A stretch of DNA of 64,000 bases from Eledone cirrhosa (taxonomy: Eukaryota). Position numbers and translations under genes: made by a program. Positions 1 to 64,000 of this stretch are shown here, one piece after another. The notes beneath the pieces are model-generated. The model was given only the letters and a program-made list of their open reading frames with translations, had not been told where the DNA came from and did not search any database. Numbering within the stretch: position 1 is the first letter of the stretch; every line of letters starts with the position of its first letter. The stretch covers positions 53,506,001 to 53,570,000 of the forward strand of contig OZ024751.1 of the NCBI GenBank assembly GCA_964016885.1. Reading direction: 5' to 3'.

Positions 1-201
1 GAAAGTTCCCCTCCGAGGCACAAGTCCAGGCAAAGTTGTTTGTGGAAGACCAGCAGTCAACCATACATACCAGTCTCCTCTCTTCACGTCACCGATGTTG
101 TCCAAGGGAAAGGCAATGATCAATACAGCTTGGCACCAGTGACGTCGCAACTCATATATAGACTAAAAACAGTATATATATATATATATATATACACACA
201 T

Positions 202-585
202 GGAGGCACATGGCTTAGTGGTTAGAGCATTGGCCTTGCAATCGAAAGGTTGTGAGTTCAATTCTCAGACCGAGTGATGTGTTGTTTCCTTGAGCAAGAC
301 ACTTTATTTCTCATTGCTCCAGTTTACTCAGCTGTAGAAATGAGATGATAGGACTGGGGTCCATATCATTTCACTGCAAAGTGGTCGTGGAGGTGCCATG
401 GCAAAAAAGCACCCAGCCCACACTGTAAAGTGGACATGTAGACACCATGGAAAAAAAATCACCCAGCACTCACTGTAAATGAGGTTGGTGTTAGGAAGGG
501 CATGCAGCTGTAGAAATCAAGCCAGAATCAGTTCTCATCCCACCCTTGCAAGCAGGGAAAAGCTGACATAAAAATGATGATGATT
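202..585 (+). mobile_element. tRNA-derived CORE-type SINE (family 1)
   Basis: A box TGGCTTAGTGG, B box GAGTTCAATTC, CORE-like TCCTTGAGCAAGACACTT, tail ending (ATG)n. Confidence 0.85.
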
Positions 586-1923
586 ATATATACATATATT
601 TATCAGCAGCACTGAACATCCATTTTCCTTGCTAGCAAGGGTTGGACAGGTTTTTACAGATGACATCAGTACTCAAGTGAAGCTACAGACCTCCCAGATG
701 GGCTGGGAGCCTAAATCTCACTTACATATGGTGCTGCACTCTTTTGAGTACATTTTACCATGACACTAGCCCTATGGAGGTTGTCATGTCTTTGACACAA
801 CTGGAGAGTCTGGCAAGCTTGCTATGGCTGAATGCCCTTCCTATCCCCAACCACTTTACAGGGTATACTGGATATGTTTGTTGTATATATCAGCAATATT
901 ATAGAGGTTGTTGTGCCGTAGACAACTGAAGTGTCCTTTCAACCATTTTTGACAGGGTTTCTACAGTGGGAAGCCCTTCCTATTGCCAATCACACACACA
1001 CACACACACACACTTACATATATTTTGGTTTTGTTTTGTTTGATTCTTTGACAGAAATGTGGAAGTTTGATGAAAAATCAACAAGAAGAAAACATTAAAT
1101 AAATATAAAAAAATCAAAGAAAAAATGATAGATATAAAGAAAGAAAAAAGGAGTTAAGAAACAAAACTGAATCAGAAGAATTCAAAAGTGAAAGTGACAG
1201 TAGGCAAATAAATAAATAAATAAATAAAATGAAAATGTTAAAACTTGAGAAGTGTGTAAACATGTCTAACAATTAATGTTTATTAAAGCATGATTTATGT
1301 TTAAAGAGTTACTGCTGTAAATAGGTATTTAGAATTAAACTACTGACATGTTTTTAACTAGAGATACACCCACTACTCACGATTTGACTACATGTGAAGA
1401 ACGAGTTGTAGGGAAGTTGATGCATGGAGATTTGTAGCTTGGCTATAATATTATGTATTAGTGTGTATTATTTTGACAATGAGTGTTTGAATTGATTTAT
1501 CAACAGACTGGCCTACTTGTTAAGTTAACATGTAAGTGACTGAGCATTCCACAAACATGTGTATTCTTAGCATGATTCTCAGGGTGATTCAGCATGACAC
1601 AGTATGTGATGAGGCTAACCATTTTAAGAATTTACAGATACAGTCCATTTGATAATTTTCCTAATAATTTCCATCTACCAAATTTCTCTCAGTGGGGGTG
1701 GGTCAACCTGAGACTATGGTAAATGATATTTGTCCAAGATGTCATAGAGTGGAATTGAAACTATAGCACAGAAAAATTAGATACTCTAGTCAAAGACATT
1801 TGAGTCACATTTACATTAACCCTTAAGCATTTAAACCAGCCATATCTGGCTAGAATTCTCTCACCACTTTTGGAATGTGTCAACTGTCACAGATGGTCTT
1901 GAAGAAATACAAAGGATATTTAC

Positions 1924-2154
1924 TTGTTAGATTTGACACTAGGAGTTCTACAGATGTGCTGTTCTGGTACATTTTGCCATTTACCCGGTCTAGCTGCATT
2001 TATTAACTCCATAGCATTCAGTAAACCAAAGCCAAGTGCTGGATGAATCCAGAAACCACCAGCATTCTGAACCCATCCTGGATTCTCGTTCATTCCAAGC
2101 GGATTTGACGTCCAAGCAATTAGATGTTGTACATCCCTCCATGTTAAATTGCGG
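1924..2154 (-). CDS. PCSK1: PC1/3-like exon, end of catalytic domain (gene presumably continues left of the window)
   Basis: cag|C CGC...AA|gtaaat, 231 bp, RNLTWRDVQHLIAWTS...NPGWVQNAGG...GFGLLNA...WQNVPEQHIC. Confidence 0.93.
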
Positions 2155-2313
2155 CTGAAATAACAAATAGGCATATATATATATATAAAATTTAGAAGTT
2201 TACATACATATAAACTAGACAGCGCCATAGATATATATATATATGTTTTTGGCAACCATTCACGGTGTGGCTCAATGACGAATTAATTAATTAAATAATC
2301 AACAATCAGAGCA

Positions 2314-2610
2314 ATATATAAGAAAGTAAGTCCATAGAATCATTAGATAAAATATATACAGTATTTCTTCTCCCAATCAGCATAATCAACCATACAAAAA
2401 ATCATTTAAACGAGGCTATAAGTTTAAAATATACCTATGAAGAAATAATAGATAAATAAATGTTAGCTTTCTATCCGCAATTCATAAGTATATTTTAAAC
2501 TTATAGCCTCGTTTAAAGGAGTTTTTGTACGGTTGATTTATGCTGATTGGGAGAAGAAATACTGTATATATTTCATCTAATGATTTTATGGACTTACTTT
2601 CTTATATATA
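2314..2610. repeat. Inverted repeat, ~128-bp arms, ~40-bp spacer
   Basis: agaaagtaagtccata...tatgaa / ttcata...tatggacttactttct, with several mismatches. Confidence 0.88.
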
Positions 2611-2952
2611 TATATATATTGTGTGCAATATGTTTGTGTGTCTATATATTTTTCTGTATGTGAATATGTCTGTGTGCAAATATATGTGAACAGCATATTG
2701 TGCTTTCAATAAAATATATAGTATATGTTTGTGTCTGCATATGTTTGTGCATGTATATGCCTGTGTGTGTATATATGAGAATAACATGATCTGTCATCAA
2801 TATAATGTGTGTGTGTGTATTTATATGCCTGTGACAACAGCACTCCCTATTTTCAATAGTGTATGTGCGTATTCATATGTATGTTTGTATGTGTATATGT
2901 GTACATAGACATACTTAATTTCTTCTAATAATGGAACCAGAGTTTGACTTAC

Positions 2953-3053
2953 TTCGATTCTAGAAGCAAAGCGAAAATTCCTGCTGCCATTGGTGCTGAT
3001 GCTGATGTTCCAGAATGTTGGTCAGTGCACTTGTTATGGAGGTCAGAGGTCAC
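2953..3053 (-). CDS. PCSK1: PC1/3-like exon with catalytic Ser
   Basis: tag|GTG...AA|gtaagt, 101 bp, [33 protein letters not shown](N). Confidence 0.95.
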
Positions 3054-3204
3054 CTAAAGAAGTCAAACACAAACATTTGACATGAATATTCGAGCTTGAC
3101 TCAAAATTGTCATTAACATTCACAAACCATCATTTGTATACTTCCTTATTGTTTGTATACATGATGTGTACACAGACACACACACACACATATATATATA
3201 TATA

Positions 3205-3557
3205 TCATCATCATCATCATCATCATCATTTCATTTTACGTCCGCTTTTTCCCTGCTTGCAAGGGTGGGACGGGAACTGATTTTGGCTTGATTTCTACAG
3301 CTGGATGCCCTTCCTAACACCAACCTCATTTACAGTGAGTGTTGGGTGCTTTTTTGCCGTGGCACCTGCACGACCACTTTGCAGTGGAATGATATGGACA
3401 CCAGTCCCTATCATCTCATTTCTACAGCTGAGTAAACTGGAGCAATGTGAAATAAAGTGTCTTGTTCAAGGAAACAACACATCACCCGGTCTGAGAATTG
3501 AACTCACAACCTTTCGATTGCAAGGCCAATGCTCTAACCACTAAGCCATGTGCCTCC
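3205..3557 (-). mobile_element. SINE family 1
   Basis: Full-length copy. Confidence 0.85.
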
Positions 3558-3647
3558 ATGGGGTGGGGGTATATATATATATATATATGGAAAGGGACTA
3601 GTGAGGTTATGTGCCTCCATGGGGTGGGGTAAATATATATATATATA

Positions 3648-6600
3648 TGGAAAGGGACTAGTGAGGTTATTGATTGGTTTAAAGAAATTAAATATACCTA
3701 TAATAATAAGTTTATTCAGCTGGATATTGCTAACTACTATTCATCTATCACTCCTAATCTACTGAATAAGGCACTAAATTACGCATTTAAACATACTGAC
3801 CTAACTAGCAATGAAATGCACATTATATTATCGGCAAGGAAAACATTGATAGAATTTAATAACCAACTCTGGACTAGGGCAGATAGAAATAATAATTTCG
3901 ACATAACTATGGGATCATCAGACTCAGCTCAGGTAACGGACCTTGTGGGCCTATTTATAATTAATTCGCTACATAGAAAAATACCAGGTGTAACCGGAGG
4001 CTTATATCGTGATGACATGCTTTTACTTATACAAAATAATAGCTGTGAACTAAATAGGAAAAGAAAACAAATTATACAATTTTTTAATTACCATAATCTA
4101 AAAGTAGAAATAGAGAATAACCATAAAATAGTCAATTTTCTTGACGTAACACTAAATCTCAACACATGTCTTCATTATCCATTTCACAAACTAAATGAGA
4201 ACTTGAATTATGTTAATTTTAACTTTAATCACCCCAGATCTGTTAAAAATACTATAGTGAACTCTGTTCAAGAAAGAATTTCAAGAATTTCATCTAATAA
4301 AAATATATTTGATGAAAAAGCGCAGTATTACAACGAAGCGTTAGGTAGAGCTGGATATAGAAATGAAATTAAATACATTGATAATAATAATAATAAGCAA
4401 ACTAACCAAAATAATAACAATTTTAATTATGGTAACAACTTTAGCAACTATAATAGAAAACATTACAATAATTCCAAAAGCCGAAAAAGAAATAGAACTA
4501 GAAACATATTATGGTTTGCTCCCCATTTAGTGAGAAAGGTCTCACTATTATGGTTTGCTCCCCTATTTAGTGAGAAAGGTCTCACTAAATATTAAAACCC
4601 CTATTGCTAAACTATTCTTTAAAGCTCTTGACAAACGCTTCCCTAGAACACATAAATATTACTCAATTTTTAATAGACACACTATAAAATTAACTTACTC
4701 GTCCACCAAAAATTTAGCACAAAATATTAATAGAATTAATAATAGAAATTTAAAACCTAACCAAAATACCAATAATAACCCAAGCAATATTCAATTGAAT
4801 AACTGTAACTGTAGAAATAAATCTAACTGTCCGTTAAATAACAACTGCTTAGCTAAAAATGTAGTGTACAATTGTAATGTTAAAACTAATTTAAATTCGT
4901 TTAACTATGTTGGTTCTACCTCGACTGAATTTAAATTTCGCTTCAATAATCATAAAAATTCTTTCACAGATCTAAACAAAAAATCTTCAACTTCGCTATC
5001 TAGCCTACTATGGGACCTAAAACGAGATAATGTTAAATATTCGATGACTTGGAATATTATTTCACAAGCTACTCCTTTTAATTCCTCTTCAGAAAATTGT
5101 GATCTTTGTATTGAAGAAATATTCTTTATATTAAAGTCCAAAAATTCCCTTAATTTAAGGAACAATTTATTCAGTTGCTGCAGACATATATTGAACTCAA
5201 CGTTTAAATATAAATATAAATTTAAAATGTAGTATAATTAATTAAGTAATTTAGTTAATATATAAAACCTGTCGATAAATCATTAGATTCCTTCACCTTT
5301 TTATTTTTAAACTTTCTTCCTAAATATAAACATAGATATAATAAACTACTTTAAAATGTCTATACTTACAATATCTTAAATAAAATATACGTAGGATAAA
5401 TTTCTATACTAAATATAAGGATATCTGTAGAATCCTTGGTTTTTTAAATCTTTTAAATTCTTTTAAATTTTGAATTTTAAATATTTTTAAATTCTTTTTG
5501 AAATTTTTAGATCTTTAAATTTTTAAATTTTTAAATTATATTGATATAATATTTATTTAACTTTTATTTTATTTTATTTTATTTTTATTTATTTTTATTA
5601 CTTTTGCTTTTGATTCTGATAGCTTCTCATAATTCTCATAAGTCTACCCTTTCAATATCTTGATTGAAATATAAGTAGGATAATTTTCTATACTAAATAT
5701 ATGAAACATATTATTTTAACTTAAGATACTCTATAGTGTTTTAAAGTTATTTAATGCTTTGACATTTCTAGAATTCATTTGTCCTTTTGACTATATTGAT
5801 ATAGTTGTATTTCCAAAATATAATCCTTTGGTATTTTAAATTTATATTGGTATAATTATATTTCCAAAGTATAATCCTTAGTAATATATTGATATTTGAT
5901 TATCTCTATAGAAAAGTATATGTGTGTATTAACATGCATATAAAAGTGTTATAGGTTTTTTTATGATTGTACATATGTCTGTATGTATACATGAGCGATG
6001 CATGATGACGCACGCAGATATTTATTTATTTATACATATATAGGTGTATATGTATATATGTGTGTGTATGTATATGTGTGGGTAAAACTTATGTTGCATA
6101 ACCACGCAGTTTGGATTGCAGAAATGTTAAATGCATGAATGGTAATCATATATATGAAGTCATGAAGGTTAATCGTATATATTTATGTGTATATATACTG
6201 TGAACTTTTTATAACACAAGGAATGTATAACAGTGATTAAGAGAAATCGTCTGCGCTATATATGTCTATATTGTTGACTTGAGAAAATATAATTTCTATT
6301 TTCAGGACGTGCGTGTATATATATATATATATTTGTGCGTCTTTGCCTGAGATACTTCTATAGCAATGTGTACATTTTGGAGATTAAACCCAAATTTTGG
6401 CATATTGATCTCAAGGTTTAAACTAAACATATAGTCATTATTAAACAATGTTTAATTTCTCATATTATATATCTATGTCCCATTCATGAATATTAATATT
6501 TATATTTTTATTATTCATTTCATATGAATTGTTAACTCAACTTAACATGACATGACGTAAAGTTTTCATAATCTCCCTCTCTCTCTATATAACATTTCTC

Positions 6601-7034
6601 TCTCTTAAGTTTTTCTATCTGTCTGTTGACTTAATATCTCTCTGTTGCTTTCCTCTGTTTTTCTTATTTCTTCCCTTTTTCTTCTTTCCTCCTTTCCTCC
6701 CGTCTTTACTTATCTCTTTCTTTTCTTCTCCATGCATCTCTCTCTCTCCGATACCTCTCCACGTTTTTTCTTTCTCTCCGTCTTTTTCTTTCTCTCCGTC
6801 TTTTTCAAATTGTCCTTAACACTATGACTTATTAAAGTAATATAAACAAATCACTATCCGGATGACTTCCAAAAACAATGGTTGCATTTTAATAGGGTAC
6901 GTCAAAGCTTATTTGTAAAACTGTTATATATTGTATTTTGTCTGATGAAGGCATACCATAATTTAATTTGGTATCCCTGAAATATGTATAATGAAATAAA
7001 TATGGTTTTATAAATATAGTTTCCATTTATTAAT

Positions 7035-7040
<6 letters not shown>
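3648..7040 (+). mobile_element. 5'-truncated Penelope-like retroelement A (Naiad-like), frameshifted, inserted in (TA)n
   Basis: Open frame from 3648 with RT motifs FIQLDIANYYSSI, TMGS, LYRDD, VNFLDV; after a frameshift near 4585 come CNCRNKSNC (CxCx5C) and GIY-YIG-type VVY..YVG..RFNNH..CDLC..E to 5232; AT-rich 3' UTR ends in a hammerhead at 6934-6998. Confidence 0.88.
6934..6998 (+). ncRNA. Type I hammerhead ribozyme in pLTR of element A
   Basis: stem I TATTTTGT/ATGAAATA, CTGATGA, stem II AGG-ATACCA/TGGTAT-CCT, GAAA, minimal stem III TATGTA, AUA cleavage triplet. Confidence 0.8.
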
Positions 7041-7074
<34 letters not shown>

Positions 7075-7947
7075 CCCACCCCATCCACACCACCCCCTTA
7101 AATGTGAAGTTATGTTGGTACCACAACATCCAGTCCGAAACAAGTGAGGTCATGTAGGTGTCACGACAAAAAAACACACAATCCACGCTGAAATGTGGCC
7201 GTGTAGGTAACACGGTAAAAACCTCCCAGTCCACACTGTAAATGTGGTTGGTGTTAGGAAGGGCATCCAACCGTAGAAAACCCGCCAGACAGTCCTATAC
7301 GAGCAGGACAACAAATCTTGCCTCAAGTGGGAAAACTCCCGTCCAAACCCATGCAAGTGTGGAAGATGGACGTTAAACGATGATGATGATGATGATGATG
7401 ATGATATATATATATACAGAGAGAGAGAGAGAGAGACCGTGACCTCTGGCAACATGCAGTAATACAGAAGACCCAACTTCCCACAGGAACAAGCTGAAGC
7501 ATATAGACAATATGCCCCCATCCCCTCCCACTGTAAATGAGATTGGTGTTATGAAGGGCATCCAGCTGCAGAAATCAAGCCAGAATAAGTTGTCGTATGA
7601 GCAAGTCAAGGGCACACCCGACCTAACATTGCCCACGACAGGAGAACCCGTCTAACCCATGCTAGAATGGAAGAACGGACGATGATGATGATATATATAT
7701 ATATATAAATATATATATCAAGAAATGGCAACATGAATGAACTTGTTATTTTTCTCTAAAAACATTGAAACATTTTTTCCGATTCTGCCCTTTCTGTCCC
7801 TTCAATCTTATTAATTTATCATTCTTTCTTCCAATGAAAGACTAGCGTCCGTAACGTTATGACCCTCTTCCTGCTATATCAAGTGTTAAAATAATAAATT
7901 TCTTCTATATACTGTACTGTTTGTGTTGTAATTTCTGTTTACCTTTT

Positions 7948-7982
<35 letters not shown>

Positions 7983-8376
7983 CAATAGTACAGCATATTC
8001 GAAGTTTGATCAGCAGCCAAGCCAACGAATGCCTTCAGCAGTGGAGCCAAGCAATAAACCTCAAGGAATAAACCTCAGAGTAATAACATACAGTTTAAAA
8101 GGGCTTTGCAAATTGAAAATAGCGACCGCTAATTTAGCCGTGTGATCTGTAGCAATGAAAGAACTGACTAGTGAGAAAAGGAAATACACACACACACACA
8201 TACACACACATACACACATATATATATATATATATACATATAAAAATATACATACATACATATATGCACATATCTGTATATATAACATATATATATATAT
8301 AAAATAAATATAAACTCATGCTTAGATTCATAGTTTAGTTTTATAAGAACTGAAGACAATAGACAAAGATACTTAC

Positions 8377-8592
8377 CACTTTTCCTTCAGTCAATGAAAT
8401 CCCACCAGAGAATGTCGATGCCATGGTTGAGGCACAGAATTCAACGTACCAAGGTTTCTTCATAGAACTTGTTATACTACTTATGGCAATTGTGTAAATA
8501 CTTGAAGCATAACCATCACAGTTGCAATTGTCCTGATGTAGACCACCATTACCGGAGGCCCAGATATATAGCACACCTTTGCCTCCACGTCC
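8377..8592 (-). CDS. PCSK1: PC1/3-like exon with oxyanion-hole Asn
   Basis: cag|GGA...GTG|gtaagt, 216 bp, GRGGKGVLYIWASGNGG...DNCNCDGYASSIYTIAISS...PWYVEFCASTMASTFSGG; Asn rather than Asp argues against PC2. Confidence 0.95.
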
Positions 8593-8675
8593 CTGTAAAT
8601 ACATATAAGCTGCATCAATTTATAGTCATTACATAGTTAAACAATAGTAACCCTTTTTCTTATTTATATATATAT

Positions 8676-9151
8676 TAGCAGAAAAATCACCCTCGGGTGG
8701 TTTTCTGCTAGCATGTGTAGTGTGTATATTGATATTATACGCAGGTATATATACATCTAGATATGATACATTAAATAAAATAGTAATTGACAATATATAA
8801 TACATAGAAATTGAACGAAGACTGTGTTACACTGTCTTATTTAATCAGTAACGTAATCCATGATACATTAAAAAAGACAATATTATATATAAACTGCATT
8901 AGGAGAAAATTAGTGACAGAAAATTAGTATGTTTATTTAAGCAATGGCCAACCGGAAGAAATTTTAAAGAAGTGAATCTTTAAATAAACAAATATATTTA
9001 ATCAACAGCCACGAAATTTAGTAGATAAATTATGTAATATTCGTTCATTATTTATTCAAAGTAATCCAACTTATTTTACTAATGGGATAAAAAATTATAA
9101 ACCGTATGCAGTCCCACGCTCCTTACTTTATTATAGTTTAGATATGTAGAT
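8676..9151 (-). mobile_element. Non-autonomous Helitron-like element
   Basis: Putative 5' a|TC end near 9151; 3' hairpin CTAGCAGAAAACCACCCGAGGGTGATTTTTCTGCTAA. Confidence 0.55.
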
Positions 9152-10151
9152 CCTGAGTGAAATCGTGGGTAACCACAGTAAATAAGGTACTCAATACATT
9201 AGAAGAGTGATAGTATATATATATATATCATCATACACATAGATATATTGAATGTTGTGCGTGTTTGTGTACATACATACTTCAATACATAATGTGTGAG
9301 TGCATGTGTGTATGTGCATGTGTGTGTGTGTGTATGTGTGTGTGTGTGTGTGCATGTGTGTGTGTGTGTGTGTGTGTGTGCATGTGTGTGTGTATACAGA
9401 TAAGTGGAGGTAGGGGAGGTTTTGTGTGTGACTGTCAGAAGCTGTGTATAATCCACAAAAACTCAAAATAAGAAGAATGGTAAGGAGGAGGAGGCAGAGG
9501 AGGAGGCTGAGGAGGAGACAGAGAAGAAGAAGAAGAAGAAGAAGAAGAAGAAGAAGAAGAATTTCATCTAGCTACATTAACATCAGTGATGTTTCATTTA
9601 GTCTCTTACAGTCAATGTTTACCACAAAGACACAATACAACTATATTCCCCCATCCATTGATTCGACATACCTATCATATAATCATTTCTTTTCAAAGCA
9701 TAACACATTTTATAACAATGATCTGTGCTCACGTCACAGCCTTGTTTTCATAAATTCCTTTCACCACCTCCAAAATAATCACCACCATCACCATCAGCAC
9801 CACTATCACAACCACGTTCCAACAACATCATAACAACACTCCTACCAACATCACTATCACCACCATCACAACACCACAACCTATACCACTAGCAACAACA
9901 ACATTAAAATCACCAACAGCAACACTACCAGCATGACAACAACTCTACCATCACCTAACACAGTTGATAGATGATGGACAAACAACTCCATCATGAAGAC
10001 ATTTCTAGAACAACACAAGATTTCCAGTCAATAAATATGGACTCTGATGTCCTGAACTGTGGATGAGTTTTGCAGTTGTTCCACTAACTAAATGAAATAA
10101 TCATTGAATTAGAAGGCAAAGTGGCTGAATATTCCACAGATAGGGACACCT

Positions 10152-10670
10152 TTAACCCTTTAGCATTTACATTATTCTATATATACTGTGGATTGGCAGT
10201 ATCGGTAGAGGGTCGGACGCCATGCTTTCCAGCATAGTTACGTCCCTTTACGATCTGAGTTCAAATCCCGCCGAGGTTAACTTTGCCTTTCGTCCTTACG
10301 GGGCCGATAAAATAAAGTACCAGTAATGCACTGGGTATATGCTGGCCTTGTGCCTAAAGTAGAAACAATTATTCTATATATACTATTGTATTTTCATGGT
10401 AAAGACACTATCTCTCATAATTATTTCACATAATATCAAATCTACAAGATTTTGATATTATTTATTGTGAGAACAATACATTAACATAAGTCTGAGGAGG
10501 TGATTACAGCCAGTTTGAACAGAAAGAGGTTAAACTGGCTGTATCCAGCCACTCATGCCAACAATAAGGTATTGTTCTCAAAATAAATAATATCAAAATC
10601 ACATAGATTCGATATTATGTGAAATTTTGTGAAGTAAAGTGTTTGAGTAATGTAAATGCTAAAAGGTTAA
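10152..10670. mobile_element. piggyBac-like MITE with two left halves in inverted orientation and a nested SINE
   Basis: TTAA-CCCTTTAGCATTTACATTA ... TAATGTAAATGCTAAAAGG-TTAA; inversion centre ~10520; SINE at 10188-10370 with TSD ttattctatatatact. Confidence 0.65.
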
Positions 10671-11142
10671 TCTCACATCAAATATAGAATCAGCATGAAA
10701 CAGTGTTAGAAAAGGCTGACCCTTTGAATTACAGGTAAAATTCATTTGATGGACTTACAATTTCACACCAGTTGTTCAAAACAGGAAGATGATGATAATG
10801 ATGATGATAATGCTGAAGATGATGATGATGATGATTGACATTCATATGGTTATTTACATTAAATGATCGATTATTGTAATAACACTGCAGATATTAGTAT
10901 AACAATATTTTAAATAAATCTTTTAAAACTTAATAAACAACAACAACAGCAACATACCAACAATGTAAAATAATATATAATGGCTTCCTTAGTCTGTATT
11001 CTGAAAAATTAAACAATACTATAAAGGACAATGTACCTGTCAAGACAGAAATTTAATCATATTGTTAAGTCTGCATGTATCAGAGAAATGATGCTATCAA
11101 AATAAATGCATAAACACACACACATATATATTTATAAATATA

Positions 11143-11206
<64 letters not shown>

Positions 11207-11245
11207 AATAAAACATATAATATGCATATATATATATATATATAT

Positions 11246-11542
11246 ATATTGTTATACTTGGGGAGGGTCATATTTGCGTAATATTGCCAGAATTAATAAC
11301 AGAACACACTCACTGTTTGGTTGGTTTTTGCTTCTCGCTGTCTTTTATATCTGCGATCTAACTTACTCGGTCCTCAATGTTGCCATTGACTGACCGACGG
11401 TCAAAAATAATATAGATACAATATAGACACAAACACATATATATAGTTTACATAATTTACATATTACGCAAATATGACCCTCCCCAAGTATAACAATATC
11501 TGTTTCGACACACGATTTCATATAAAAAACCTCGCTAAACTA
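11246..11542. repeat. Inverted-repeat module, family shared with 25657-25950
   Basis: tattgttatacttggggagggtcatatttgcgtaatat present in both orientations; between (TA)n; diverged partial copy at 11590-11655. Confidence 0.85.
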
Positions 11543-11673
11543 TATATATATATATATATATGCATATTATATGTTTTATTGGCAGCAAGACACTCCCAAA
11601 GTATAACAATATCCGTTTCAACACACGTTTTCAGATAAGAAATCTTGCAAAATATATTTACACACACACACAA

Positions 11674-11710
<37 letters not shown>

Positions 11711-12180
11711 ATATAATACATTCATGTAGTATTAGAAATATTGTGCTTAATTTTTACCAAGTATTTTTTTCCCTTCTTTCCCTTATATCGTTACTGTGAT
11801 AACTTACACAAATATCTTCCTTACAAATTATAAAGAATTCATGAGAAAATACATTTGCCAAAGAAATATAACTTTGAAAATTCGGTAAAAAATCTACAAT
11901 TGCCAGCATGACTTAGGTACAGTCATAGCCATATATATATATTTGTGTATATCATCATAAGGTGGGGGCCACCTCTCAAACATTTAACCCAATGGCATTT
12001 ATTACTCTATATTTACTATTGTATTTTCACATGATTATCTCACATAGTATCAAATCTTTGAGATTTTGATATTATCTATTTTGAGAACAATACCTTAACA
12101 TCAGTATGAGCAGCAGGGTACAGCCGGTTTGGACAGAAAGAGGTGAGAGAATTCTGACCAGATATAGCCGGTTTAACCCT

Positions 12181-12962
12181 TTGTAGTATGGTAGTGGTGG
12201 TATAGGCTGTGGTATGGTAGTGGTGGTGGTATAAGCTGTGGTGTGGTGGTGGTGGTGGTGGCATAAGCTGTAGTATGGTAGTGGTAGTGGTGGGGGTATA
12301 GGCTGTGGTATGGTAGTGGTGGTGATATAGGCTGTGGTGGTGGTATAGGCTGTGGTATGGTAGTGGTGATGGTGGTATAGGCTGTGGTATGGTAGTGGTG
12401 GTGGCGGTGGTGGTATAGGCTGTGGTATGGTAGTGGTGGTGGTATATGCTGCAGTATGGTAGTGGTGGTGGTATAGGCTGTAGTATGGTAGTGGTGGTGG
12501 TATAGGCTGTAGTATAGTGGTGGTGGTATAGGCTGTAGTATGGTGGTGGTGGTGGTGGTATAGGCTGTGATATGGTAGTGGTGGTGGTGGTGATATAGGC
12601 TGTGGTATGGTGGTGGTGGTATAGGCTGTAGTATAGTAGTGGTAGTTGTATAGGCTGTGGTATAGTAGTGGTGGTGGTGGTGGTGGCATAAGCTGTAGTA
12701 TGGTAGTGGTGGTGGTGGTGGTATAGGCTGTGGTATGGTAGTGGTGGTGGTGGTGATATAGGCTGTGGTATGGTAGTGGTGGTGGTATAGGCTGTGGTAT
12801 GGTAGTGGTAGTGGTGGTGATATAGGCTGTGATATGGTAGTGGTGGTGGTATAGGCTGTGGTATGGTAGTGGTGGTGGTAGTGATATAGGCTGTGGTATG
12901 GTAGTGGTGGTGGTATAGGCTGTGGTATGGTAGTGGTGGTGGTGGTGGTATAGGCTGTGGTA
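12181..12962. repeat. GGT-rich minisatellite, unit ~27-36 bp (tataggctgtggtatggtagt(ggt)n)
   Basis: Visible tandem array; explains the H/T/P-rich spurious ORFs. Confidence 0.95.
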
Positions 12963-13071
12963 AGGCGAGAGAAAGAAACAAACAGATACAACTGAAGGAG
13001 GAGGAGGAGGAGGAGGAAACCTGATAACAATGTGAAAGTTAAACACTTCTATCATTCATTAATTGGCCTAC

Positions 13072-13244
13072 CTCTTTGATTGACGTTTTCAGAGCCATCT
13101 TTGACAATGTTCCAGGACCATCAAGAGTCATACCATCATCAAGGGGGCCCCAGCTGGCGCTGTATATGTCGATGTACTTGTGATTAAAACTCAATGCCCT
13201 GGCTTCCAGAGAATCAGTTATTGGACCATCAAGCATTCGAACAC
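13072..13244 (-). CDS. PCSK1: PC1/3-like exon (substrate-binding region)
   Basis: cag|GT...GAG|gtagg, 173 bp, VRMLDGPITDSLEARALSFNHKYIDIYSASWGPLDDGMTLDGPGTLSKMALKTSIKE. Confidence 0.95.
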
Positions 13245-14348
13245 CTGAGGAAGAATTAACATTTGTTACCAAGTGTATACCACACACACAAACACACACA
13301 AACACACACAAACACGCCACACATGCATGTGCACACACATACATACAAACACCCACATATATATATTTCTGTCCACTGTAAAGTTGTCGTGTAGGTGTCA
13401 TGACAAAAAGCACCCAGTCCACACCATAATGTGATCGTGTGGGAGTCATGGTAAAAAGGCTCCCAGACCACACTGTAAATTTGGTTGGTGTTAGGAAGGG
13501 CATCCAGCCGTAGAGAATTTGCCAGGGACAGTTCTGTATGAGCAAGACATGGTCTCCCAACCAATCTCGCCTCAAGTGGGACAAAACCGTCCAACCCATG
13601 GAAGATGGACATTAAACGATGATGATGATGATGATGATATATATGTTGTTTGTTGCATTCAAACAGAATAAAAAAAACTACAGAGAACCTCTAAATTCTA
13701 AGATGATGATGATGATATATAAACCATCTGAGGAATGTTTGAAAGCCTTATTTTAAACATGGCAGGATGAAGCATGTTACTTTTGCTGGTGGTGGGGAGT
13801 CTTTAATGTTACAGAATGCTAATTAGCTGCACTAACAAATATTCTTTAACATCGATCAAATATCAATGAAATAATATGATGAAAATGTTAAAAGTTAACT
13901 GTGTAAGTAATACATTGGTTCACCTATTTGAAATACCACTGCTCTTTAACTTATATTTGCAATATACAGTATTGCAAATTATCATATTTGCTGATGATCA
14001 AATACTACATGTAAAAAACTGATAAAGCACAAACCACATGAAGCTAATGAAGTACAAACTATATGAACACCAGCATAGTTCAGCTGCCAACATCACCTCA
14101 CTAAAATGGTGAAACATACCAATAAAAATTGTATCATTCAGCTCTTAAGTTAAAAGATGAATGCATATTTTGATTTTGATGATTACAAATTTTTTAAAGT
14201 AGAGATACAAAGCCCTGCATCACCAGAAATATAGAAACTGGGAGCCTAAATAAAATATAAGGTTGGTCATTGCCTCTCAAGTCTAGCAAATAAAACAGAA
14301 AAGATATAAATAGACCATGGGATGAATATGTTTCTCTACATGATTATT

Positions 14349-14526
14349 TTAAACCTTTAGCATTTACATTACTCTATATATTTTGTTGTAAAGGCTTTAT
14401 CTTACATAATTATCTTGCGTAATATCGAAGCTACGTCAGTATGAGTGGCCAGTTATGGCCGGTTTGGATAGTAAAAGGTGAGAGAATTCTGGCCGGATAC
14501 AGCCGGTTTAGATGCTAAAGGGTTAA
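14349..14526 (+). mobile_element. piggyBac-like MITE
   Basis: TTAA-(C)CCTTTAGCATTTA ... TAGATGCTAAAGGG-TTAA; family copies at 10152-10670, 11984-12180, 36283-36695 and a partial at 1817-1865. Confidence 0.65.
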
Positions 14527-14872
14527 AGCTGCACTCTACACTAAAAGACGAATTATGACAATATTCCCATATAAGACTTGCAAAGGACGTAATAAATATA
14601 ACTTTGGGTGCCAACAGTTTAGTTAATTTTTAGAAGGTATCTCCTCAAAGTCAAAATGTCATCCATCTTAATGAAGCAGTAAATAACGAGGAAAAAGAAA
14701 CAAACTGAAATAAGAAAAAGATTTATAATAAAAGCAAGACAATAGATTTAACATACACAGAACAAATAAAAGAAGTAATAAAATACAAGAACATTCTAGA
14801 ACACCTACAGAATATTACCTTACAGAAACCAAACCAGAACAACATAAATAAAAATATGAACCAAATGTAATG

Positions 14873-16400
14873 ATTTCTACTATAGGTACAAGGCCAGCAA
14901 TTTAAAGGGAGAGGAAAGTCGATTAAATAGACCCCAGTGCATTACTGGTACTTTATTTTATCGACCTCATAAGAATGAAAGGCAAAGCTAACCCCAGCAA
15001 AATTTGAACTCAGACCGTAAAGGGCCACAACTCTGTGCTGCAAAGCATGGTGTCCGATGCTCTATCGATACTACCAATCATAAATAATTGTTTCCACTTT
15101 TGGCACAAGGCCAGCAATTATCCCAGTGTATTACTGGTACTTTATTTTATCGACCCCGTAAGGATGAAAGGCAAAGTTAACCTTGGCGGGATTTGAACTC
15201 AGACCACAAAGGACCGTAACTCTTTGTTGCAAAGCATGGCGTCCGACCCTCTACCGATACTGCCAATCCACCGCCCTTCCAATCATAAATAATAAGAGCA
15301 ATATTTGACTCTTTTGATACCAACCCACCTGAAACCATCCTGGTCTTATGATACACATCTATTCATTTTAAAATGTTCAAACTGATATTAAAACACACCA
15401 TCAAAATTTCATTTAAGAAATTTTTGTTAAGTAAGGTTTCAGACATCAGCTTAATAATGAAATGGTTAGTTATTTCTTCAAATTTTCAAAATCAATTAAT
15501 ACATTCAGGCAATGTAATTCAGTAAGAAAAAGGTTAAAGGATTGAAACCACAAACATTACAATAATATAAACCTAAAAATAATTGAATAAATTAAACCAA
15601 AAGGTCATCTTATGAACCAGTGAAAATAGCACTCTGAGATAAAATTTAATAAAATGTCAGCAATAACAATTTAAAAAATGCATGACATCGCAGACTTAAT
15701 GAAAAAAAATGACTCAATCATCAACAGCAGAAAGTTAAACAAAATAATTTATTTGGCAAGCTCAGAACTTTCTGAAATATGCTCATATAGGATTAACAAA
15801 ATCCAAGCCTTGGAAAACAAATATACTAAAACAGATATAAATATACATAAAAAAAGAATTTTATTCCTTAGTGAGATCAATAATAATTGTTTTTACTTTT
15901 GGCACAAGGCCAGCAATTACCCAGTGTATTACTGGTACTTTATTTTATCGACCCCGTAAGGATGAAAGGCAAAGTTAACCTCGGCGGAATTAATAATAAT
16001 GGCTTCTGATTTTGACACAAGGCCAACAATTTTTGGAGAAGGGAAAGTCGATTAAATCGACCCCACTGTGTTACTGGTACTTTTTGATATTAACCCTCGT
16101 AGGGATGAAAGGTAAAGCTAACCACAGTGGGATTTGAACTCAGAACATAAAGAGCCATAACTCTATGCCACAACATGTTGTCTAATGCTCTACTGATATT
16201 GCTAATCCATCAATAATAATTGTTTCTACTTTTGGCACAAGGCCAGCAATTATCTCAGTACATTACTGGTGCTTTATTTTATCGACCCCGTAAGGATAAA
16301 AGGCAAAGTTAACCTTGACGAGATTTGAACTTAGAGCGTAAAGAGACGTAACTCTATGCTGCAAAGCATGGTGTCTGACTCTCTACTGATACTGCCAATA
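14873..16400 (-). mobile_element. Cluster of five tRNA-derived SINE family 2 copies (Meta-like central domain)
   Basis: A box TGGCAGTATCGG, B box GAGTTCAAATCC, core GCCTTTCATCCTTACGGGGTCGATAAAATAAAGTACC; copies at ~14873-15080, 15085-15277, 15885-15990, 15998-16210, 16216-16400. Confidence 0.82.
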
Positions 16401-16599
16401 ATAATGACATTAATAATAAGAAGAAACAGCTGATAGAAAAGGCAGAGAGACAAATAGTAGAGAAATATAACATAACAGATATCGAAGTACTTGGAATGAA
16501 AGAATGCCAGAAATAAGTAATTCTTGATAAATTGCAAAGAATACATCATTATGAAAAATGACAAAAGTTGTTTGAACAACAGAAGAAGCAGCTTGAATC

Positions 16600-17950
16600 C
16601 AACTGATAATGAATTTTACTAGGAATTAGGTAAAAATAGAATAGAAATTAATGCAATTAGTTAAAGAAATAGGAGAGTTTGGTCGATGAATGGAATTGTT
16701 CAAAATAACAAATGCTGGACTTGAACAATGGAGGGAGAGCATATCAGCCAAGAAGCCCAGGTGTTACTCAGAAAAATAAAAGAAATTATTTGAAAGCGCC
16801 AGAAAATGATTAAATCCTAAACTTTTTGTTGAAATATTTAATAAACCTATATTTAATAAACCTATATAAAATACTAGGAAAATTATTTAATAACATACTG
16901 AAAGAACTGGAAACATCACTTGACTGGCACACTGGAGAGAAAGCCATTTTAATCCCAAAGAGTAAAGAAAAGTAAATTCTAAATCCACAGATATATAAGC
17001 AATATATATTCAAAATACTTTATATTCGATAACAAAGACATGATTGCAATAATACAGCAGAGAATAAATAAACATCTGGAAAAAATAATTAATTTGCAGG
17101 AGAGCAGAAGGGATATTGCAAAGAATGATATGACTGTAAAGATTAATAATTAATCAACAAAGCACTAACTAAAGACATGGTATGAATTGATTGCCAGAAA
17201 GTATTTGACAGTATTTCCTACAGCTGGAAGCTGGAAACAATAGCATCGATGTGGGTCACAGATACATGGCAAACAATCCTGTAGATACAAATTTCATCTC
17301 TATTATAAGAGGAATACTTCAAGAGATCTCTTTCTTTCTCCACTTTGTTTGTGTGGCTTTTATATATTTAGTCAATTCAGAATGTCAAACTAGACTGGAC
17401 TCAGGTATAAAAGTTATGAGAAGACAATTAACCCTAATTCATATATAGACGGCATGAAGTTATAATAAGCTGTAGATGATAACAAGAAACACAACTGCAG
17501 ACAGTACACGGATTTCCAAGAGAAATGCAAAGATAATGCACCAAGATAAAATTTAAGAGAGGACAACTACTTAAGAACACTAATATCAGGTTAAATATCA
17601 GAACAGTGATAAGGAATTTAGTCAAAATATTCAATTATAAATAATTAATAACTGGATAGTCTCCACCAATTAGAAAACATTTGAAAGCAATTTTAGACAC
17701 ATTTGATTAATGCTTATAAAAGAACTAAATGTGAAAAAGTGATAACATATCATTACCCTAGATGACTTACAGTAATCTTTTGTTATATCACTCTTAATTG
17801 GATGCTAAACGAATTAGTAAAACTAGACACAAAACAGAGAAATGACCAAGGAGTATAGGATGTCAATAAGAAACCAACATAAAACGATTATATTTACCAT
17901 AAATACAAGAAGTTATCAGCATAATGTAAATGGAAAACTACAAAGAAAAT
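16600..17950 (+). pseudogene. Heavily decayed non-LTR retrotransposon RT (R4/Dong-like)
   Basis: Broken motifs resembling WIDYQKAFDSI.HSW (17180-17230), RGI.QGDSLSPL.FC (17300-17360) and YMDD.KLY (17440-17465). Confidence 0.6.
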
Positions 17951-18500
17951 ATGTAGCATAGAAAAACAACTATAAAGCTCCAAAAAGTTATTGCTGCTCA
18001 CATGCCATATTAATGCTCTGTAGATAAACATCTAATCAAAACTGAAATATATATTTTCTGTGTCTGAAAATGAAGACCAGTTCTTTTGGTTTGCAGATTT
18101 TCCAATGTCATAGAATCGAGAGGCTGCCATGATTTGTTACATGTAAGAATAGTTATGTAATTAAGATGACATTGTGTTTGGAATGTTTATGACAAGAGAT
18201 AATACTAAAACTCAACTCCCTTAGAGTTATGATATTTATGTGAACAACTACACAAACCAATTGTTAATGTGACTAAACCTCAAGGAAAACAACAATACAA
18301 CAATGAATATCTTAATTATGATTATTCGTTTCTGTTTTTTTATTTTTTATTTATTTATTCCAAGAAAATCTGGTGTTCAACTGATTTGTCTATGTTACAA
18401 ATGAAATTCTTTGTTTATTTATGAAAGAGGAGGGATGAGACAAGAAATAAACCTTAGAAACACAAGTAAAAAAAATTGACATATATATGGTAAAACTTAC

Positions 18501-18589
18501 CACCAATCTTGGAATTGAAAGCAATACCAACTCCACATATATTGTTGTTAGCTGTCATGGCTACCTCACCAGCACATCGTGTTCCATGT
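18501..18589 (-). CDS. PCSK1: PC1/3-like exon with catalytic His
   Basis: tag|A CAT GGA...G|gtaagt, 89 bp, [29 protein letters not shown]. Confidence 0.95.
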
Positions 18590-18984
18590 CTACAAGACAA
18601 GAAGAGCGTAGATTAATATATAACTACGTCTTTTGGGAAATGTATATAATTGGTATTCAAAGATTCATGTATACATACACTGGAACATACGCAGATGCAT
18701 ACATACATAATAAATACAAACAAACAAACATACATATATTTATATGCAAAAGCATATGTATATATGTATTTACAATTTACATCTTGCTCTCATCTTTTAT
18801 TCTATATGTATGTATGTATGTTTGTGAGTGTGTGTGTGTGTGAGAGTATGTATACACATTTGCACATGCAAATACACATGTATATACATTTCAGAAATAT
18901 ATTGGTGTGTATCTATCTATCTATATCTATATATATCATCATCATCATCATTTTATGTCCGCTTTTCCCTGCTTGCAAGGGTGA

Positions 18985-19038
<54 letters not shown>

Positions 19039-19298
19039 AATATATATATATATAAATAAGTAGATAGATAGATATAAAGGATCTCTGATATATTTTCCTA
19101 TAAAAAAAGTTGTAAATAGACAAGTGAACACCAATGACAGTTACACTTTATTACAAACATTACTAAAATACACTGCAGCTAATTTCACTGACATGTTTGA
19201 TGTACAACCTCCATTTTTGTTGGATATGTTGTTTCTTGTTTTTGTGATGTGTGATGCGTGACAATCGAAAAGTATTTTGCAATACCTACAAGACTGTC

Positions 19299-19348
<50 letters not shown>

Positions 19349-19390
19349 CAAAATATTAATAAATGAAGACATTTACATAATCAAAATATA

Positions 19391-19456
19391 TGTTTTATTA
19401 TATATATTTCAAAGGTACTGTGCTGTTTTTTCAGTATGTCCTCGTCAGATAAAATA
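19391..19456 (-). ncRNA. Hammerhead ribozyme in an orphan pLTR fragment
   Basis: TATTTTAT-CTGACGA-imperfect stem II (TACTG/CAGTA)-GAAA-TATATA-TA-ATAAAACA; next to (TA)n; related to 6934 and 58583. Confidence 0.65.
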
Positions 19457-19522
19457 CATGAATTGATGTATGACATACCTCAACGGTCTTGATGGTTCAA
19501 TTCCAGTATTGGCAGTCATATA

Positions 19523-19917
19523 TAATTGTTTCTACTTTTTGGCACAAGGCCACCAATTACCCAGTGCATTACTGGTACTTTATTTTATCGACCCCCGTAA
19601 GGATGAAACGCAAAGTCAACCTCAGCGGGATTTCAACTCAGATCGTTAAGGGACGTAACTATGCTGGAAAGCATGGCATCCGACCCTCTACCGATACTGC
19701 CAATCCACCGCCTATTGGCAGTCATATATAATTGTTTCTACTTTAGGCACAAGGCCAGCAATTACCCAGTTCATTACTGGTACTTTATTTTATCGACCCC
19801 GTAAGGATGAAAGGCAAAGTTAACCTCGGCGGGATTTGAACTCATATCGTAAAAGGACGTAACTATGCTGGAAAGCATGGCGTTCGACCCTCTACCGATA
19901 CTGCCAATCCACCGCCC
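19523..19917 (-). mobile_element. Tandem pair of SINE family 2
   Basis: Two ~190-bp copies, each preceded by attggcagtcatatataatt. Confidence 0.85.
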
Positions 19918-20056
19918 AATCCATGTATATATATAAGGAAAAAAGATGAAATCGAAAATGCAACTGGAGTTTGTTTTTTTTTAAATATATATATTTATTT
20001 GGTTCCTTTACCAGTTCCACAGTTCTTCTGCTTTCCAAAAGTGTGGTTTTTCTCAC

Positions 20057-20128
<72 letters not shown>

Positions 20129-20429
20129 AAATTCATATAGTCAAAGCAATATATTTTCAACACATTCACTTATCAGAAAATATATATTGTGCTAGTATGT
20201 GTGTCTCTATAAATATGTATGTCTGTGTGTGTTTGTATGTATGAATGTATATATATGTGTATGTATATATGTAAGTAGGAATATATGTATCTATGTGTGT
20301 ATGTATATATGTATTTATGTATGAATGTATATATGCGCATATGTATATATATATATATGCATGTATGAATGTGTGTATGTATATATGTATGTAGGAATGT
20401 ATGTATGTATGTATATATGTATTTATGTA

Positions 20430-21005
20430 TCCCAGTACAACCTGTCTCATGGTCGGGTCGTTGGCGACTAAACTGGCAACCCACCAAGGTTTCTTGGTGA
20501 GGAGGGTGACTTTGGACATCCTGCAGGACTAAAAACAAAACCTGTCAAAGGGCAAAGGAGCTCTTAAGAGTCAATGGCCATCCAAAATCACTGGGAGAGA
20601 TGACCCCTTAGCCTTTGTCAAGGCAGAATTCTAGGAGAAGGAAAACTCTGATATAACACCTGCAACTCTGATGGTATCCAATGATGTTGACTTGTTCTTC
20701 TTTTTGGTAAATATCATCTTGGTTAAGAGAGTGGGACTGGCTTTGTGCAGTGCCTTTGCTCACTATAAAAGCTTCACGGCACAGGCATTGCTTTATATCT
20801 GGAGATCTCTCTGCACTTGTCGTCACATGGTACCATGGGCCTAGCACTATGTGTCAATAATTGTCACAGGTGTAGTGTTTGTACCAGAGTTTTCAAGTCG
20901 CTGGCTGAACGAAAGTTACATTCGTTCAGCGCATCGGTAGGAGTTCTCCTACATGGATATAAAGTAGTGGCCGTACTCGAAAACGAGTTGGCAGCCACCA
21001 TTTAT
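20430..21005 (+). mobile_element. Probable internally deleted LINE (RTE-like) remnant
   Basis: Start shared with an inverted copy at 62810-62905; C2H2-like CSVC.RVFKS...KLH near the end; (TATG)n tail. Confidence 0.4.
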
Positions 21006-21422
21006 GTATGAATGTATATATGTGCATATGTATGTATATATATATATATATGTATGTATGAATGTATGTATATATGTATATATATATGTAGGAATATATG
21101 TATCTATGTATGTATGTATATATGTATATATATATGTAGGAATATATGTATCTATGTATGTATGTATATATGTATTTATGTATGAATGTAGATATGTGCA
21201 TATGTATATATATGTATGAATGTATGTATGTGTGTATGTATATATGTATATATGTATGAATGTATATATGTGCATATGTATATATATGTAGGAATATATG
21301 TATCTATGTATATATGTATATATGTATTTATGCATATGTATATATATATTTATGTATGTATGAATGTATCTATGTATGTGTGTATGTATATATGTATGTA
21401 TATATGTATTTATGACACTTAC

Positions 21423-21499
21423 TTGTTTTCGTTGGTTATATCATATCGCGGTCTGGGATCATCATCATTATCATTCATATCACTGCTGGCTTTTGGATC
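21423..21499 (-). CDS. PCSK1: PC1/3-like exon
   Basis: tag|GAT...AA|gtaagt, 77 bp, DPKASSDMNDNDDDPRPRYDITNEN(K). Confidence 0.93.
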
Positions 21500-21546
21500 C
21501 TACAATAATCAGACATGGAATATCATCTCATTATTAAGAAACAACA

Positions 21547-21740
21547 GGGCGGTGGATTGGCAATATCGGTAGAGGGTCGGACACCATGCATTGACACATA
21601 GAGTTACGGGCCTTTCCATTCTGAGTTCAAATCCCGCCGAGGTCAACTTTGCCTTTCATCTTTACAGGGTCGATAAAATAAAGTACCAGTAATACACTGG
21701 TATAATTGCTGGCCTTGTGCCAAAAGTAGAAACAATTATT
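21547..21740 (+). mobile_element. SINE family 2; further copies at 10188, 24864, 36406, 53096, 62983 (+) and 25963, 49198, 63677 (-)
   Basis: Same consensus; several copies have TSDs, e.g. attatttgagaatata around 53096-53285. Confidence 0.85.
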
Positions 21741-21818
21741 AAGTAACAACAATAAAGAAACAGACTACTGGTTTGCTTCATTTTCTTCACTAATCAACAT
21801 GATATCCTTTTATATAAT

Positions 21819-22271
21819 ACTAGCAGAATGGCCCGGCGTTGCTCGGGATTTGCTCTAGGGTTCTTATATATTTGATATATATTCATCCTTATTGAGCCTC
21901 GTGAAATAAATACGTTTGTTTATATTTCGTTATAGTGTATGCAAAAATATCTGTACACGAATATATAATTATATATATATCTATATATCTAAAACAGAGA
22001 ATGTCTGTCTGTCTGTCAGCTCACTAAAACTTGAGAACCACCCAACCAATTGTTTTCAAACTTTACACATGTAATACTTATGGTCCTATGAGCGTTTTGA
22101 GCAAAACATATTTCAAATTTTTTATGCCCTAGGGACCATATTAGGCGATTTAGCGATCTCTCTCTATAATTCTTAGTCTTTCTTTTTAGATAGATACATA
22201 GATATAACGTTGCGCCCTTATAATATCTGTCTGTATGTCTGGCTGTCTGCATTACGTCATTATAACGCGAT

Positions 22272-22318
<47 letters not shown>

Positions 22319-22457
22319 TATCGTAATGCAGACAGCAAGACACACACACAGATAATATAAGGACCATAAGTATTACATGTGTAAAGTTTGAAAAAACTCG
22401 GTTGGATGGTTCTCGAGTTTTAGGGAGTCAGACAGACATTCTCTGTTTTATATAGAC
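21819..22457. mobile_element. Rearranged non-autonomous Helitron
   Basis: Minus-strand 3' end CCCGAGCAACGCCGGGccattctgCTAG|T at 21820; two 5' ends (TCTATA..AAAACAGAGAATGTCTGTCTG) inverted at 21980 and 22457. Confidence 0.65.
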
Positions 22458-23348
22458 TAGCAGAAAACCACCCGGTGGGCGGTTTTCTGCTAGCAAATCT
22501 AGTGTATATACTTATATTGTTGAGATTTGGATGAGAAATGTTTTCGGCACCACATGTTCACCGTCTCTCGGTGTGTCTTTTATGCATGTATAAATATATA
22601 TGTTATCTATACGGTGAAATCTTTGAAATAAATATATGTTAAAACAAAAAAGGCGGTTAGAAAAAAATATTCCTATGAAATTTTAATCATACCATTAAGT
22701 GTGAATAAGGAAATATTTTTTTATTGTCAAAACAAATGTTCAAAAGTTAAACTTCAATTTTTTGAATTATTTCCAATTTTTTCATGAAATTGAACACTGG
22801 ACATTGGCTGCTGGAAATGGAAATTAAATCGTATTTAATTGTATTTAAATTTCTAACCTTATTTTATTATTTATATTATTTCAATAAGAAATAAAAAAAA
22901 ACAACAACAAAAATTTAAGCAAAAAATTGAACAAATCAAACATAGGTTACGGAACTGCGCAATCTGATTAATAAATTACCTCATCAGCAGCAACCTTCTT
23001 CAAATGGTCCTTATTATCAGCAGCAACAACCACAAATTCAATGGCAACCTTCTTCGCATGGTGTCAAGTCAGAACCGCCTCGAACTGGTTACTTCTGGCT
23101 TGTGCAAGGTGTCTCTATAGCAACCAGCGATTCCCTCGGCCTCAGTGACCAAAGTCAGTGGAGAGGGGAAGGTAATATTTCTGTAGCACGTGTTTTAGCG
23201 TCTATTCACTCTCTCTCTCCCTCTCTCCCTCCCGCTATCCCCCTCTCGTAGTCTGTCTCTTTCTTTCACTCTCACTCTCTCTCTATGCACGTGTTTCCAC
23301 TGTCGGACAGACAGACAGAGAAATTGCTGGTTATATATATAAGTAGAT
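22457..23348 (-). mobile_element. Non-autonomous Helitron-like element
   Basis: 5' a|TCTACTTATATATATAACC followed by (TCTG)n; 3' hairpin ending CTGCTAG|T, same type as 8676. Confidence 0.65.
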
Positions 23349-23678
23349 AATGAAGATGTCGTAATTAAGGGAGATAATTCATATTATATAACGAATATGC
23401 CGTTGGTTTCTGGGTGAAACCTCCATTGTTGGTTTGTGATGACAATGATAATGATGGTATTCATCATCATTGGTATGGTAAGGATGGGGGAGATGGAAAC
23501 AGGGGTGAACCTGATAATGTTGTAATACTTTTAGGGTTTTGTTCCTGAGAAATATAAGAAGAGTGAAATTATCTAATGTGCTCTTCCTTTTTAAGACAGT
23601 TTGGTATAAATTGACATTTGGGGGGTAAATATACATGTAAAAATGCACACACATACATACATGTTGTATACATATGTG

Positions 23679-23774
<96 letters not shown>

Positions 23775-23877
23775 TAGATAGATATACACAGACATACTGA
23801 GAAATATATACATATATGTATGCATACATGCAGGCTCTCACAAGCCACTTCCAAAACACAAAAGCCATATTACTTAC

Positions 23878-23915
23878 ATAATTCTTTATTATATCGTCAT
23901 GCATCCATTCTAACC
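23878..23915 (-). CDS. PCSK1: PC1/3-like 38-bp small exon
   Basis: cacag|GG TTA GAA TGG...TAT|gtaagt, (G)LEWMHDDIIKNY; phase-compatible with both neighbours and fills the GLEWNHxDIxxNY gap. Confidence 0.9.
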
Positions 23916-23979
23916 CTGTGGGGGAAAATAAATGAAATTGTCATTTAATGAGGAATTTTTTTCAATCATCATCATCAAT

Positions 23980-24150
23980 AGAAGAAGAAGAAGAAGAAGA
24001 AGAAGAAGAAGAAGAAGAAGAAGAAGAAGAAGAAGAAGAAGAAGATGAAGAAGAAGAAGAAGAAGAAGAAGAAGAAGAAGAAGAAGGTGAAGGTGAAGTA
24101 GAAGAAGAAGGTGAAGGTGAAGGTGAAGAAGAAGAAGAGGAAGAAGAAGA
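23980..24150. repeat. (GAA)n microsatellite
   Basis: Direct reading; lies ~65 bp upstream of the 38-bp exon acceptor, as pyrimidine-rich (TTC)n on the gene strand. Confidence 0.97.
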
Positions 24151-24796
24151 ATTCTGAAAGAATATTTCTTGAAGAATATGGTTCACTTTTAGCTAGATAC
24201 TGTTTCTTGACTTTTAATGAAACACCGATTCTGTAATTAAAAAAAGAATTCCCAGGAAATGAGATAATTTGAAATATCCCACGTATTTATTCATTGCTCC
24301 CATCATTACTATGGAGTCTATGAAGAAAAAAGCCATAAATATATGTTGAATGTTGTAATGACAGGTGCCGGAGTCTCAATTTTCTCCCATCAGAATGTCA
24401 AATGTTGTAGTCCTATTAAATGCCATTGGAAGTTTAATAGATTGAACTGGCTACAATTGCCATGACGATGAGCATAACACTAAAAATAATAAACAAATAT
24501 CATTGGATAGATATATATATTTTGTTAATATGTGAATCTCTATATATATGTATGATATGTATGTATATATGTATGTATGTAGGAAAAGAGTCAGGACCCC
24601 GACGGCTGAGCTCCGGCCGTTTCGATGGCTAGATCCAAACTGTATGTATGTATGTAAATTTGTATGCAAGTGTGTGTATATATATGTAAAATTCATATAG
24701 TCAAAACAATATATTTTTCAATTCACTCATCAGAAAATATATATTGTGTTGTATGTATGTATGTGTGTATGTCTTTCCGCACTTTAAAAAAAATTT

Positions 24797-24864
24797 CACG
24801 CCCAAGCATTGCATGATAGCATTAATTGATAATTATTAATGCTATCATGCAATGCTTGGGCGTG
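24797..24864. repeat. Perfect 30-bp hairpin abutting a SINE 5' end
   Basis: cacgcccaagcattgcatgatagcattaat [8 nt] attaatgctatcatgcaatgcttgggcgtg. Confidence 0.9.
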
Positions 24865-25656
24865 TGGATTGGCAGTATCGGTAGAGGGTCGGACGCCATG
24901 CTTTGATGCATAGAGTTACGGCCCTTGCTATTCTGAGTTCAAATCCCGCCGAGGTTAACTTTGCCTTTCATCCTTACGGGGTCGATAAAATAAAGTACCA
25001 GTAATGTACTGGGTAATTTCTGGCCTTGTGCCAATAGTAGAAACAATTAATTGATAATTATTAATAATGTGATATTGTGCAATGGCATACTCGATAACGA
25101 GGGAGCAGCCATCATGTGTTTATGTATGTGTGTATGTATCATCATCATCATTCTCGTTTAACATCCACTTTCCACGCTAGCATGGGTTAGACTATGTATG
25201 TATGTATAAATATATAGGTAAAGAGATATATAAATAAATAGAGGAATACATTTTAAAAAAAATAATAAATTGATGAAAATATAAATAAATAAATAGTTGA
25301 AAAAATACATAAAGAAATAAATAGATGCCAACTGATTTTGAAAGAAAAAGGGTGAAGAACCCTGCTTTGGCACTCCTTTAACAAACAAGGAAGAAACTTG
25401 ACAATAAAAAGATAAATTTTGATACATTATTTAATGAAATCAAAGTCTATTTTAGGCAAGTTATTTTCAGATATGAAATTGTCATGATGCTTTGTTCATT
25501 TGTCTTGGAATTGCTCCTTTTCTTATATAATTTTGTATATGTTATGAATTTCCTGAGGATAAAGGATAGAATGAAGTAAGGGATAAAAGGTGGGTCCCAC
25601 GAATCAAAGCTCAGATTCTATTTTACAGAAATATCTCTATATATTAGTGGCGATGA

Positions 25657-25950
25657 ATTAGTTTTGCGAGGTTTTTTATATGAAATCGTGTGTCGAAACA
25701 AATATTGTTATACTTGGGGAGGGTCATATTTGTGTAATATTGCCAGAATTAATAACAGAACACACTCACTGTATCTGTATTATTTTTGACCGTCGGTCAG
25801 TCAATGGCAACAATGAGGACCGAGTAAGTTAGATTACCGATATAAAAGACACAGAAGCAAGAAGCGAAAACCAACCAAACAGTGAGTGTGTTCTGTTATT
25901 AATTCTGGCAATATTACACAAATATGACCCTCCCCAAGTATAACAATATC
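25657..25950. repeat. Inverted-repeat module, family shared with 11246
   Basis: ~72-bp arms (25702-25773, 25879-25949); inversion breakpoint differs from the 11246 copy. Confidence 0.85.
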
Positions 25951-26179
25951 TCTATATATTAATAATTGTTTCTACTTTAGGCACAAGGCCAGCAATTACC
26001 CAGTGCATTACTGGTACTTTATTTTATCGACCCCGTAAGGATGAAAGGCAAAGTCAACCTTGGCAGGATTTGAACTCAGATCGTAATAATGCTTCTTGAA
26101 CAAGTGTTTCACCATTTCCTTTTTTTGTTCACCTCTTTCTTGTTGAAATGTATGTAAAATAAATAAAATATGTATACAT

Positions 26180-26215
<36 letters not shown>

Positions 26216-26789
26216 TATAATAATAATAATAATAAAAAAGACAAGGTGTTAAATCTTCATTACATTTATTGAGGTGTGGCATATGTTTCGCGATTGCTCA
26301 GCTCAAGGTTCGATCTGCATCAATCGGGCCTGACTCAATCAAAAGCTTGTCAGACTTCTAGGACTGTTTCTGACCGTAGAAAACCAGCCAAAAACAGTCC
26401 TATATGAGTGAGACATGGTCACCTGACCCAACTTGAATCTAAATGGGAAAAACCTGTCTAACCCATGCTAGCGTGGAAGATGGACATTAAACAATGACGA
26501 TGATGATATATAGTAGAATAATATTCCAATTAGAATGGATAGGAACCACAATTAAAGTATAGAGAGTGTTCTTGAGTTTATTTCATTTATAAGTGACTTC
26601 AACTGGACTAGAACTGTTTTATTCAATAGTGAAACCATCTGGGGTAGTTTAAATGATTTCAAAATTGATTCATATTAAAGTATTAAAGATGCTCTGTGTT
26701 GTAGACATGTTAAATATTCTAAGATGTCATAGTGTTAGTGTTTCATACATATATATGTGTGTGTGTTGTGTGCAAGTGTGTGTGTGTGT

Positions 26790-27130
26790 TTGTGTATTTG
26801 TGAGAGAGAGAGTGGCACAGACAGACTATGTGTGTGTTGGGTGCAAGTGTGTGTTTTGTGAAAGACAGAGAGAGCGACACAGTGTGTTGTGTGTGTTTGT
26901 GTATTTGTGAGAGAGAATGGCACAGACAGAGTATGTGTGTGTGTATTTGTATTTGTGAGAGAGAGAGTGGCACAGACAGAGTATGTGTATGTGTATTTGT
27001 ATTTGTGAGAGAGAGGGTGGCACAGGCAGAGTATGTGTGTGTGTGTGTGTGTGTATTTGTATTTGTGAGAAATAACAACATAGAGACAGAGTATGTGTGT
27101 GTGTGTTTATATTTGTGAGAGCAAGCAACT
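26790..27130. repeat. ~48-bp minisatellite (gtatttgtgagagagagtggcacagacagagtatgtgtgt)
   Basis: About 6 diverged tandem units. Confidence 0.85.
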
Positions 27131-27138
27131 CAGAGACA

Positions 27139-27181
<43 letters not shown>

Positions 27182-27729
27182 CTTGTATTTGAGAGGGCAA
27201 GCAACACAGAGACAGAGAGTGTGTGTGTGTGTATGTGTGTGTGATAGTGTTGTTTATTCTGTTATTTATTTTGTTATTTTACTTATGCTACAACTATATT
27301 CGGCTATGTCTATTTTGGATTATTTCTATTTTTGTGATTTATCTTATCGATGTTAATCATTTTTTTTTTCTTTTTAAGAGAAAAAGTCATTTTCTTAATT
27401 CTCACAATTCTAAACAAACTCTGGTTTTTTCATATTCAATATTCATAAACAAACCTGGTTCTTTGGATCAATGACTCAAGTACAGCTAATAGATCAGTAT
27501 TGCCATGGGGCAAACTGTTTTTGTCTTTCATAATTGTTCTCTACATTACTAGGATATTTGATACATGAAACATTAAAAACATAAGCCAGAAACAAATATA
27601 TTATGAGAGGAAGGACATCATCACCACCAGCATCATCGCCATCATATATATATATATCATCATCATCATTGCCATCATATACATATATATATACATATAT
27701 ATATATATATGATGGCAATATATATATAC

Positions 27730-27832
<103 letters not shown>

Positions 27833-27920
27833 CATATAAACTTTGTTTATTTGTCTTTAACATTTTTCTAATTCACTTTGTCCTTATCTAAACCTTTTCA
27901 CTTGGTGCATTTAGCTTCTA

Positions 27921-28011
<91 letters not shown>

Positions 28012-28593
28012 CACCAATGCACACATGCATATATATATCTGTATAACACAAGCAAGCATTCAACTAATATATCATCATTGAATTGTATTCTTCTCCTGCA
28101 TTAATTTTCATCATTGAATTTATATATATATGTGTGTATGTGTGTGTGTTGTTTCCTTATCTATGTGGAGAGGGACTTGTTATTTTTATCATTTATTTTT
28201 CATGTTGCCTGTTCATGCTAATTAGTAGGACTTTGTTTACTTTTAAGTTTTGAAAGTGGTGATTACTTTATTGTCATTCCCATTTTGGTCTTGAAGGCCT
28301 ATTCTTGCCATTTTTGTTTTTTTAAATTACCAAAAAATTATAGGAAAAGCATGGGTTAAGGTGGGAGTAGCATAGAATAACAATAATTAAATGTAGAATA
28401 AAAGAGTAAAAAATAAGAGTGTATCAAGGCATATATATCCTATTTATATATCAGTTTTAGGAGAGTCATCTTGGAATGGTGCACGGAATTGTTTAGCTTA
28501 TATTTCCTAAGCTCTTCTATTCAGTTAACATCCAATCTTATTCACAATCATGAGGTTGTGAGTTTGGTTCTTCGACCGTACGATGCATTATAA

Positions 28594-28790
28594 AATAATA
28601 ATAATGAAATTATTGTGTACAGTGCTCAGGTGCACTACAACTCATCAAAAGTGCATGTATAGTACATAGAATAATGTACAAATGTCAGGAAAATGAATAG
28701 TGTACAAGTCATAAAATACATGTGTGCGTGTGTATGGAGGGGGAATATCAGGTATAGTGTTGGTGAATCTCAGGAAGCATGGAAGTTATG
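28594..28790 (-). mobile_element. CR1-type LINE 3' end
   Basis: Closely similar to 57521-57710. Confidence 0.7.
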
Positions 28791-29937
28791 TTCTTGAACA
28801 AGACATTTTATTTCATGTTGCTCCTTCTGCCAGGAGTTGCAACTGGTAGATGGTATCAGCAATTGGTAAGACCTATGTAAACATTGTTTCCTTTATCTAA
28901 TCTGACAAGTTCCACTCGATTCAATAAATGAATGAGGTCTGAGATCTTGTTAATCTTTAGAAAAAAAGATATTTGGCGGAAGATGAATTGGTGAGGCAGT
29001 AGTTATTCTCTGATTTCATTCTCTGAACCTAACTTGGTGTTTTGAGTTTGATTAATTCATCTCTTATTTATTTGCAAGATCCAGAGGAAAGTGGAATATA
29101 TTTGGTCTTCACAGTTCCATTTCCAAAAGACAGGTGAGATTGATTCCATTGATCTTCCACTCAAACTTTTACAAGCCAATGCCTATAGGAAAGACATATG
29201 TTAGGAAGGGATTCCACCGGGGGAACAACGCCTGGGGAGGAAAGACTGTGGGCACATTTGGCTAATTCTATATTCATTTTATATATTCTATTGAATGAAT
29301 TCATCCTCCAGTTGTATGTTATCTCTTGTATAAAGATTTACAGCATCGACATAGAGGAACTATTTTATAATTTACCCACAGTATTTGTAACCATTGCTAG
29401 TTTCATACAGCAAATGGAGTTAAAGCTAGACAAAATAATTTAGTAGACAAGAAAAGGTGTCTTCCTGAATAATTCTTATTATTATGTTTATGGTGTAATG
29501 GCAGTTTTCTATCATATTATCTTTATATTGCAATGTTATTAGTGTTTTCCATTTCGACATGGAGCGTTTTGATATATTGCCTTAATATTGCAGCTAAGTT
29601 GTTTATATGTTGTGTCACCAACATTCCTAAGTGTGATATGCTGTCAAAGGTTTTTAGCTAATCAATCCTTGGAGTGTTATATTTTGGTTTTCTCTCATTT
29701 TTTTTAGTCTTGGCAGCATATTAGCAAAGTTGTATCAGCATTGGGTTAAATGCATTCTGAATTCAAATCTCACTGAAGTCAACTTTGCATTTCATCCATT
29801 TGGAGGTAAATCAATTAGCTAACTACAAACATACATACATAATATATTTACATACATATGCACATACATACATACATACAGGTATACACAAACAAGCATA
29901 AATATATACATACATATATAGTTTACATGTGTTGGCA

Positions 29938-30278
29938 TCATCATTCATCATTTCATCATTTCATTTTTACGTCCGCCTTTTCCCTGCTTGCAAGGGTGGG
30001 ATGGGAACTGATTCTGGCTTGATTTCTACAGCTGGAGGCTCTTCCTAACACCAACCTCATTTACAGTGAGTGCTGGGTGCTTTTTTGCCGTGGCACCTCC
30101 ACGACCACTTTGCAGTGGAATGATATGGACACCAGTCCCTATCATCTCATTTCTACAGCTGAGTAAACTGGAGCAATGTGAAATAAAGTGTCTTGCTCAA
30201 GGAAACAACACATCACCCGGTCTGAGAATTGAACTCACAACCTTTCGATTGCAAGGCCAATGCTCTAACCACTAAGCC
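29938..30278 (-). mobile_element. SINE family 1
   Basis: Near full-length copy. Confidence 0.85.
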
Positions 30279-31968
30279 TTTAAACCACTAAGCATGTATA
30301 TATTAATTTTCTTATTATTTAGCTGGCGTTTGGAAGACAACTTAAAGGTTCTTATAGAAAATTGATGGAAATTTTCAATCTATATATATAATATTTTAAC
30401 ATATAACATGAAAACCTGCTAGTACTGGTGCTACAATAAAATAATGGTTCTATCTGTAGTATGTGAGCTCAGCGGCTCTAATTGAGTACTAACTTGATCT
30501 GTGATGACATGTCTAATTCTTGCTATAAGGGAAAGCAGATATCAAATGTTGATGATTATAATGATAAACATTTTAAAGCAGGCAGTTTTTATCATAAAAT
30601 CAGTGGTGGTTTGAGATGGTTTGCCATCAAAAAGGTTAATTCAAGAAACTTAATGTCTGTTCTGCTCTTCATGAGTTTTTCTTGTGTGGTCGAATGGCAA
30701 GCAGTATATTTGCTATATCACAAATTTCTTTAACCTTTACATATATGAGCTTATTGTTTAATCTTAAAGCTTCAATCCATTCAGCAGACCTATGATATGA
30801 TCAAAGTTGTGACTATCTTATCTTTCATTTTTAGACTTAGTGAGTCAATAAATAAAAGACAAACCTAGAGCAGTTGTCTGGTGTAGTTATTAGAGTACCA
30901 GGTGGGTTGCTTTGTGGTATTTGTTCCAGCTCTTTATTTTCTGAGTTCAAATACCATACTGGCCTCCTTTAGTGTTAGACTTAATCTGTCATGGATTAAC
31001 TCTTTCATTACCATACTTCTGGAATATGTGAGAGGTTCAGTATTTTTGTTTTTAATTCCACCCAGAGAGTCAAGGAGGTCTTAACATGCTCTGAACCTCA
31101 CTAGGTGCCATCATCCTCCCATTTTACTGGTGCCAATATCTCTTTTATAGACATCATGTCTTTAATTATTGTTTTTTATTTTAAATCTGTTGCATGCTGT
31201 GTCCTATATTTTACCCTACAAAATGATTGTCTTCCTACATCGCAAGCAATATTTATTTTTATTGGGCAACTGCGGACTAATAAACATCACTATTATTATT
31301 GAAATTAATAGTAATAATAATAATAATAATAACAACAATGACAATGATAATGATGATTACTATTAAAACAATGAGTATGATGTGTGACAAACATACAGCC
31401 TATAAAGCAGTAGATAAACAAAGACATTGTGAAATTAATACACACAAAAAATATTTAACGACCTCTCATATCTTATATCTGCAAACTTTAATGCTTCCAG
31501 AAACTGGAGCTCAATTTTAATGTTCATATGTATGTGTGTATGTGTGTATGTATGTGTGTATGTATATGTGTATTATGTGTGTGTATGCATGTGTATGTGT
31601 GTATGTGTGTGTATGTATGTGTGTATGTATGTGTGTATGTATGTGTGGATGTATGTATGTATGTGTAAGTATATGTGTATGTATTTATGTATGTATGCAT
31701 GTGTGTGTAAGTATGTGTGTATGTATGTGCATTTGTATGTGTGTGTAAGCATGTGTGTATGTATGTGCGTTTGTATGTGTGTGTATGTATGTATGTTTGT
31801 ATGCGTATGTGTGTATGTATGTGCATATGTATGTATTTATGTATATGTGAGTGTATGTATGTATGTGTGACAACGTCACCCGCCTAACATCGCCCACAAC
31901 AGGACAACCTGTTTAACCCATGCTAGCGTGGAAGAATGGACGTAAAACAGTGATGATGATGATGATGA

Positions 31969-32025
<57 letters not shown>

Positions 32026-32795
32026 AATATATATACATATAAATATATCATACATACATATATTTATGTATGACTGTGTGTGTATGCATATACATAATAT
32101 ATATTTTTACATTTGTACATGTGTGTATATATCTATTTGCATATATAACTGTATATGTGTTTCTGTATCTGTATAGTTGTGTATGCTTGTATGTGTCTTA
32201 GTGTAAATGATAATTTTTGCAAGCAATTACCTACTCTATCACTTTGTAATTTCTTCAAACTGAAATCTCTAGATGAGTGTTATTACCTGTAATTATCTCT
32301 CTTTAATTATAAAAATTTTAATTGCTTTTTTTTCTAAAACCTAGATATGTAAATATAAATTTTCTATAGGTTACACTCTCTTTGTGTTTTATATTATAAA
32401 TAGACATGAATTATATTTAACAAGACAGACTAACGAACATCTATATGTTGCTCTATGTAGTGATTAAGAGGTTTCCAGATTCAATCTCACTGCATGGTAT
32501 CTTGGATTAGTGTTATTTGTCATAACCTAGAAGTTGATCCCAGCTTTGTTTGTGAAACTGGGCAAATGGAAATTGTTTGGTGGAATTCTTAGAAATCAGA
32601 TGAGAAGCCTTGTAGTATTTGGTTTGATGCTTTCCATTCTGAGTTCAAATCCTGCTGTAACCTACTTTTGTAGTAAATTTAATATGTCAACGGTGGTTTA
32701 TAAGTGTTGTTTGTAATTTATTGATAGAAAACAAAGTTTATTAAATATAGTGTAACACTATTTTTGTCATTCCAAAGATACAAAGAACTGCTTAC

Positions 32796-32895
32796 CATCG
32801 TCCAAGATAGTGACTACGATACCATTTCCAGTAAGGTTCTGGGCCCAACATGGGACAACTAAGAGATCAGCATATTTTAAGGATTTGGGGTTTCT
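32796..32895 (-). CDS. PCSK1: PC1/3-like exon with catalytic Asp
   Basis: tacag|AGA...GAT G|gtaag, 100 bp, RNPKSLKYADLLVVPCWAQNLTGNGIVVTILDD(G). Confidence 0.92.
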
Positions 32896-34732
32896 CTGTA
32901 AAAAGAAAGCAAGCGAGTTAATTCATTAGTGATGTTACTAAACAATTCACTTCTGTTTTACACACACATATATATATACACACACACAACAAATAGGTTT
33001 CATCCTCACCAGGAAACAAGATAGGTGAATGGCAGTAAATGAGTAAATTCCAAGTCCTTTTCTGGAGTAGAATGTATTTCCCAACATAGGTTAGTTGTTA
33101 GTAACCTTACATTAAGTGTTAGACAGACTAAGAGACAAAAGTCAGTCTGGAGAAGGAGAACATGGAAGCTGAGTAAACCCCCAGCAGGCGACAAATTCAG
33201 AGAAATTCTACTTGATTAGCATAGAGAAAAATTGGAAATTTGAGATATCTTGTTGAAAGCCATTTGCTAGTTCTCTGGTTAGAGTAAGGTCCCAGCAAGT
33301 CAGTGTGTGATTTTGAGGTGGAATGATAAAGTAAATAGACTCATAAAAAACAGACAAGCCTAGAGAGATTGAAGGAAAGGAGACAGCAGAAGACAATACA
33401 AGATAGTTAGAAGAGAAGCTAGATGACAGATGTACCTCCCAAAGAGAGACACAGTAAGGAAGTTTGTATATGTTTTATGCTAGTGCCATGAAAAATGTGG
33501 CCAGAACACCCTGTATAACAGTTGGCAGTAGGAAGGGCAGCTCACTGTAGAAATCAGGCCCCAAAAAGCTCAAGAAGACACTTCAGTTGTGTTAGAGCCC
33601 TAATAACAACCCATACTCAGCACACTCTGTAAAGTAGTTTGTGATATGAAAGGCATTCAGCTATAGAAAACCTGCCAAACAAAGAGTTAGGAGGACAATT
33701 CAGCTGTGTCAAAGACATAACAACCTCCCTAGTGCTGGTGTCATGATAGAATGCATTTGGTAGAGCATAAGATCATATATATAAGCAAGTTGCAGCCACC
33801 CACCTGCCAGCCTACCTGAGAAGTCAGTAGCCCCGCTTGAGTAATGTTTCAATCTGTGAAAACACATCCATCCCTTTGCTGGCAGGGAAAACAAATGGAG
33901 GAAAAGAGTAATCAATATATACATATCGTGGCAGTTGAGAATATTTATACCAACAGTTTGATATATTTTTGCCATTACTAAATTGTTTCATGACCAGAAA
34001 TACACACAACCCATTTAAATACATTGAAATAAGTAAAGTCTAAAATGGAAGGAGTGATAAACTAATACTTTATAAAGGACCTTCATTGGTTGGTTTAGAA
34101 TAGGTTTTATATACACTATCCTTCATTGCACCTTCTCTCTCTGTTTTCACACACATTCTCTCTCCCTTTCTTTCTCTCCCTCTCTCTTTGATTTTATTCA
34201 TACCTTTCTGTTTTGAGTCTCACTTTCTCTCATACTTTCTTACATTCTATCAGTCTTTCTAACACATATCCTCTCCATCAATTTTCATCTGTATCCCTTA
34301 TTTTCTTTATTTCTCCTCCTCTTGCACCCCCATCACTCCTTTCACACACATTCTCTCTCTCTCTCTCTCTCTCTCCATCTCTCTCTCTCTCTCTCTCTCG
34401 TTGTCTGTTCGTATTCTTACTTCTCTCTATCATTCAGTGATAAACTGTAATTTGACTGAAAGTAATTTTGGTTGTGTGTTTGTATGTATGTTTGCATGTG
34501 TACATATGTGTGTTTGTGCATGTATGCATGTGTATATGTGTATATGCATGTGTTTACATTTGTGTATGTGCATGTGCCCACATGTGCATATGTGTCTATA
34601 TGTGTGTGTGCATGTATCTGTATGTGTCTGTGGAGCTATGTAAGTTTGTATATGTGTGAGTGTGGTTGTGGTGAAGGTTAACCATTATTTAACACAAGCC
34701 AACACGTAGTTCATTTCAAAGCTGAAACTTAC

Positions 34733-34849
34733 CAAATACCATTCTTCATTCCAAAGTGAGTCAGAAAAGGCGTCTTTCCTGTAAAGTCCCAATCTCTTTG
34801 CAGACCGCTTGGTTCGTCGTTTGATCTGTTGTTGTTCAACCCAAGCAAC
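34733..34849 (-). CDS. PCSK1: PC1/3-like exon with prodomain cleavage site
   Basis: cag|GTT...TTG|gtaagt, 117 bp, VAWVEQQQIKRRTKR/SAKRLGLYRKDAFSDSLWNEEWYL. Confidence 0.92.
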
Positions 34850-34971
34850 CTGGATATTGCAAAGAAGAATTTATAGATATTTAGTACTTGGTATGATAAT
34901 TTGGTGTTCTTTGGATTACATTTATGCTGAAAATTATCAGTTTGTTTGTGGAACCACAGGAAAAAATTTGC

Positions 34972-35009
<38 letters not shown>

Positions 35010-35677
35010 TGAACCTAATATGACTTTTTTTTTTTGCATCCATGTGTTTGTTTCATTTCATTTATCGACTATATATATATATACACACACACATACAAAC
35101 ACATATATATATATATAATGATGATGATGATAATGGCATATATATATATATACATACATACACCACACAGACACAAAGATATGTATGGGAATGATATTGA
35201 GAGAAAAAAATACATATTTATGCACAAATACTGGAATGTTATCAGTAAGATATCGATTGATATGTAATTTAATAATCAATATAGGATGTCATTGAATATA
35301 ATTACATAAAATCATTACAACATTTATTTGACAGCATGGTATTACATGCTTGATTTAACCTTTCCGAGAATTCTTAATTTTTTGGTGCAGAGAAATGCTA
35401 TGATCACAAAGCAGTTCATGTAGTATTATATAACCTTATTAAGTAGTTGTTAGCTCTACAAGGAAAGGAAAGGAGACAATCATCACATCAGACCAAGAAT
35501 ACAATGAATCCATTGGTTTTTCCATTGCTAATACCATCTGCTAATTGCAACTCCTGGCAGGAGGAGGTGGGATTTGAACTCAGAATACACAGATATTGCA
35601 AACCATTAAAGTAATAATGATGGTTGTAGTAATACTAATAATTCTAATGATATTATTAATGATAATAACAACAACAA

Positions 35678-35872
35678 CTTGGTGAATATGCTGTGGGACA
35701 AAGAATTAGAACATAATAGGCCTAACCTGGTGGATTTTTGACAAGGAAAAAAGATTTTGGTTGATTATATATGCAGTTTGCCTCTTTGACACAAGAGTGC
35801 AAGAAAAGAAGAAGGAGAAAATTAACCAGTACCAGGATTTAAAGTGGGAACTGAAAAGGATTTGGAACTATC
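35678..35872 (+). pseudogene. Restriction-like endonuclease fragment of an R4/Dong-type LINE
   Basis: LWD..HNRPNLV...D.RV.EK..EKI..YQDLK.ELKRIW with frameshifts. Confidence 0.6.
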
Positions 35873-36770
35873 ATGATCTAAACACTCTAACCATTAAGCC
35901 ATACACTTTAGTACTGAGGTTAATTTAATCAACTTTACCCTTTCCCTAAATTTGCTGACTTTGTAGTTAAATTAGAAATCAATACTAAGTAGTATAAGCT
36001 TTGATCTATCTTTCTATCTTTGACAACTCATGTGACATTTACATTTTCATTGCCTGTTGAGTGAACTAATCAGTTTTGGGAAACCATTACAGTGTTGTTG
36101 TATGATCTTTAACAGAATATTATTATTAATGTTTGTTACACAGTAAGACTAAATACATTTTCACCATATTAATGGGAAATACACTTTACATTTATTTTGA
36201 AATGTTGCTGATTTTTGATAAAAAAATCATTCAACTTATGGTTACAGATTTACTTGAGAGTTTTAGAACCAACTCTAAGTGTTTTAACTCTTTAGCATTT
36301 ACATTACTCTATATTTACTATTATATTTTCATGGTAAAGGCTTTACCTTATATAATTATGTGCCATAATACCGAATCTGAGATATTGATATTATTTATTT
36401 TGAGTGGTGGATTGGCAGTATCGGTAGAGGGTTGGACGCTATGCATAGAGTTAACGCCCTTGCCATTCTGAGTTCAAATCTCACTGAGGTGAACTTTACC
36501 TTTCATTCTTACGGGGTCAATAAAATAAAGTACCAGTAATGCACTGGGTAATTGCTGGCCTTGTGCCAAAAGTAGAAACAATTATTTATTTTGAGAACAA
36601 TACCCTAACATCAGTATGAGCGGCCAGTTACAGCCGGTTTGTACAGAAAGAGGTGAGAGAATTCTGGCCTGATACGTCTGGTTTAAGTGCTAAAGATATT
36701 GTGATACAACAATGATTTGAGAGAGAGTGAGGCGGGGAGTCATAGAGATAGACAGATAGCGATATATATA

Positions 36771-37588
36771 CAGGGTGCGGACGATATTTGTTCGCAATTT
36801 TCAACTGCTAATTTTATGCAAATTTTTTTTTACTTCTGTTGTCACTCTTGTCTTCATAAAAAAAACAGTGACTATATTTCCATTATTTATTTTCAGAATA
36901 ATTGATTATGAATAATTTTGAACCTCCAAATTTGTGGAAGAGACACAGAGTTCTTCTTGTAATCTGCGCCGGGAGGACAAATAAGGCCAGAAGATCAACT
37001 CCCTGAACAACAGGTGGCTCACTGTCTCATCCAAAGACGTGCCCAAAGTCATGCAGACAAAGTTTCCAGCGACAACATTGGTCTTATGTGTCGTCAGCAG
37101 TCAAGGTGACGTCATGCCACCTCACTTCTTCCCTGAGGGCCTCAAGCTGAACACCGATGGCTACATCCGCGTTCTAAGTGAGGTAGTAAAGCCCTGGATC
37201 GACCAGGTAGCTGCATGTGTGGTAGCAAGACTCAGCGCCCTGCCATACCAGCTGAAAGACCCAAGCCTGGCTGTCAGAGAACTTCGTCGACCACACTTCA
37301 CCTGACATCCCAGCTCACCTGACTGCAACCCCCTCGACTTCTTTGTGTGGGGCGCAGTGGAACGAGACACCAACAGATCTAGCTGCAATACGAAAGACGA
37401 TCTGAAGGCCAGGATCACAAGTGCCTTTGTGGCTGTCATCAAAGCCAATAGCGAGTTTATCGAGTGAGGTCGAAAGAATAAGTCATGAAGACAAACTGAC
37501 CCAAGTTTGATAAATATATCTTAAAAAATAAAACTACTGTGTTATTTTTTCCTAGACAGTAATCTTGCGAACAAATATCGTCCACACC

Positions 37589-37591
<3 letters not shown>
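36771..37591 (+). mobile_element. Internally deleted Tc1/mariner element (maT/DD37D-like)
   Basis: TIRs CAGGGTGYGGACGATATTTGTTCGCAA, TA flanks; decayed transposase TKFPA..V..VVSSQGDVMPPHFF..VVKPW..QDSAPCH..SSPDCNPLDFFVWG. Confidence 0.88.
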
Positions 37592-37631
<40 letters not shown>

Positions 37632-37640
<9 letters not shown>

Positions 37641-37800
37641 TAGCGTGGAAGATGGACGTTAAACAAAGATGATGATATATATATATATATATTGTTTTCA
37701 AATCCATATTTAATAAACTTAAATATGGATTTGAAAACAATATATATATATCATCACAATCTTTGTTTAACGTCCATCTTCCACACTAGCATATATATAT
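37632..37800. repeat. Palindrome that includes a SINE/RTE tail
   Basis: gctagcgtggaagatggacgttaaacaaagat...aaatccatattta / 7-bp spacer / mirror copy. Confidence 0.85.
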
Positions 37801-37827
37801 CGCTATCTGTCTATCTATCTATCTGTC

Positions 37828-37941
37828 TATTTATTTAGTTATGTAATAAACAACATAAGATAATTATTTAAATATCTGTCTTCAAGAAACCACTGGTAAA
37901 TGAAATAATTATCTTATGTTGTTTATAACATAACTAAACAA

Positions 37942-37945
<4 letters not shown>
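37828..37945. repeat. Short inverted repeat with a hammerhead 3' half
   Basis: tttagttatg.aataaacaacataagataattattt mirrored; right arm reads GAAA-TAATTA-TC. Confidence 0.7.
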
Positions 37946-37993
<48 letters not shown>

Positions 37994-38365
37994 AACAGTG
38001 TGGTGAGAGAGATGTACTGGACTGTAATTTTATTTATCGAATTAAAGGCAAAATTTACCTGGGCAGGATTTGAACTCTAAATGAAGAGAGCTGGAATGAA
38101 TAGGGCAAAGCAATCTATCCGACACCATAATGACTCTGCCATTTTACTGCCTGTCTATCTAATAGAGTGTTTATACTGAATTATTTTAGAGATAAAGCAT
38201 AGAAAGGCAGACATATGCTGATGATGATGATATTGGAAGTAGGAGAGATAATATACTAGCCATGACAGCACGAACCAATAACCTGATTGATTGATAGTTA
38301 ACTTATTGATTAAACTGATGTTTCTTTCTTTCTCTCATCCCTCCTTACTTTCTTTATCTATGTGT

Positions 38366-38414
<49 letters not shown>

Positions 38415-39071
38415 TATATATATACATATGTGTGTGTGTGTGTGAGTGTGTGTGCACATGTAAACATGTTTATCATTATTTGTGTGTGTATGTGTGTGTG
38501 AGTGTGTATGTGTGAGTGTCTATGTGTATGTTGAAGTGTGTATGGATGTGTGTATGTGTGCTTGTGTTTGTGTGTGTTGAAGTGTGTATGTATGTGTGTA
38601 TGTGTGTTTGTGTGTTTGTGTGTGTTGAACTGTGTATGTATGTGTGTGTGCTTGTGCTTGTTTGTGTGTATGTGTATGTGTCGCATGCTTGTGTGTGTGT
38701 TGTGTGCTTGTGTGTGCGTGTGTACAACATTGACACTGAAGCAACAATGGAGATTGGTTCTTTTGCCAAATTACCAGCGATGACGTCACATCATTCCTGT
38801 GTAGGCCGCAAGTTTAATTGAAGTTAGGCCTCCTGGTAGGCGGAGTATGTTTAAATGTGTGGGCATTTATATATATATATATATAAATCTACATATATAT
38901 ATAAATTATATATATATAAATTATATATATATAAATTATATATATATACACAAACATGTATGCATATAATATATATGTATACACAAAAATATATGCATAT
39001 AATATATATAAACACACTCACATATATAAATATAATATATATATATATGTGTGTGTATGTGTCTGTGTGTG

Positions 39072-39124
<53 letters not shown>

Positions 39125-39214
39125 TAGACAGGTAGATAAACTTTTATTATACACATCTTTTGAAGTGCGCATGTCTGTTAATGTGTTGCCTCCAGTACTT
39201 CTATAAGTATACAC

Positions 39215-40183
<969 letters not shown>

Positions 40184-40778
40184 CTGAATTTAATAAACAT
40201 TTATCGTACTGCCTCTCTGTTCTGTCCCTGTTCAATTTTTCATTATATATATATATATGTATATATGTGTATATATGTATATATATATATGTGTATATGT
40301 ATATATATATAAAAGTATATATGTGTGTGTGTGCTAAAGTCATAGAATCGTGTGTTGAAGGGTTTATGTGTTATATACACACAGATTAATGACTGTCCAC
40401 ATTGTGTGACATTTAATGAGATGAGTGTATATAAAACGTAAAACAATTAAGTATCAAAGACCCACCACTACGAAAGCAGCACACAAAAAAATCATTTCTG
40501 GAAAATTTCTAAAGAAAACAAATAAAGTTATTCACAGTTTTAAAAGGATTAACTTTAGAAAATATACAGTCAATAGATCTATGGCAACTACACACGTATA
40601 CATGTGTGTGGGGGTATATATGTATATATATATATGTGTGTGTAGCACTGAATGTCTATTGGGATGATGGAGTTTGGATATGAATGTGTGTGTTTGTATA
40701 TATATATTTATCTTTATAGTTTTACCAACTCCCTCCTCACTATTTCCACAAACACACAGCTGCATCTATATTTCTCAC

Positions 40779-40828
<50 letters not shown>

Positions 40829-41593
40829 CTTAATTACAAAGTGAGATCGATAAAAGGGAATGGAAATATTCAAAGAATGTCTGAATATCCATCCAAGAAT
40901 CAATTGGAAAGTTAGGGGGTGATTTCTAAAATGATGTTTTATATATTATATATACATATCAATAGGGTATCGATCTACACCATTATTTTTATTATTATTT
41001 ATCATCATCATCATCATTTATATATATATAGTGTAGTGAATTTCCTAAAGAATTTTATATCCAAAGCTGGCAGAACAATCAGTCCAAGGAATGAGTTGTA
41101 ATATACAAAATTTGGTTAAATTCACATTTTCATCTGTCAAATATGCACATTTTGCTGGAGAAGTTGTTCCTTCAACAGCTCATCAGTTCGACATATGTTG
41201 AACAGATGAACTGCCAAAAGGAAACCTTTCCCAGCAAAACGTATTCAACAGAGTTTTTTTTTAAACAACACCAACCTTCTCATAACTGGAAAGTTGCTGT
41301 TGTTTCAAAAGACCTTTAGTCATTGTTACATATTTGGCACCATATTCTGTAAACCTACTATGCAGTTGGCTACATAATTCACATTACCCATTATCCTTAA
41401 CTGCCTCTATTCTTGAGTGATTTGTCATATTTTATTTATTGTTTTAATAAACTATGATGATTCCTAGGGTTTGCACTGACTAACAGCGGACTGTTAAATA
41501 AGTTAATTTGCATTCTCACAGGAAGAAACAATTGTCAGTAATTAATTGAATGTCTTAAAATTGGTTAGTAACTACATCACAATTATATATATG

Positions 41594-41653
<60 letters not shown>

Positions 41654-41753
41654 AATTAAAATACTAGAGTGTGTTGGAGTTAAACACCCTCTTCATATTA
41701 TAGAAATGACAGTAAAGATATAGCTCAATGTAATTAAACAGAGCCGAAGAATT

Positions 41754-43625
41754 ATGAAAATAAACCAAAACTTAATTATGGCCATGAGAGTGTCTAGCCT
41801 TACACGATCACAGATTGATATTATACTAGCAGCCCGTAGAACTATCATCAATTTCGAGGATACATTTTGGACGCGTAAAAACACGCCCAACAATTTCGAC
41901 GTTACAATGGGTTCGAGTGATTCGGCCCAGGTAACTGATCTTATTGGGCTGTTCCTCCTAAATGAACTGTATATTACCTTTCCGCACCTTAAAGGCGGAC
42001 TTTATCGTGACGATGCATTGTTTGTGATTAACTCCAGCACCAATAACATCGAGCATAATAGGAAGAAACTTTATAAGTTTTTTAAAAGCTTTAACCTTTC
42101 GATCACAATAGATAGAAATGATAGAGCGGTCAACTTTTTAGATCTGACTTTGGACTTGGTCACTAATAGTTTTAAACCCTTCCATAAGCCTAATGAAATA
42201 CTCTCTTATGTTAGTCCCAATTCTAACCACCCCAAATCTATGATAAGCTCTATAATTAATGGTGTATCTAATAGAATTTCCACACTCTCTAAGGACATAG
42301 GAATATTTAATGCACATGCTGAGTACTATAATAATGCCCTAGCTAACTCCGGTTACTCTGGTATAATACATTATAATAATAGTAACCTTAGAAAGTCTCC
42401 GCTTACATATAATAATAATAACATAATATCCCATAATATGGCCATGAATGGGAGTAGAAAGCATAAGAATCGTAGAAATCCCATAGGTGTATCCGAACCC
42501 ATCCATAAGTTAAGACACCGGATTCGTAATAGGGAATCTAATAGTTCTAGGGATCAAGTTGGGCACTCTGAGCGCTCACTCAGTGGTAATGCTTTTGCTA
42601 AATCTAATGTTTTTACTAATTCTAATAGTATTGTTTCTACTGATCCTATTAGTAGCCCTAATCCTATTGATATGATTCCAGATAGTAGTAGATATACTAA
42701 AGGTAGAAACAGAAGGAGACTCAATGGGGTTTCGGCTGATTCTAATAATGTGGTTTCAACTAGTCCTCGTAGTAACCCAGATCTTAATAATGGGATATTA
42801 GATAACGGTAGAGTTGGTAAGGATAGAAATAGAAGGAGACTAAATACTTATTTTAACCCGCCATATGATCAGGAAGTATTAACTAACATCCCTAGGTCTT
42901 TCTTTTCTATCTTAGAGAAAAGTTTCCCTCCTACTAATAAATACCATGGTATTTTTAATAAAAATGTAATTAAACTATCATTCTCTACCACCCCTAATAT
43001 TAGTTCTCATTTAGCTAGCACTAACAATAGGAAAATTAGGGACGGCTACTCCTCTTTGCGTACTACTAGTCTGGATAGATCCATAAATGCCTTACCACTT
43101 GAGCAGACCTTATCTCATAGTAACCCTACGAGTGATGCATCACTACTTCAGCTTATCAATAGCACCCGGAAGTGTAATTGTAGAGTGAGTGTTAACTGCC
43201 CTTTAAACGGTAACTGCCTCTCTAGGAACATTGTTTATGCTTGTGTAGTTAAAACTAATTCCTCTAATAGCACATATATAGGCTCAACATCTAACACTTT
43301 TAAGACTCGGTTTAATTCTCATATCTCTTATTTTAAACATGTTAAGTTTAAGAATTCTACTTCTTTAGCACACCATATCTGGGATCTTAAGGAGGCTAAT
43401 ATACCATATAGCCTTAATTGGCGAATAGTAGCACGCTCTAATAACCTATCAACACACACTAAATTCTGTAATCTCTGTATCCTTGAGACCCACTCTATAA
43501 TTTTCTCTAGGGAACTCTTACTTAATAGAAAGTCTGAGATATTTTCTTCCTGCCCCCACGCCATTTCTAATTCTTACTTTTATTATAAACCTAAAAGTTC
43601 TGGTAGTGTAAATTGTATCCATTAG
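41754..43625 (+). CDS. Penelope-like RT (C-terminal part) plus GIY-YIG endonuclease, 623 aa, 5'-truncated
   Basis: TMGSSDSAQVTDL, LYRDD, VNFLDL, SNHP, FNPPY, CNCRVSVNC, IVY..YIG..RFNSH, CNLC..E; the first codons derive from the inverted pLTR. Confidence 0.9.
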   Translation: MKINQNLIMAMRVSSLTRSQIDIILAARRTIINFEDTFWTRKNTPNNFDVTMGSSDSAQVTDLIGLFLLNELYITFPHLKGGLYRDDALFVINSSTNNIEHNRKKLYKFFKSFNLSITIDRNDRAVNFLDLTLDLVTNSFKPFHKPNEILSYVSPNSNHPKSMISSIINGVSNRISTLSKDIGIFNAHAEYYNNALANSGYSGIIHYNNSNLRKSPLTYNNNNIISHNMAMNGSRKHKNRRNPIGVSEPIHKLRHRIRNRESNSSRDQVGHSERSLSGNAFAKSNVFTNSNSIVSTDPISSPNPIDMIPDSSRYTKGRNRRRLNGVSADSNNVVSTSPRSNPDLNNGILDNGRVGKDRNRRRLNTYFNPPYDQEVLTNIPRSFFSILEKSFPPTNKYHGIFNKNVIKLSFSTTPNISSHLASTNNRKIRDGYSSLRTTSLDRSINALPLEQTLSHSNPTSDASLLQLINSTRKCNCRVSVNCPLNGNCLSRNIVYACVVKTNSSNSTYIGSTSNTFKTRFNSHISYFKHVKFKNSTSLAHHIWDLKEANIPYSLNWRIVARSNNLSTHTKFCNLCILETHSIIFSRELLLNRKSEIFSSCPHAISNSYFYYKPKSSGSVNCIH

Positions 43626-45779
43626 CTGCTATATTCCCTTATCTTTTTTGTTTAGGTTCATTTTGTTTACCACCATCATTATCATTATTATTATTGGTTT
43701 TTAACAGCTTTTCGATTTAGCTTTCATAGTCTTTTGGCTGCCATACCATATCTATCTTCTTAAATATTATATTTTCACTATTAACACCTTATGAGTTTAT
43801 ATCTGATTATATATTTTATTTTGATTTTCATTTAGATAATTAACCCCCCCCCCCCCCCCCACACACACACTTATCATTCGCCCCTTCAATTATACTATAA
43901 TTATATTCAATTCCCTTTTATGCTCCTTTCTATTGTATTATACAGTATATTGATTATGATTTTATGCTCCTTCGTATCCTCCATACCTTTCTTTTTTCTG
44001 TTCCCATTGGCCTACCATAGTTCTATTTAAGGTCATTTTATTAGATAACGTTATTCAACTGAAAGTAGAATATTTCATTCTATCCTGGATATTTTTATTG
44101 AGATATCTTAAACTTTAGAGATTTTGATAACTTAAACCATAGCTAATTTTGTATTGACTTATTATGTATTTTAAATACTTTCAATATTAATTAATTTAAT
44201 AAGGTTTTCTAGTCATTTATCCGGGTTTGATTCCTAACTTTTTTTACTTAACTGCTTGTGACACCTAAGTAAATATATTTGTTTTTGTTTTTCGATTTCC
44301 GGTTGATTTTATTTATATTTTTTTTACTACCGTGCGTAGTTTCTGTCTGGTTCTTATTCACTTATTCACATATGTCTGTCTACCAACCATGTAATTATGT
44401 ATACTATACTATGTTTGTTATTTGATATTGAAGTTGTTATATCATATCATGTAATCGTACTATAGATCTTAAATATTTACCGATTATTCGATGTACCCTT
44501 ATGTTAAATTTTGTAAATTCTGTAATATGTTTATATTTTTATAATTTTTATAATGTTTAAATAATATTTATTTATACCAATTGTATAAAAACTCGACCTC
44601 TGTCTGTTTTGTTACAACGGTATAGATATTTTTCCAGCACAATTTTTTCAACACAATTTAGTTCTGTATGATATTTTTTCTCACCCTGTGTGTAATTTTA
44701 TATGATTTGTTAAGTTATATGCCAATATATTATAATATTGTTATTATAGTGTTATTGTAATATTTATATTGTTTGTGCAAATTGACCGGAGATTATAAAT
44801 TATATTTTTATTTTTATTCATTTCTATATCATTTTATACTGTAAATAATATATGTATTATGTTTATATTTAAACTCTTAATAAGTGTTAGTTTGTGTTTG
44901 TATTGATGGATATGTGTATTGATATATATATATATGTACATATGTATATATATATATATATGTATATTGGGCCTTTTAATATTATTATTATTATCATTAT
45001 CAATTATATTATATAATATTATATTATATTATATATCGTACTGTGGTGATATCCAATTTTAGCTGTCTAAATGCCGCTTACTTGCTGCAGTTGCTGCTTA
45101 CTTCAATGTATGAGGCTATTCCAACAAATTTACATTCCCCTTCTTTTTAGCTGTTAAAAGAAATATAGATTTTTTTTTTTGCGATTTATTAGAGAGGGGG
45201 GTGCTCCCTTCTCTTACCTGTACAAGCCGATATAGAGAGATGGCCCACGTACACGGGCCATTATTGCTACTTTCACCCATCTTTCATGGAATTGGCTGGG
45301 ACTGAGTGCCTTTTTCTCCAAGAGGACCATTTGTTGGCCGGCGACATATGCCCACAGTTTCCTCGTTGCAAACGCATCTGGGACATTTCTTTTCCAAGGG
45401 GTTTCCGTCCCGGAATCCGTGTCTGTAGAGCCTTTCCTGAACGGGCAGGGCCCCTCGGTATAATAGTAAGTATTAGTGGTTGTAATAAAAATGCAATCAA
45501 AATGTAATAAATACCTTCACTGATTTCTTCTCCACAGTAAGACAAATATCCATGTGTAGTTGAAGAGGATAAGTATGAAAGAACAGTCATTTAAATTTAC
45601 AGATGGACAGATGTGGTGTTTGGCAGGGTTTGAGATATATAGAAAAATAATTATTTACAGAAAAAGAAAATAATAATAAAGAATTATTATAATTTTTTTA
45701 AAGATTTATATCTTTTTGGACTTTTGGAAGCAAATTTTAAACTGTATATCGCAACAATAAAAAAGAAAAAAATATTTCT

Positions 45780-46766
45780 TTAAACAATATATTGTTCCGA
45801 TATACAGTTTAAAATCTTTGGGAAACATCTACCGTCTCCACTCATAAAGCTGTCATTTCGCCACCGCCACATGAATTCATTCAAATATGACAGAAACATG
45901 GGTCGGCTAGTGCCGTTTATTTATTTATTTTTTTTTTTGGCATGAGACCAGAGTCCTTCAATATGTTGGGTATGCGTTCCTGATACCGGATCGACAAAAT
46001 TTAGTGAATGATTCATTGTAGAGTGCTGATAATTAACAGGCATATATCATATGGGATTGTACGCACGCCATCGGTCTGTATGTATCATGGATCCACTCAG
46101 CACATGATTTTGTATAATGGGTAGCAGGGTCTCAGCAGTGCGATCTGGGATTTCTTGAAGAAAAATTTTTCTGGGATTATTGGTATCGATCCCACCAATG
46201 ACCCAATGGCCTTCATGCCAGGTCCCACGAGCGTACTTTCGATGAAAGTATTTACTTTCATCGATTTGTACAACTATTGGGACTCCGTCATCATCCATTC
46301 CACCTAGTTTTGATGGGTTTCGATCCACCCATTCACTGCACACGTCCCGTAATAAGTTGCACCAGTTAATAATGGTGTTTTCACTACACCGAATCTCGTC
46401 AGCAATAATAATATTTTCGAACCCAATTGACCAGAAATAAATCATATAAATCATTTGATGTAAATCTAAGTGGCCTTGAAAAAAAAATGACCCAGAACGG
46501 ACAGATTTTCTTAAATTCCATACCTTACATTTCCATCGAAATTGGTCGATTCCTTCTTTGTAACTTACAAACGAACAGGAAATATTACATGAAGGACAGT
46601 TCATAGTGTTTGAAAGTAATCGGTTCCGAGCCATAAATTCGATAATACTGAGTTTGTTTGCAGTTAAAATCGCCAGTTCCCTCATTTTCAAATCCATATT
46701 TAACGTCTGCTGTGATGAATTAACATTTTCAACAATGAAAATTGGTGCAGGTGGACGTCCAGGCAT
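45780..46766 (-). pseudogene. Merlin transposase, left (mirror) copy, same two stops
   Basis: 239-aa ORF identical to 47150-47869; the continuation mirrors the right copy. Confidence 0.9.
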
Positions 46767-47149
46767 TTTCTTTATTCAGAATTTCAGTTTAAAATCAATT
46801 AGAACTATGTTATTTCACCTTTAACAATATCTGCATTGAAATGACCGACAGGGAGCTAGTTATGCCAATTCGTGGAAAATACCCAAAGATTATGTATATT
46901 AATATAAGTTTCACTTTATTGTGGAAAATAACCCAAAATTATAAATATTAGCCCCCTGTCGGTGATTATCTTATAATTGATTTTAAACTGAAATTCATAA
47001 AGTGAAACTTATATTAATATACATAATCTTTGGGTATTTTCCACGAATTGGCATAACTAGCTCCCTGTCGGTCATTTCAATGCAGATATTGTTAAAGGTG
47101 AAATAACATAGTTCTAATTGATTTTAAACTGAAATTCTGAATAAAGAAA

Positions 47150-48136
47150 ATGCCTGGACGTCCACCTGCACCAATTTTCATTGTTGAAAATGTTAATTCA
47201 TCACAGCAGACGTTAAATATGGATTTGAAAATGAGGGAACTGGCGATTTTAACTGCAAACAAACTCAGTATTATCGAATTTATGGCTCGGAACCGATTAC
47301 TTTCAAACACTATGAACTGTCCTTCATGTAATATTTCCTGTTCGTTTGTAAGTTACAAAGAAGGAATCGACCAATTTCGATGGAAATGTAAGGTATGGAA
47401 TTTAAGAAAATCTGTCCGTTCTGGGTCATTTTTTTTTCAAGGCCACTTAGATTTACATCAAATGATTTATATGATTTATTTCTGGTCAATTGGGTTCGAA
47501 AATATTATTATTGCTGACGAGATTCGGTGTAGTGAAAACACCATTATTAACTGGTGCAACTTATTACGGGACGTGTGCAGTGAATGGGTGGATCGAAACC
47601 CATCAAAACTAGGTGGAATGGATGATGACGGAGTCCCAATAGTTGTACAAATCGATGAAAGTAAATACTTTCATCGAAAGTACGCTCGTGGGACCTGGCA
47701 TGAAGGCCATTGGGTCATTGGTGGGATCGATACCAATAATCCCAGAAAAATTTTTCTTCAAGAAATCCCAGATCGCACTGCTGAGACCCTGCTACCCATT
47801 ATACAAAATCATGTGCTGAGTGGATCCATGATACATACAGACCGATGGCGTGCGTACAATCCCATATGATATATGCCTGTTAATTATCAGCACTCTACAA
47901 TGAATCATTCACTAAATTTTGTCGATCCGGTATCAGGAACGCATACCCAACATATTGAAGGACTCTGGTCTCATGCCAAAAAAAAAAAAAAATAAATAAA
48001 CGGCACTAGCCGACCCATGTTTCTGTCATATTTGAATGAATTCATGTGGCGGTGGCGAAATGACAGCTTTATGAGTGGAGACGGTAGATGTTTCCCAAAG
48101 ATTTTAAACTGTATATCGGAACAATATATTGTTTAA
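47150..48136 (+). pseudogene. Merlin/ISXO2-type DDE transposase, right copy, two in-frame stops
   Basis: N-terminal CPSC zinc-ribbon-like motif, VQIDES, HTDRWRAY; after TGA (47867) the frame continues NHSLNFVDPVSGTHTQHIEGLW, then TAA (47993), then SYLNEFMWR. Confidence 0.9.
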
Positions 48137-49078
48137 AGAAATATTTTTTTCTTTTTTATTGTTGCGATATACAGTTTAAAATTTGCTTCCAAAAGTCCAA
48201 AAAGATATAAATCTTTAAAAAAATTATAATAATTCTTTATTATTATTTTCTTTTTCTGTAAATAATTATTTTTCTATATATCTCAAACCCTGCCAAACAC
48301 CACATCTGTCCATCTGTAAATTTAAATGACTGTTCTTTCATACTTATCCTCTTCAACTACACATGGATATTTGTCTTACTGTGGAGAAGAAATCAGTGAA
48401 GGTATTTATTACATTTTGATTGCATTTTTATTACAACCACTAATACTTACTATTATACCGAGGGGCCCTGCCCGTTCAGGAAAGGCTCTACAGACACGGA
48501 TTCCGGGACGGAAACCCCTTGGAAAAGAAATGTCCCAGATGCGTTTGCAACGAGGAAACTGTGGGCATATGTCGCCGGCCAACAAATGGTCCTCTTGGAG
48601 AAAAAGGCACTCAGTCCCAGCCAATTCCATGAAAGATGGGTGAAAGTAGCAATAATGGCCCGTGTACGTGGGCCATCTCTCTATATCGGCTTGTACAGGT
48701 AAGAGAAGAAGGGAGCACCCCCCTCTCTAATAAATCGCAAAAAAAAAAAAAAATCTATATTTCTTTTAACGGCTAAAAAGGGGGGGGGGGGTGTAAATTT
48801 GTTGGAATAGCCTCATACATTGAAGTATGCAGCAAGTAAGCGGCATTTAGACAGCTAAAATTGGATATCGCCCGTACTGTAATTCTCGCCTTGTATCACC
48901 ACTTGTGTTTAGTTTTAGTTTTTGCATTGTACTATATTTGTAATATGGGTTCAAAATGTTATTCACTTCCTTAGCAATTTTTACTTGATAATTTTCCTAT
49001 GCTTTAATGTATGTATACTCCATATTCTTCTGAGTTTTTGGCTTGTATTGGCCGATAGTGCTTCTTATAGCTTTACTT

Positions 49079-49116
49079 GCCCTGATGAGTCCTTAATAGG
49101 ACGAAACATTGTTGGC
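49079..49116 (+). ncRNA. Minimal type I hammerhead ribozyme in pLTR of element B
   Basis: GCC-CTGATGA-GTCC ttaata GGAC-GAAA-C att G-TT-GGC, followed by AATAAA at 49118. Confidence 0.85.
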
Positions 49117-49157
49117 TAATAAAGACTTTTGATGTATTGAAGGCTTCTTTGGTTTAT

Positions 49158-49196
<39 letters not shown>

Positions 49197-49494
49197 TAAT
49201 TGTTTCTACTTTTGGCACAAGGCCAGCAATTGCCCAGTGTATTACTGGTACTTTATTTTATCGACCCCGTAAGGATGAAAGGCAAAGTTAACCTCGGCGG
49301 GATTTGAACTCAGAATGGCAAGGGTGGTAACTCTATGCGTCAAAGCATGGCATCCGACCCTCTACCGATACTGCCAATAATAATAAATGTGAAGACTAAA
49401 ATCCAAAGAGGGCTCGATAAGGATAAATATATATCAAATATATAAGAATCCTAGGGTGAAAGCAGCGATTCTTTGCTTAAACTTTAATCTATTA

Positions 49495-49526
<32 letters not shown>

Positions 49527-49530
<4 letters not shown>

Positions 49531-50230
49531 TAAACGGAATAGAAAATGCTGACAAATTGTTCACAGTTGAAAAATGGTTTAATTAGGAATAAAAGAGTGT
49601 TAGTGATTGTATGGGTTAGTATTCAGTTGTGGTTTTAAGTTTTTAAGTTTTTACCGGTTGCGCATTTCTAAATGCTTTTCAAAAATAATTTTGAGATAGA
49701 GTGTCCGTGCTGTTTGCTCTGATCTGATTAGTTTTGGGAATTCTACCTGTTTTTATGTTAAAAAAATGGCTCCAGCGTTATTTTTGTGTTGTAAAAATGC
49801 TTGTGGTCAAAACAATTTTGATTGGTCGGTAGAGGTCATGTGAATGTAAAAAAAAAAAAATTTTTTTTTACATTCACATGACCTCGACCGACCAATCAAA
49901 ATTGTTTTGACCACAAGCATTTTTACAACACAAAAATAACGCTGGAGCCATTTTTTTAACATAAAAACAGGTAGAATTCCCAAAACTAATCAGATCAGAG
50001 CAAACAGCACGGACACTCTATCTCAAAATTATTTTTGAAAAGCATTTAGAAATGCGCAACCGGTAAAAACTTAAAAACTTAAAACCACAACTGAATACTA
50101 ACCCATACAATCACTAATACTCTTTTATTCCTAATTAAACCATTTTTCAACTGTGAACAATTTGTCAGCATTTTCTATTCCGTTTACCAATATATAATAA
50201 CTTGTGTGTTACACCTCTATTCTTTTAACT
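49527..50230. repeat. Spacerless palindrome with ~330-bp arms and a short tail
   Basis: Centre A-run|T-run at 49860/49861; arms nearly identical; flanked by (TA)n. Confidence 0.92.
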
Positions 50231-50244
50231 ATATATATATATAT

Positions 50245-50282
<38 letters not shown>

Positions 50283-50287
50283 TCGAT

Positions 50288-50455
50288 ATCATGTTTAATA
50301 TAGAAATGGCTTCTACGGGACTAAAACTATTTCATTCAAAAGGAAATCAGCAGGAAAGCTTTCTAGTCCTGTAGAAGCCATATCTATATTTAACATGATG
50401 ATTAGACTCTACTAATGTATTGAGTGATTACTCCAGATTGAACCCGAGACTTTCA
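50288..50455. repeat. Short inverted repeat with tail
   Basis: atcatgtttaatatagaaatggcttctacgggacta ... tagtcctgtagaagccatatctatatttaacatgat, then a ~55-bp tail, between (TA)n. Confidence 0.75.
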
Positions 50456-50470
50456 TATATATATATATAT

Positions 50471-50685
50471 ATAGGAAAATGTTTAACCCTGACGGCAGAG
50501 CTCAAGCCATTTCGACGGCTATTTCTGGACTAAATTCTGAATTTACTCCAGAAATAGCCGTCGAAACGGCTTGAGCTCTGTCGTCGGGGTTAAATATTTT
50601 CCTATTACCCACTCTACTTCCCTAAGTATTGAGTAACTCTGGTGCGTTATGGTCCATCTGGTTCCTTATCACACCTCCTTCGTTA
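50471..50685. repeat. Inverted repeat with tail carrying the 3' half of a hammerhead
   Basis: ~59-bp arms, 17-bp spacer; GAAA-CGGC ttgagctct GTCG-TC-GGGG; related fragment at 24582-24640. Confidence 0.75.
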
Positions 50686-50994
50686 TATATATATATATTG
50701 TATATATATAAGGACAAAAGAAAGAATAAATAGATAAATATGTAAATACATTAAATTGCCTGATCTAATTTGATAATTCCAGTGTTTTTTACAGATCTGG
50801 GCCATTGCTATTATATTTATGTAAGTAGCAGGAATGTAATAAATGCAATACATGTTTATTTAGAAATATATATTATTTTTGGAAAAAAATAATACTTTCA
50901 GTCTTTCATCATTTCTCTTTCAATCACTCTCTTTCCCTCTCTGTTTGTCTTTCTGCTTACCAGTCTGTCTGTATGTTTGTGTATATGCACCCAT

Positions 50995-51028
<34 letters not shown>

Positions 51029-51135
51029 CATCATCATCATCATTTTACGTCTGCTTTTCCCTGCTTGCAAGGGTGAGACGGGAACTGATTCTGGCTTGAT
51101 TTCTACAGTTGGATGCCCTTCCTAACACCAACCTC

Positions 51136-51191
<56 letters not shown>

Positions 51192-51462
51192 ATGTATATA
51201 TGTATGTATATGTATGTATATATGTATATATATATATATATATGTATCTATATATGTAAATTATATATATATATGTGTGTAAATATGTTAAATAAGTTAA
51301 CATGATGATTAGACTCTACTAATGTATTGAGTGGTAACTCCAGATTGAACCCGAGACTTTCATATATATATATATATATATATATGAAAATGTTTAACCC
51401 CGACAGCAGAGCTCAAGCCATTTCGACAGCTATTTCTGGACTAAATTCTGAATTTACTCCAG

Positions 51463-51542
<80 letters not shown>

Positions 51543-52327
51543 GTAAATTATATATATATATATATAATTTACATTCTCAAGTAGTGAAAATTAAATGTTT
51601 CCTATTCGTTTTACTATATATCTAAATGTGTGTGTATGTGTGTCTGTGTGCACGTATGTGTATGTGTATGTGTATGTGTAATCTGTTTTTATTTATTTGA
51701 TAATTTGAAGATGGGCCTATTTTTTTCTATCAATAACATGTTAAATATTTATTAAGTCTTGCATATTCCTCCTATTTCATTTTCACAAGTGCATCTTTAT
51801 TTTATTTTTTAGGGTGTTGTGGAGGGTGGTTATTAAATGAAATCTCAGAATTGTGGAAATTATCACTTAGACATTAAGTATCAACATCAAAGTCATCATT
51901 GATTAGGAGAACCAATGAGAATTTATACTATTTTGGAATCATATAACACGAATTTCCATCAAAAGTGATCAGACATACTTAGGTGTAATGTTAGTGCAGC
52001 TGTCCAATATATGACAGATATAAAGTTTAATTTCCACAGGCAATACTGTCCACATTTATCCATCTCTAAGGGTTTATATGTCTGACATATTCTATTATCT
52101 TTTATAGTCAAAAACTGTGGCAACTTACAATAAGCTCATATATTTTCAAAATTTAAATCTGCCCAACACTTCATAAAATGATTGGTTCTCTCAGTGTTTA
52201 TATATATGTGTGTGTGTGTGTGGTGTATGGTGTGTATGTGAGTATATATATATATATGTGTGTGTGTTGTGTATGGTGTGTATGTGAGTATATATATGTG
52301 TGTGTGTTGTGTATGGTGTGTATGTGA

Positions 52328-52393
<66 letters not shown>

Positions 52394-53952
52394 GTGTGTG
52401 TGTGTGTATGGTATACGTCTAACCTTTGTAACCAAAGCTATTGATAATTACTTCCTGTTTCACTGCCTGCAGTTCAACCTATATTTAATCACTATGGCAA
52501 CATCATCAAACCTTTTCGTTTTAAAATATCTTCCTTTTCTCCAAGTACAATCTAACCTTTTGGTTCAGTCACATGTAGTAATCTTCTGCTTCCATTTGAG
52601 TGAAATCCCACGATGGGATTCAAAGCAGTGGCAAGATTTATATATAGTTGATCTTCCATCGTCTACAACATTGAACACCCACTTGTTCAGTCAACTGAAA
52701 ATTTAACTCATAAATTAACATGAATGTCGTTGAGTATTCAACAGACATGTTTGCCTCTATTGTAATTCTCAAACCAAATTAGTGTGACATAATATATGAC
52801 AAGGCTGGGCCTTTGAATTATATGTACAATCTATTTGATGGGCTTCCTCAAAATTTCACTCACAAGGCTTAGGCCAATCTGAGGCTAAAAATAACATTTG
52901 CCCAGTGTTACCAAGGTTTGAGTCCAGAATCACCTGTTTGTAAGGCAAACTGTTTAACCATTTGGTCATGTCTGTGTCCACTGTGTCCACAAAGTGTTAT
53001 ATATAACGCCAAAATAATTTCACAAATTTAAACATTTACATAAATTTCTTTTTCTCTATTCAAGCTAATTTTTTATTATTATTTGAGAATATAAAGGGCG
53101 GTGGATTGACAGTATCAGTAAAGGGTCGGACACCATGCTTTCCAGCATAGTTACGTCCCTTTACGATCTGAGTTCAAATCCCGCCGAGGTTGACTTTGCC
53201 TTTCATCCTTACGGGGTCGATAAAATAAAGTACCAGTAATGCACTGGGTAATTGCTGGCTTTGTGCCTAAAGTAGAAACAATTATTTGAGAATATAGAAA
53301 TAATGAAATTATTATTTGAGGTAGTTGCAACCATATTTCAATGTATATAATTCAACATTTCTTCCTTTGCAGTCTTCTTTTCACTAACACTCCAATTGAA
53401 TATATGACAATCTTTTCTACCATAACAGAACATACCAAAATTTGTCATATAATTTCTGGGAATCTTTCGATTGTAAAAGCTTTATTGTGATTGGTATATT
53501 TCTTTAACTTTCATGAAAGAGAGAGCAACATATTAAAAATAAATGAAATTAAAATTTAACTGCAGAATCACATTTAATCTATTTCATATTTATTTCTTAG
53601 TATTTAAGATAATAAAAATCCTAGAATTATATTTTTGATTAGAATTCTGTAGTTTATAAAAAAATGTATAATAATAAAGACGAAGTAAACTAAATACAAT
53701 TCCACATTGACTTTTACATGAGATTATTTTTACAACAAAATAGCAAAATTTTAAATAGATTAACTCTGCTGTCCTCTCACAAAAATTAAATGAATGGACC
53801 AATCAGAATGAAGTCTACTTGTTTAGGTATATCTTATTCTGATCTTCTTTGTAATTTCCATTTAAATAATTCCATATACATACACACCATTATAACTACA
53901 TATATACATCCATATATATACATACAAACATACACACACACATATATATATA

Positions 53953-54359
53953 CGAGGGCAATCCCAAAAGTAAGGTCTCCTTTTGATATTGCAACTTCCG
54001 ATATTGCAACTTTTCCATTAAAATCCTGTGGATGGTACTTCGGGAAACCTCAGGGACCAAAATGCAGAGAGCATCCAGAGTGATCCGCCAATCTTTACGC
54101 ATATTTTCCTCGGAAGGAGACCTTACTTTTGGGTTTGCCCTCGTATTAATAACTGCGCAAAATTCGTACTTGGCGGTAGCGTTCAATGGGAGCTCCATTC
54201 TCAATGGCTGCCAAGCCAAGATTGAGCATCCCAGCAAAGCGCGCGCATGCTTGTTTGGGAGTGAAGGAAGCACCAATCACAACAGTATTGCCAACAGCCA
54301 TACGAACAGTTTCTCTGCGTCCCCATCGCTTTGGAGACCTTACTTTTGGGATTACCCTC

Positions 54360-54360
<1 letters not shown>
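53953..54360. mobile_element. mariner-type MITE with one left and two right TIRs
   Basis: TA-CGAGGGCAATCCCAAAAGTAAGGTCTCC at 53953; inverted copies end at ~54143 and 54360, each followed by TA. Confidence 0.82.
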
Positions 54361-54404
<44 letters not shown>

Positions 54405-54459
54405 CACACACATAAATATATATACATATATACATAAATATATATATACACACATATAC

Positions 54460-54491
<32 letters not shown>

Positions 54492-54874
54492 GTATATATA
54501 TATACCAATGAAATCATATCCACTCTCTTGCTCTGGAACCCTGACTCCAGCCTGACTAAGAGTAGGAGGCTGTCATTCCCTTACGTTATCTCTAGGGATA
54601 CGGGAATCAGTAGACAGGACCTGGGGGACAGGGAATTCTGGGGCATGAGAGTGAGATCCATCATCTCGACAGTAGTCGACGAATGATGATGATGATATAT
54701 ATATACACATATATATACATATATATATATATACATATATATATATACATATATATACATACATATATATATATACACATATATATATATAAATATATAC
54801 ATATCTATATATATATACATATATACATATATATATATATATGTATACATATATACATATATATATATACATAT

Positions 54875-55223
54875 GGAGGCAGATGGCTTAGTGGTTAGAG
54901 CATTGGCCTTGCAATCGAAAGGTTGTGAGTTCAATTCTCAGACCGGGTGATGTGTTGTTTCCTTGAGCAAGACACTTTATTTCACATTGCTCCAGTTTAC
55001 TCAGCTGTAGAAATGAGATGATAGGGATTGGGGTCCATATCATTCCACTGCAACGTGGTCGTGGAGGTGTCACGGCAAAAAAAGCACCCAGCACTCACTG
55101 TAAATGAGGTTGGTGTTAGGAAGGGCATCCAGCTGTAGAAATCAAGCCAGAATCACTTCCCGTCCCACCCTTGCAAGCAGGGAAAAGTGGACGTAAAATG
55201 ATGATGATGATGATGATGATGAT
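54875..55223 (+). mobile_element. SINE family 1
   Basis: Full-length copy. Confidence 0.85.
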
Positions 55224-55314
55224 ATATACATATATATATATATATATACATATATACATATATATACATATATATACATACATATATATATATACATATA
55301 TATACATACATGTA

Positions 55315-55486
55315 GGGGCTCCCACACTAGAAGAGGAAGACCAAGGTTAACGTATGTTGATGCCCTAAGGACAGACACTGGTCTGTTGGAGATGCAGGAC
55401 ATGGCAGCGATAATGAGGGACAGAGACCGCTGGAGAGAACTCGTCCATGGATCTCGGGAATTTTACCCGCCTTAGATAGATAGATA
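55315..55486 (+). mobile_element. RTE-type LINE 3' end
   Basis: RRGRPRLTYVDALRTDTG...MRDRDRWRELV plus (TAGA)n tail; other probable RTE ends at 54510-54695 and 63115-63238. Confidence 0.72.
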
Positions 55487-55698
55487 TACATACATATATA
55501 TACATATATACTCTTTTACTCTTTTACTCTTTTACCTGTTTCAGCCATCCGGCTGAGGCCATGCTGGGGCACCGCCCTATATATATACATATATACATAC
55601 ATATATATATATACATATATATACATACATATATATATATACATATATATATACATACATATATATATATATACATACATATATATATATATACATAC

Positions 55699-55729
<31 letters not shown>

Positions 55730-55753
55730 CATATATATATACATACATATATA

Positions 55754-55805
<52 letters not shown>

Positions 55806-55845
55806 CATATATATACATACATATATATATATATATACATACATA

Positions 55846-55897
<52 letters not shown>

Positions 55898-55940
55898 CAT
55901 ATATATACATACATATATATACATACACTTATATATATAT

Positions 55941-55971
<31 letters not shown>

Positions 55972-56221
55972 CATACATACACACATATATATACAGTTTT
56001 CTAAGCCATTTGGGATGTTGACTACTTTCATATACAATATTCTTTTCATATTTTGTCAATATTTAAAGAAGAAAAAGAAAAATATCTACTTTTATTTTAT
56101 AACCACCAATACGTGTAGTAATTGTTGTTGGTTTGGTTCTTTTGGTTGTTGTTGTTGTTAATGTTCAGTCCTAATTGAGAAAGGACCAAAGATCAAAGCT
56201 AAAAGGTGGCCCATAAATGGA

Positions 56222-56432
56222 TTTACCATTTATAAATTTAATAACATGTTTTTTAACAATAATTTATTTTAAATTTTAATTTCAAGTTTTGAAAATATGT
56301 TACTAGGAAGTTTTCCACAATAAAAATTTATCATGGAAAATTTCCCATGTAAAATATTTTCAAAATCTGAAATCAAAATGAAAAATATATTATTGTAAAA
56401 AAAAAGTTATTAAATTTTAAAATAGTAAAACT
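56222..56432. repeat. AT-rich imperfect fold-back, probable old MITE
   Basis: tttaccattt..aaatttaataac / gttattaaattt..aaatagtaaa, with inner ttttgaaaatat / atattttcaaaa. Confidence 0.55.
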
Positions 56433-56619
56433 ATTTAATGTAATTTCATATGGGAATATGTATACAAGCAAAGGTGTGTTAAGGAGGTAAGAAGCTTGTG
56501 GTTTTTAGTGCATTCAATAGTGCCATACAAAACAATGAACAAGTATCTTTTACATTAGCATAATTCACCAAATTACTGTTAGTGGAGCTTAATAGCAGTG
56601 AAAGTGTTTTACAAGACCT

Positions 56620-56700
<81 letters not shown>

Positions 56701-56722
56701 CATATATATATACATATATATA

Positions 56723-56880
56723 CAGTGAGATTCCGTTATAAGGAAATTCATGGGGTATAAAAAAATTTTCGTTTTAACAAAAAATTCTTTATAACGAGAT
56801 CGACCAAAATTCATCAAGCTTGTGGCCATTTTACTGAAAAATTTGTTATAATGGTATTTGTTATAACAGAATTTTACCTG
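56723..56880. mobile_element. pogo/Tigger-like MITE
   Basis: TA-CAGTGAGATTCCGTTATAA ... TTATAACAGAATTTTACCTG-TA imperfect TIRs, internal GTTATAA subrepeats. Confidence 0.6.
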
Positions 56881-57034
56881 TATATTCATTATTTAATGTC
56901 TACTTTCCCTGCTAGCAAAGATTGGACAGGTCTACATAAACCAAGTCAATACTGAAAAGGGGCTACTGATATATATTTCTGACATATTTCATTGCATGAG
57001 GGATGGGAGAGTGATGTGGACAATAGCTACTTAC

Positions 57035-57139
57035 TCTGTGGTCATCAGAGAGCCGTTTGGTCAGGTGGTCAACAGATCTTCGAATTCTAGTTGGTAATAA
57101 CGAATGTGTCAGTACATAGTGGTCAGTCAGAGGTGAAAT
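57035..57139 (-). CDS. PCSK1: Proprotein convertase PC1/3-like, prodomain exon (first coding exon found in window)
   Basis: cag|ATT...AGA|gtaagt, 105 bp, ISPLTDHYVLTHSLLPTRIRRSVDHLTKRLSDDHR; resembles the PC1/3 prodomain (HITKRLSDDDR) and the human exon 2 size as recalled. Confidence 0.9.
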
Positions 57140-57520
57140 CTGAAGAAAAAAAAAGATACATTATGATAGATATGTGTGTGTGTAAATAATTTTAGGTTGT
57201 TTAATTGTTTCTTAACTCTTAACATCCTGTACCATATGAAACCACATTAGCAAGACATTCTTAAAAAGTACAAAACAACACAACATTGCATTAAAAATTG
57301 ATGACTTTACTCAATAATATTGAAAATGTTCACATTGATTTGTCCAAGAGTAAGGATACTATAAACATTTGAATTAACAAATATATATTTAAATATTTTC
57401 TGCTAAATAATTATAAGAAGTTAAAATTTAATGTTTAATTGCAATTATCATTTTCATATCACTGAAAAGTGTTTTTTTAATTTCTCCTGTAACAAGATGC
57501 TTCTTCTTCTTAATAATAAT

Positions 57521-57850
57521 AATAATGAAATTATTGTGTACAGTGCTCAGGTGCACTACAACTCATCAAAGGTGCATGTATAGTACATAGAATAATATAC
57601 AAATGTCAGGTAACTGAATAGTGAATGAGGAATGATATACATGTGTGCGTGTGTATGGAGGGGGAATATTAGGTGTAGTGTTGGGGAATCTCAGGAAGCA
57701 TGGAGGTTTTAAAGGATGCAGTGTCTCAACAGCTAACAACAGATGCAGGTAGTTTGTTCCATGCTTCAGCAACTCTGAGCATGAAAAAATGTTTCCGAAA
57801 GTCGTGGGAGCTGTGCTGTTTTCTGACTTTGTTGGCATGCCCACGTGTTC
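57521..57850 (-). mobile_element. CR1-type LINE 3' fragment
   Basis: TRGHANKVRKQHSSHDFRKHFFMLRVAEAWNKLPASVV plus (ATT)n tail; shorter copy at 28594-28790. Confidence 0.78.
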
Positions 57851-58108
57851 TACAATCCCTTCTCCCCAAGAAATATATAAATACTGAACTTGACCAAAAT
57901 TATTTGACATTCCTGATGATTTCAAATGAATAAAAGAGTTCTAGTCTTGTAGAAGATAATTCTATATGAAATAAATAAATTTATATATAACCTCTGTGGG
58001 AGACCCTGAGCTAACTCGCTGGGAAATGCGTGTAACAGTCAATACACAATGAAAATACTAAATACATGTAAACAAAACATCATTGTTCTTATAAATATAT
58101 ATATATAT

Positions 58109-58432
58109 GGAGACACATGGCTTAGTGGTTGGAGCATTGGCCTTGCAATCGAAAGGTTGTGAGTTCAATTCTCAGACCGGGTGATGTGTTGTTTCCTTGA
58201 ACAAGACACTTTATTTCAGATTGCTCCAGTTTACTCAGCTGTAGAAATGAGATGATAGGGACTGGGGTCCATATCATTCCACTGCAAAGTGGTCGTGGAG
58301 GTGCCACAGCAAAAAAGCACCCAGCAAATGAGGTTGGTGTTAGGAAGGGCATCCAGCTGTAGAAATCAAGCCAGAATCAGTTCCTGTCCCACCCTTGGAA
58401 GTATGGAAAAGCGGACGTAAAATGATGATGAT
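58109..58432 (+). mobile_element. SINE family 1
   Basis: Full-length copy with a small deletion. Confidence 0.85.
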
Positions 58433-58472
58433 ATATGTTTATATGTATCTATATAAATATAGTTTCCATTTA

Positions 58473-58544
<72 letters not shown>

Positions 58545-58582
58545 ATATTAATAAATGGAAACTATATTTATAAAACCATAAT

Positions 58583-58648
58583 TATTTTATTATATATATT
58601 TCAAGGGCAACTAAGGCAAATTATGGTGCGCTTTCATCAGATAAAATA
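58583..58648 (-). ncRNA. Hammerhead ribozyme in an orphan pLTR fragment (58541-58790) related to element A
   Basis: stem I TATTTTAT/ATAAAATA, CTGATGA, stem II AAG-GCA/TGC-CTT, GAAA, TATATA, AUA. Confidence 0.78.
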
Positions 58649-58785
58649 CAGATTTGTTTTATAAATAAATAGACATACCCGGATAAAAGACAACCTTAAC
58701 GGTTGAAGTTCTTTGTTGAGTGCTTTATATCAGTTATAAAATGTTTAAGCTTGTTGAATCCCAACAAATTAAATATAACCTCTGC

Positions 58786-58843
<58 letters not shown>

Positions 58844-58965
58844 GGTAAACATTGATGCAATTCAATTCAAGCACTCAATGTACTTTTCCACATAGGAGTG
58901 ACGGAGTAAATATCGAATAAGGAAAAGCGAAGTAGTTTCAGATGTTCAAGTCCTTTAATAATAAT

Positions 58966-59039
58966 GCTGTGATATATATTTCAATGACGACACTGGCACC
59001 ACTGTTCTGTGTGCGAGTGTCGTGACATCATCAGACAGC
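58966..59039 (-). ncRNA. Hammerhead ribozyme, left (mirror) arm of palindrome
   Basis: Reverse complement of 59182-59255 with one substitution. Confidence 0.68.
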
Positions 59040-59181
59040 TTGTTACATAATAAGGTTGTTTCCGAGGCAATCCAAATTGAATCGACATGGGAACGGATGA
59101 AGTTCGTGCTTTTGGGTTTTTCATCCGTTCCCATGTCGATTCAATTTGGATTGCCTCGGAAACAACCTTATTATGTAACAA

Positions 59182-59255
59182 GCTGTCTGATGATGACACG
59201 ACACTCGCACACAGAACAGTGGTGCCAGTGTCGTCATTGAAATATATATCACAGC
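59182..59255 (+). ncRNA. Hammerhead ribozyme, right arm of palindrome
   Basis: GCTGT-CTGATGA-long stem II (ACGACACT/AGTGTCGT)-GAAA-TATATA-TC-ACAGC; base of stem II imperfect. Confidence 0.7.
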
Positions 59256-59278
59256 ATTATTATTAAAGGACTTGAACA

Positions 59279-59280
<2 letters not shown>

Positions 59281-59318
<38 letters not shown>

Positions 59319-59387
59319 CAAATGTGCATTGATTCAATTATATAAACACATGCATGTATATATATATCCATATTCATACATACATAG

Positions 59388-59440
<53 letters not shown>

Positions 59441-59509
59441 CAAATGTGCATTGATTCAATTATATAAACACATGCATGTATATATATATCCATATTCATA
59501 CATACATAG

Positions 59510-59562
<53 letters not shown>

Positions 59563-59636
59563 CAAATGTGCATTGATTCAATTATATAAACACATGCATG
59601 TATATATATATCCATATTCATACATACATAGACACA
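59281..59636. repeat. Three tandem ~120-bp units containing (TA)n
   Basis: catatacaaatgtgcattgattcaattatataaacacatgcatg...catagacac repeated three times. Confidence 0.9.
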
Positions 59637-59979
59637 TGAGGGAAATAACAAGTGCAAGAAAGACTTCAGCAAAGTCAAGCATATGACTCAAGGCAGTGAT
59701 AGTATTTGTTGTTGTTTGTTTTGCTGGTGTTGATATTGTTATTATTGCTGTTGCTACTGTTGATGTTGTTCTTACTGAAGTGGGTGTTCTTAATACATGT
59801 TAATACAAGAGAATCTTTGAGCTAAAAACTTGTGACTTCGTGAAAAGTAAAGAATAAATACAAAAGACCATAACATACATAGATACATACTTTTATATAA
59901 ACGTGTGTATATATATATATATATATATATATGCGTATGTATATATATATATATATGCGTATGTATATATATATATGCG

Positions 59980-60011
<32 letters not shown>

Positions 60012-60057
60012 CGTATATATATATATGTATGTATATATATATATTTATATACGCATA

Positions 60058-60092
<35 letters not shown>

Positions 60093-60097
60093 GCATA

Positions 60098-60129
<32 letters not shown>

Positions 60130-61011
60130 CGCATATATTTATATATATATATATATATATACGCATATATATATATATATATATACGTATATATATATAT
60201 ATATACGTATATATATACGTATATATATATATACGTATATATATATATATATACGTATATATCTATATATATATATACGTATATATATATATATATATAT
60301 ATACGTATATATATATATATATATATAATCATATTTACCAGCTCTTCCCTCCCCAACAACTTTCTAAAGTCTATCAATATCACTAAAGTTATGTTTACAC
60401 ACTGTCACTACTCAATTTACCCACACTATTTGTCTTATATCCTATTGTATTCAGTCTTATTCAATGATAATGTTCTTTTCTGTAAGGAGGGGGGGGGGGG
60501 CAACCAGTGTGAGAAATAAAGATATTAATAATAATATTATTGATATTTTTGTTGTTCTTGATACTGTTGTCGTTGTTACTGTTGTTATTGTCATTGCTGT
60601 TGGTTTTGTTCTTCTTGTTCATTCTGTTGTTGTTGTTATTGTCATTGCTGTTGTTGTCATAGCTGTTGTTGTTTTTGTTGTTGTTATTAAGAAAAATGTC
60701 CCTTCTAAGTAGAAGATCCATTTCCAACTTATCTTCACTTTCCATTTGGAAAGTAAATAAAGTTATTTATTTTGTTCAGCCAACTTTAATATCTGTTTTG
60801 CTTTCTTCTGTTTTTGTTTTTGTTTTTTTTGTATTTTTAAATTGTTGTTGGCATTGTTGTTTAGTAATTGTTGTTGTTGTCGTTGTGTACCTTTATTGTT
60901 AGTAATAGCGTTATTGTTAAGTTGTGTGAAGGGTGGTGGAATTTAAAAATTGAATTGAACTAGTAACTTTCACTGTATTGTTGACTAGAGAAAATACTCT
61001 ATAATGGGCAT

Positions 61012-61084
61012 TAGCATATGTGGGAATCAAACCCACACCTCTTATTTTCATAATAAGTGTGATAGCCAGTTACACTAACTTGCC
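61012..61084 (-). pseudogene. tRNA-like sequence (pseudo-tRNA or SINE head)
   Basis: D arm GTG/CAC, anticodon stem CTTAT/ATAAG, T arm GTGGG-TTTGATT-CCCAC; non-canonical loops and mismatched acceptor stem. Confidence 0.5.
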
Positions 61085-61282
61085 CATCCCTTTTTCTCCA
61101 TTTAATTCAGAAGCTATACTTTAATAGCAATATATATGTAAACATGATTAGAAGACGGTGATGGAATTTAAAAATTGAATTGAATTAGTAACTGTCACCA
61201 TATTTTTAGCTACAAAAAATGGTCTAATAACAAGGCATGTATATATATATACATATACATGTATATATATATATACATGTAT

Positions 61283-61665
61283 ATCATCATCATCATCATC
61301 ACCGCTTTTCCTTGCTTGCAATGGTGGGAGAGGAACTGATTCTGGCTTGATTTCTACAGCTGGATGCCCTTCCTAACACCAACCTCATTTACAGTGAGTG
61401 CTGGGTGCTTTCTTGCCGTGGCACCTCCACGACCACTTTGCAGTGTGGGCTGGGTGCTTTTTTGCCGTGGCACCTCCACGACCACTTTACAGTGGAATGA
61501 TAGGAACCCCAGTCCCTATCATCTCATTTCTACAGCTGAGTAAACTGGAGCAATGTGAAATAAAGTGTCTTGCTCAAGGAAACAACACATCACCCGGTCT
61601 GAGAATTGAACTCACAACCTTTCGATTGCAAGGCCAATGCTTTAACCACTAAGCCATGTGCCTCC
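61283..61665 (-). mobile_element. SINE family 1
   Basis: Full-length copy with an internal ~50-bp duplication. Confidence 0.85.
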
Positions 61666-63421
61666 ATGTATATATATATATATATATATATTGTCAGCGA
61701 TTAAATGATTTAAACATAAGTTTGATACTTGTGTATTCTATATTACTGCTCTGTATAACACCTGATGTTCTTACATTGAGCTATTTCTCTTTCTGGTAAT
61801 AAGGTAGTAATACATTACTGTCCTTACCTGTTTATAGTTGTATATAGTGTATACATAACTATAAATAGTATCTTTAATATTATGTATATATATATATACA
61901 TATATATCCATTATATATATATATCCATTATATATATATATATCCATTATATATATATATCCATTATATATATATATCCATTATATATATATATATCCAT
62001 TATATATATATATCGTATATATATATATATCGTATATTTATATATATATATATATATACATATGTATATATATATATAATGGATAGAAAATGAAGAAATT
62101 TAAGCCAATTTATGTTTCACTTATGTTTCAACAAACAAGAAAAATTAAGAATTGAAATAGTGAAAAAACTCACTCAAACTCCAATACAAATATATATATA
62201 GAAATATGTGCATATATTACAATTTCAGCATTGGCTCAAAGATTACTAGAATGACGAACATGTATAGAAGATCTACTAAGTAACGTTAGTGAATTAAAAT
62301 ATATTAAGTAAACATTTTTCCACCACTTTCCTTCTCTCTTTGCTTTCCTCACTCTTGTTCTGTGGTTTTCTGGAAAAAAAATAGCACCCAGTGTTCTCAC
62401 ACCATAGCTTGATTTGTATATATTTATTGTACATCTGGTCTAGTCTCTTTCCATCCTTATTGTTGATGGTTGGGGACCACAAACATTGGCACCAAATGTT
62501 CATATATGATGCTACATGTCCATGATTTTCATAGGGAAAAAAGTGACTTCAGTGCATCCCAAATCCTTGTCTCACCATTATTCAGAATATGACTACTGAG
62601 CTGCAGCTCATCTGCCTTTATCACAAGGATGAAACCATTGGCCACTTGAAAGGTTGTCACCAAGGTGACTAAGGAATCCCGTCTACACTGAGTCTGAAAT
62701 CAGACAGACAGCCAACCCTAGCTAATGAGTTCTGACTACTCATTTATTATTTTTACACACTCTCCTAAGTTCCGCCAACCTTTGGCAGGCTTTGTTTTCA
62801 CATCTCGCAGATTGTCCAAAAATCACTCTTCTCACCAAGTAGGCTTGGTGGGGGGATGCTGGTTTAGTTGCCAATGACTTCACCATGGGACAGGTTGTAC
62901 TGGATTACATGTTACCAGTAGAGCGTAAGAGTGGCCTGACATAATTACACATAAACATTATATATATAATAGGCATTTACGGACTGAGTTCAAATCCCGC
63001 CGAGGTTAACTTTGCCTTTCATCCTTATGGGGTCGATAAAATAAAGTACCAGTAATGCACTGGGTAATTGCTGGCCTTGTGCCAAAAGTGGAAACAATTA
63101 TATATATAATAGGCGTGAGGCTGGCTGCAACCATGAGGAATGGGGAGAGGTGAAAGGAATGGAAGGAGCTGGTTACCAGATCATCTGTGGCGCCCTAACG
63201 GTCCACCAAACTATGGGACAGATAAGATAAGATAAGATATATATATATATATTCACTCACACACATACATATATACACATGGCAGCTGTTGAAACTGCTC
63301 ACCTTTTATATGCCATATATTGCACACACTTGCATCCATCTTAACGTCTTTAAAATAACACCTCACTATTAATTTCATTTTCTTACATGGAACATTAAAC
63401 TTCATTTTTTTCCCGCTTCTA

Positions 63422-63655
63422 ATGATGATGGTGGTGGTGGTGGTGGTGATGGTGGGGTGGGGGGATGGTGGTGGTGATGATAGTGGTGGTGGTGGTGGTG
63501 GTGATGATAGTGGTGGTGGTGGTGGTGATGGTGGTGGTGGTGATGATGGTGGTGGTGGTGGTGGTGATGATAGTGGTGGTGGTGGTGGTGGTGGTGGTGA
63601 TGATAGTGGTGGTGGTGGTGGTGATAGTGGTGGTGGGGGGTGGGGGTGGTGGTGA
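63422..63655. repeat. (GGT/GAT)n triplet repeat
   Basis: Direct reading. Confidence 0.93.
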
Positions 63656-64000
63656 TATATATATTGTAATGATAATAATTGTTTCTACTTTTGGCACAAG
63701 GCCAACAAATACCCAGTGCATTACTGGTACTTTATTTTATCGACCCCGTAAGGATTAAAGGCAAAGTTAACCTCTGCGGGATTTGAACTGTAATTGTAAT
63801 GATAATAATATTTGTTGATAATGAAGGTGACAATATGTATTATAATGGTGGTGGTGGTGCCGAATATGTTGAGGAATAAATGAGGCGGGTGAGTCAGTTT
63901 GAAAATTAGAAGTAGGAGTAGACAGTAAGAGATAGAGAGAGATGAGGGGGAATGAGGAGGATAGCGAGGAAGATAGGAAGAGAGAGAAAGGATGGAGAAA

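What the first reader, a model, noticed from the sequence alone, without database searches (positions are those of the whole stretch)
45037..48880. 3.8-kb fully palindromic Merlin transposon with two mirror transposases inside one 8-bp TSD
Seen: ~1875-bp arms, a 77-bp spacer, GG..CC ends and a perfect CGTACTGT TSD. Each arm holds a whole DDE transposase reading outward, and both carry the same TGA and TAA stops. The inner ~1.7 kb is nearly identical between arms (one substitution noticed in the poly-A run), while the outer ~170 bp differs by several indels. Known: Merlin/IS1016 elements make 8-9 bp TSDs and normally have TIRs of tens to a few hundred bp around a single transposase. Inference: the outer 170 bp are the original diverged TIRs, and the interior was homogenised by an inverted duplication or arm-to-arm conversion after the gene died. 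Alternatively the palindrome is itself a mobile non-autonomous family.
Basis: partly seen in the sequence, partly recalled or inferred. Interest (0 to 1): 0.82.

Follow-up and report, generated by a model that had tools for sequence, protein, structure and literature searches.

The report
Mirror-image dead Merlin transposon in intron
A broken cut-and-paste jumping gene sits in an intron of an animal hormone-processing gene as a near-perfect 3.8-kb mirror image of itself, likely because one already dead copy was recopied back-to-front during DNA repair, and its RNA is predicted to fold into a very long hairpin that might silence related jumping genes.

Summary
The structure is as described: arms of 1875 and 1876 bp around a 77-bp spacer, GG..CC ends, one 8-bp TSD, two outward-reading Merlin/IS1595 transposases with the same two stops, and 1 difference in the inner 1712 bp.

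Contigs from public runs date it. At 13 sites, including the TGA, related copies agree against the window, and both arms carry the window's allele. So the gene decayed first (about 1.2%, neutral pattern) and was mirrored about 40 times more recently. Left-end variants occur in other copies, so both native ends were probably kept. One relative has the spacer module, a short inverted repeat and no mirrored arm, so the spacer is probably native 5' sequence.

Best reading: a single-gene Merlin whose left interior was overwritten by a reversed copy of its right part, anchored at the terminal repeat and that inner repeat. This is an extreme form of the TIR extension known from Galileo.

New here: both arms hold a LINE-like fragment, and the element lies in a 22-kb intron of a prohormone-convertase gene, so a 1.87-kb hairpin RNA is predicted (as for Mu killer). 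Mobility as a unit, silencing and long-read support are untested.

The parts
45037..45044 (+). left copy of the 8-bp target-site duplication
45045..46919 (-). left arm (mirror of the right arm)
45045..45152 (+). probable native left end (at least ~108 bp); carries a 9-bp longer variant and a shorter C/G run also seen in other copies; inner limit unresolved
   Evidence: tables 4 and 7
45170..45460 (-). mirror copy of the LINE-like 3' fragment with poly-A (11 nt)
45734..45815 (.). 82-bp hairpin over the transposase stop, left copy
45780..46766 (-). left transposase pseudogene, 328 codons; stops at 46047-46049 and 45921-45923
46920..46996 (.). 77-bp spacer: a left-facing and two right-facing 83-90% copies of motifs of the arm's 5' region; probable native centre of the family's 5' repeat region
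   Evidence: tables 5, 5c, 8
46997..47149 (+). 5' region of the right gene; one unit (~141-151 bp) of a tandem repeat seen in other copies
   Evidence: tables 4, 5c, 8
46997..48872 (+). right arm
47150..48136 (+). right Merlin/IS1595 transposase pseudogene; D169, D231, E270 kept; TGA at 47867-47869, TAA at 47993-47995; zinc-ribbon Cys83 read as Trp
48101..48182 (.). 82-bp hairpin: 26-bp inverted copy of the last transposase codons around a 30-bp loop
48456..48753 (+). 5'-truncated LINE-like 3' fragment with AATAAA and 15-nt poly-A; LINE identity rests on a recalled Cys-motif resemblance, no database hit
   Evidence: table 7 (12 contigs in X1 and 57 in X5 run on 5' of 48456); negative
48765..48872 (+). 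probable native right end; other copies end at the same base with other flanks
   Evidence: table 7 (X4, 3 contigs, agreement 0.58)
48873..48880 (+). right copy of the 8-bp target-site duplication
57029..57142 (-). host gene exon upstream of the element (S8 pro-domain of a prohormone-convertase-like gene)
34733..34852 (-). next host exon downstream; the ~22-kb intron between the two holds the element

Best explanation
This is a dead Merlin DNA transposon whose whole transposase gene is present twice as a mirror image inside one target-site duplication, likely because a single-gene copy first decayed and then had its left interior overwritten by a reversed copy of its right part during homology-directed repair. 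Shown: the mirror, the shared stops, decay before mirroring, and the position in a host intron. Inferred: the parent had a native left end, a 5' region with tandem ~150-bp units and a short inverted repeat, one transposase, a 3' region with a LINE-like piece, and a native right end. A break between the left end and the short inverted repeat would have been repaired from the element's own right side (same molecule or sister), with the terminal repeat as outer anchor and the short inverted repeat as inner anchor. That keeps the TSD, both native ends and the asymmetric centre, and copies every earlier mutation. Predicted and untested: host pre-mRNA reads through it and folds into a ~1.87-kb stem with a 77-nt loop, a substrate for A-to-I editing or small-RNA production. 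It cannot supply its own full-length transposase unless both stops are read through.
For: (1) 13 sites in 1100 bp where the X1 contigs differ from the window; X5 shows the same other allele at all 13 (at one site only in part of its contigs); both arms carry the window allele at all 13. That is 1.18% against 0.029% per lineage between arms, about 40-fold, at least ~4-fold on the 95% bounds, p=1e-7. (2) 9 of the 12 coding changes are non-synonymous or nonsense, equal to the 75% expected without selection; the TGA reads CGA in X1 and X5. (3) Left-arm-type end variants occur in other copies: the 9-nt longer form (X1 2 contigs; X4 5 loose ends), shorter G runs, and the 3-nt shorter form at 48704 (X1 3, X5 4 contigs). 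(4) One X4 contig of 513 nt reads 47047-47110 reversed, then spacer 46945-46998, then the gene start 47137-47363; about 170 nt are unplaced and do not continue as an arm (tables 2, 5, 8; limits of the reversed piece worked out from bin depths). An X1 contig joins 47115 to 46966, showing a tandem unit. (5) Precedent: Galileo TIRs recruit internal sequence, at least 545 bp of transposase and nested TEs, with repair from the other TIR proposed (PMC3573991; PMC4168063). (6) Host exons on both sides join in phase.
Against: The parent structure rests largely on one contig of one run, whose unplaced part I could not read. No read or contig spans the element, so the same two anchors could also mislead an assembler. 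No single-gene allele at this site was seen. The inner limit of the native left end is not fixed (108 to 165 bp or more). One recent copying event and repeated conversion of an older palindrome give the same divergence pattern. It is not known whether the X runs come from the window's own species or individual. Only 40 of 278 rows of the substitution table were shown, although the 13 sites account for all differences of the three X1 contigs used (5+7+1).
Confidence: 0.58

Rival explanations
1. The palindrome formed at another locus and moves as a unit, using transposase from other copies; this is one member of a small palindromic subfamily.
For: Both ends are intact with GG..CC and a perfect TSD. 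The family has other insertion sites (table 7). Relatives lack the TGA, so a transposase source may exist.
Against: The X1, X4 and X5 contigs listed across the gene carry the other allele at the 13 sites; this is weak, because contigs drop rare variants. The one relative whose centre was seen is not mirrored. No second copy in the 64-kb window.
Confidence: 0.15
2. The palindrome is older than it looks, and repeated arm-to-arm gene conversion has kept the inner 1.7 kb identical while mutations accumulated.
For: A 77-bp loop between long arms favours intra-palindrome conversion (established for long palindromes; recalled). Identity falls off only near the flanks.
Against: The outer differences match variants in other copies rather than new mutations. 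It still needs an origin event, so it mainly changes the date.
Confidence: 0.12
3. Assembly artefact: the assembler crossed from the left end to the reverse strand of the right side through shared sequence and walked the gene twice.
For: The two anchors that allow repair also allow this path. No spanning read was seen. Near-perfect identity is what an artefact gives.
Against: The flanks differ and the mirror stops exactly at a TSD, unlike a fold-back read. The arms differ at one inner site and about 6 outer events. The window has no gaps and carries a ~1-kb TA-type repeat tract without a break, which suggests long reads (inference).
Confidence: 0.09
4. Alternative (sister-chromatid) transposition with re-replication made the inverted duplication and the TSD in one step, as for the maize Ac killers.
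For: Ac composite insertions hold inverted repeats of 1.8-3.9 kb flanked by 8-bp TSDs (10.1101/2020.01.07.897926).
Against: There both arms come from the same end of the element and should be alike to the last base; here the ends differ by variants seen in other copies. The centre is native-looking sequence, not a fused break.
Confidence: 0.06

Closest known systems
Merlin superfamily (IS1016/IS1595-related) DNA transposons
   Same: GG termini, 8-bp TSD, DDE_Tnp_IS1595 domain with DDE residues; tandem and inverted repeats in the 5' region, as in Sy.m_F1 (PMC8101967, passages).
   Different: Reported TIRs are 24-462 bp; here 1.87-kb arms each hold a whole gene. 0 of 80 related metagenome loci had a second, inverted transposase (short contigs, weak control).
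Galileo extended-TIR (2RT) copies of Drosophila mojavensis and D. willistoni
   Same: Internal sequence, part of the transposase and nested TE fragments become part of both TIRs; repair from the other TIR is proposed (PMC3573991, PMC4168063; passages).
   Different: P superfamily, not Merlin. In the passages read, the longest D. mojavensis TIRs were in copies without the transposase ORF, and the D. willistoni copy recruits at least 545 bp of it; here the whole ORF and its 5' region are mirrored and only 77 bp are single.
Mu killer and Ac killers of maize
   Same: Inverted duplication of transposase sequence placed where host transcription can read through it (PMC3440606; 10.1101/2020.01.07.897926).
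   Different: Those duplicate one end and part of the gene, and silencing is shown. Here the genes point outward, the ends look like the two native ends, the host is an animal, and no RNA or silencing is shown. PMC3440606 also disputes the read-through hairpin model for Mu killer.
Bacterial composite transposons such as Tn5 and Tn10 (recalled, not read)
   Same: Two inverted transposase-bearing arms inside one TSD.
   Different: Each arm there is a complete IS with both ends around cargo genes; here there are no inner termini and no cargo.

Membership tests
Merlin superfamily | termini begin with 5'-GG | tested here: met
   feature from PMC8101967
Merlin superfamily | 8- or 9-bp TSD | tested here: met
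   8-bp perfect TSD, not extendable to 9
Merlin superfamily | DDE_Tnp_IS1595 domain with D, D, E | tested here: met
   E 6.6e-19; D169, D231, E270 invariant in 10 of 10
Merlin superfamily | usual layout: TIRs of 24-462 bp around one transposase | tested here: not met
   1.87-kb arms and two genes; filed therefore as a rearranged derivative of a Merlin element, not a typical member
Merlin superfamily | length of the parent family's native TIR | tested here: inconclusive
   at least ~108 bp; inner limit unresolved
Galileo-type extended-TIR copies | internal sequence and nested TE recruited into both arms | tested here: met
   gene, 3' region and LINE-like piece in both arms
Galileo-type extended-TIR copies | P-superfamily transposase | tested here: not met
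   IS1595-type domain; works like it, not a member
Killer loci (Mu killer, Ac killer) | inverted duplication of transposon sequence | tested here: met
Killer loci (Mu killer, Ac killer) | transcribed through both arms | tested here: inconclusive
   lies in a host intron; no transcript examined
Killer loci (Mu killer, Ac killer) | yields small RNAs and silences the family in trans | not testable with these tools
   needs small-RNA data and genetics
Composite transposon (Tn5/Tn10 type) | two complete elements, each with inner and outer ends, around cargo | tested here: not met
   BLAST of the centre against the window finds no match to the termini
Mobile palindromic family | same palindrome at other loci with other TSDs | not testable with these tools
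   no genome held; contigs do not span the element

The most novel reading that the evidence does not exclude
A natural animal 'Merlin killer': a fully mirrored transposon, possibly movable as a unit, that sits in a host intron, turns host transcription into a 1.87-kb double-stranded RNA covering the whole transposase message, and silences the rest of its family in trans.
Probability: 0.15. Interest if true: 0.75.

Novelty: new variant of a known kind. Interest (0 to 1): 0.45.

Why it matters
It catches, in one datable copy, how an ordinary single-gene DNA transposon can become a fold-back element: decay first, then a mirror anchored at the terminal repeat and at a native inner inverted repeat. 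Galileo shows partial versions; a complete mirrored gene in a Merlin did not turn up in my five searches. Because it lies in an intron, it makes a long-standing question testable in an animal: whether such inverted duplications are how a host first learns to silence a DNA transposon family, as shown in maize. If the hairpin RNA has no effect and the copy is unique, it is a curiosity of transposon decay.

Tried and rejected
No whole genome is held, so the genome-wide search for the spacer and termini could not be run.

Sequencing runs: no RNA holder listed. In the four laid runs the left part of the spacer (about 46920-46944) had little or no cover; contigs drop rare variants and hairpin centres, so I draw nothing from this. 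Contig depths were not used as copy numbers. One X1 contig covers the 5' junction of the LINE-like piece (48427-48587) with only 29 letters on one side, under the tool's 31-letter rule, so that the piece is shared by other family copies is only a hint. The second stop (TAA) lies in a run where contigs are cut, so its state in relatives is unknown. Site 47496 was counted and dropped, because the main X1 contig carries the window allele there.

LINE-like piece: no Pfam hit, no protein hit, atlas uninformative.

A 26-nt terminal pattern found 0 matches in metagenome contigs. 0 of 80 related loci had an inverted second transposase. No conserved second gene beside the transposase and no match to the 3' or 5' regions in those loci (one tblastx hit at E 0.017, taken as chance). 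The closest protein relatives are 55-63% identical over part of the length; no near-identical intact protein was found. Earlier-findings look-ups by sequence, by place and one by words were empty.

Rejected: two independent copies inserted head to head (no inner ends, one TSD, shared private mutations); fold-back read artefact (flanks are not mirrored); stop recoding by RNA editing (no evidence, and 8 further amino-acid changes including a zinc-ribbon Cys point to decay).
Full report
OBSERVATION. The arms are 45045-46919 and 46997-48872, with a 77-bp spacer, GG..CC ends and CGTACTGT on both sides. The 8-mer occurs nowhere else in the window and would match by chance with probability about 1e-5 to 6e-5. 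The inner 1712 bp differ at one base, in the poly-A run; the outer ~165 bp differ by 4 indels and 6 substitutions, about 6 events. Each arm holds a 328-codon frame reading outward, with TGA at codon 240 and TAA at codon 282. It matches Pfam DDE_Tnp_IS1595 at E 6.6e-19. 44 of 351 candidates in the protein search scored E<=1e-20, all with that domain, the closest 55-63% identical over part of the length. The three catalytic residues are kept.

SETTING. The window is animal DNA rich in TA microsatellites; an octopus-like origin is my recollection of its repeat style and was not tested. A prohormone-convertase-like gene runs on the minus strand. tblastn with 15 convertase-like proteins chosen from the 150 listed places exons at about 57142-57029, 34852-34733, 32.9, 23.9, 18.6, 13.2, 8.6, 3.0 and 2.1 kb (Pfam identity of 3 of the 15 queries). 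The exon at 57 kb matches the S8 pro-domain (E 2.3e-4, below the curated cut-off). It ends at a GT donor and the 34.8-kb exon starts after an AG acceptor in the same phase. The palindrome therefore lies in a ~22-kb intron. No exon was found between them.

WHAT THE ARMS CONTAIN. After the gene comes an 82-bp hairpin over the stop codon, a 3' region, and at 48456-48753 a fragment ending in AATAAA and a 15-nt poly-A. 12 contigs of run X1 and 57 of run X5 continue 5' of 48456 with another sequence, so this is a truncated piece of a separate repeat. Its Cys-containing motif resembles the end of a LINE ORF2 by my recollection; Pfam, a protein search and the atlas gave no confirmation. The piece is in both arms, so it predates the mirror. 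Part of the 'outer 170 bp' is this fragment's tail, not necessarily TIR.

ORDER OF EVENTS. I laid the right half plus spacer (46860-49150) on 4 of the 9 listed runs, all contigs. Three X1 contigs cover 47061-47952 and 48006-48149 with 5, 7 and 1 differences, and a fourth covers 46966-47060 with none. At all 13 sites X5, from another organism, shows the same other allele (at 47839 only in part of its contigs), so the window's alleles are derived. Both arms carry the window allele at all 13. One of them is the TGA, which reads CGA elsewhere; another turns a zinc-ribbon Cys into Trp. 9 of the 12 coding changes alter or stop the protein, the share expected without selection. The copy has thus drifted 1.18% (95% range 0.63-2.0%) from its relatives, while the arms have drifted 0.029% each (upper bound 0.16%): about 40-fold less, p=1e-7. 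The gene died first, and the mirror was made or last homogenised late. A fourteenth site used was dropped because X1 has both alleles.

THE ENDS. Three X4 contigs leave the sequence exactly after 48872 with differing flanks, which fixes the terminus and shows other insertions of the family. The left arm's 9-nt longer form, its shorter G/C run and its 3-nt shorter form at 48704 all appear in contigs of other copies. These are therefore family variants, not errors. The simplest reading is that the native left and right ends were both kept over at least ~108 bp. Whether the native TIR also includes the LINE-like tail is open.

THE CENTRE. The spacer consists of 83-90% copies of three motifs from the arm's 5' region, one facing left and two facing right. 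An X1 contig joins 47115 to 46966, which shows a tandem unit of about 150 bp upstream of the gene. An X4 contig of 513 nt reads a reversed 47047-47110, then spacer 46945-46998, then the gene start at 47137, with about 170 nt unplaced that do not continue as an arm (the limits of the reversed piece are my reckoning from bin depths). So at least one relative has the spacer module as its own 5' region, with a short inverted repeat and no mirrored gene. Direct and inverted repeats in the 5' region are described for another Merlin family (PMC8101967).

MECHANISM. Shown: mirror, shared mutations, order of events, native-looking ends and centre, intronic site. Inferred: the parent was a single-gene Merlin; the stretch between its left end and the short inverted repeat was replaced by a reversed copy of the stretch between that repeat and the right end, by repair from its own right side. 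This one step explains the intact TSD, the unequal ends, the asymmetric centre and the shared stops (0.58). Rivals: made elsewhere and moved as a unit (0.15); older palindrome kept equal by conversion (0.12); assembly path error using the same two anchors (0.09); alternative transposition as for Ac killers (0.06). Predicted and untested: host pre-mRNA folds into a 1.87-kb stem; the central 381 nt alone fold as single-stranded DNA with z = -35, which only restates the symmetry.

COMPARISON. It meets the Merlin tests of GG ends, 8-bp TSD and DDE domain, but not the usual layout of 24-462-bp TIRs around one gene, so I file it as a rearranged Merlin derivative. It works like the extended-TIR Galileo copies, in which internal sequence, at least 545 bp of transposase and nested TEs became part of both TIRs (PMC3573991, PMC4168063). 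Its geometry recalls Mu killer and Ac killers (PMC3440606; 10.1101/2020.01.07.897926), whose defining silencing activity I could not test. Among 80 related metagenome loci (the best 80 of 180), none had an inverted second transposase, and 35 had some inverted repeat, of 25-154 bp; these are short contigs and a weak control.

PAPERS. I saw selected passages only of PMC8101967, PMC3573991, PMC4168063, PMC3440606 and 10.1101/2020.01.07.897926; all other papers as search listings. The original 2004 Merlin paper was not read. No supplement was opened; the copy tables of the Galileo and Merlin papers, and Repbase, could hold a fully mirrored copy. A fully mirrored Merlin did not appear in searches of an open-access library.

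VERDICT. Real in the assembly and probably in the genome; a new, extreme variant of a known process (TIR extension by repair), with an untested but testable chance of acting as a silencing hairpin. Interest 0.45.

Noticed in passing
window 49521-50196: A second near-perfect palindrome 650 bp away: 336-bp arms, 2 mismatches, 4-nt loop in an A/T run, set in a TA microsatellite, no ORF of 100 aa or more; probably a fold-back non-autonomous element unrelated to the Merlin.
   Followed up: partly
window 50288-50399 and 50471-50605: Two small hairpin elements (46-bp arms at 85%, 67-bp arms at 93%) beside TA runs; MITE-like.
   Followed up: no
window 48101-48182 and 45734-45815: A 26-bp inverted copy of the last transposase codons forms an 82-bp hairpin; it may be the scar of an earlier small fold-back event.
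   Followed up: partly
window 48197-48393: The 3' non-coding region is nearly unchanged in contigs of three organisms (0 differences in 133 nt X1, 2 in 168 nt X5, 0 in 189 nt X6), while the listed X5 transposase contigs differ by 8-20%; unexplained.
   Followed up: no
window 45047-45152 vs 48771-48870: All six substitutions between the outer arms are T on the left against C on the mirrored right, i.e. T-G wobble pairs in a plus-strand hairpin; four lie in one run and depend on the alignment.
   Followed up: no
window 41724-43625 and 3633-5232: Two Penelope-like retroelement ORFs (recalled resemblance); weak GIY-YIG hit at E 0.003 for the first, none for the second.
   Followed up: partly
window 1950-57142, minus strand: Prohormone-convertase-like gene with at least 10 exons in the window; the first coding exon was not found and may lie beyond the window.
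   Followed up: partly
L060, L061, L064; L021, L022: Related Merlin loci with nested subterminal inverted repeats (46-101 bp) besides the termini.
   Followed up: no

What the first reader, a model, noticed from the sequence alone, without database searches (positions are those of the whole stretch)
45045..48872. Candidate 'Mu killer'-like hairpin silencer transcribed from a host intron
Seen: the palindrome lies in the 22-kb intron (34850-57034) of the convertase gene and in the 3' UTR of an opposite-strand Penelope element. Read-through from either strand could fold into a ~1.9-kb near-perfect dsRNA covering the entire transposase. Known: maize Mu killer is an inverted duplication of a defective MuDR whose read-through hairpin silences the family in trans; long dsRNA is a Dicer and ADAR substrate, and coleoid cephalopods edit RNA heavily. 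Inference: this locus may produce endo-siRNAs against active Merlins, or be hyper-edited, in convertase-expressing cells.
Basis: inference. Interest (0 to 1): 0.72.

Follow-up and report, generated by a model that had tools for sequence, protein, structure and literature searches.

The report
Mirror-doubled dead Merlin transposon in intron
A 3.8-kb jumping gene inside an intron of an octopus-type hormone-processing gene is a real mirror-image double of one broken transposase gene; its RNA would fold into a 1.9-kb hairpin that is likely edited and discarded rather than used to silence relatives, because molluscs appear to lack the machinery that maize's Mu killer relies on.

Summary
Window 45045-48872 is one Merlin (IS1595-type) element: GG...CC ends, an 8-bp target duplication (CGTACTGT), arms of 1875 and 1876 nt around a 77-nt spacer. 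It lies in a 22,185-nt intron of a PC1/3-like convertase gene and in the tail of a 5'-truncated Penelope. Both head-to-head transposase copies carry the same two stops and the same 12 changes that other family copies lack. The inner 1712 nt differ at one site, the outer 166 nt at six events. So one arm was likely copied recently from the other in an already dead element (Galileo-type TIR extension). The pre-mRNA strand is predicted to form 1859 arm-to-arm pairs. No RNA data were available, so neither editing nor small RNAs was tested. A published survey finds no siRNA-type Dicer or Argonaute and no endo-siRNAs in molluscs, Octopus bimaculoides included. ADAR editing followed by decay with the intron is therefore the likeliest fate. 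A second TSD-bounded Merlin dimer (L074) shows that such doubles recur. Verdict: a modest structural variant; Mu-killer-like function about 8%.

The parts
45037..45044 (.). Left copy of the 8-bp target site duplication CGTACTGT
45045..45210 (.). Outer zone of the left arm, starts GG; differs from the right end by 6 events; likely the original left terminal inverted repeat region (inferred)
   Evidence: left-type variants also seen in other copies
45045..46919 (-). Left arm (1875 nt): inverted copy of 5' region, transposase and 3' region
45780..46766 (-). Left transposase pseudogene, stops at codons 240 and 282
46920..46996 (.). 77-nt spacer made of three diverged pieces of the element's own 5' repeat unit, the first facing left and the other two facing right
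46997..48872 (+). Right arm (1876 nt), ends CC
   Evidence: other copies end at 48872 too
47150..48136 (+). Right transposase pseudogene, 328 codons, DDE_Tnp_IS1595 (PF12762); D169, D231, E271; stops at 47867 (codon 240) and 47993 (codon 282)
48873..48880 (.). Right copy of the 8-bp target site duplication
41724..43625 (+). 5'-truncated Penelope-like RT plus GIY-YIG frame; host element of the insertion
   Evidence: (GIY-YIG below cut-off)
49066..49136 (+). Minimal hammerhead ribozyme motif in the Penelope tail beyond the insertion
   Evidence: RF02275, E 5.8e-5, 29 bits, below the gathering score of 52
34850..57034 (-). 22,185-nt GT-AG intron of the PC1/3-like convertase gene

Best explanation
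This is a single, dead Merlin transposon bounded by an 8-bp target duplication whose left half was likely overwritten by an inverted copy of its own right half, and whose RNA would fold into a 1.9-kb hairpin in the convertase pre-mRNA that is likely A-to-I edited and degraded with the intron, without silencing other Merlins. Steps. (1) Shown: one element with one TSD sits in a Penelope tail within the intron. (2) Shown: both transposase copies share two stops and 12 changes absent from other copies, so the doubling or its homogenisation came after the decay. (3) Inferred: a break in the left half was repaired from the right half, using the terminal repeats as outer homology and a short inverted repeat of the 5' region as inner homology, as proposed for Galileo '2RT' copies. 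Whether this happened here or just before a last jump cannot be told. (4) Inferred: RNA polymerase II crosses the element whenever the convertase gene is on. (5) Predicted: the hairpin forms. (6) Inferred from literature: ADAR rather than an siRNA pathway handles it.
For: TSD and GG ends. Arm differences: 6 of 7 events fall in the outer 166 of 1878 nt, binomial P about 3e-6 (zones drawn after seeing the data). In 892 nt covered by two contigs of run X1, 12 sites differ from the window, all 12 are the same in both arms, and 10 of 12 are C>T or G>A in the window copy (3 at CpG). X5 reads the same other letter at 12 of 12 sites and X4 at the 7 of 7 it covers, so the window's letters are the derived ones. 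The upper 95% bound on per-arm divergence is 12% of the shared decay. One X4 contig joins 47047 to 46945 on opposite strands, i.e. the same central inversion with 75 nt less, while its inverted piece spans only 47047-47110 by the binned depths: a short 5' inverted repeat exists in another copy. Left-arm-type end variants (3 nt shorter at 48704; the longer form before 48830) occur in other copies. Galileo model: PMC3573991. Lack of siRNA machinery, and editing suggested as the fate of inverted-repeat dsRNA: PMC12479628. Repeat-directed intronic editing in coleoids: PMC9068888.
Against: No intact single-arm parent was seen end to end; no laid piece spans the stretch. The place of 168 unaligned letters in the X4 contig is unknown, so my reading of it is partly inferred. 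Which end variants belong to left or right ends of ordinary copies was not established. Nothing on transcription, folding in vivo or editing was measured. The outer zone is about one short-read length, so assembly polishing could in principle give a similar pattern.
Confidence: 0.62

Rival explanations
1. The palindrome is a mobile non-autonomous fold-back subfamily, or a composite of two 3' ends made by aberrant (sister-chromatid or self-insertion) transposition, that jumped here already doubled.
For: The TSD encloses the whole double. L074 is a Merlin inverted dimer enclosed by one 8-bp TSD, with a complete terminal repeat joined to the inside of the second copy, which looks like a transposase-made joint; it is 1 of 8 fetched loci of its family.
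Against: No terminal repeat lies at the window's centre. Sister ends should be alike in the outer 166 nt, yet that is where the arms differ. Spacer positions 46920-46965 are not covered in X1, the spacer bin has no depth in X5, and the laid X1 and X5 contigs read other letters at the 12 private sites, so no spread of this form was seen (contigs show presence, not absence).
Confidence: 0.2
2. One reading: the hairpin is diced into small RNAs that repress intact Merlins in trans, as Mu killer does.
For: Near-perfect 1.9-kb stem over the whole transposase. A target exists: a copy 1.3% apart reads a sense codon at the first stop. AATAAA signals on the minus strand in the left arm's 3' region (e.g. 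45190) could give a polyadenylated hairpin. Mouse oocytes dice long dsRNA with a miRNA-type Dicer isoform (passage in PMC12479628).
Against: No siDicer or siAgo in 35 mollusc genomes, and siRNA-like read pairs at least fivefold below siRNA-making species, O. bimaculoides included (PMC12479628). Silencing a DNA transposon matters in the germ line, whereas PC1/3 convertases are typically neuroendocrine (recalled). Head-to-head layout means the element's own 5' regions would read outward and make no hairpin. The Penelope lacks its 5' end.
Confidence: 0.08
3. The doubling is an assembly artefact: an ordinary Merlin with long end repeats and a 5' inverted repeat was traversed twice, or its arms were made identical by polishing.
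For: Inner arms are almost identical (1 of 1712), the differing zone is about a read length, and no laid record bridges the window's exact centre.
Against: Flanks are different and joined by a TSD, not mirrored. The window has no N and carries kilobase microsatellites, which suggests long reads (inference). Both arms carry private changes rather than the family's letters. A related central inversion is in an independent contig.
Confidence: 0.08

Closest known systems
Merlin superfamily / IS1595 family (PMC8101967, passages read)
   Same: GG ends, 8-bp TSD, DDE_Tnp_IS1595 transposase, internal tandem repeats; the Symbiodinium family Sy.m_F1 also has a 5' repeat region duplicated in opposite orientation.
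   Different: Published TIRs are 24-462 bp around one gene; here the inverted repeat is 1.88 kb and includes the whole transposase twice, both dead.
Galileo '2RT' copies of Drosophila mojavensis (PMC3573991, passages read)
   Same: Inverted repeat lengthened by copying internal sequence from one end to the other; non-autonomous product.
   Different: P superfamily; recruited parts were the non-coding spacers (longest TIR 1,260 bp), and the longest-TIR copies lacked the transposase frame. Here the whole coding region was recruited.
Mu killer and 'Ac killers' of maize (PMC3440606 and bioRxiv 10.1101/2020.01.07.897926, passages read)
   Same: Natural inverted duplication of defective DNA-transposon sequence placed for read-in from a host gene.
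   Different: They duplicate 5' terminal parts with 5' TIRs outside, and are defined by siRNA production and heritable trans-silencing in a plant with RNA-directed methylation. Here the 3' parts face outward, no silencing is shown, and the host clade reportedly lacks endo-siRNAs. PMC3440606 also disputes the read-through hairpin model for Mu killer itself.
Intronic inverted repeats edited by ADAR (coleoid ubiquitous editing, PMC9068888; Alu pairs recalled)
   Same: Long intramolecular dsRNA from repeats in pre-mRNA.
   Different: The stem here is far longer and nearly perfect.

Membership tests
Merlin superfamily | Terminal 5'-GG-3' inverted ends | tested here: met
   GGTGATATCC... / ...GGATATCGCC; criterion from PMC8101967
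Merlin superfamily | 8- or 9-bp target site duplication | tested here: met
   CGTACTGT on both sides
Merlin superfamily | DDE_Tnp_IS1595 transposase with D, D, E | tested here: met
   PF12762 E 6.6e-19, 68.9 bits against cut-off 27 when read through the stops as X; D169, D231, E271 motifs
Merlin superfamily (autonomous element) | One intact transposase frame between TIRs of 24-462 bp | tested here: not met
   Two copies, each with stops at codons 240 and 282; the first stop precedes the catalytic E. It is a non-autonomous derivative.
Mu killer / Ac killer type silencer | Natural inverted duplication of transposon sequence | tested here: met
Mu killer / Ac killer type silencer | Duplication of the 5' terminal part with 5' TIRs outermost | tested here: not met
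   Transposases point outward from the centre, 3' regions outermost; contrast
Mu killer / Ac killer type silencer | Transcribed through both arms into dsRNA | tested here: inconclusive
   Position in a convertase intron and folding make it likely; not measured
Mu killer / Ac killer type silencer | 21-, 22- and 24-nt siRNAs from the arms | not testable with these tools
   No small-RNA data at hand; literature argues against the pathway in molluscs
Mu killer / Ac killer type silencer | Heritable silencing of active elements in trans | not testable with these tools
   Needs crosses or carrier/non-carrier comparison
Galileo 2RT-like extended-TIR derivative (works like) | Inverted repeat extended inward by sequence copied from the other end | tested here: inconclusive
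   Outer-versus-inner divergence pattern and shared private changes fit; an intact parent was not seen

The most novel reading that the evidence does not exclude
Merlin elements repeatedly throw off TSD-bounded mirror doubles (this one head-to-head, L074 tail-to-tail), and when one lands in a transcribed intron its 1.9-kb hairpin, perhaps polyadenylated at the left arm's own signal, is cut by the single mollusc Dicer or fed to Piwi. That would make it the first natural transposon-killer allele in a lineage thought to have no endo-siRNA pathway.
Probability: 0.08. Interest if true: 0.72.

Novelty: new variant of a known kind. Interest (0 to 1): 0.27.

Why it matters
As it stands it extends TIR-lengthening by conversion, described for Galileo, to a Merlin, with the whole transposase recruited. 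With L074 it shows that mirror-doubled Merlins arise more than once. I found no description of such a Merlin in three searches (listings, plus passages of PMC8101967), which cover only open-licence papers. Its practical value is as a natural probe: a single-locus, nearly perfect 1.9-kb stem with private marker changes would show directly what an octopus cell does with long dsRNA (editing, dicing or neither), a point PMC12479628 calls open. If it did silence, it would overturn the view that molluscs make no endo-siRNAs.

Tried and rejected
Whole-genome search for other copies: no genome is held for this window, so copy number is unknown. Run search: no RNA holder listed; no inference drawn on expression. 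The A>G and T>C excess in the laid records is not editing: the RAD-seq DNA run X7 shows it too (A>G 15, T>C 20), and it mirrors the window copy's own C>T and G>A changes. RAD reads were too thin over the centre to test the junction (depth under 1). Summed contig depths were not used as copy numbers. Head-to-head doubles among relatives: 0 of 80 metagenome loci (48 of 80 had 1 kb or more upstream); 2 of 80 had an opposite-strand transposase, both tail-to-tail (L074; L021 only 65% alike, probably two unrelated insertions). Two-gene mirror-symmetric parent (lead from e1-7496576): 2 of 48 loci had a short upstream hairpin and neither had a divergent frame of 100 aa or more; these loci are distant relatives, so the idea stays open. 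Penelope-driven read-through: rejected as unsupported because the element lacks its 5' part. The 100-105-aa frames in the 3' region were not searched. Rfam at gathering level found only two tRNA-like matches outside the feature; weak miRNA-family matches at 48096-48185 are far below gathering scores and reflect an AT-rich hairpin. The representative-protein search was still queued and was not collected. Look-ups of earlier findings by sequence and place gave nothing.

Full report
Observation. The inverted repeat is real in the sequence given. Arms 45045-46919 and 46997-48872 align with 26 differing columns of 1885; 25 lie in the outer 166 nt (six events) and one in the inner 1712 nt. The unit begins GG, ends CC and is enclosed by CGTACTGT on both sides, an 8-mer found only at these two places in the window. 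Other copies laid also stop matching at 48872 (two X4 contigs with other flanks). These are the Merlin hallmarks given in PMC8101967 (passages). The frame 47150-48136 and its mirror match PF12762; the best of six relatives found is 61% identical over about half the query. The genes point outward from the centre. Each has stops at codons 240 and 282, the first before the catalytic glutamate.

Setting. A tblastn with an O. vulgaris neuroendocrine convertase 1-like protein maps ten exons on the minus strand at 62-94% identity and places the element in a 22,185-nt GT-AG intron, 57034 to 34850. I infer an octopod host from this likeness. The element interrupts the tail of a plus-strand Penelope whose frame (41724-43625) lacks the start of the RT: likeness to the window's second Penelope begins at 41760, just after a (TA)n run. 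A minimal hammerhead motif lies beyond the insertion. So only the convertase strand has an evident promoter. The intron is rich in other hairpin formers: a 676-nt 98.8% fold-back at 49521-50196, smaller ones at 50474-50602, 37639-37790 and 37835-37937, and inverted pairs of dispersed repeats.

Other copies. No genome is held, so I laid four of nine listed runs (X1, X4, X7 of organism A; X5 of organism B) on spacer, right arm and right flank. Two X1 contigs cover 47061-47952 and differ from the window at 12 sites. Both arms carry the window's letter at all 12; X5 agrees with X1 at 12 of 12 and X4 at the 7 it covers. The window's letters are therefore derived: 10 are C>T or G>A, eight change a codon's meaning, and one of these makes the first stop. 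The copy decayed by about 1.3% first, and the arms were made or homogenised afterwards; the per-arm divergence is at most about 12% of the shared decay. The table showed only the 40 best-supported differences (158 hidden), but the contigs' own counts (5 and 7) match these 12. An X1 contig joins 47115 back to 46966, a tandem unit of about 150 nt in the 5' region. An X4 contig joins 47047 to 46945 on opposite strands, which equals the window's centre with 75 nt missing; by the binned depths its inverted piece spans only 47047-47110, and it then runs on into the transposase. I read this as an ordinary copy with a short 5' inverted repeat, though 168 of its letters are unplaced. End variants of the left-arm type occur in other copies. 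Positions 46920-46965 are uncovered in X1, and the spacer bin has no depth in X5; contigs show presence only, so this is weak evidence that the palindrome is local.

Origin. The pattern of divergent outer ends, identical interior, no terminal repeat at the centre and a pre-existing 5' inverted repeat fits repair of the left half from the right half between two homologies. PMC3573991 proposes this route for Galileo '2RT' copies (passages). Aberrant transposition is the main rival. Among 80 distant Merlin-like loci, none is head-to-head, but L074 is a tail-to-tail dimer, 99% over 1664 nt, enclosed by one 8-bp TSD, with a full terminal repeat at its inner joint; it is 1 of 8 fetched loci of that family. 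Doubled Merlins therefore recur, apparently by more than one route. An assembly artefact cannot be excluded without long reads, but the unmirrored flanks, the TSD and the private changes argue against it.

Function. The pre-mRNA strand folds in silico into 1859 arm-to-arm pairs with 1182 adenosines in the arms. Nothing about its RNA was measured. [quoted passage not shown] PMC12479628 (passages and section 19) found miRNA and piRNA factors but no siRNA-type Dicer or Argonaute in 35 mollusc genomes, and siRNA-like read pairs at least fivefold below siRNA-making species, O. bimaculoides arm tissue included. It suggests editing as the fate of inverted-repeat dsRNA, while allowing rare cell types as exceptions. 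PMC9068888 (passages) reports that ubiquitous edits in squid fall mainly in 3' UTRs and introns over repeats. Editing and turnover with the intron is thus the likeliest fate. No supplements were read; those of PMC8101967 (family structures) could bear on whether doubled Merlins were already noted.

Verdict. A real, young mirror double of a dead Merlin: a new variant of known fold-back and extended-TIR derivatives. Earlier notes of this scan list 13 findings holding the words of a Mu-killer-type query, and none of the eight shown reports silencing (unchecked AI notes, not support). Interest 0.27; the silencer case has about 8% probability and would merit about 0.7.

Noticed in passing
L074:5586-9122: Merlin inverted dimer, tail-to-tail (Mu-killer orientation): a full element with 113-bp TIRs joined to an inverted copy lacking its last 217 nt, the whole enclosed by the 8-bp TSD CCAGCTTC; arms 99% alike.
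   Followed up: partly
window 49521-50196: 676-nt fold-back element, 4 mismatches in 338 positions, with an A-run/T-run tip, set in a (TA)n tract 650 nt from the Merlin, in the same intron.
   Followed up: partly
window 49066-49136 (+): Minimal type I hammerhead motif in the Penelope tail (short stem III, GUU cleavage triplet by my reading); the deepest-covered part of the laid stretch in the three organism A runs and nearly absent in X5.
   Followed up: partly
window 47150-47420 (+): N-terminal CxxC...CxxW motif; other copies read C at the last position, giving a four-cysteine zinc-ribbon-like motif (weak PF12760 match, E 0.11, below cut-off). PMC8101967 states that described Merlins lack this domain.
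   Followed up: partly
window 48420-48720: The GC-rich part of the element's 3' region shares short blocks (48456-48499, 48630-48665) with very abundant other repeats in organisms A and B; a 32-nt insert at 48596 is common in other copies and absent from both arms.
   Followed up: no
window 48101-48182 and mirror 45734-45815: An 82-nt AT-rich hairpin overlaps the transposase stop codon.
   Followed up: no
window 3633-5232 (+): A second, frameshifted Penelope-like element (40-46% amino-acid identity to the first) in another intron of the convertase gene.
   Followed up: partly
window 58940-59281, 2321-2602, 50474-50602: Further hairpin-shaped elements (342, 282 and 129 nt), probably miniature transposons.
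   Followed up: no
L067:5244-5541: Merlin copy with a tandemly doubled left end (about 196-nt repeat), the TSD lying outside the outer end.
   Followed up: no
L021: Two convergent Merlin-like transposases only 65% alike in DNA on a 2.1-kb contig.
   Followed up: no
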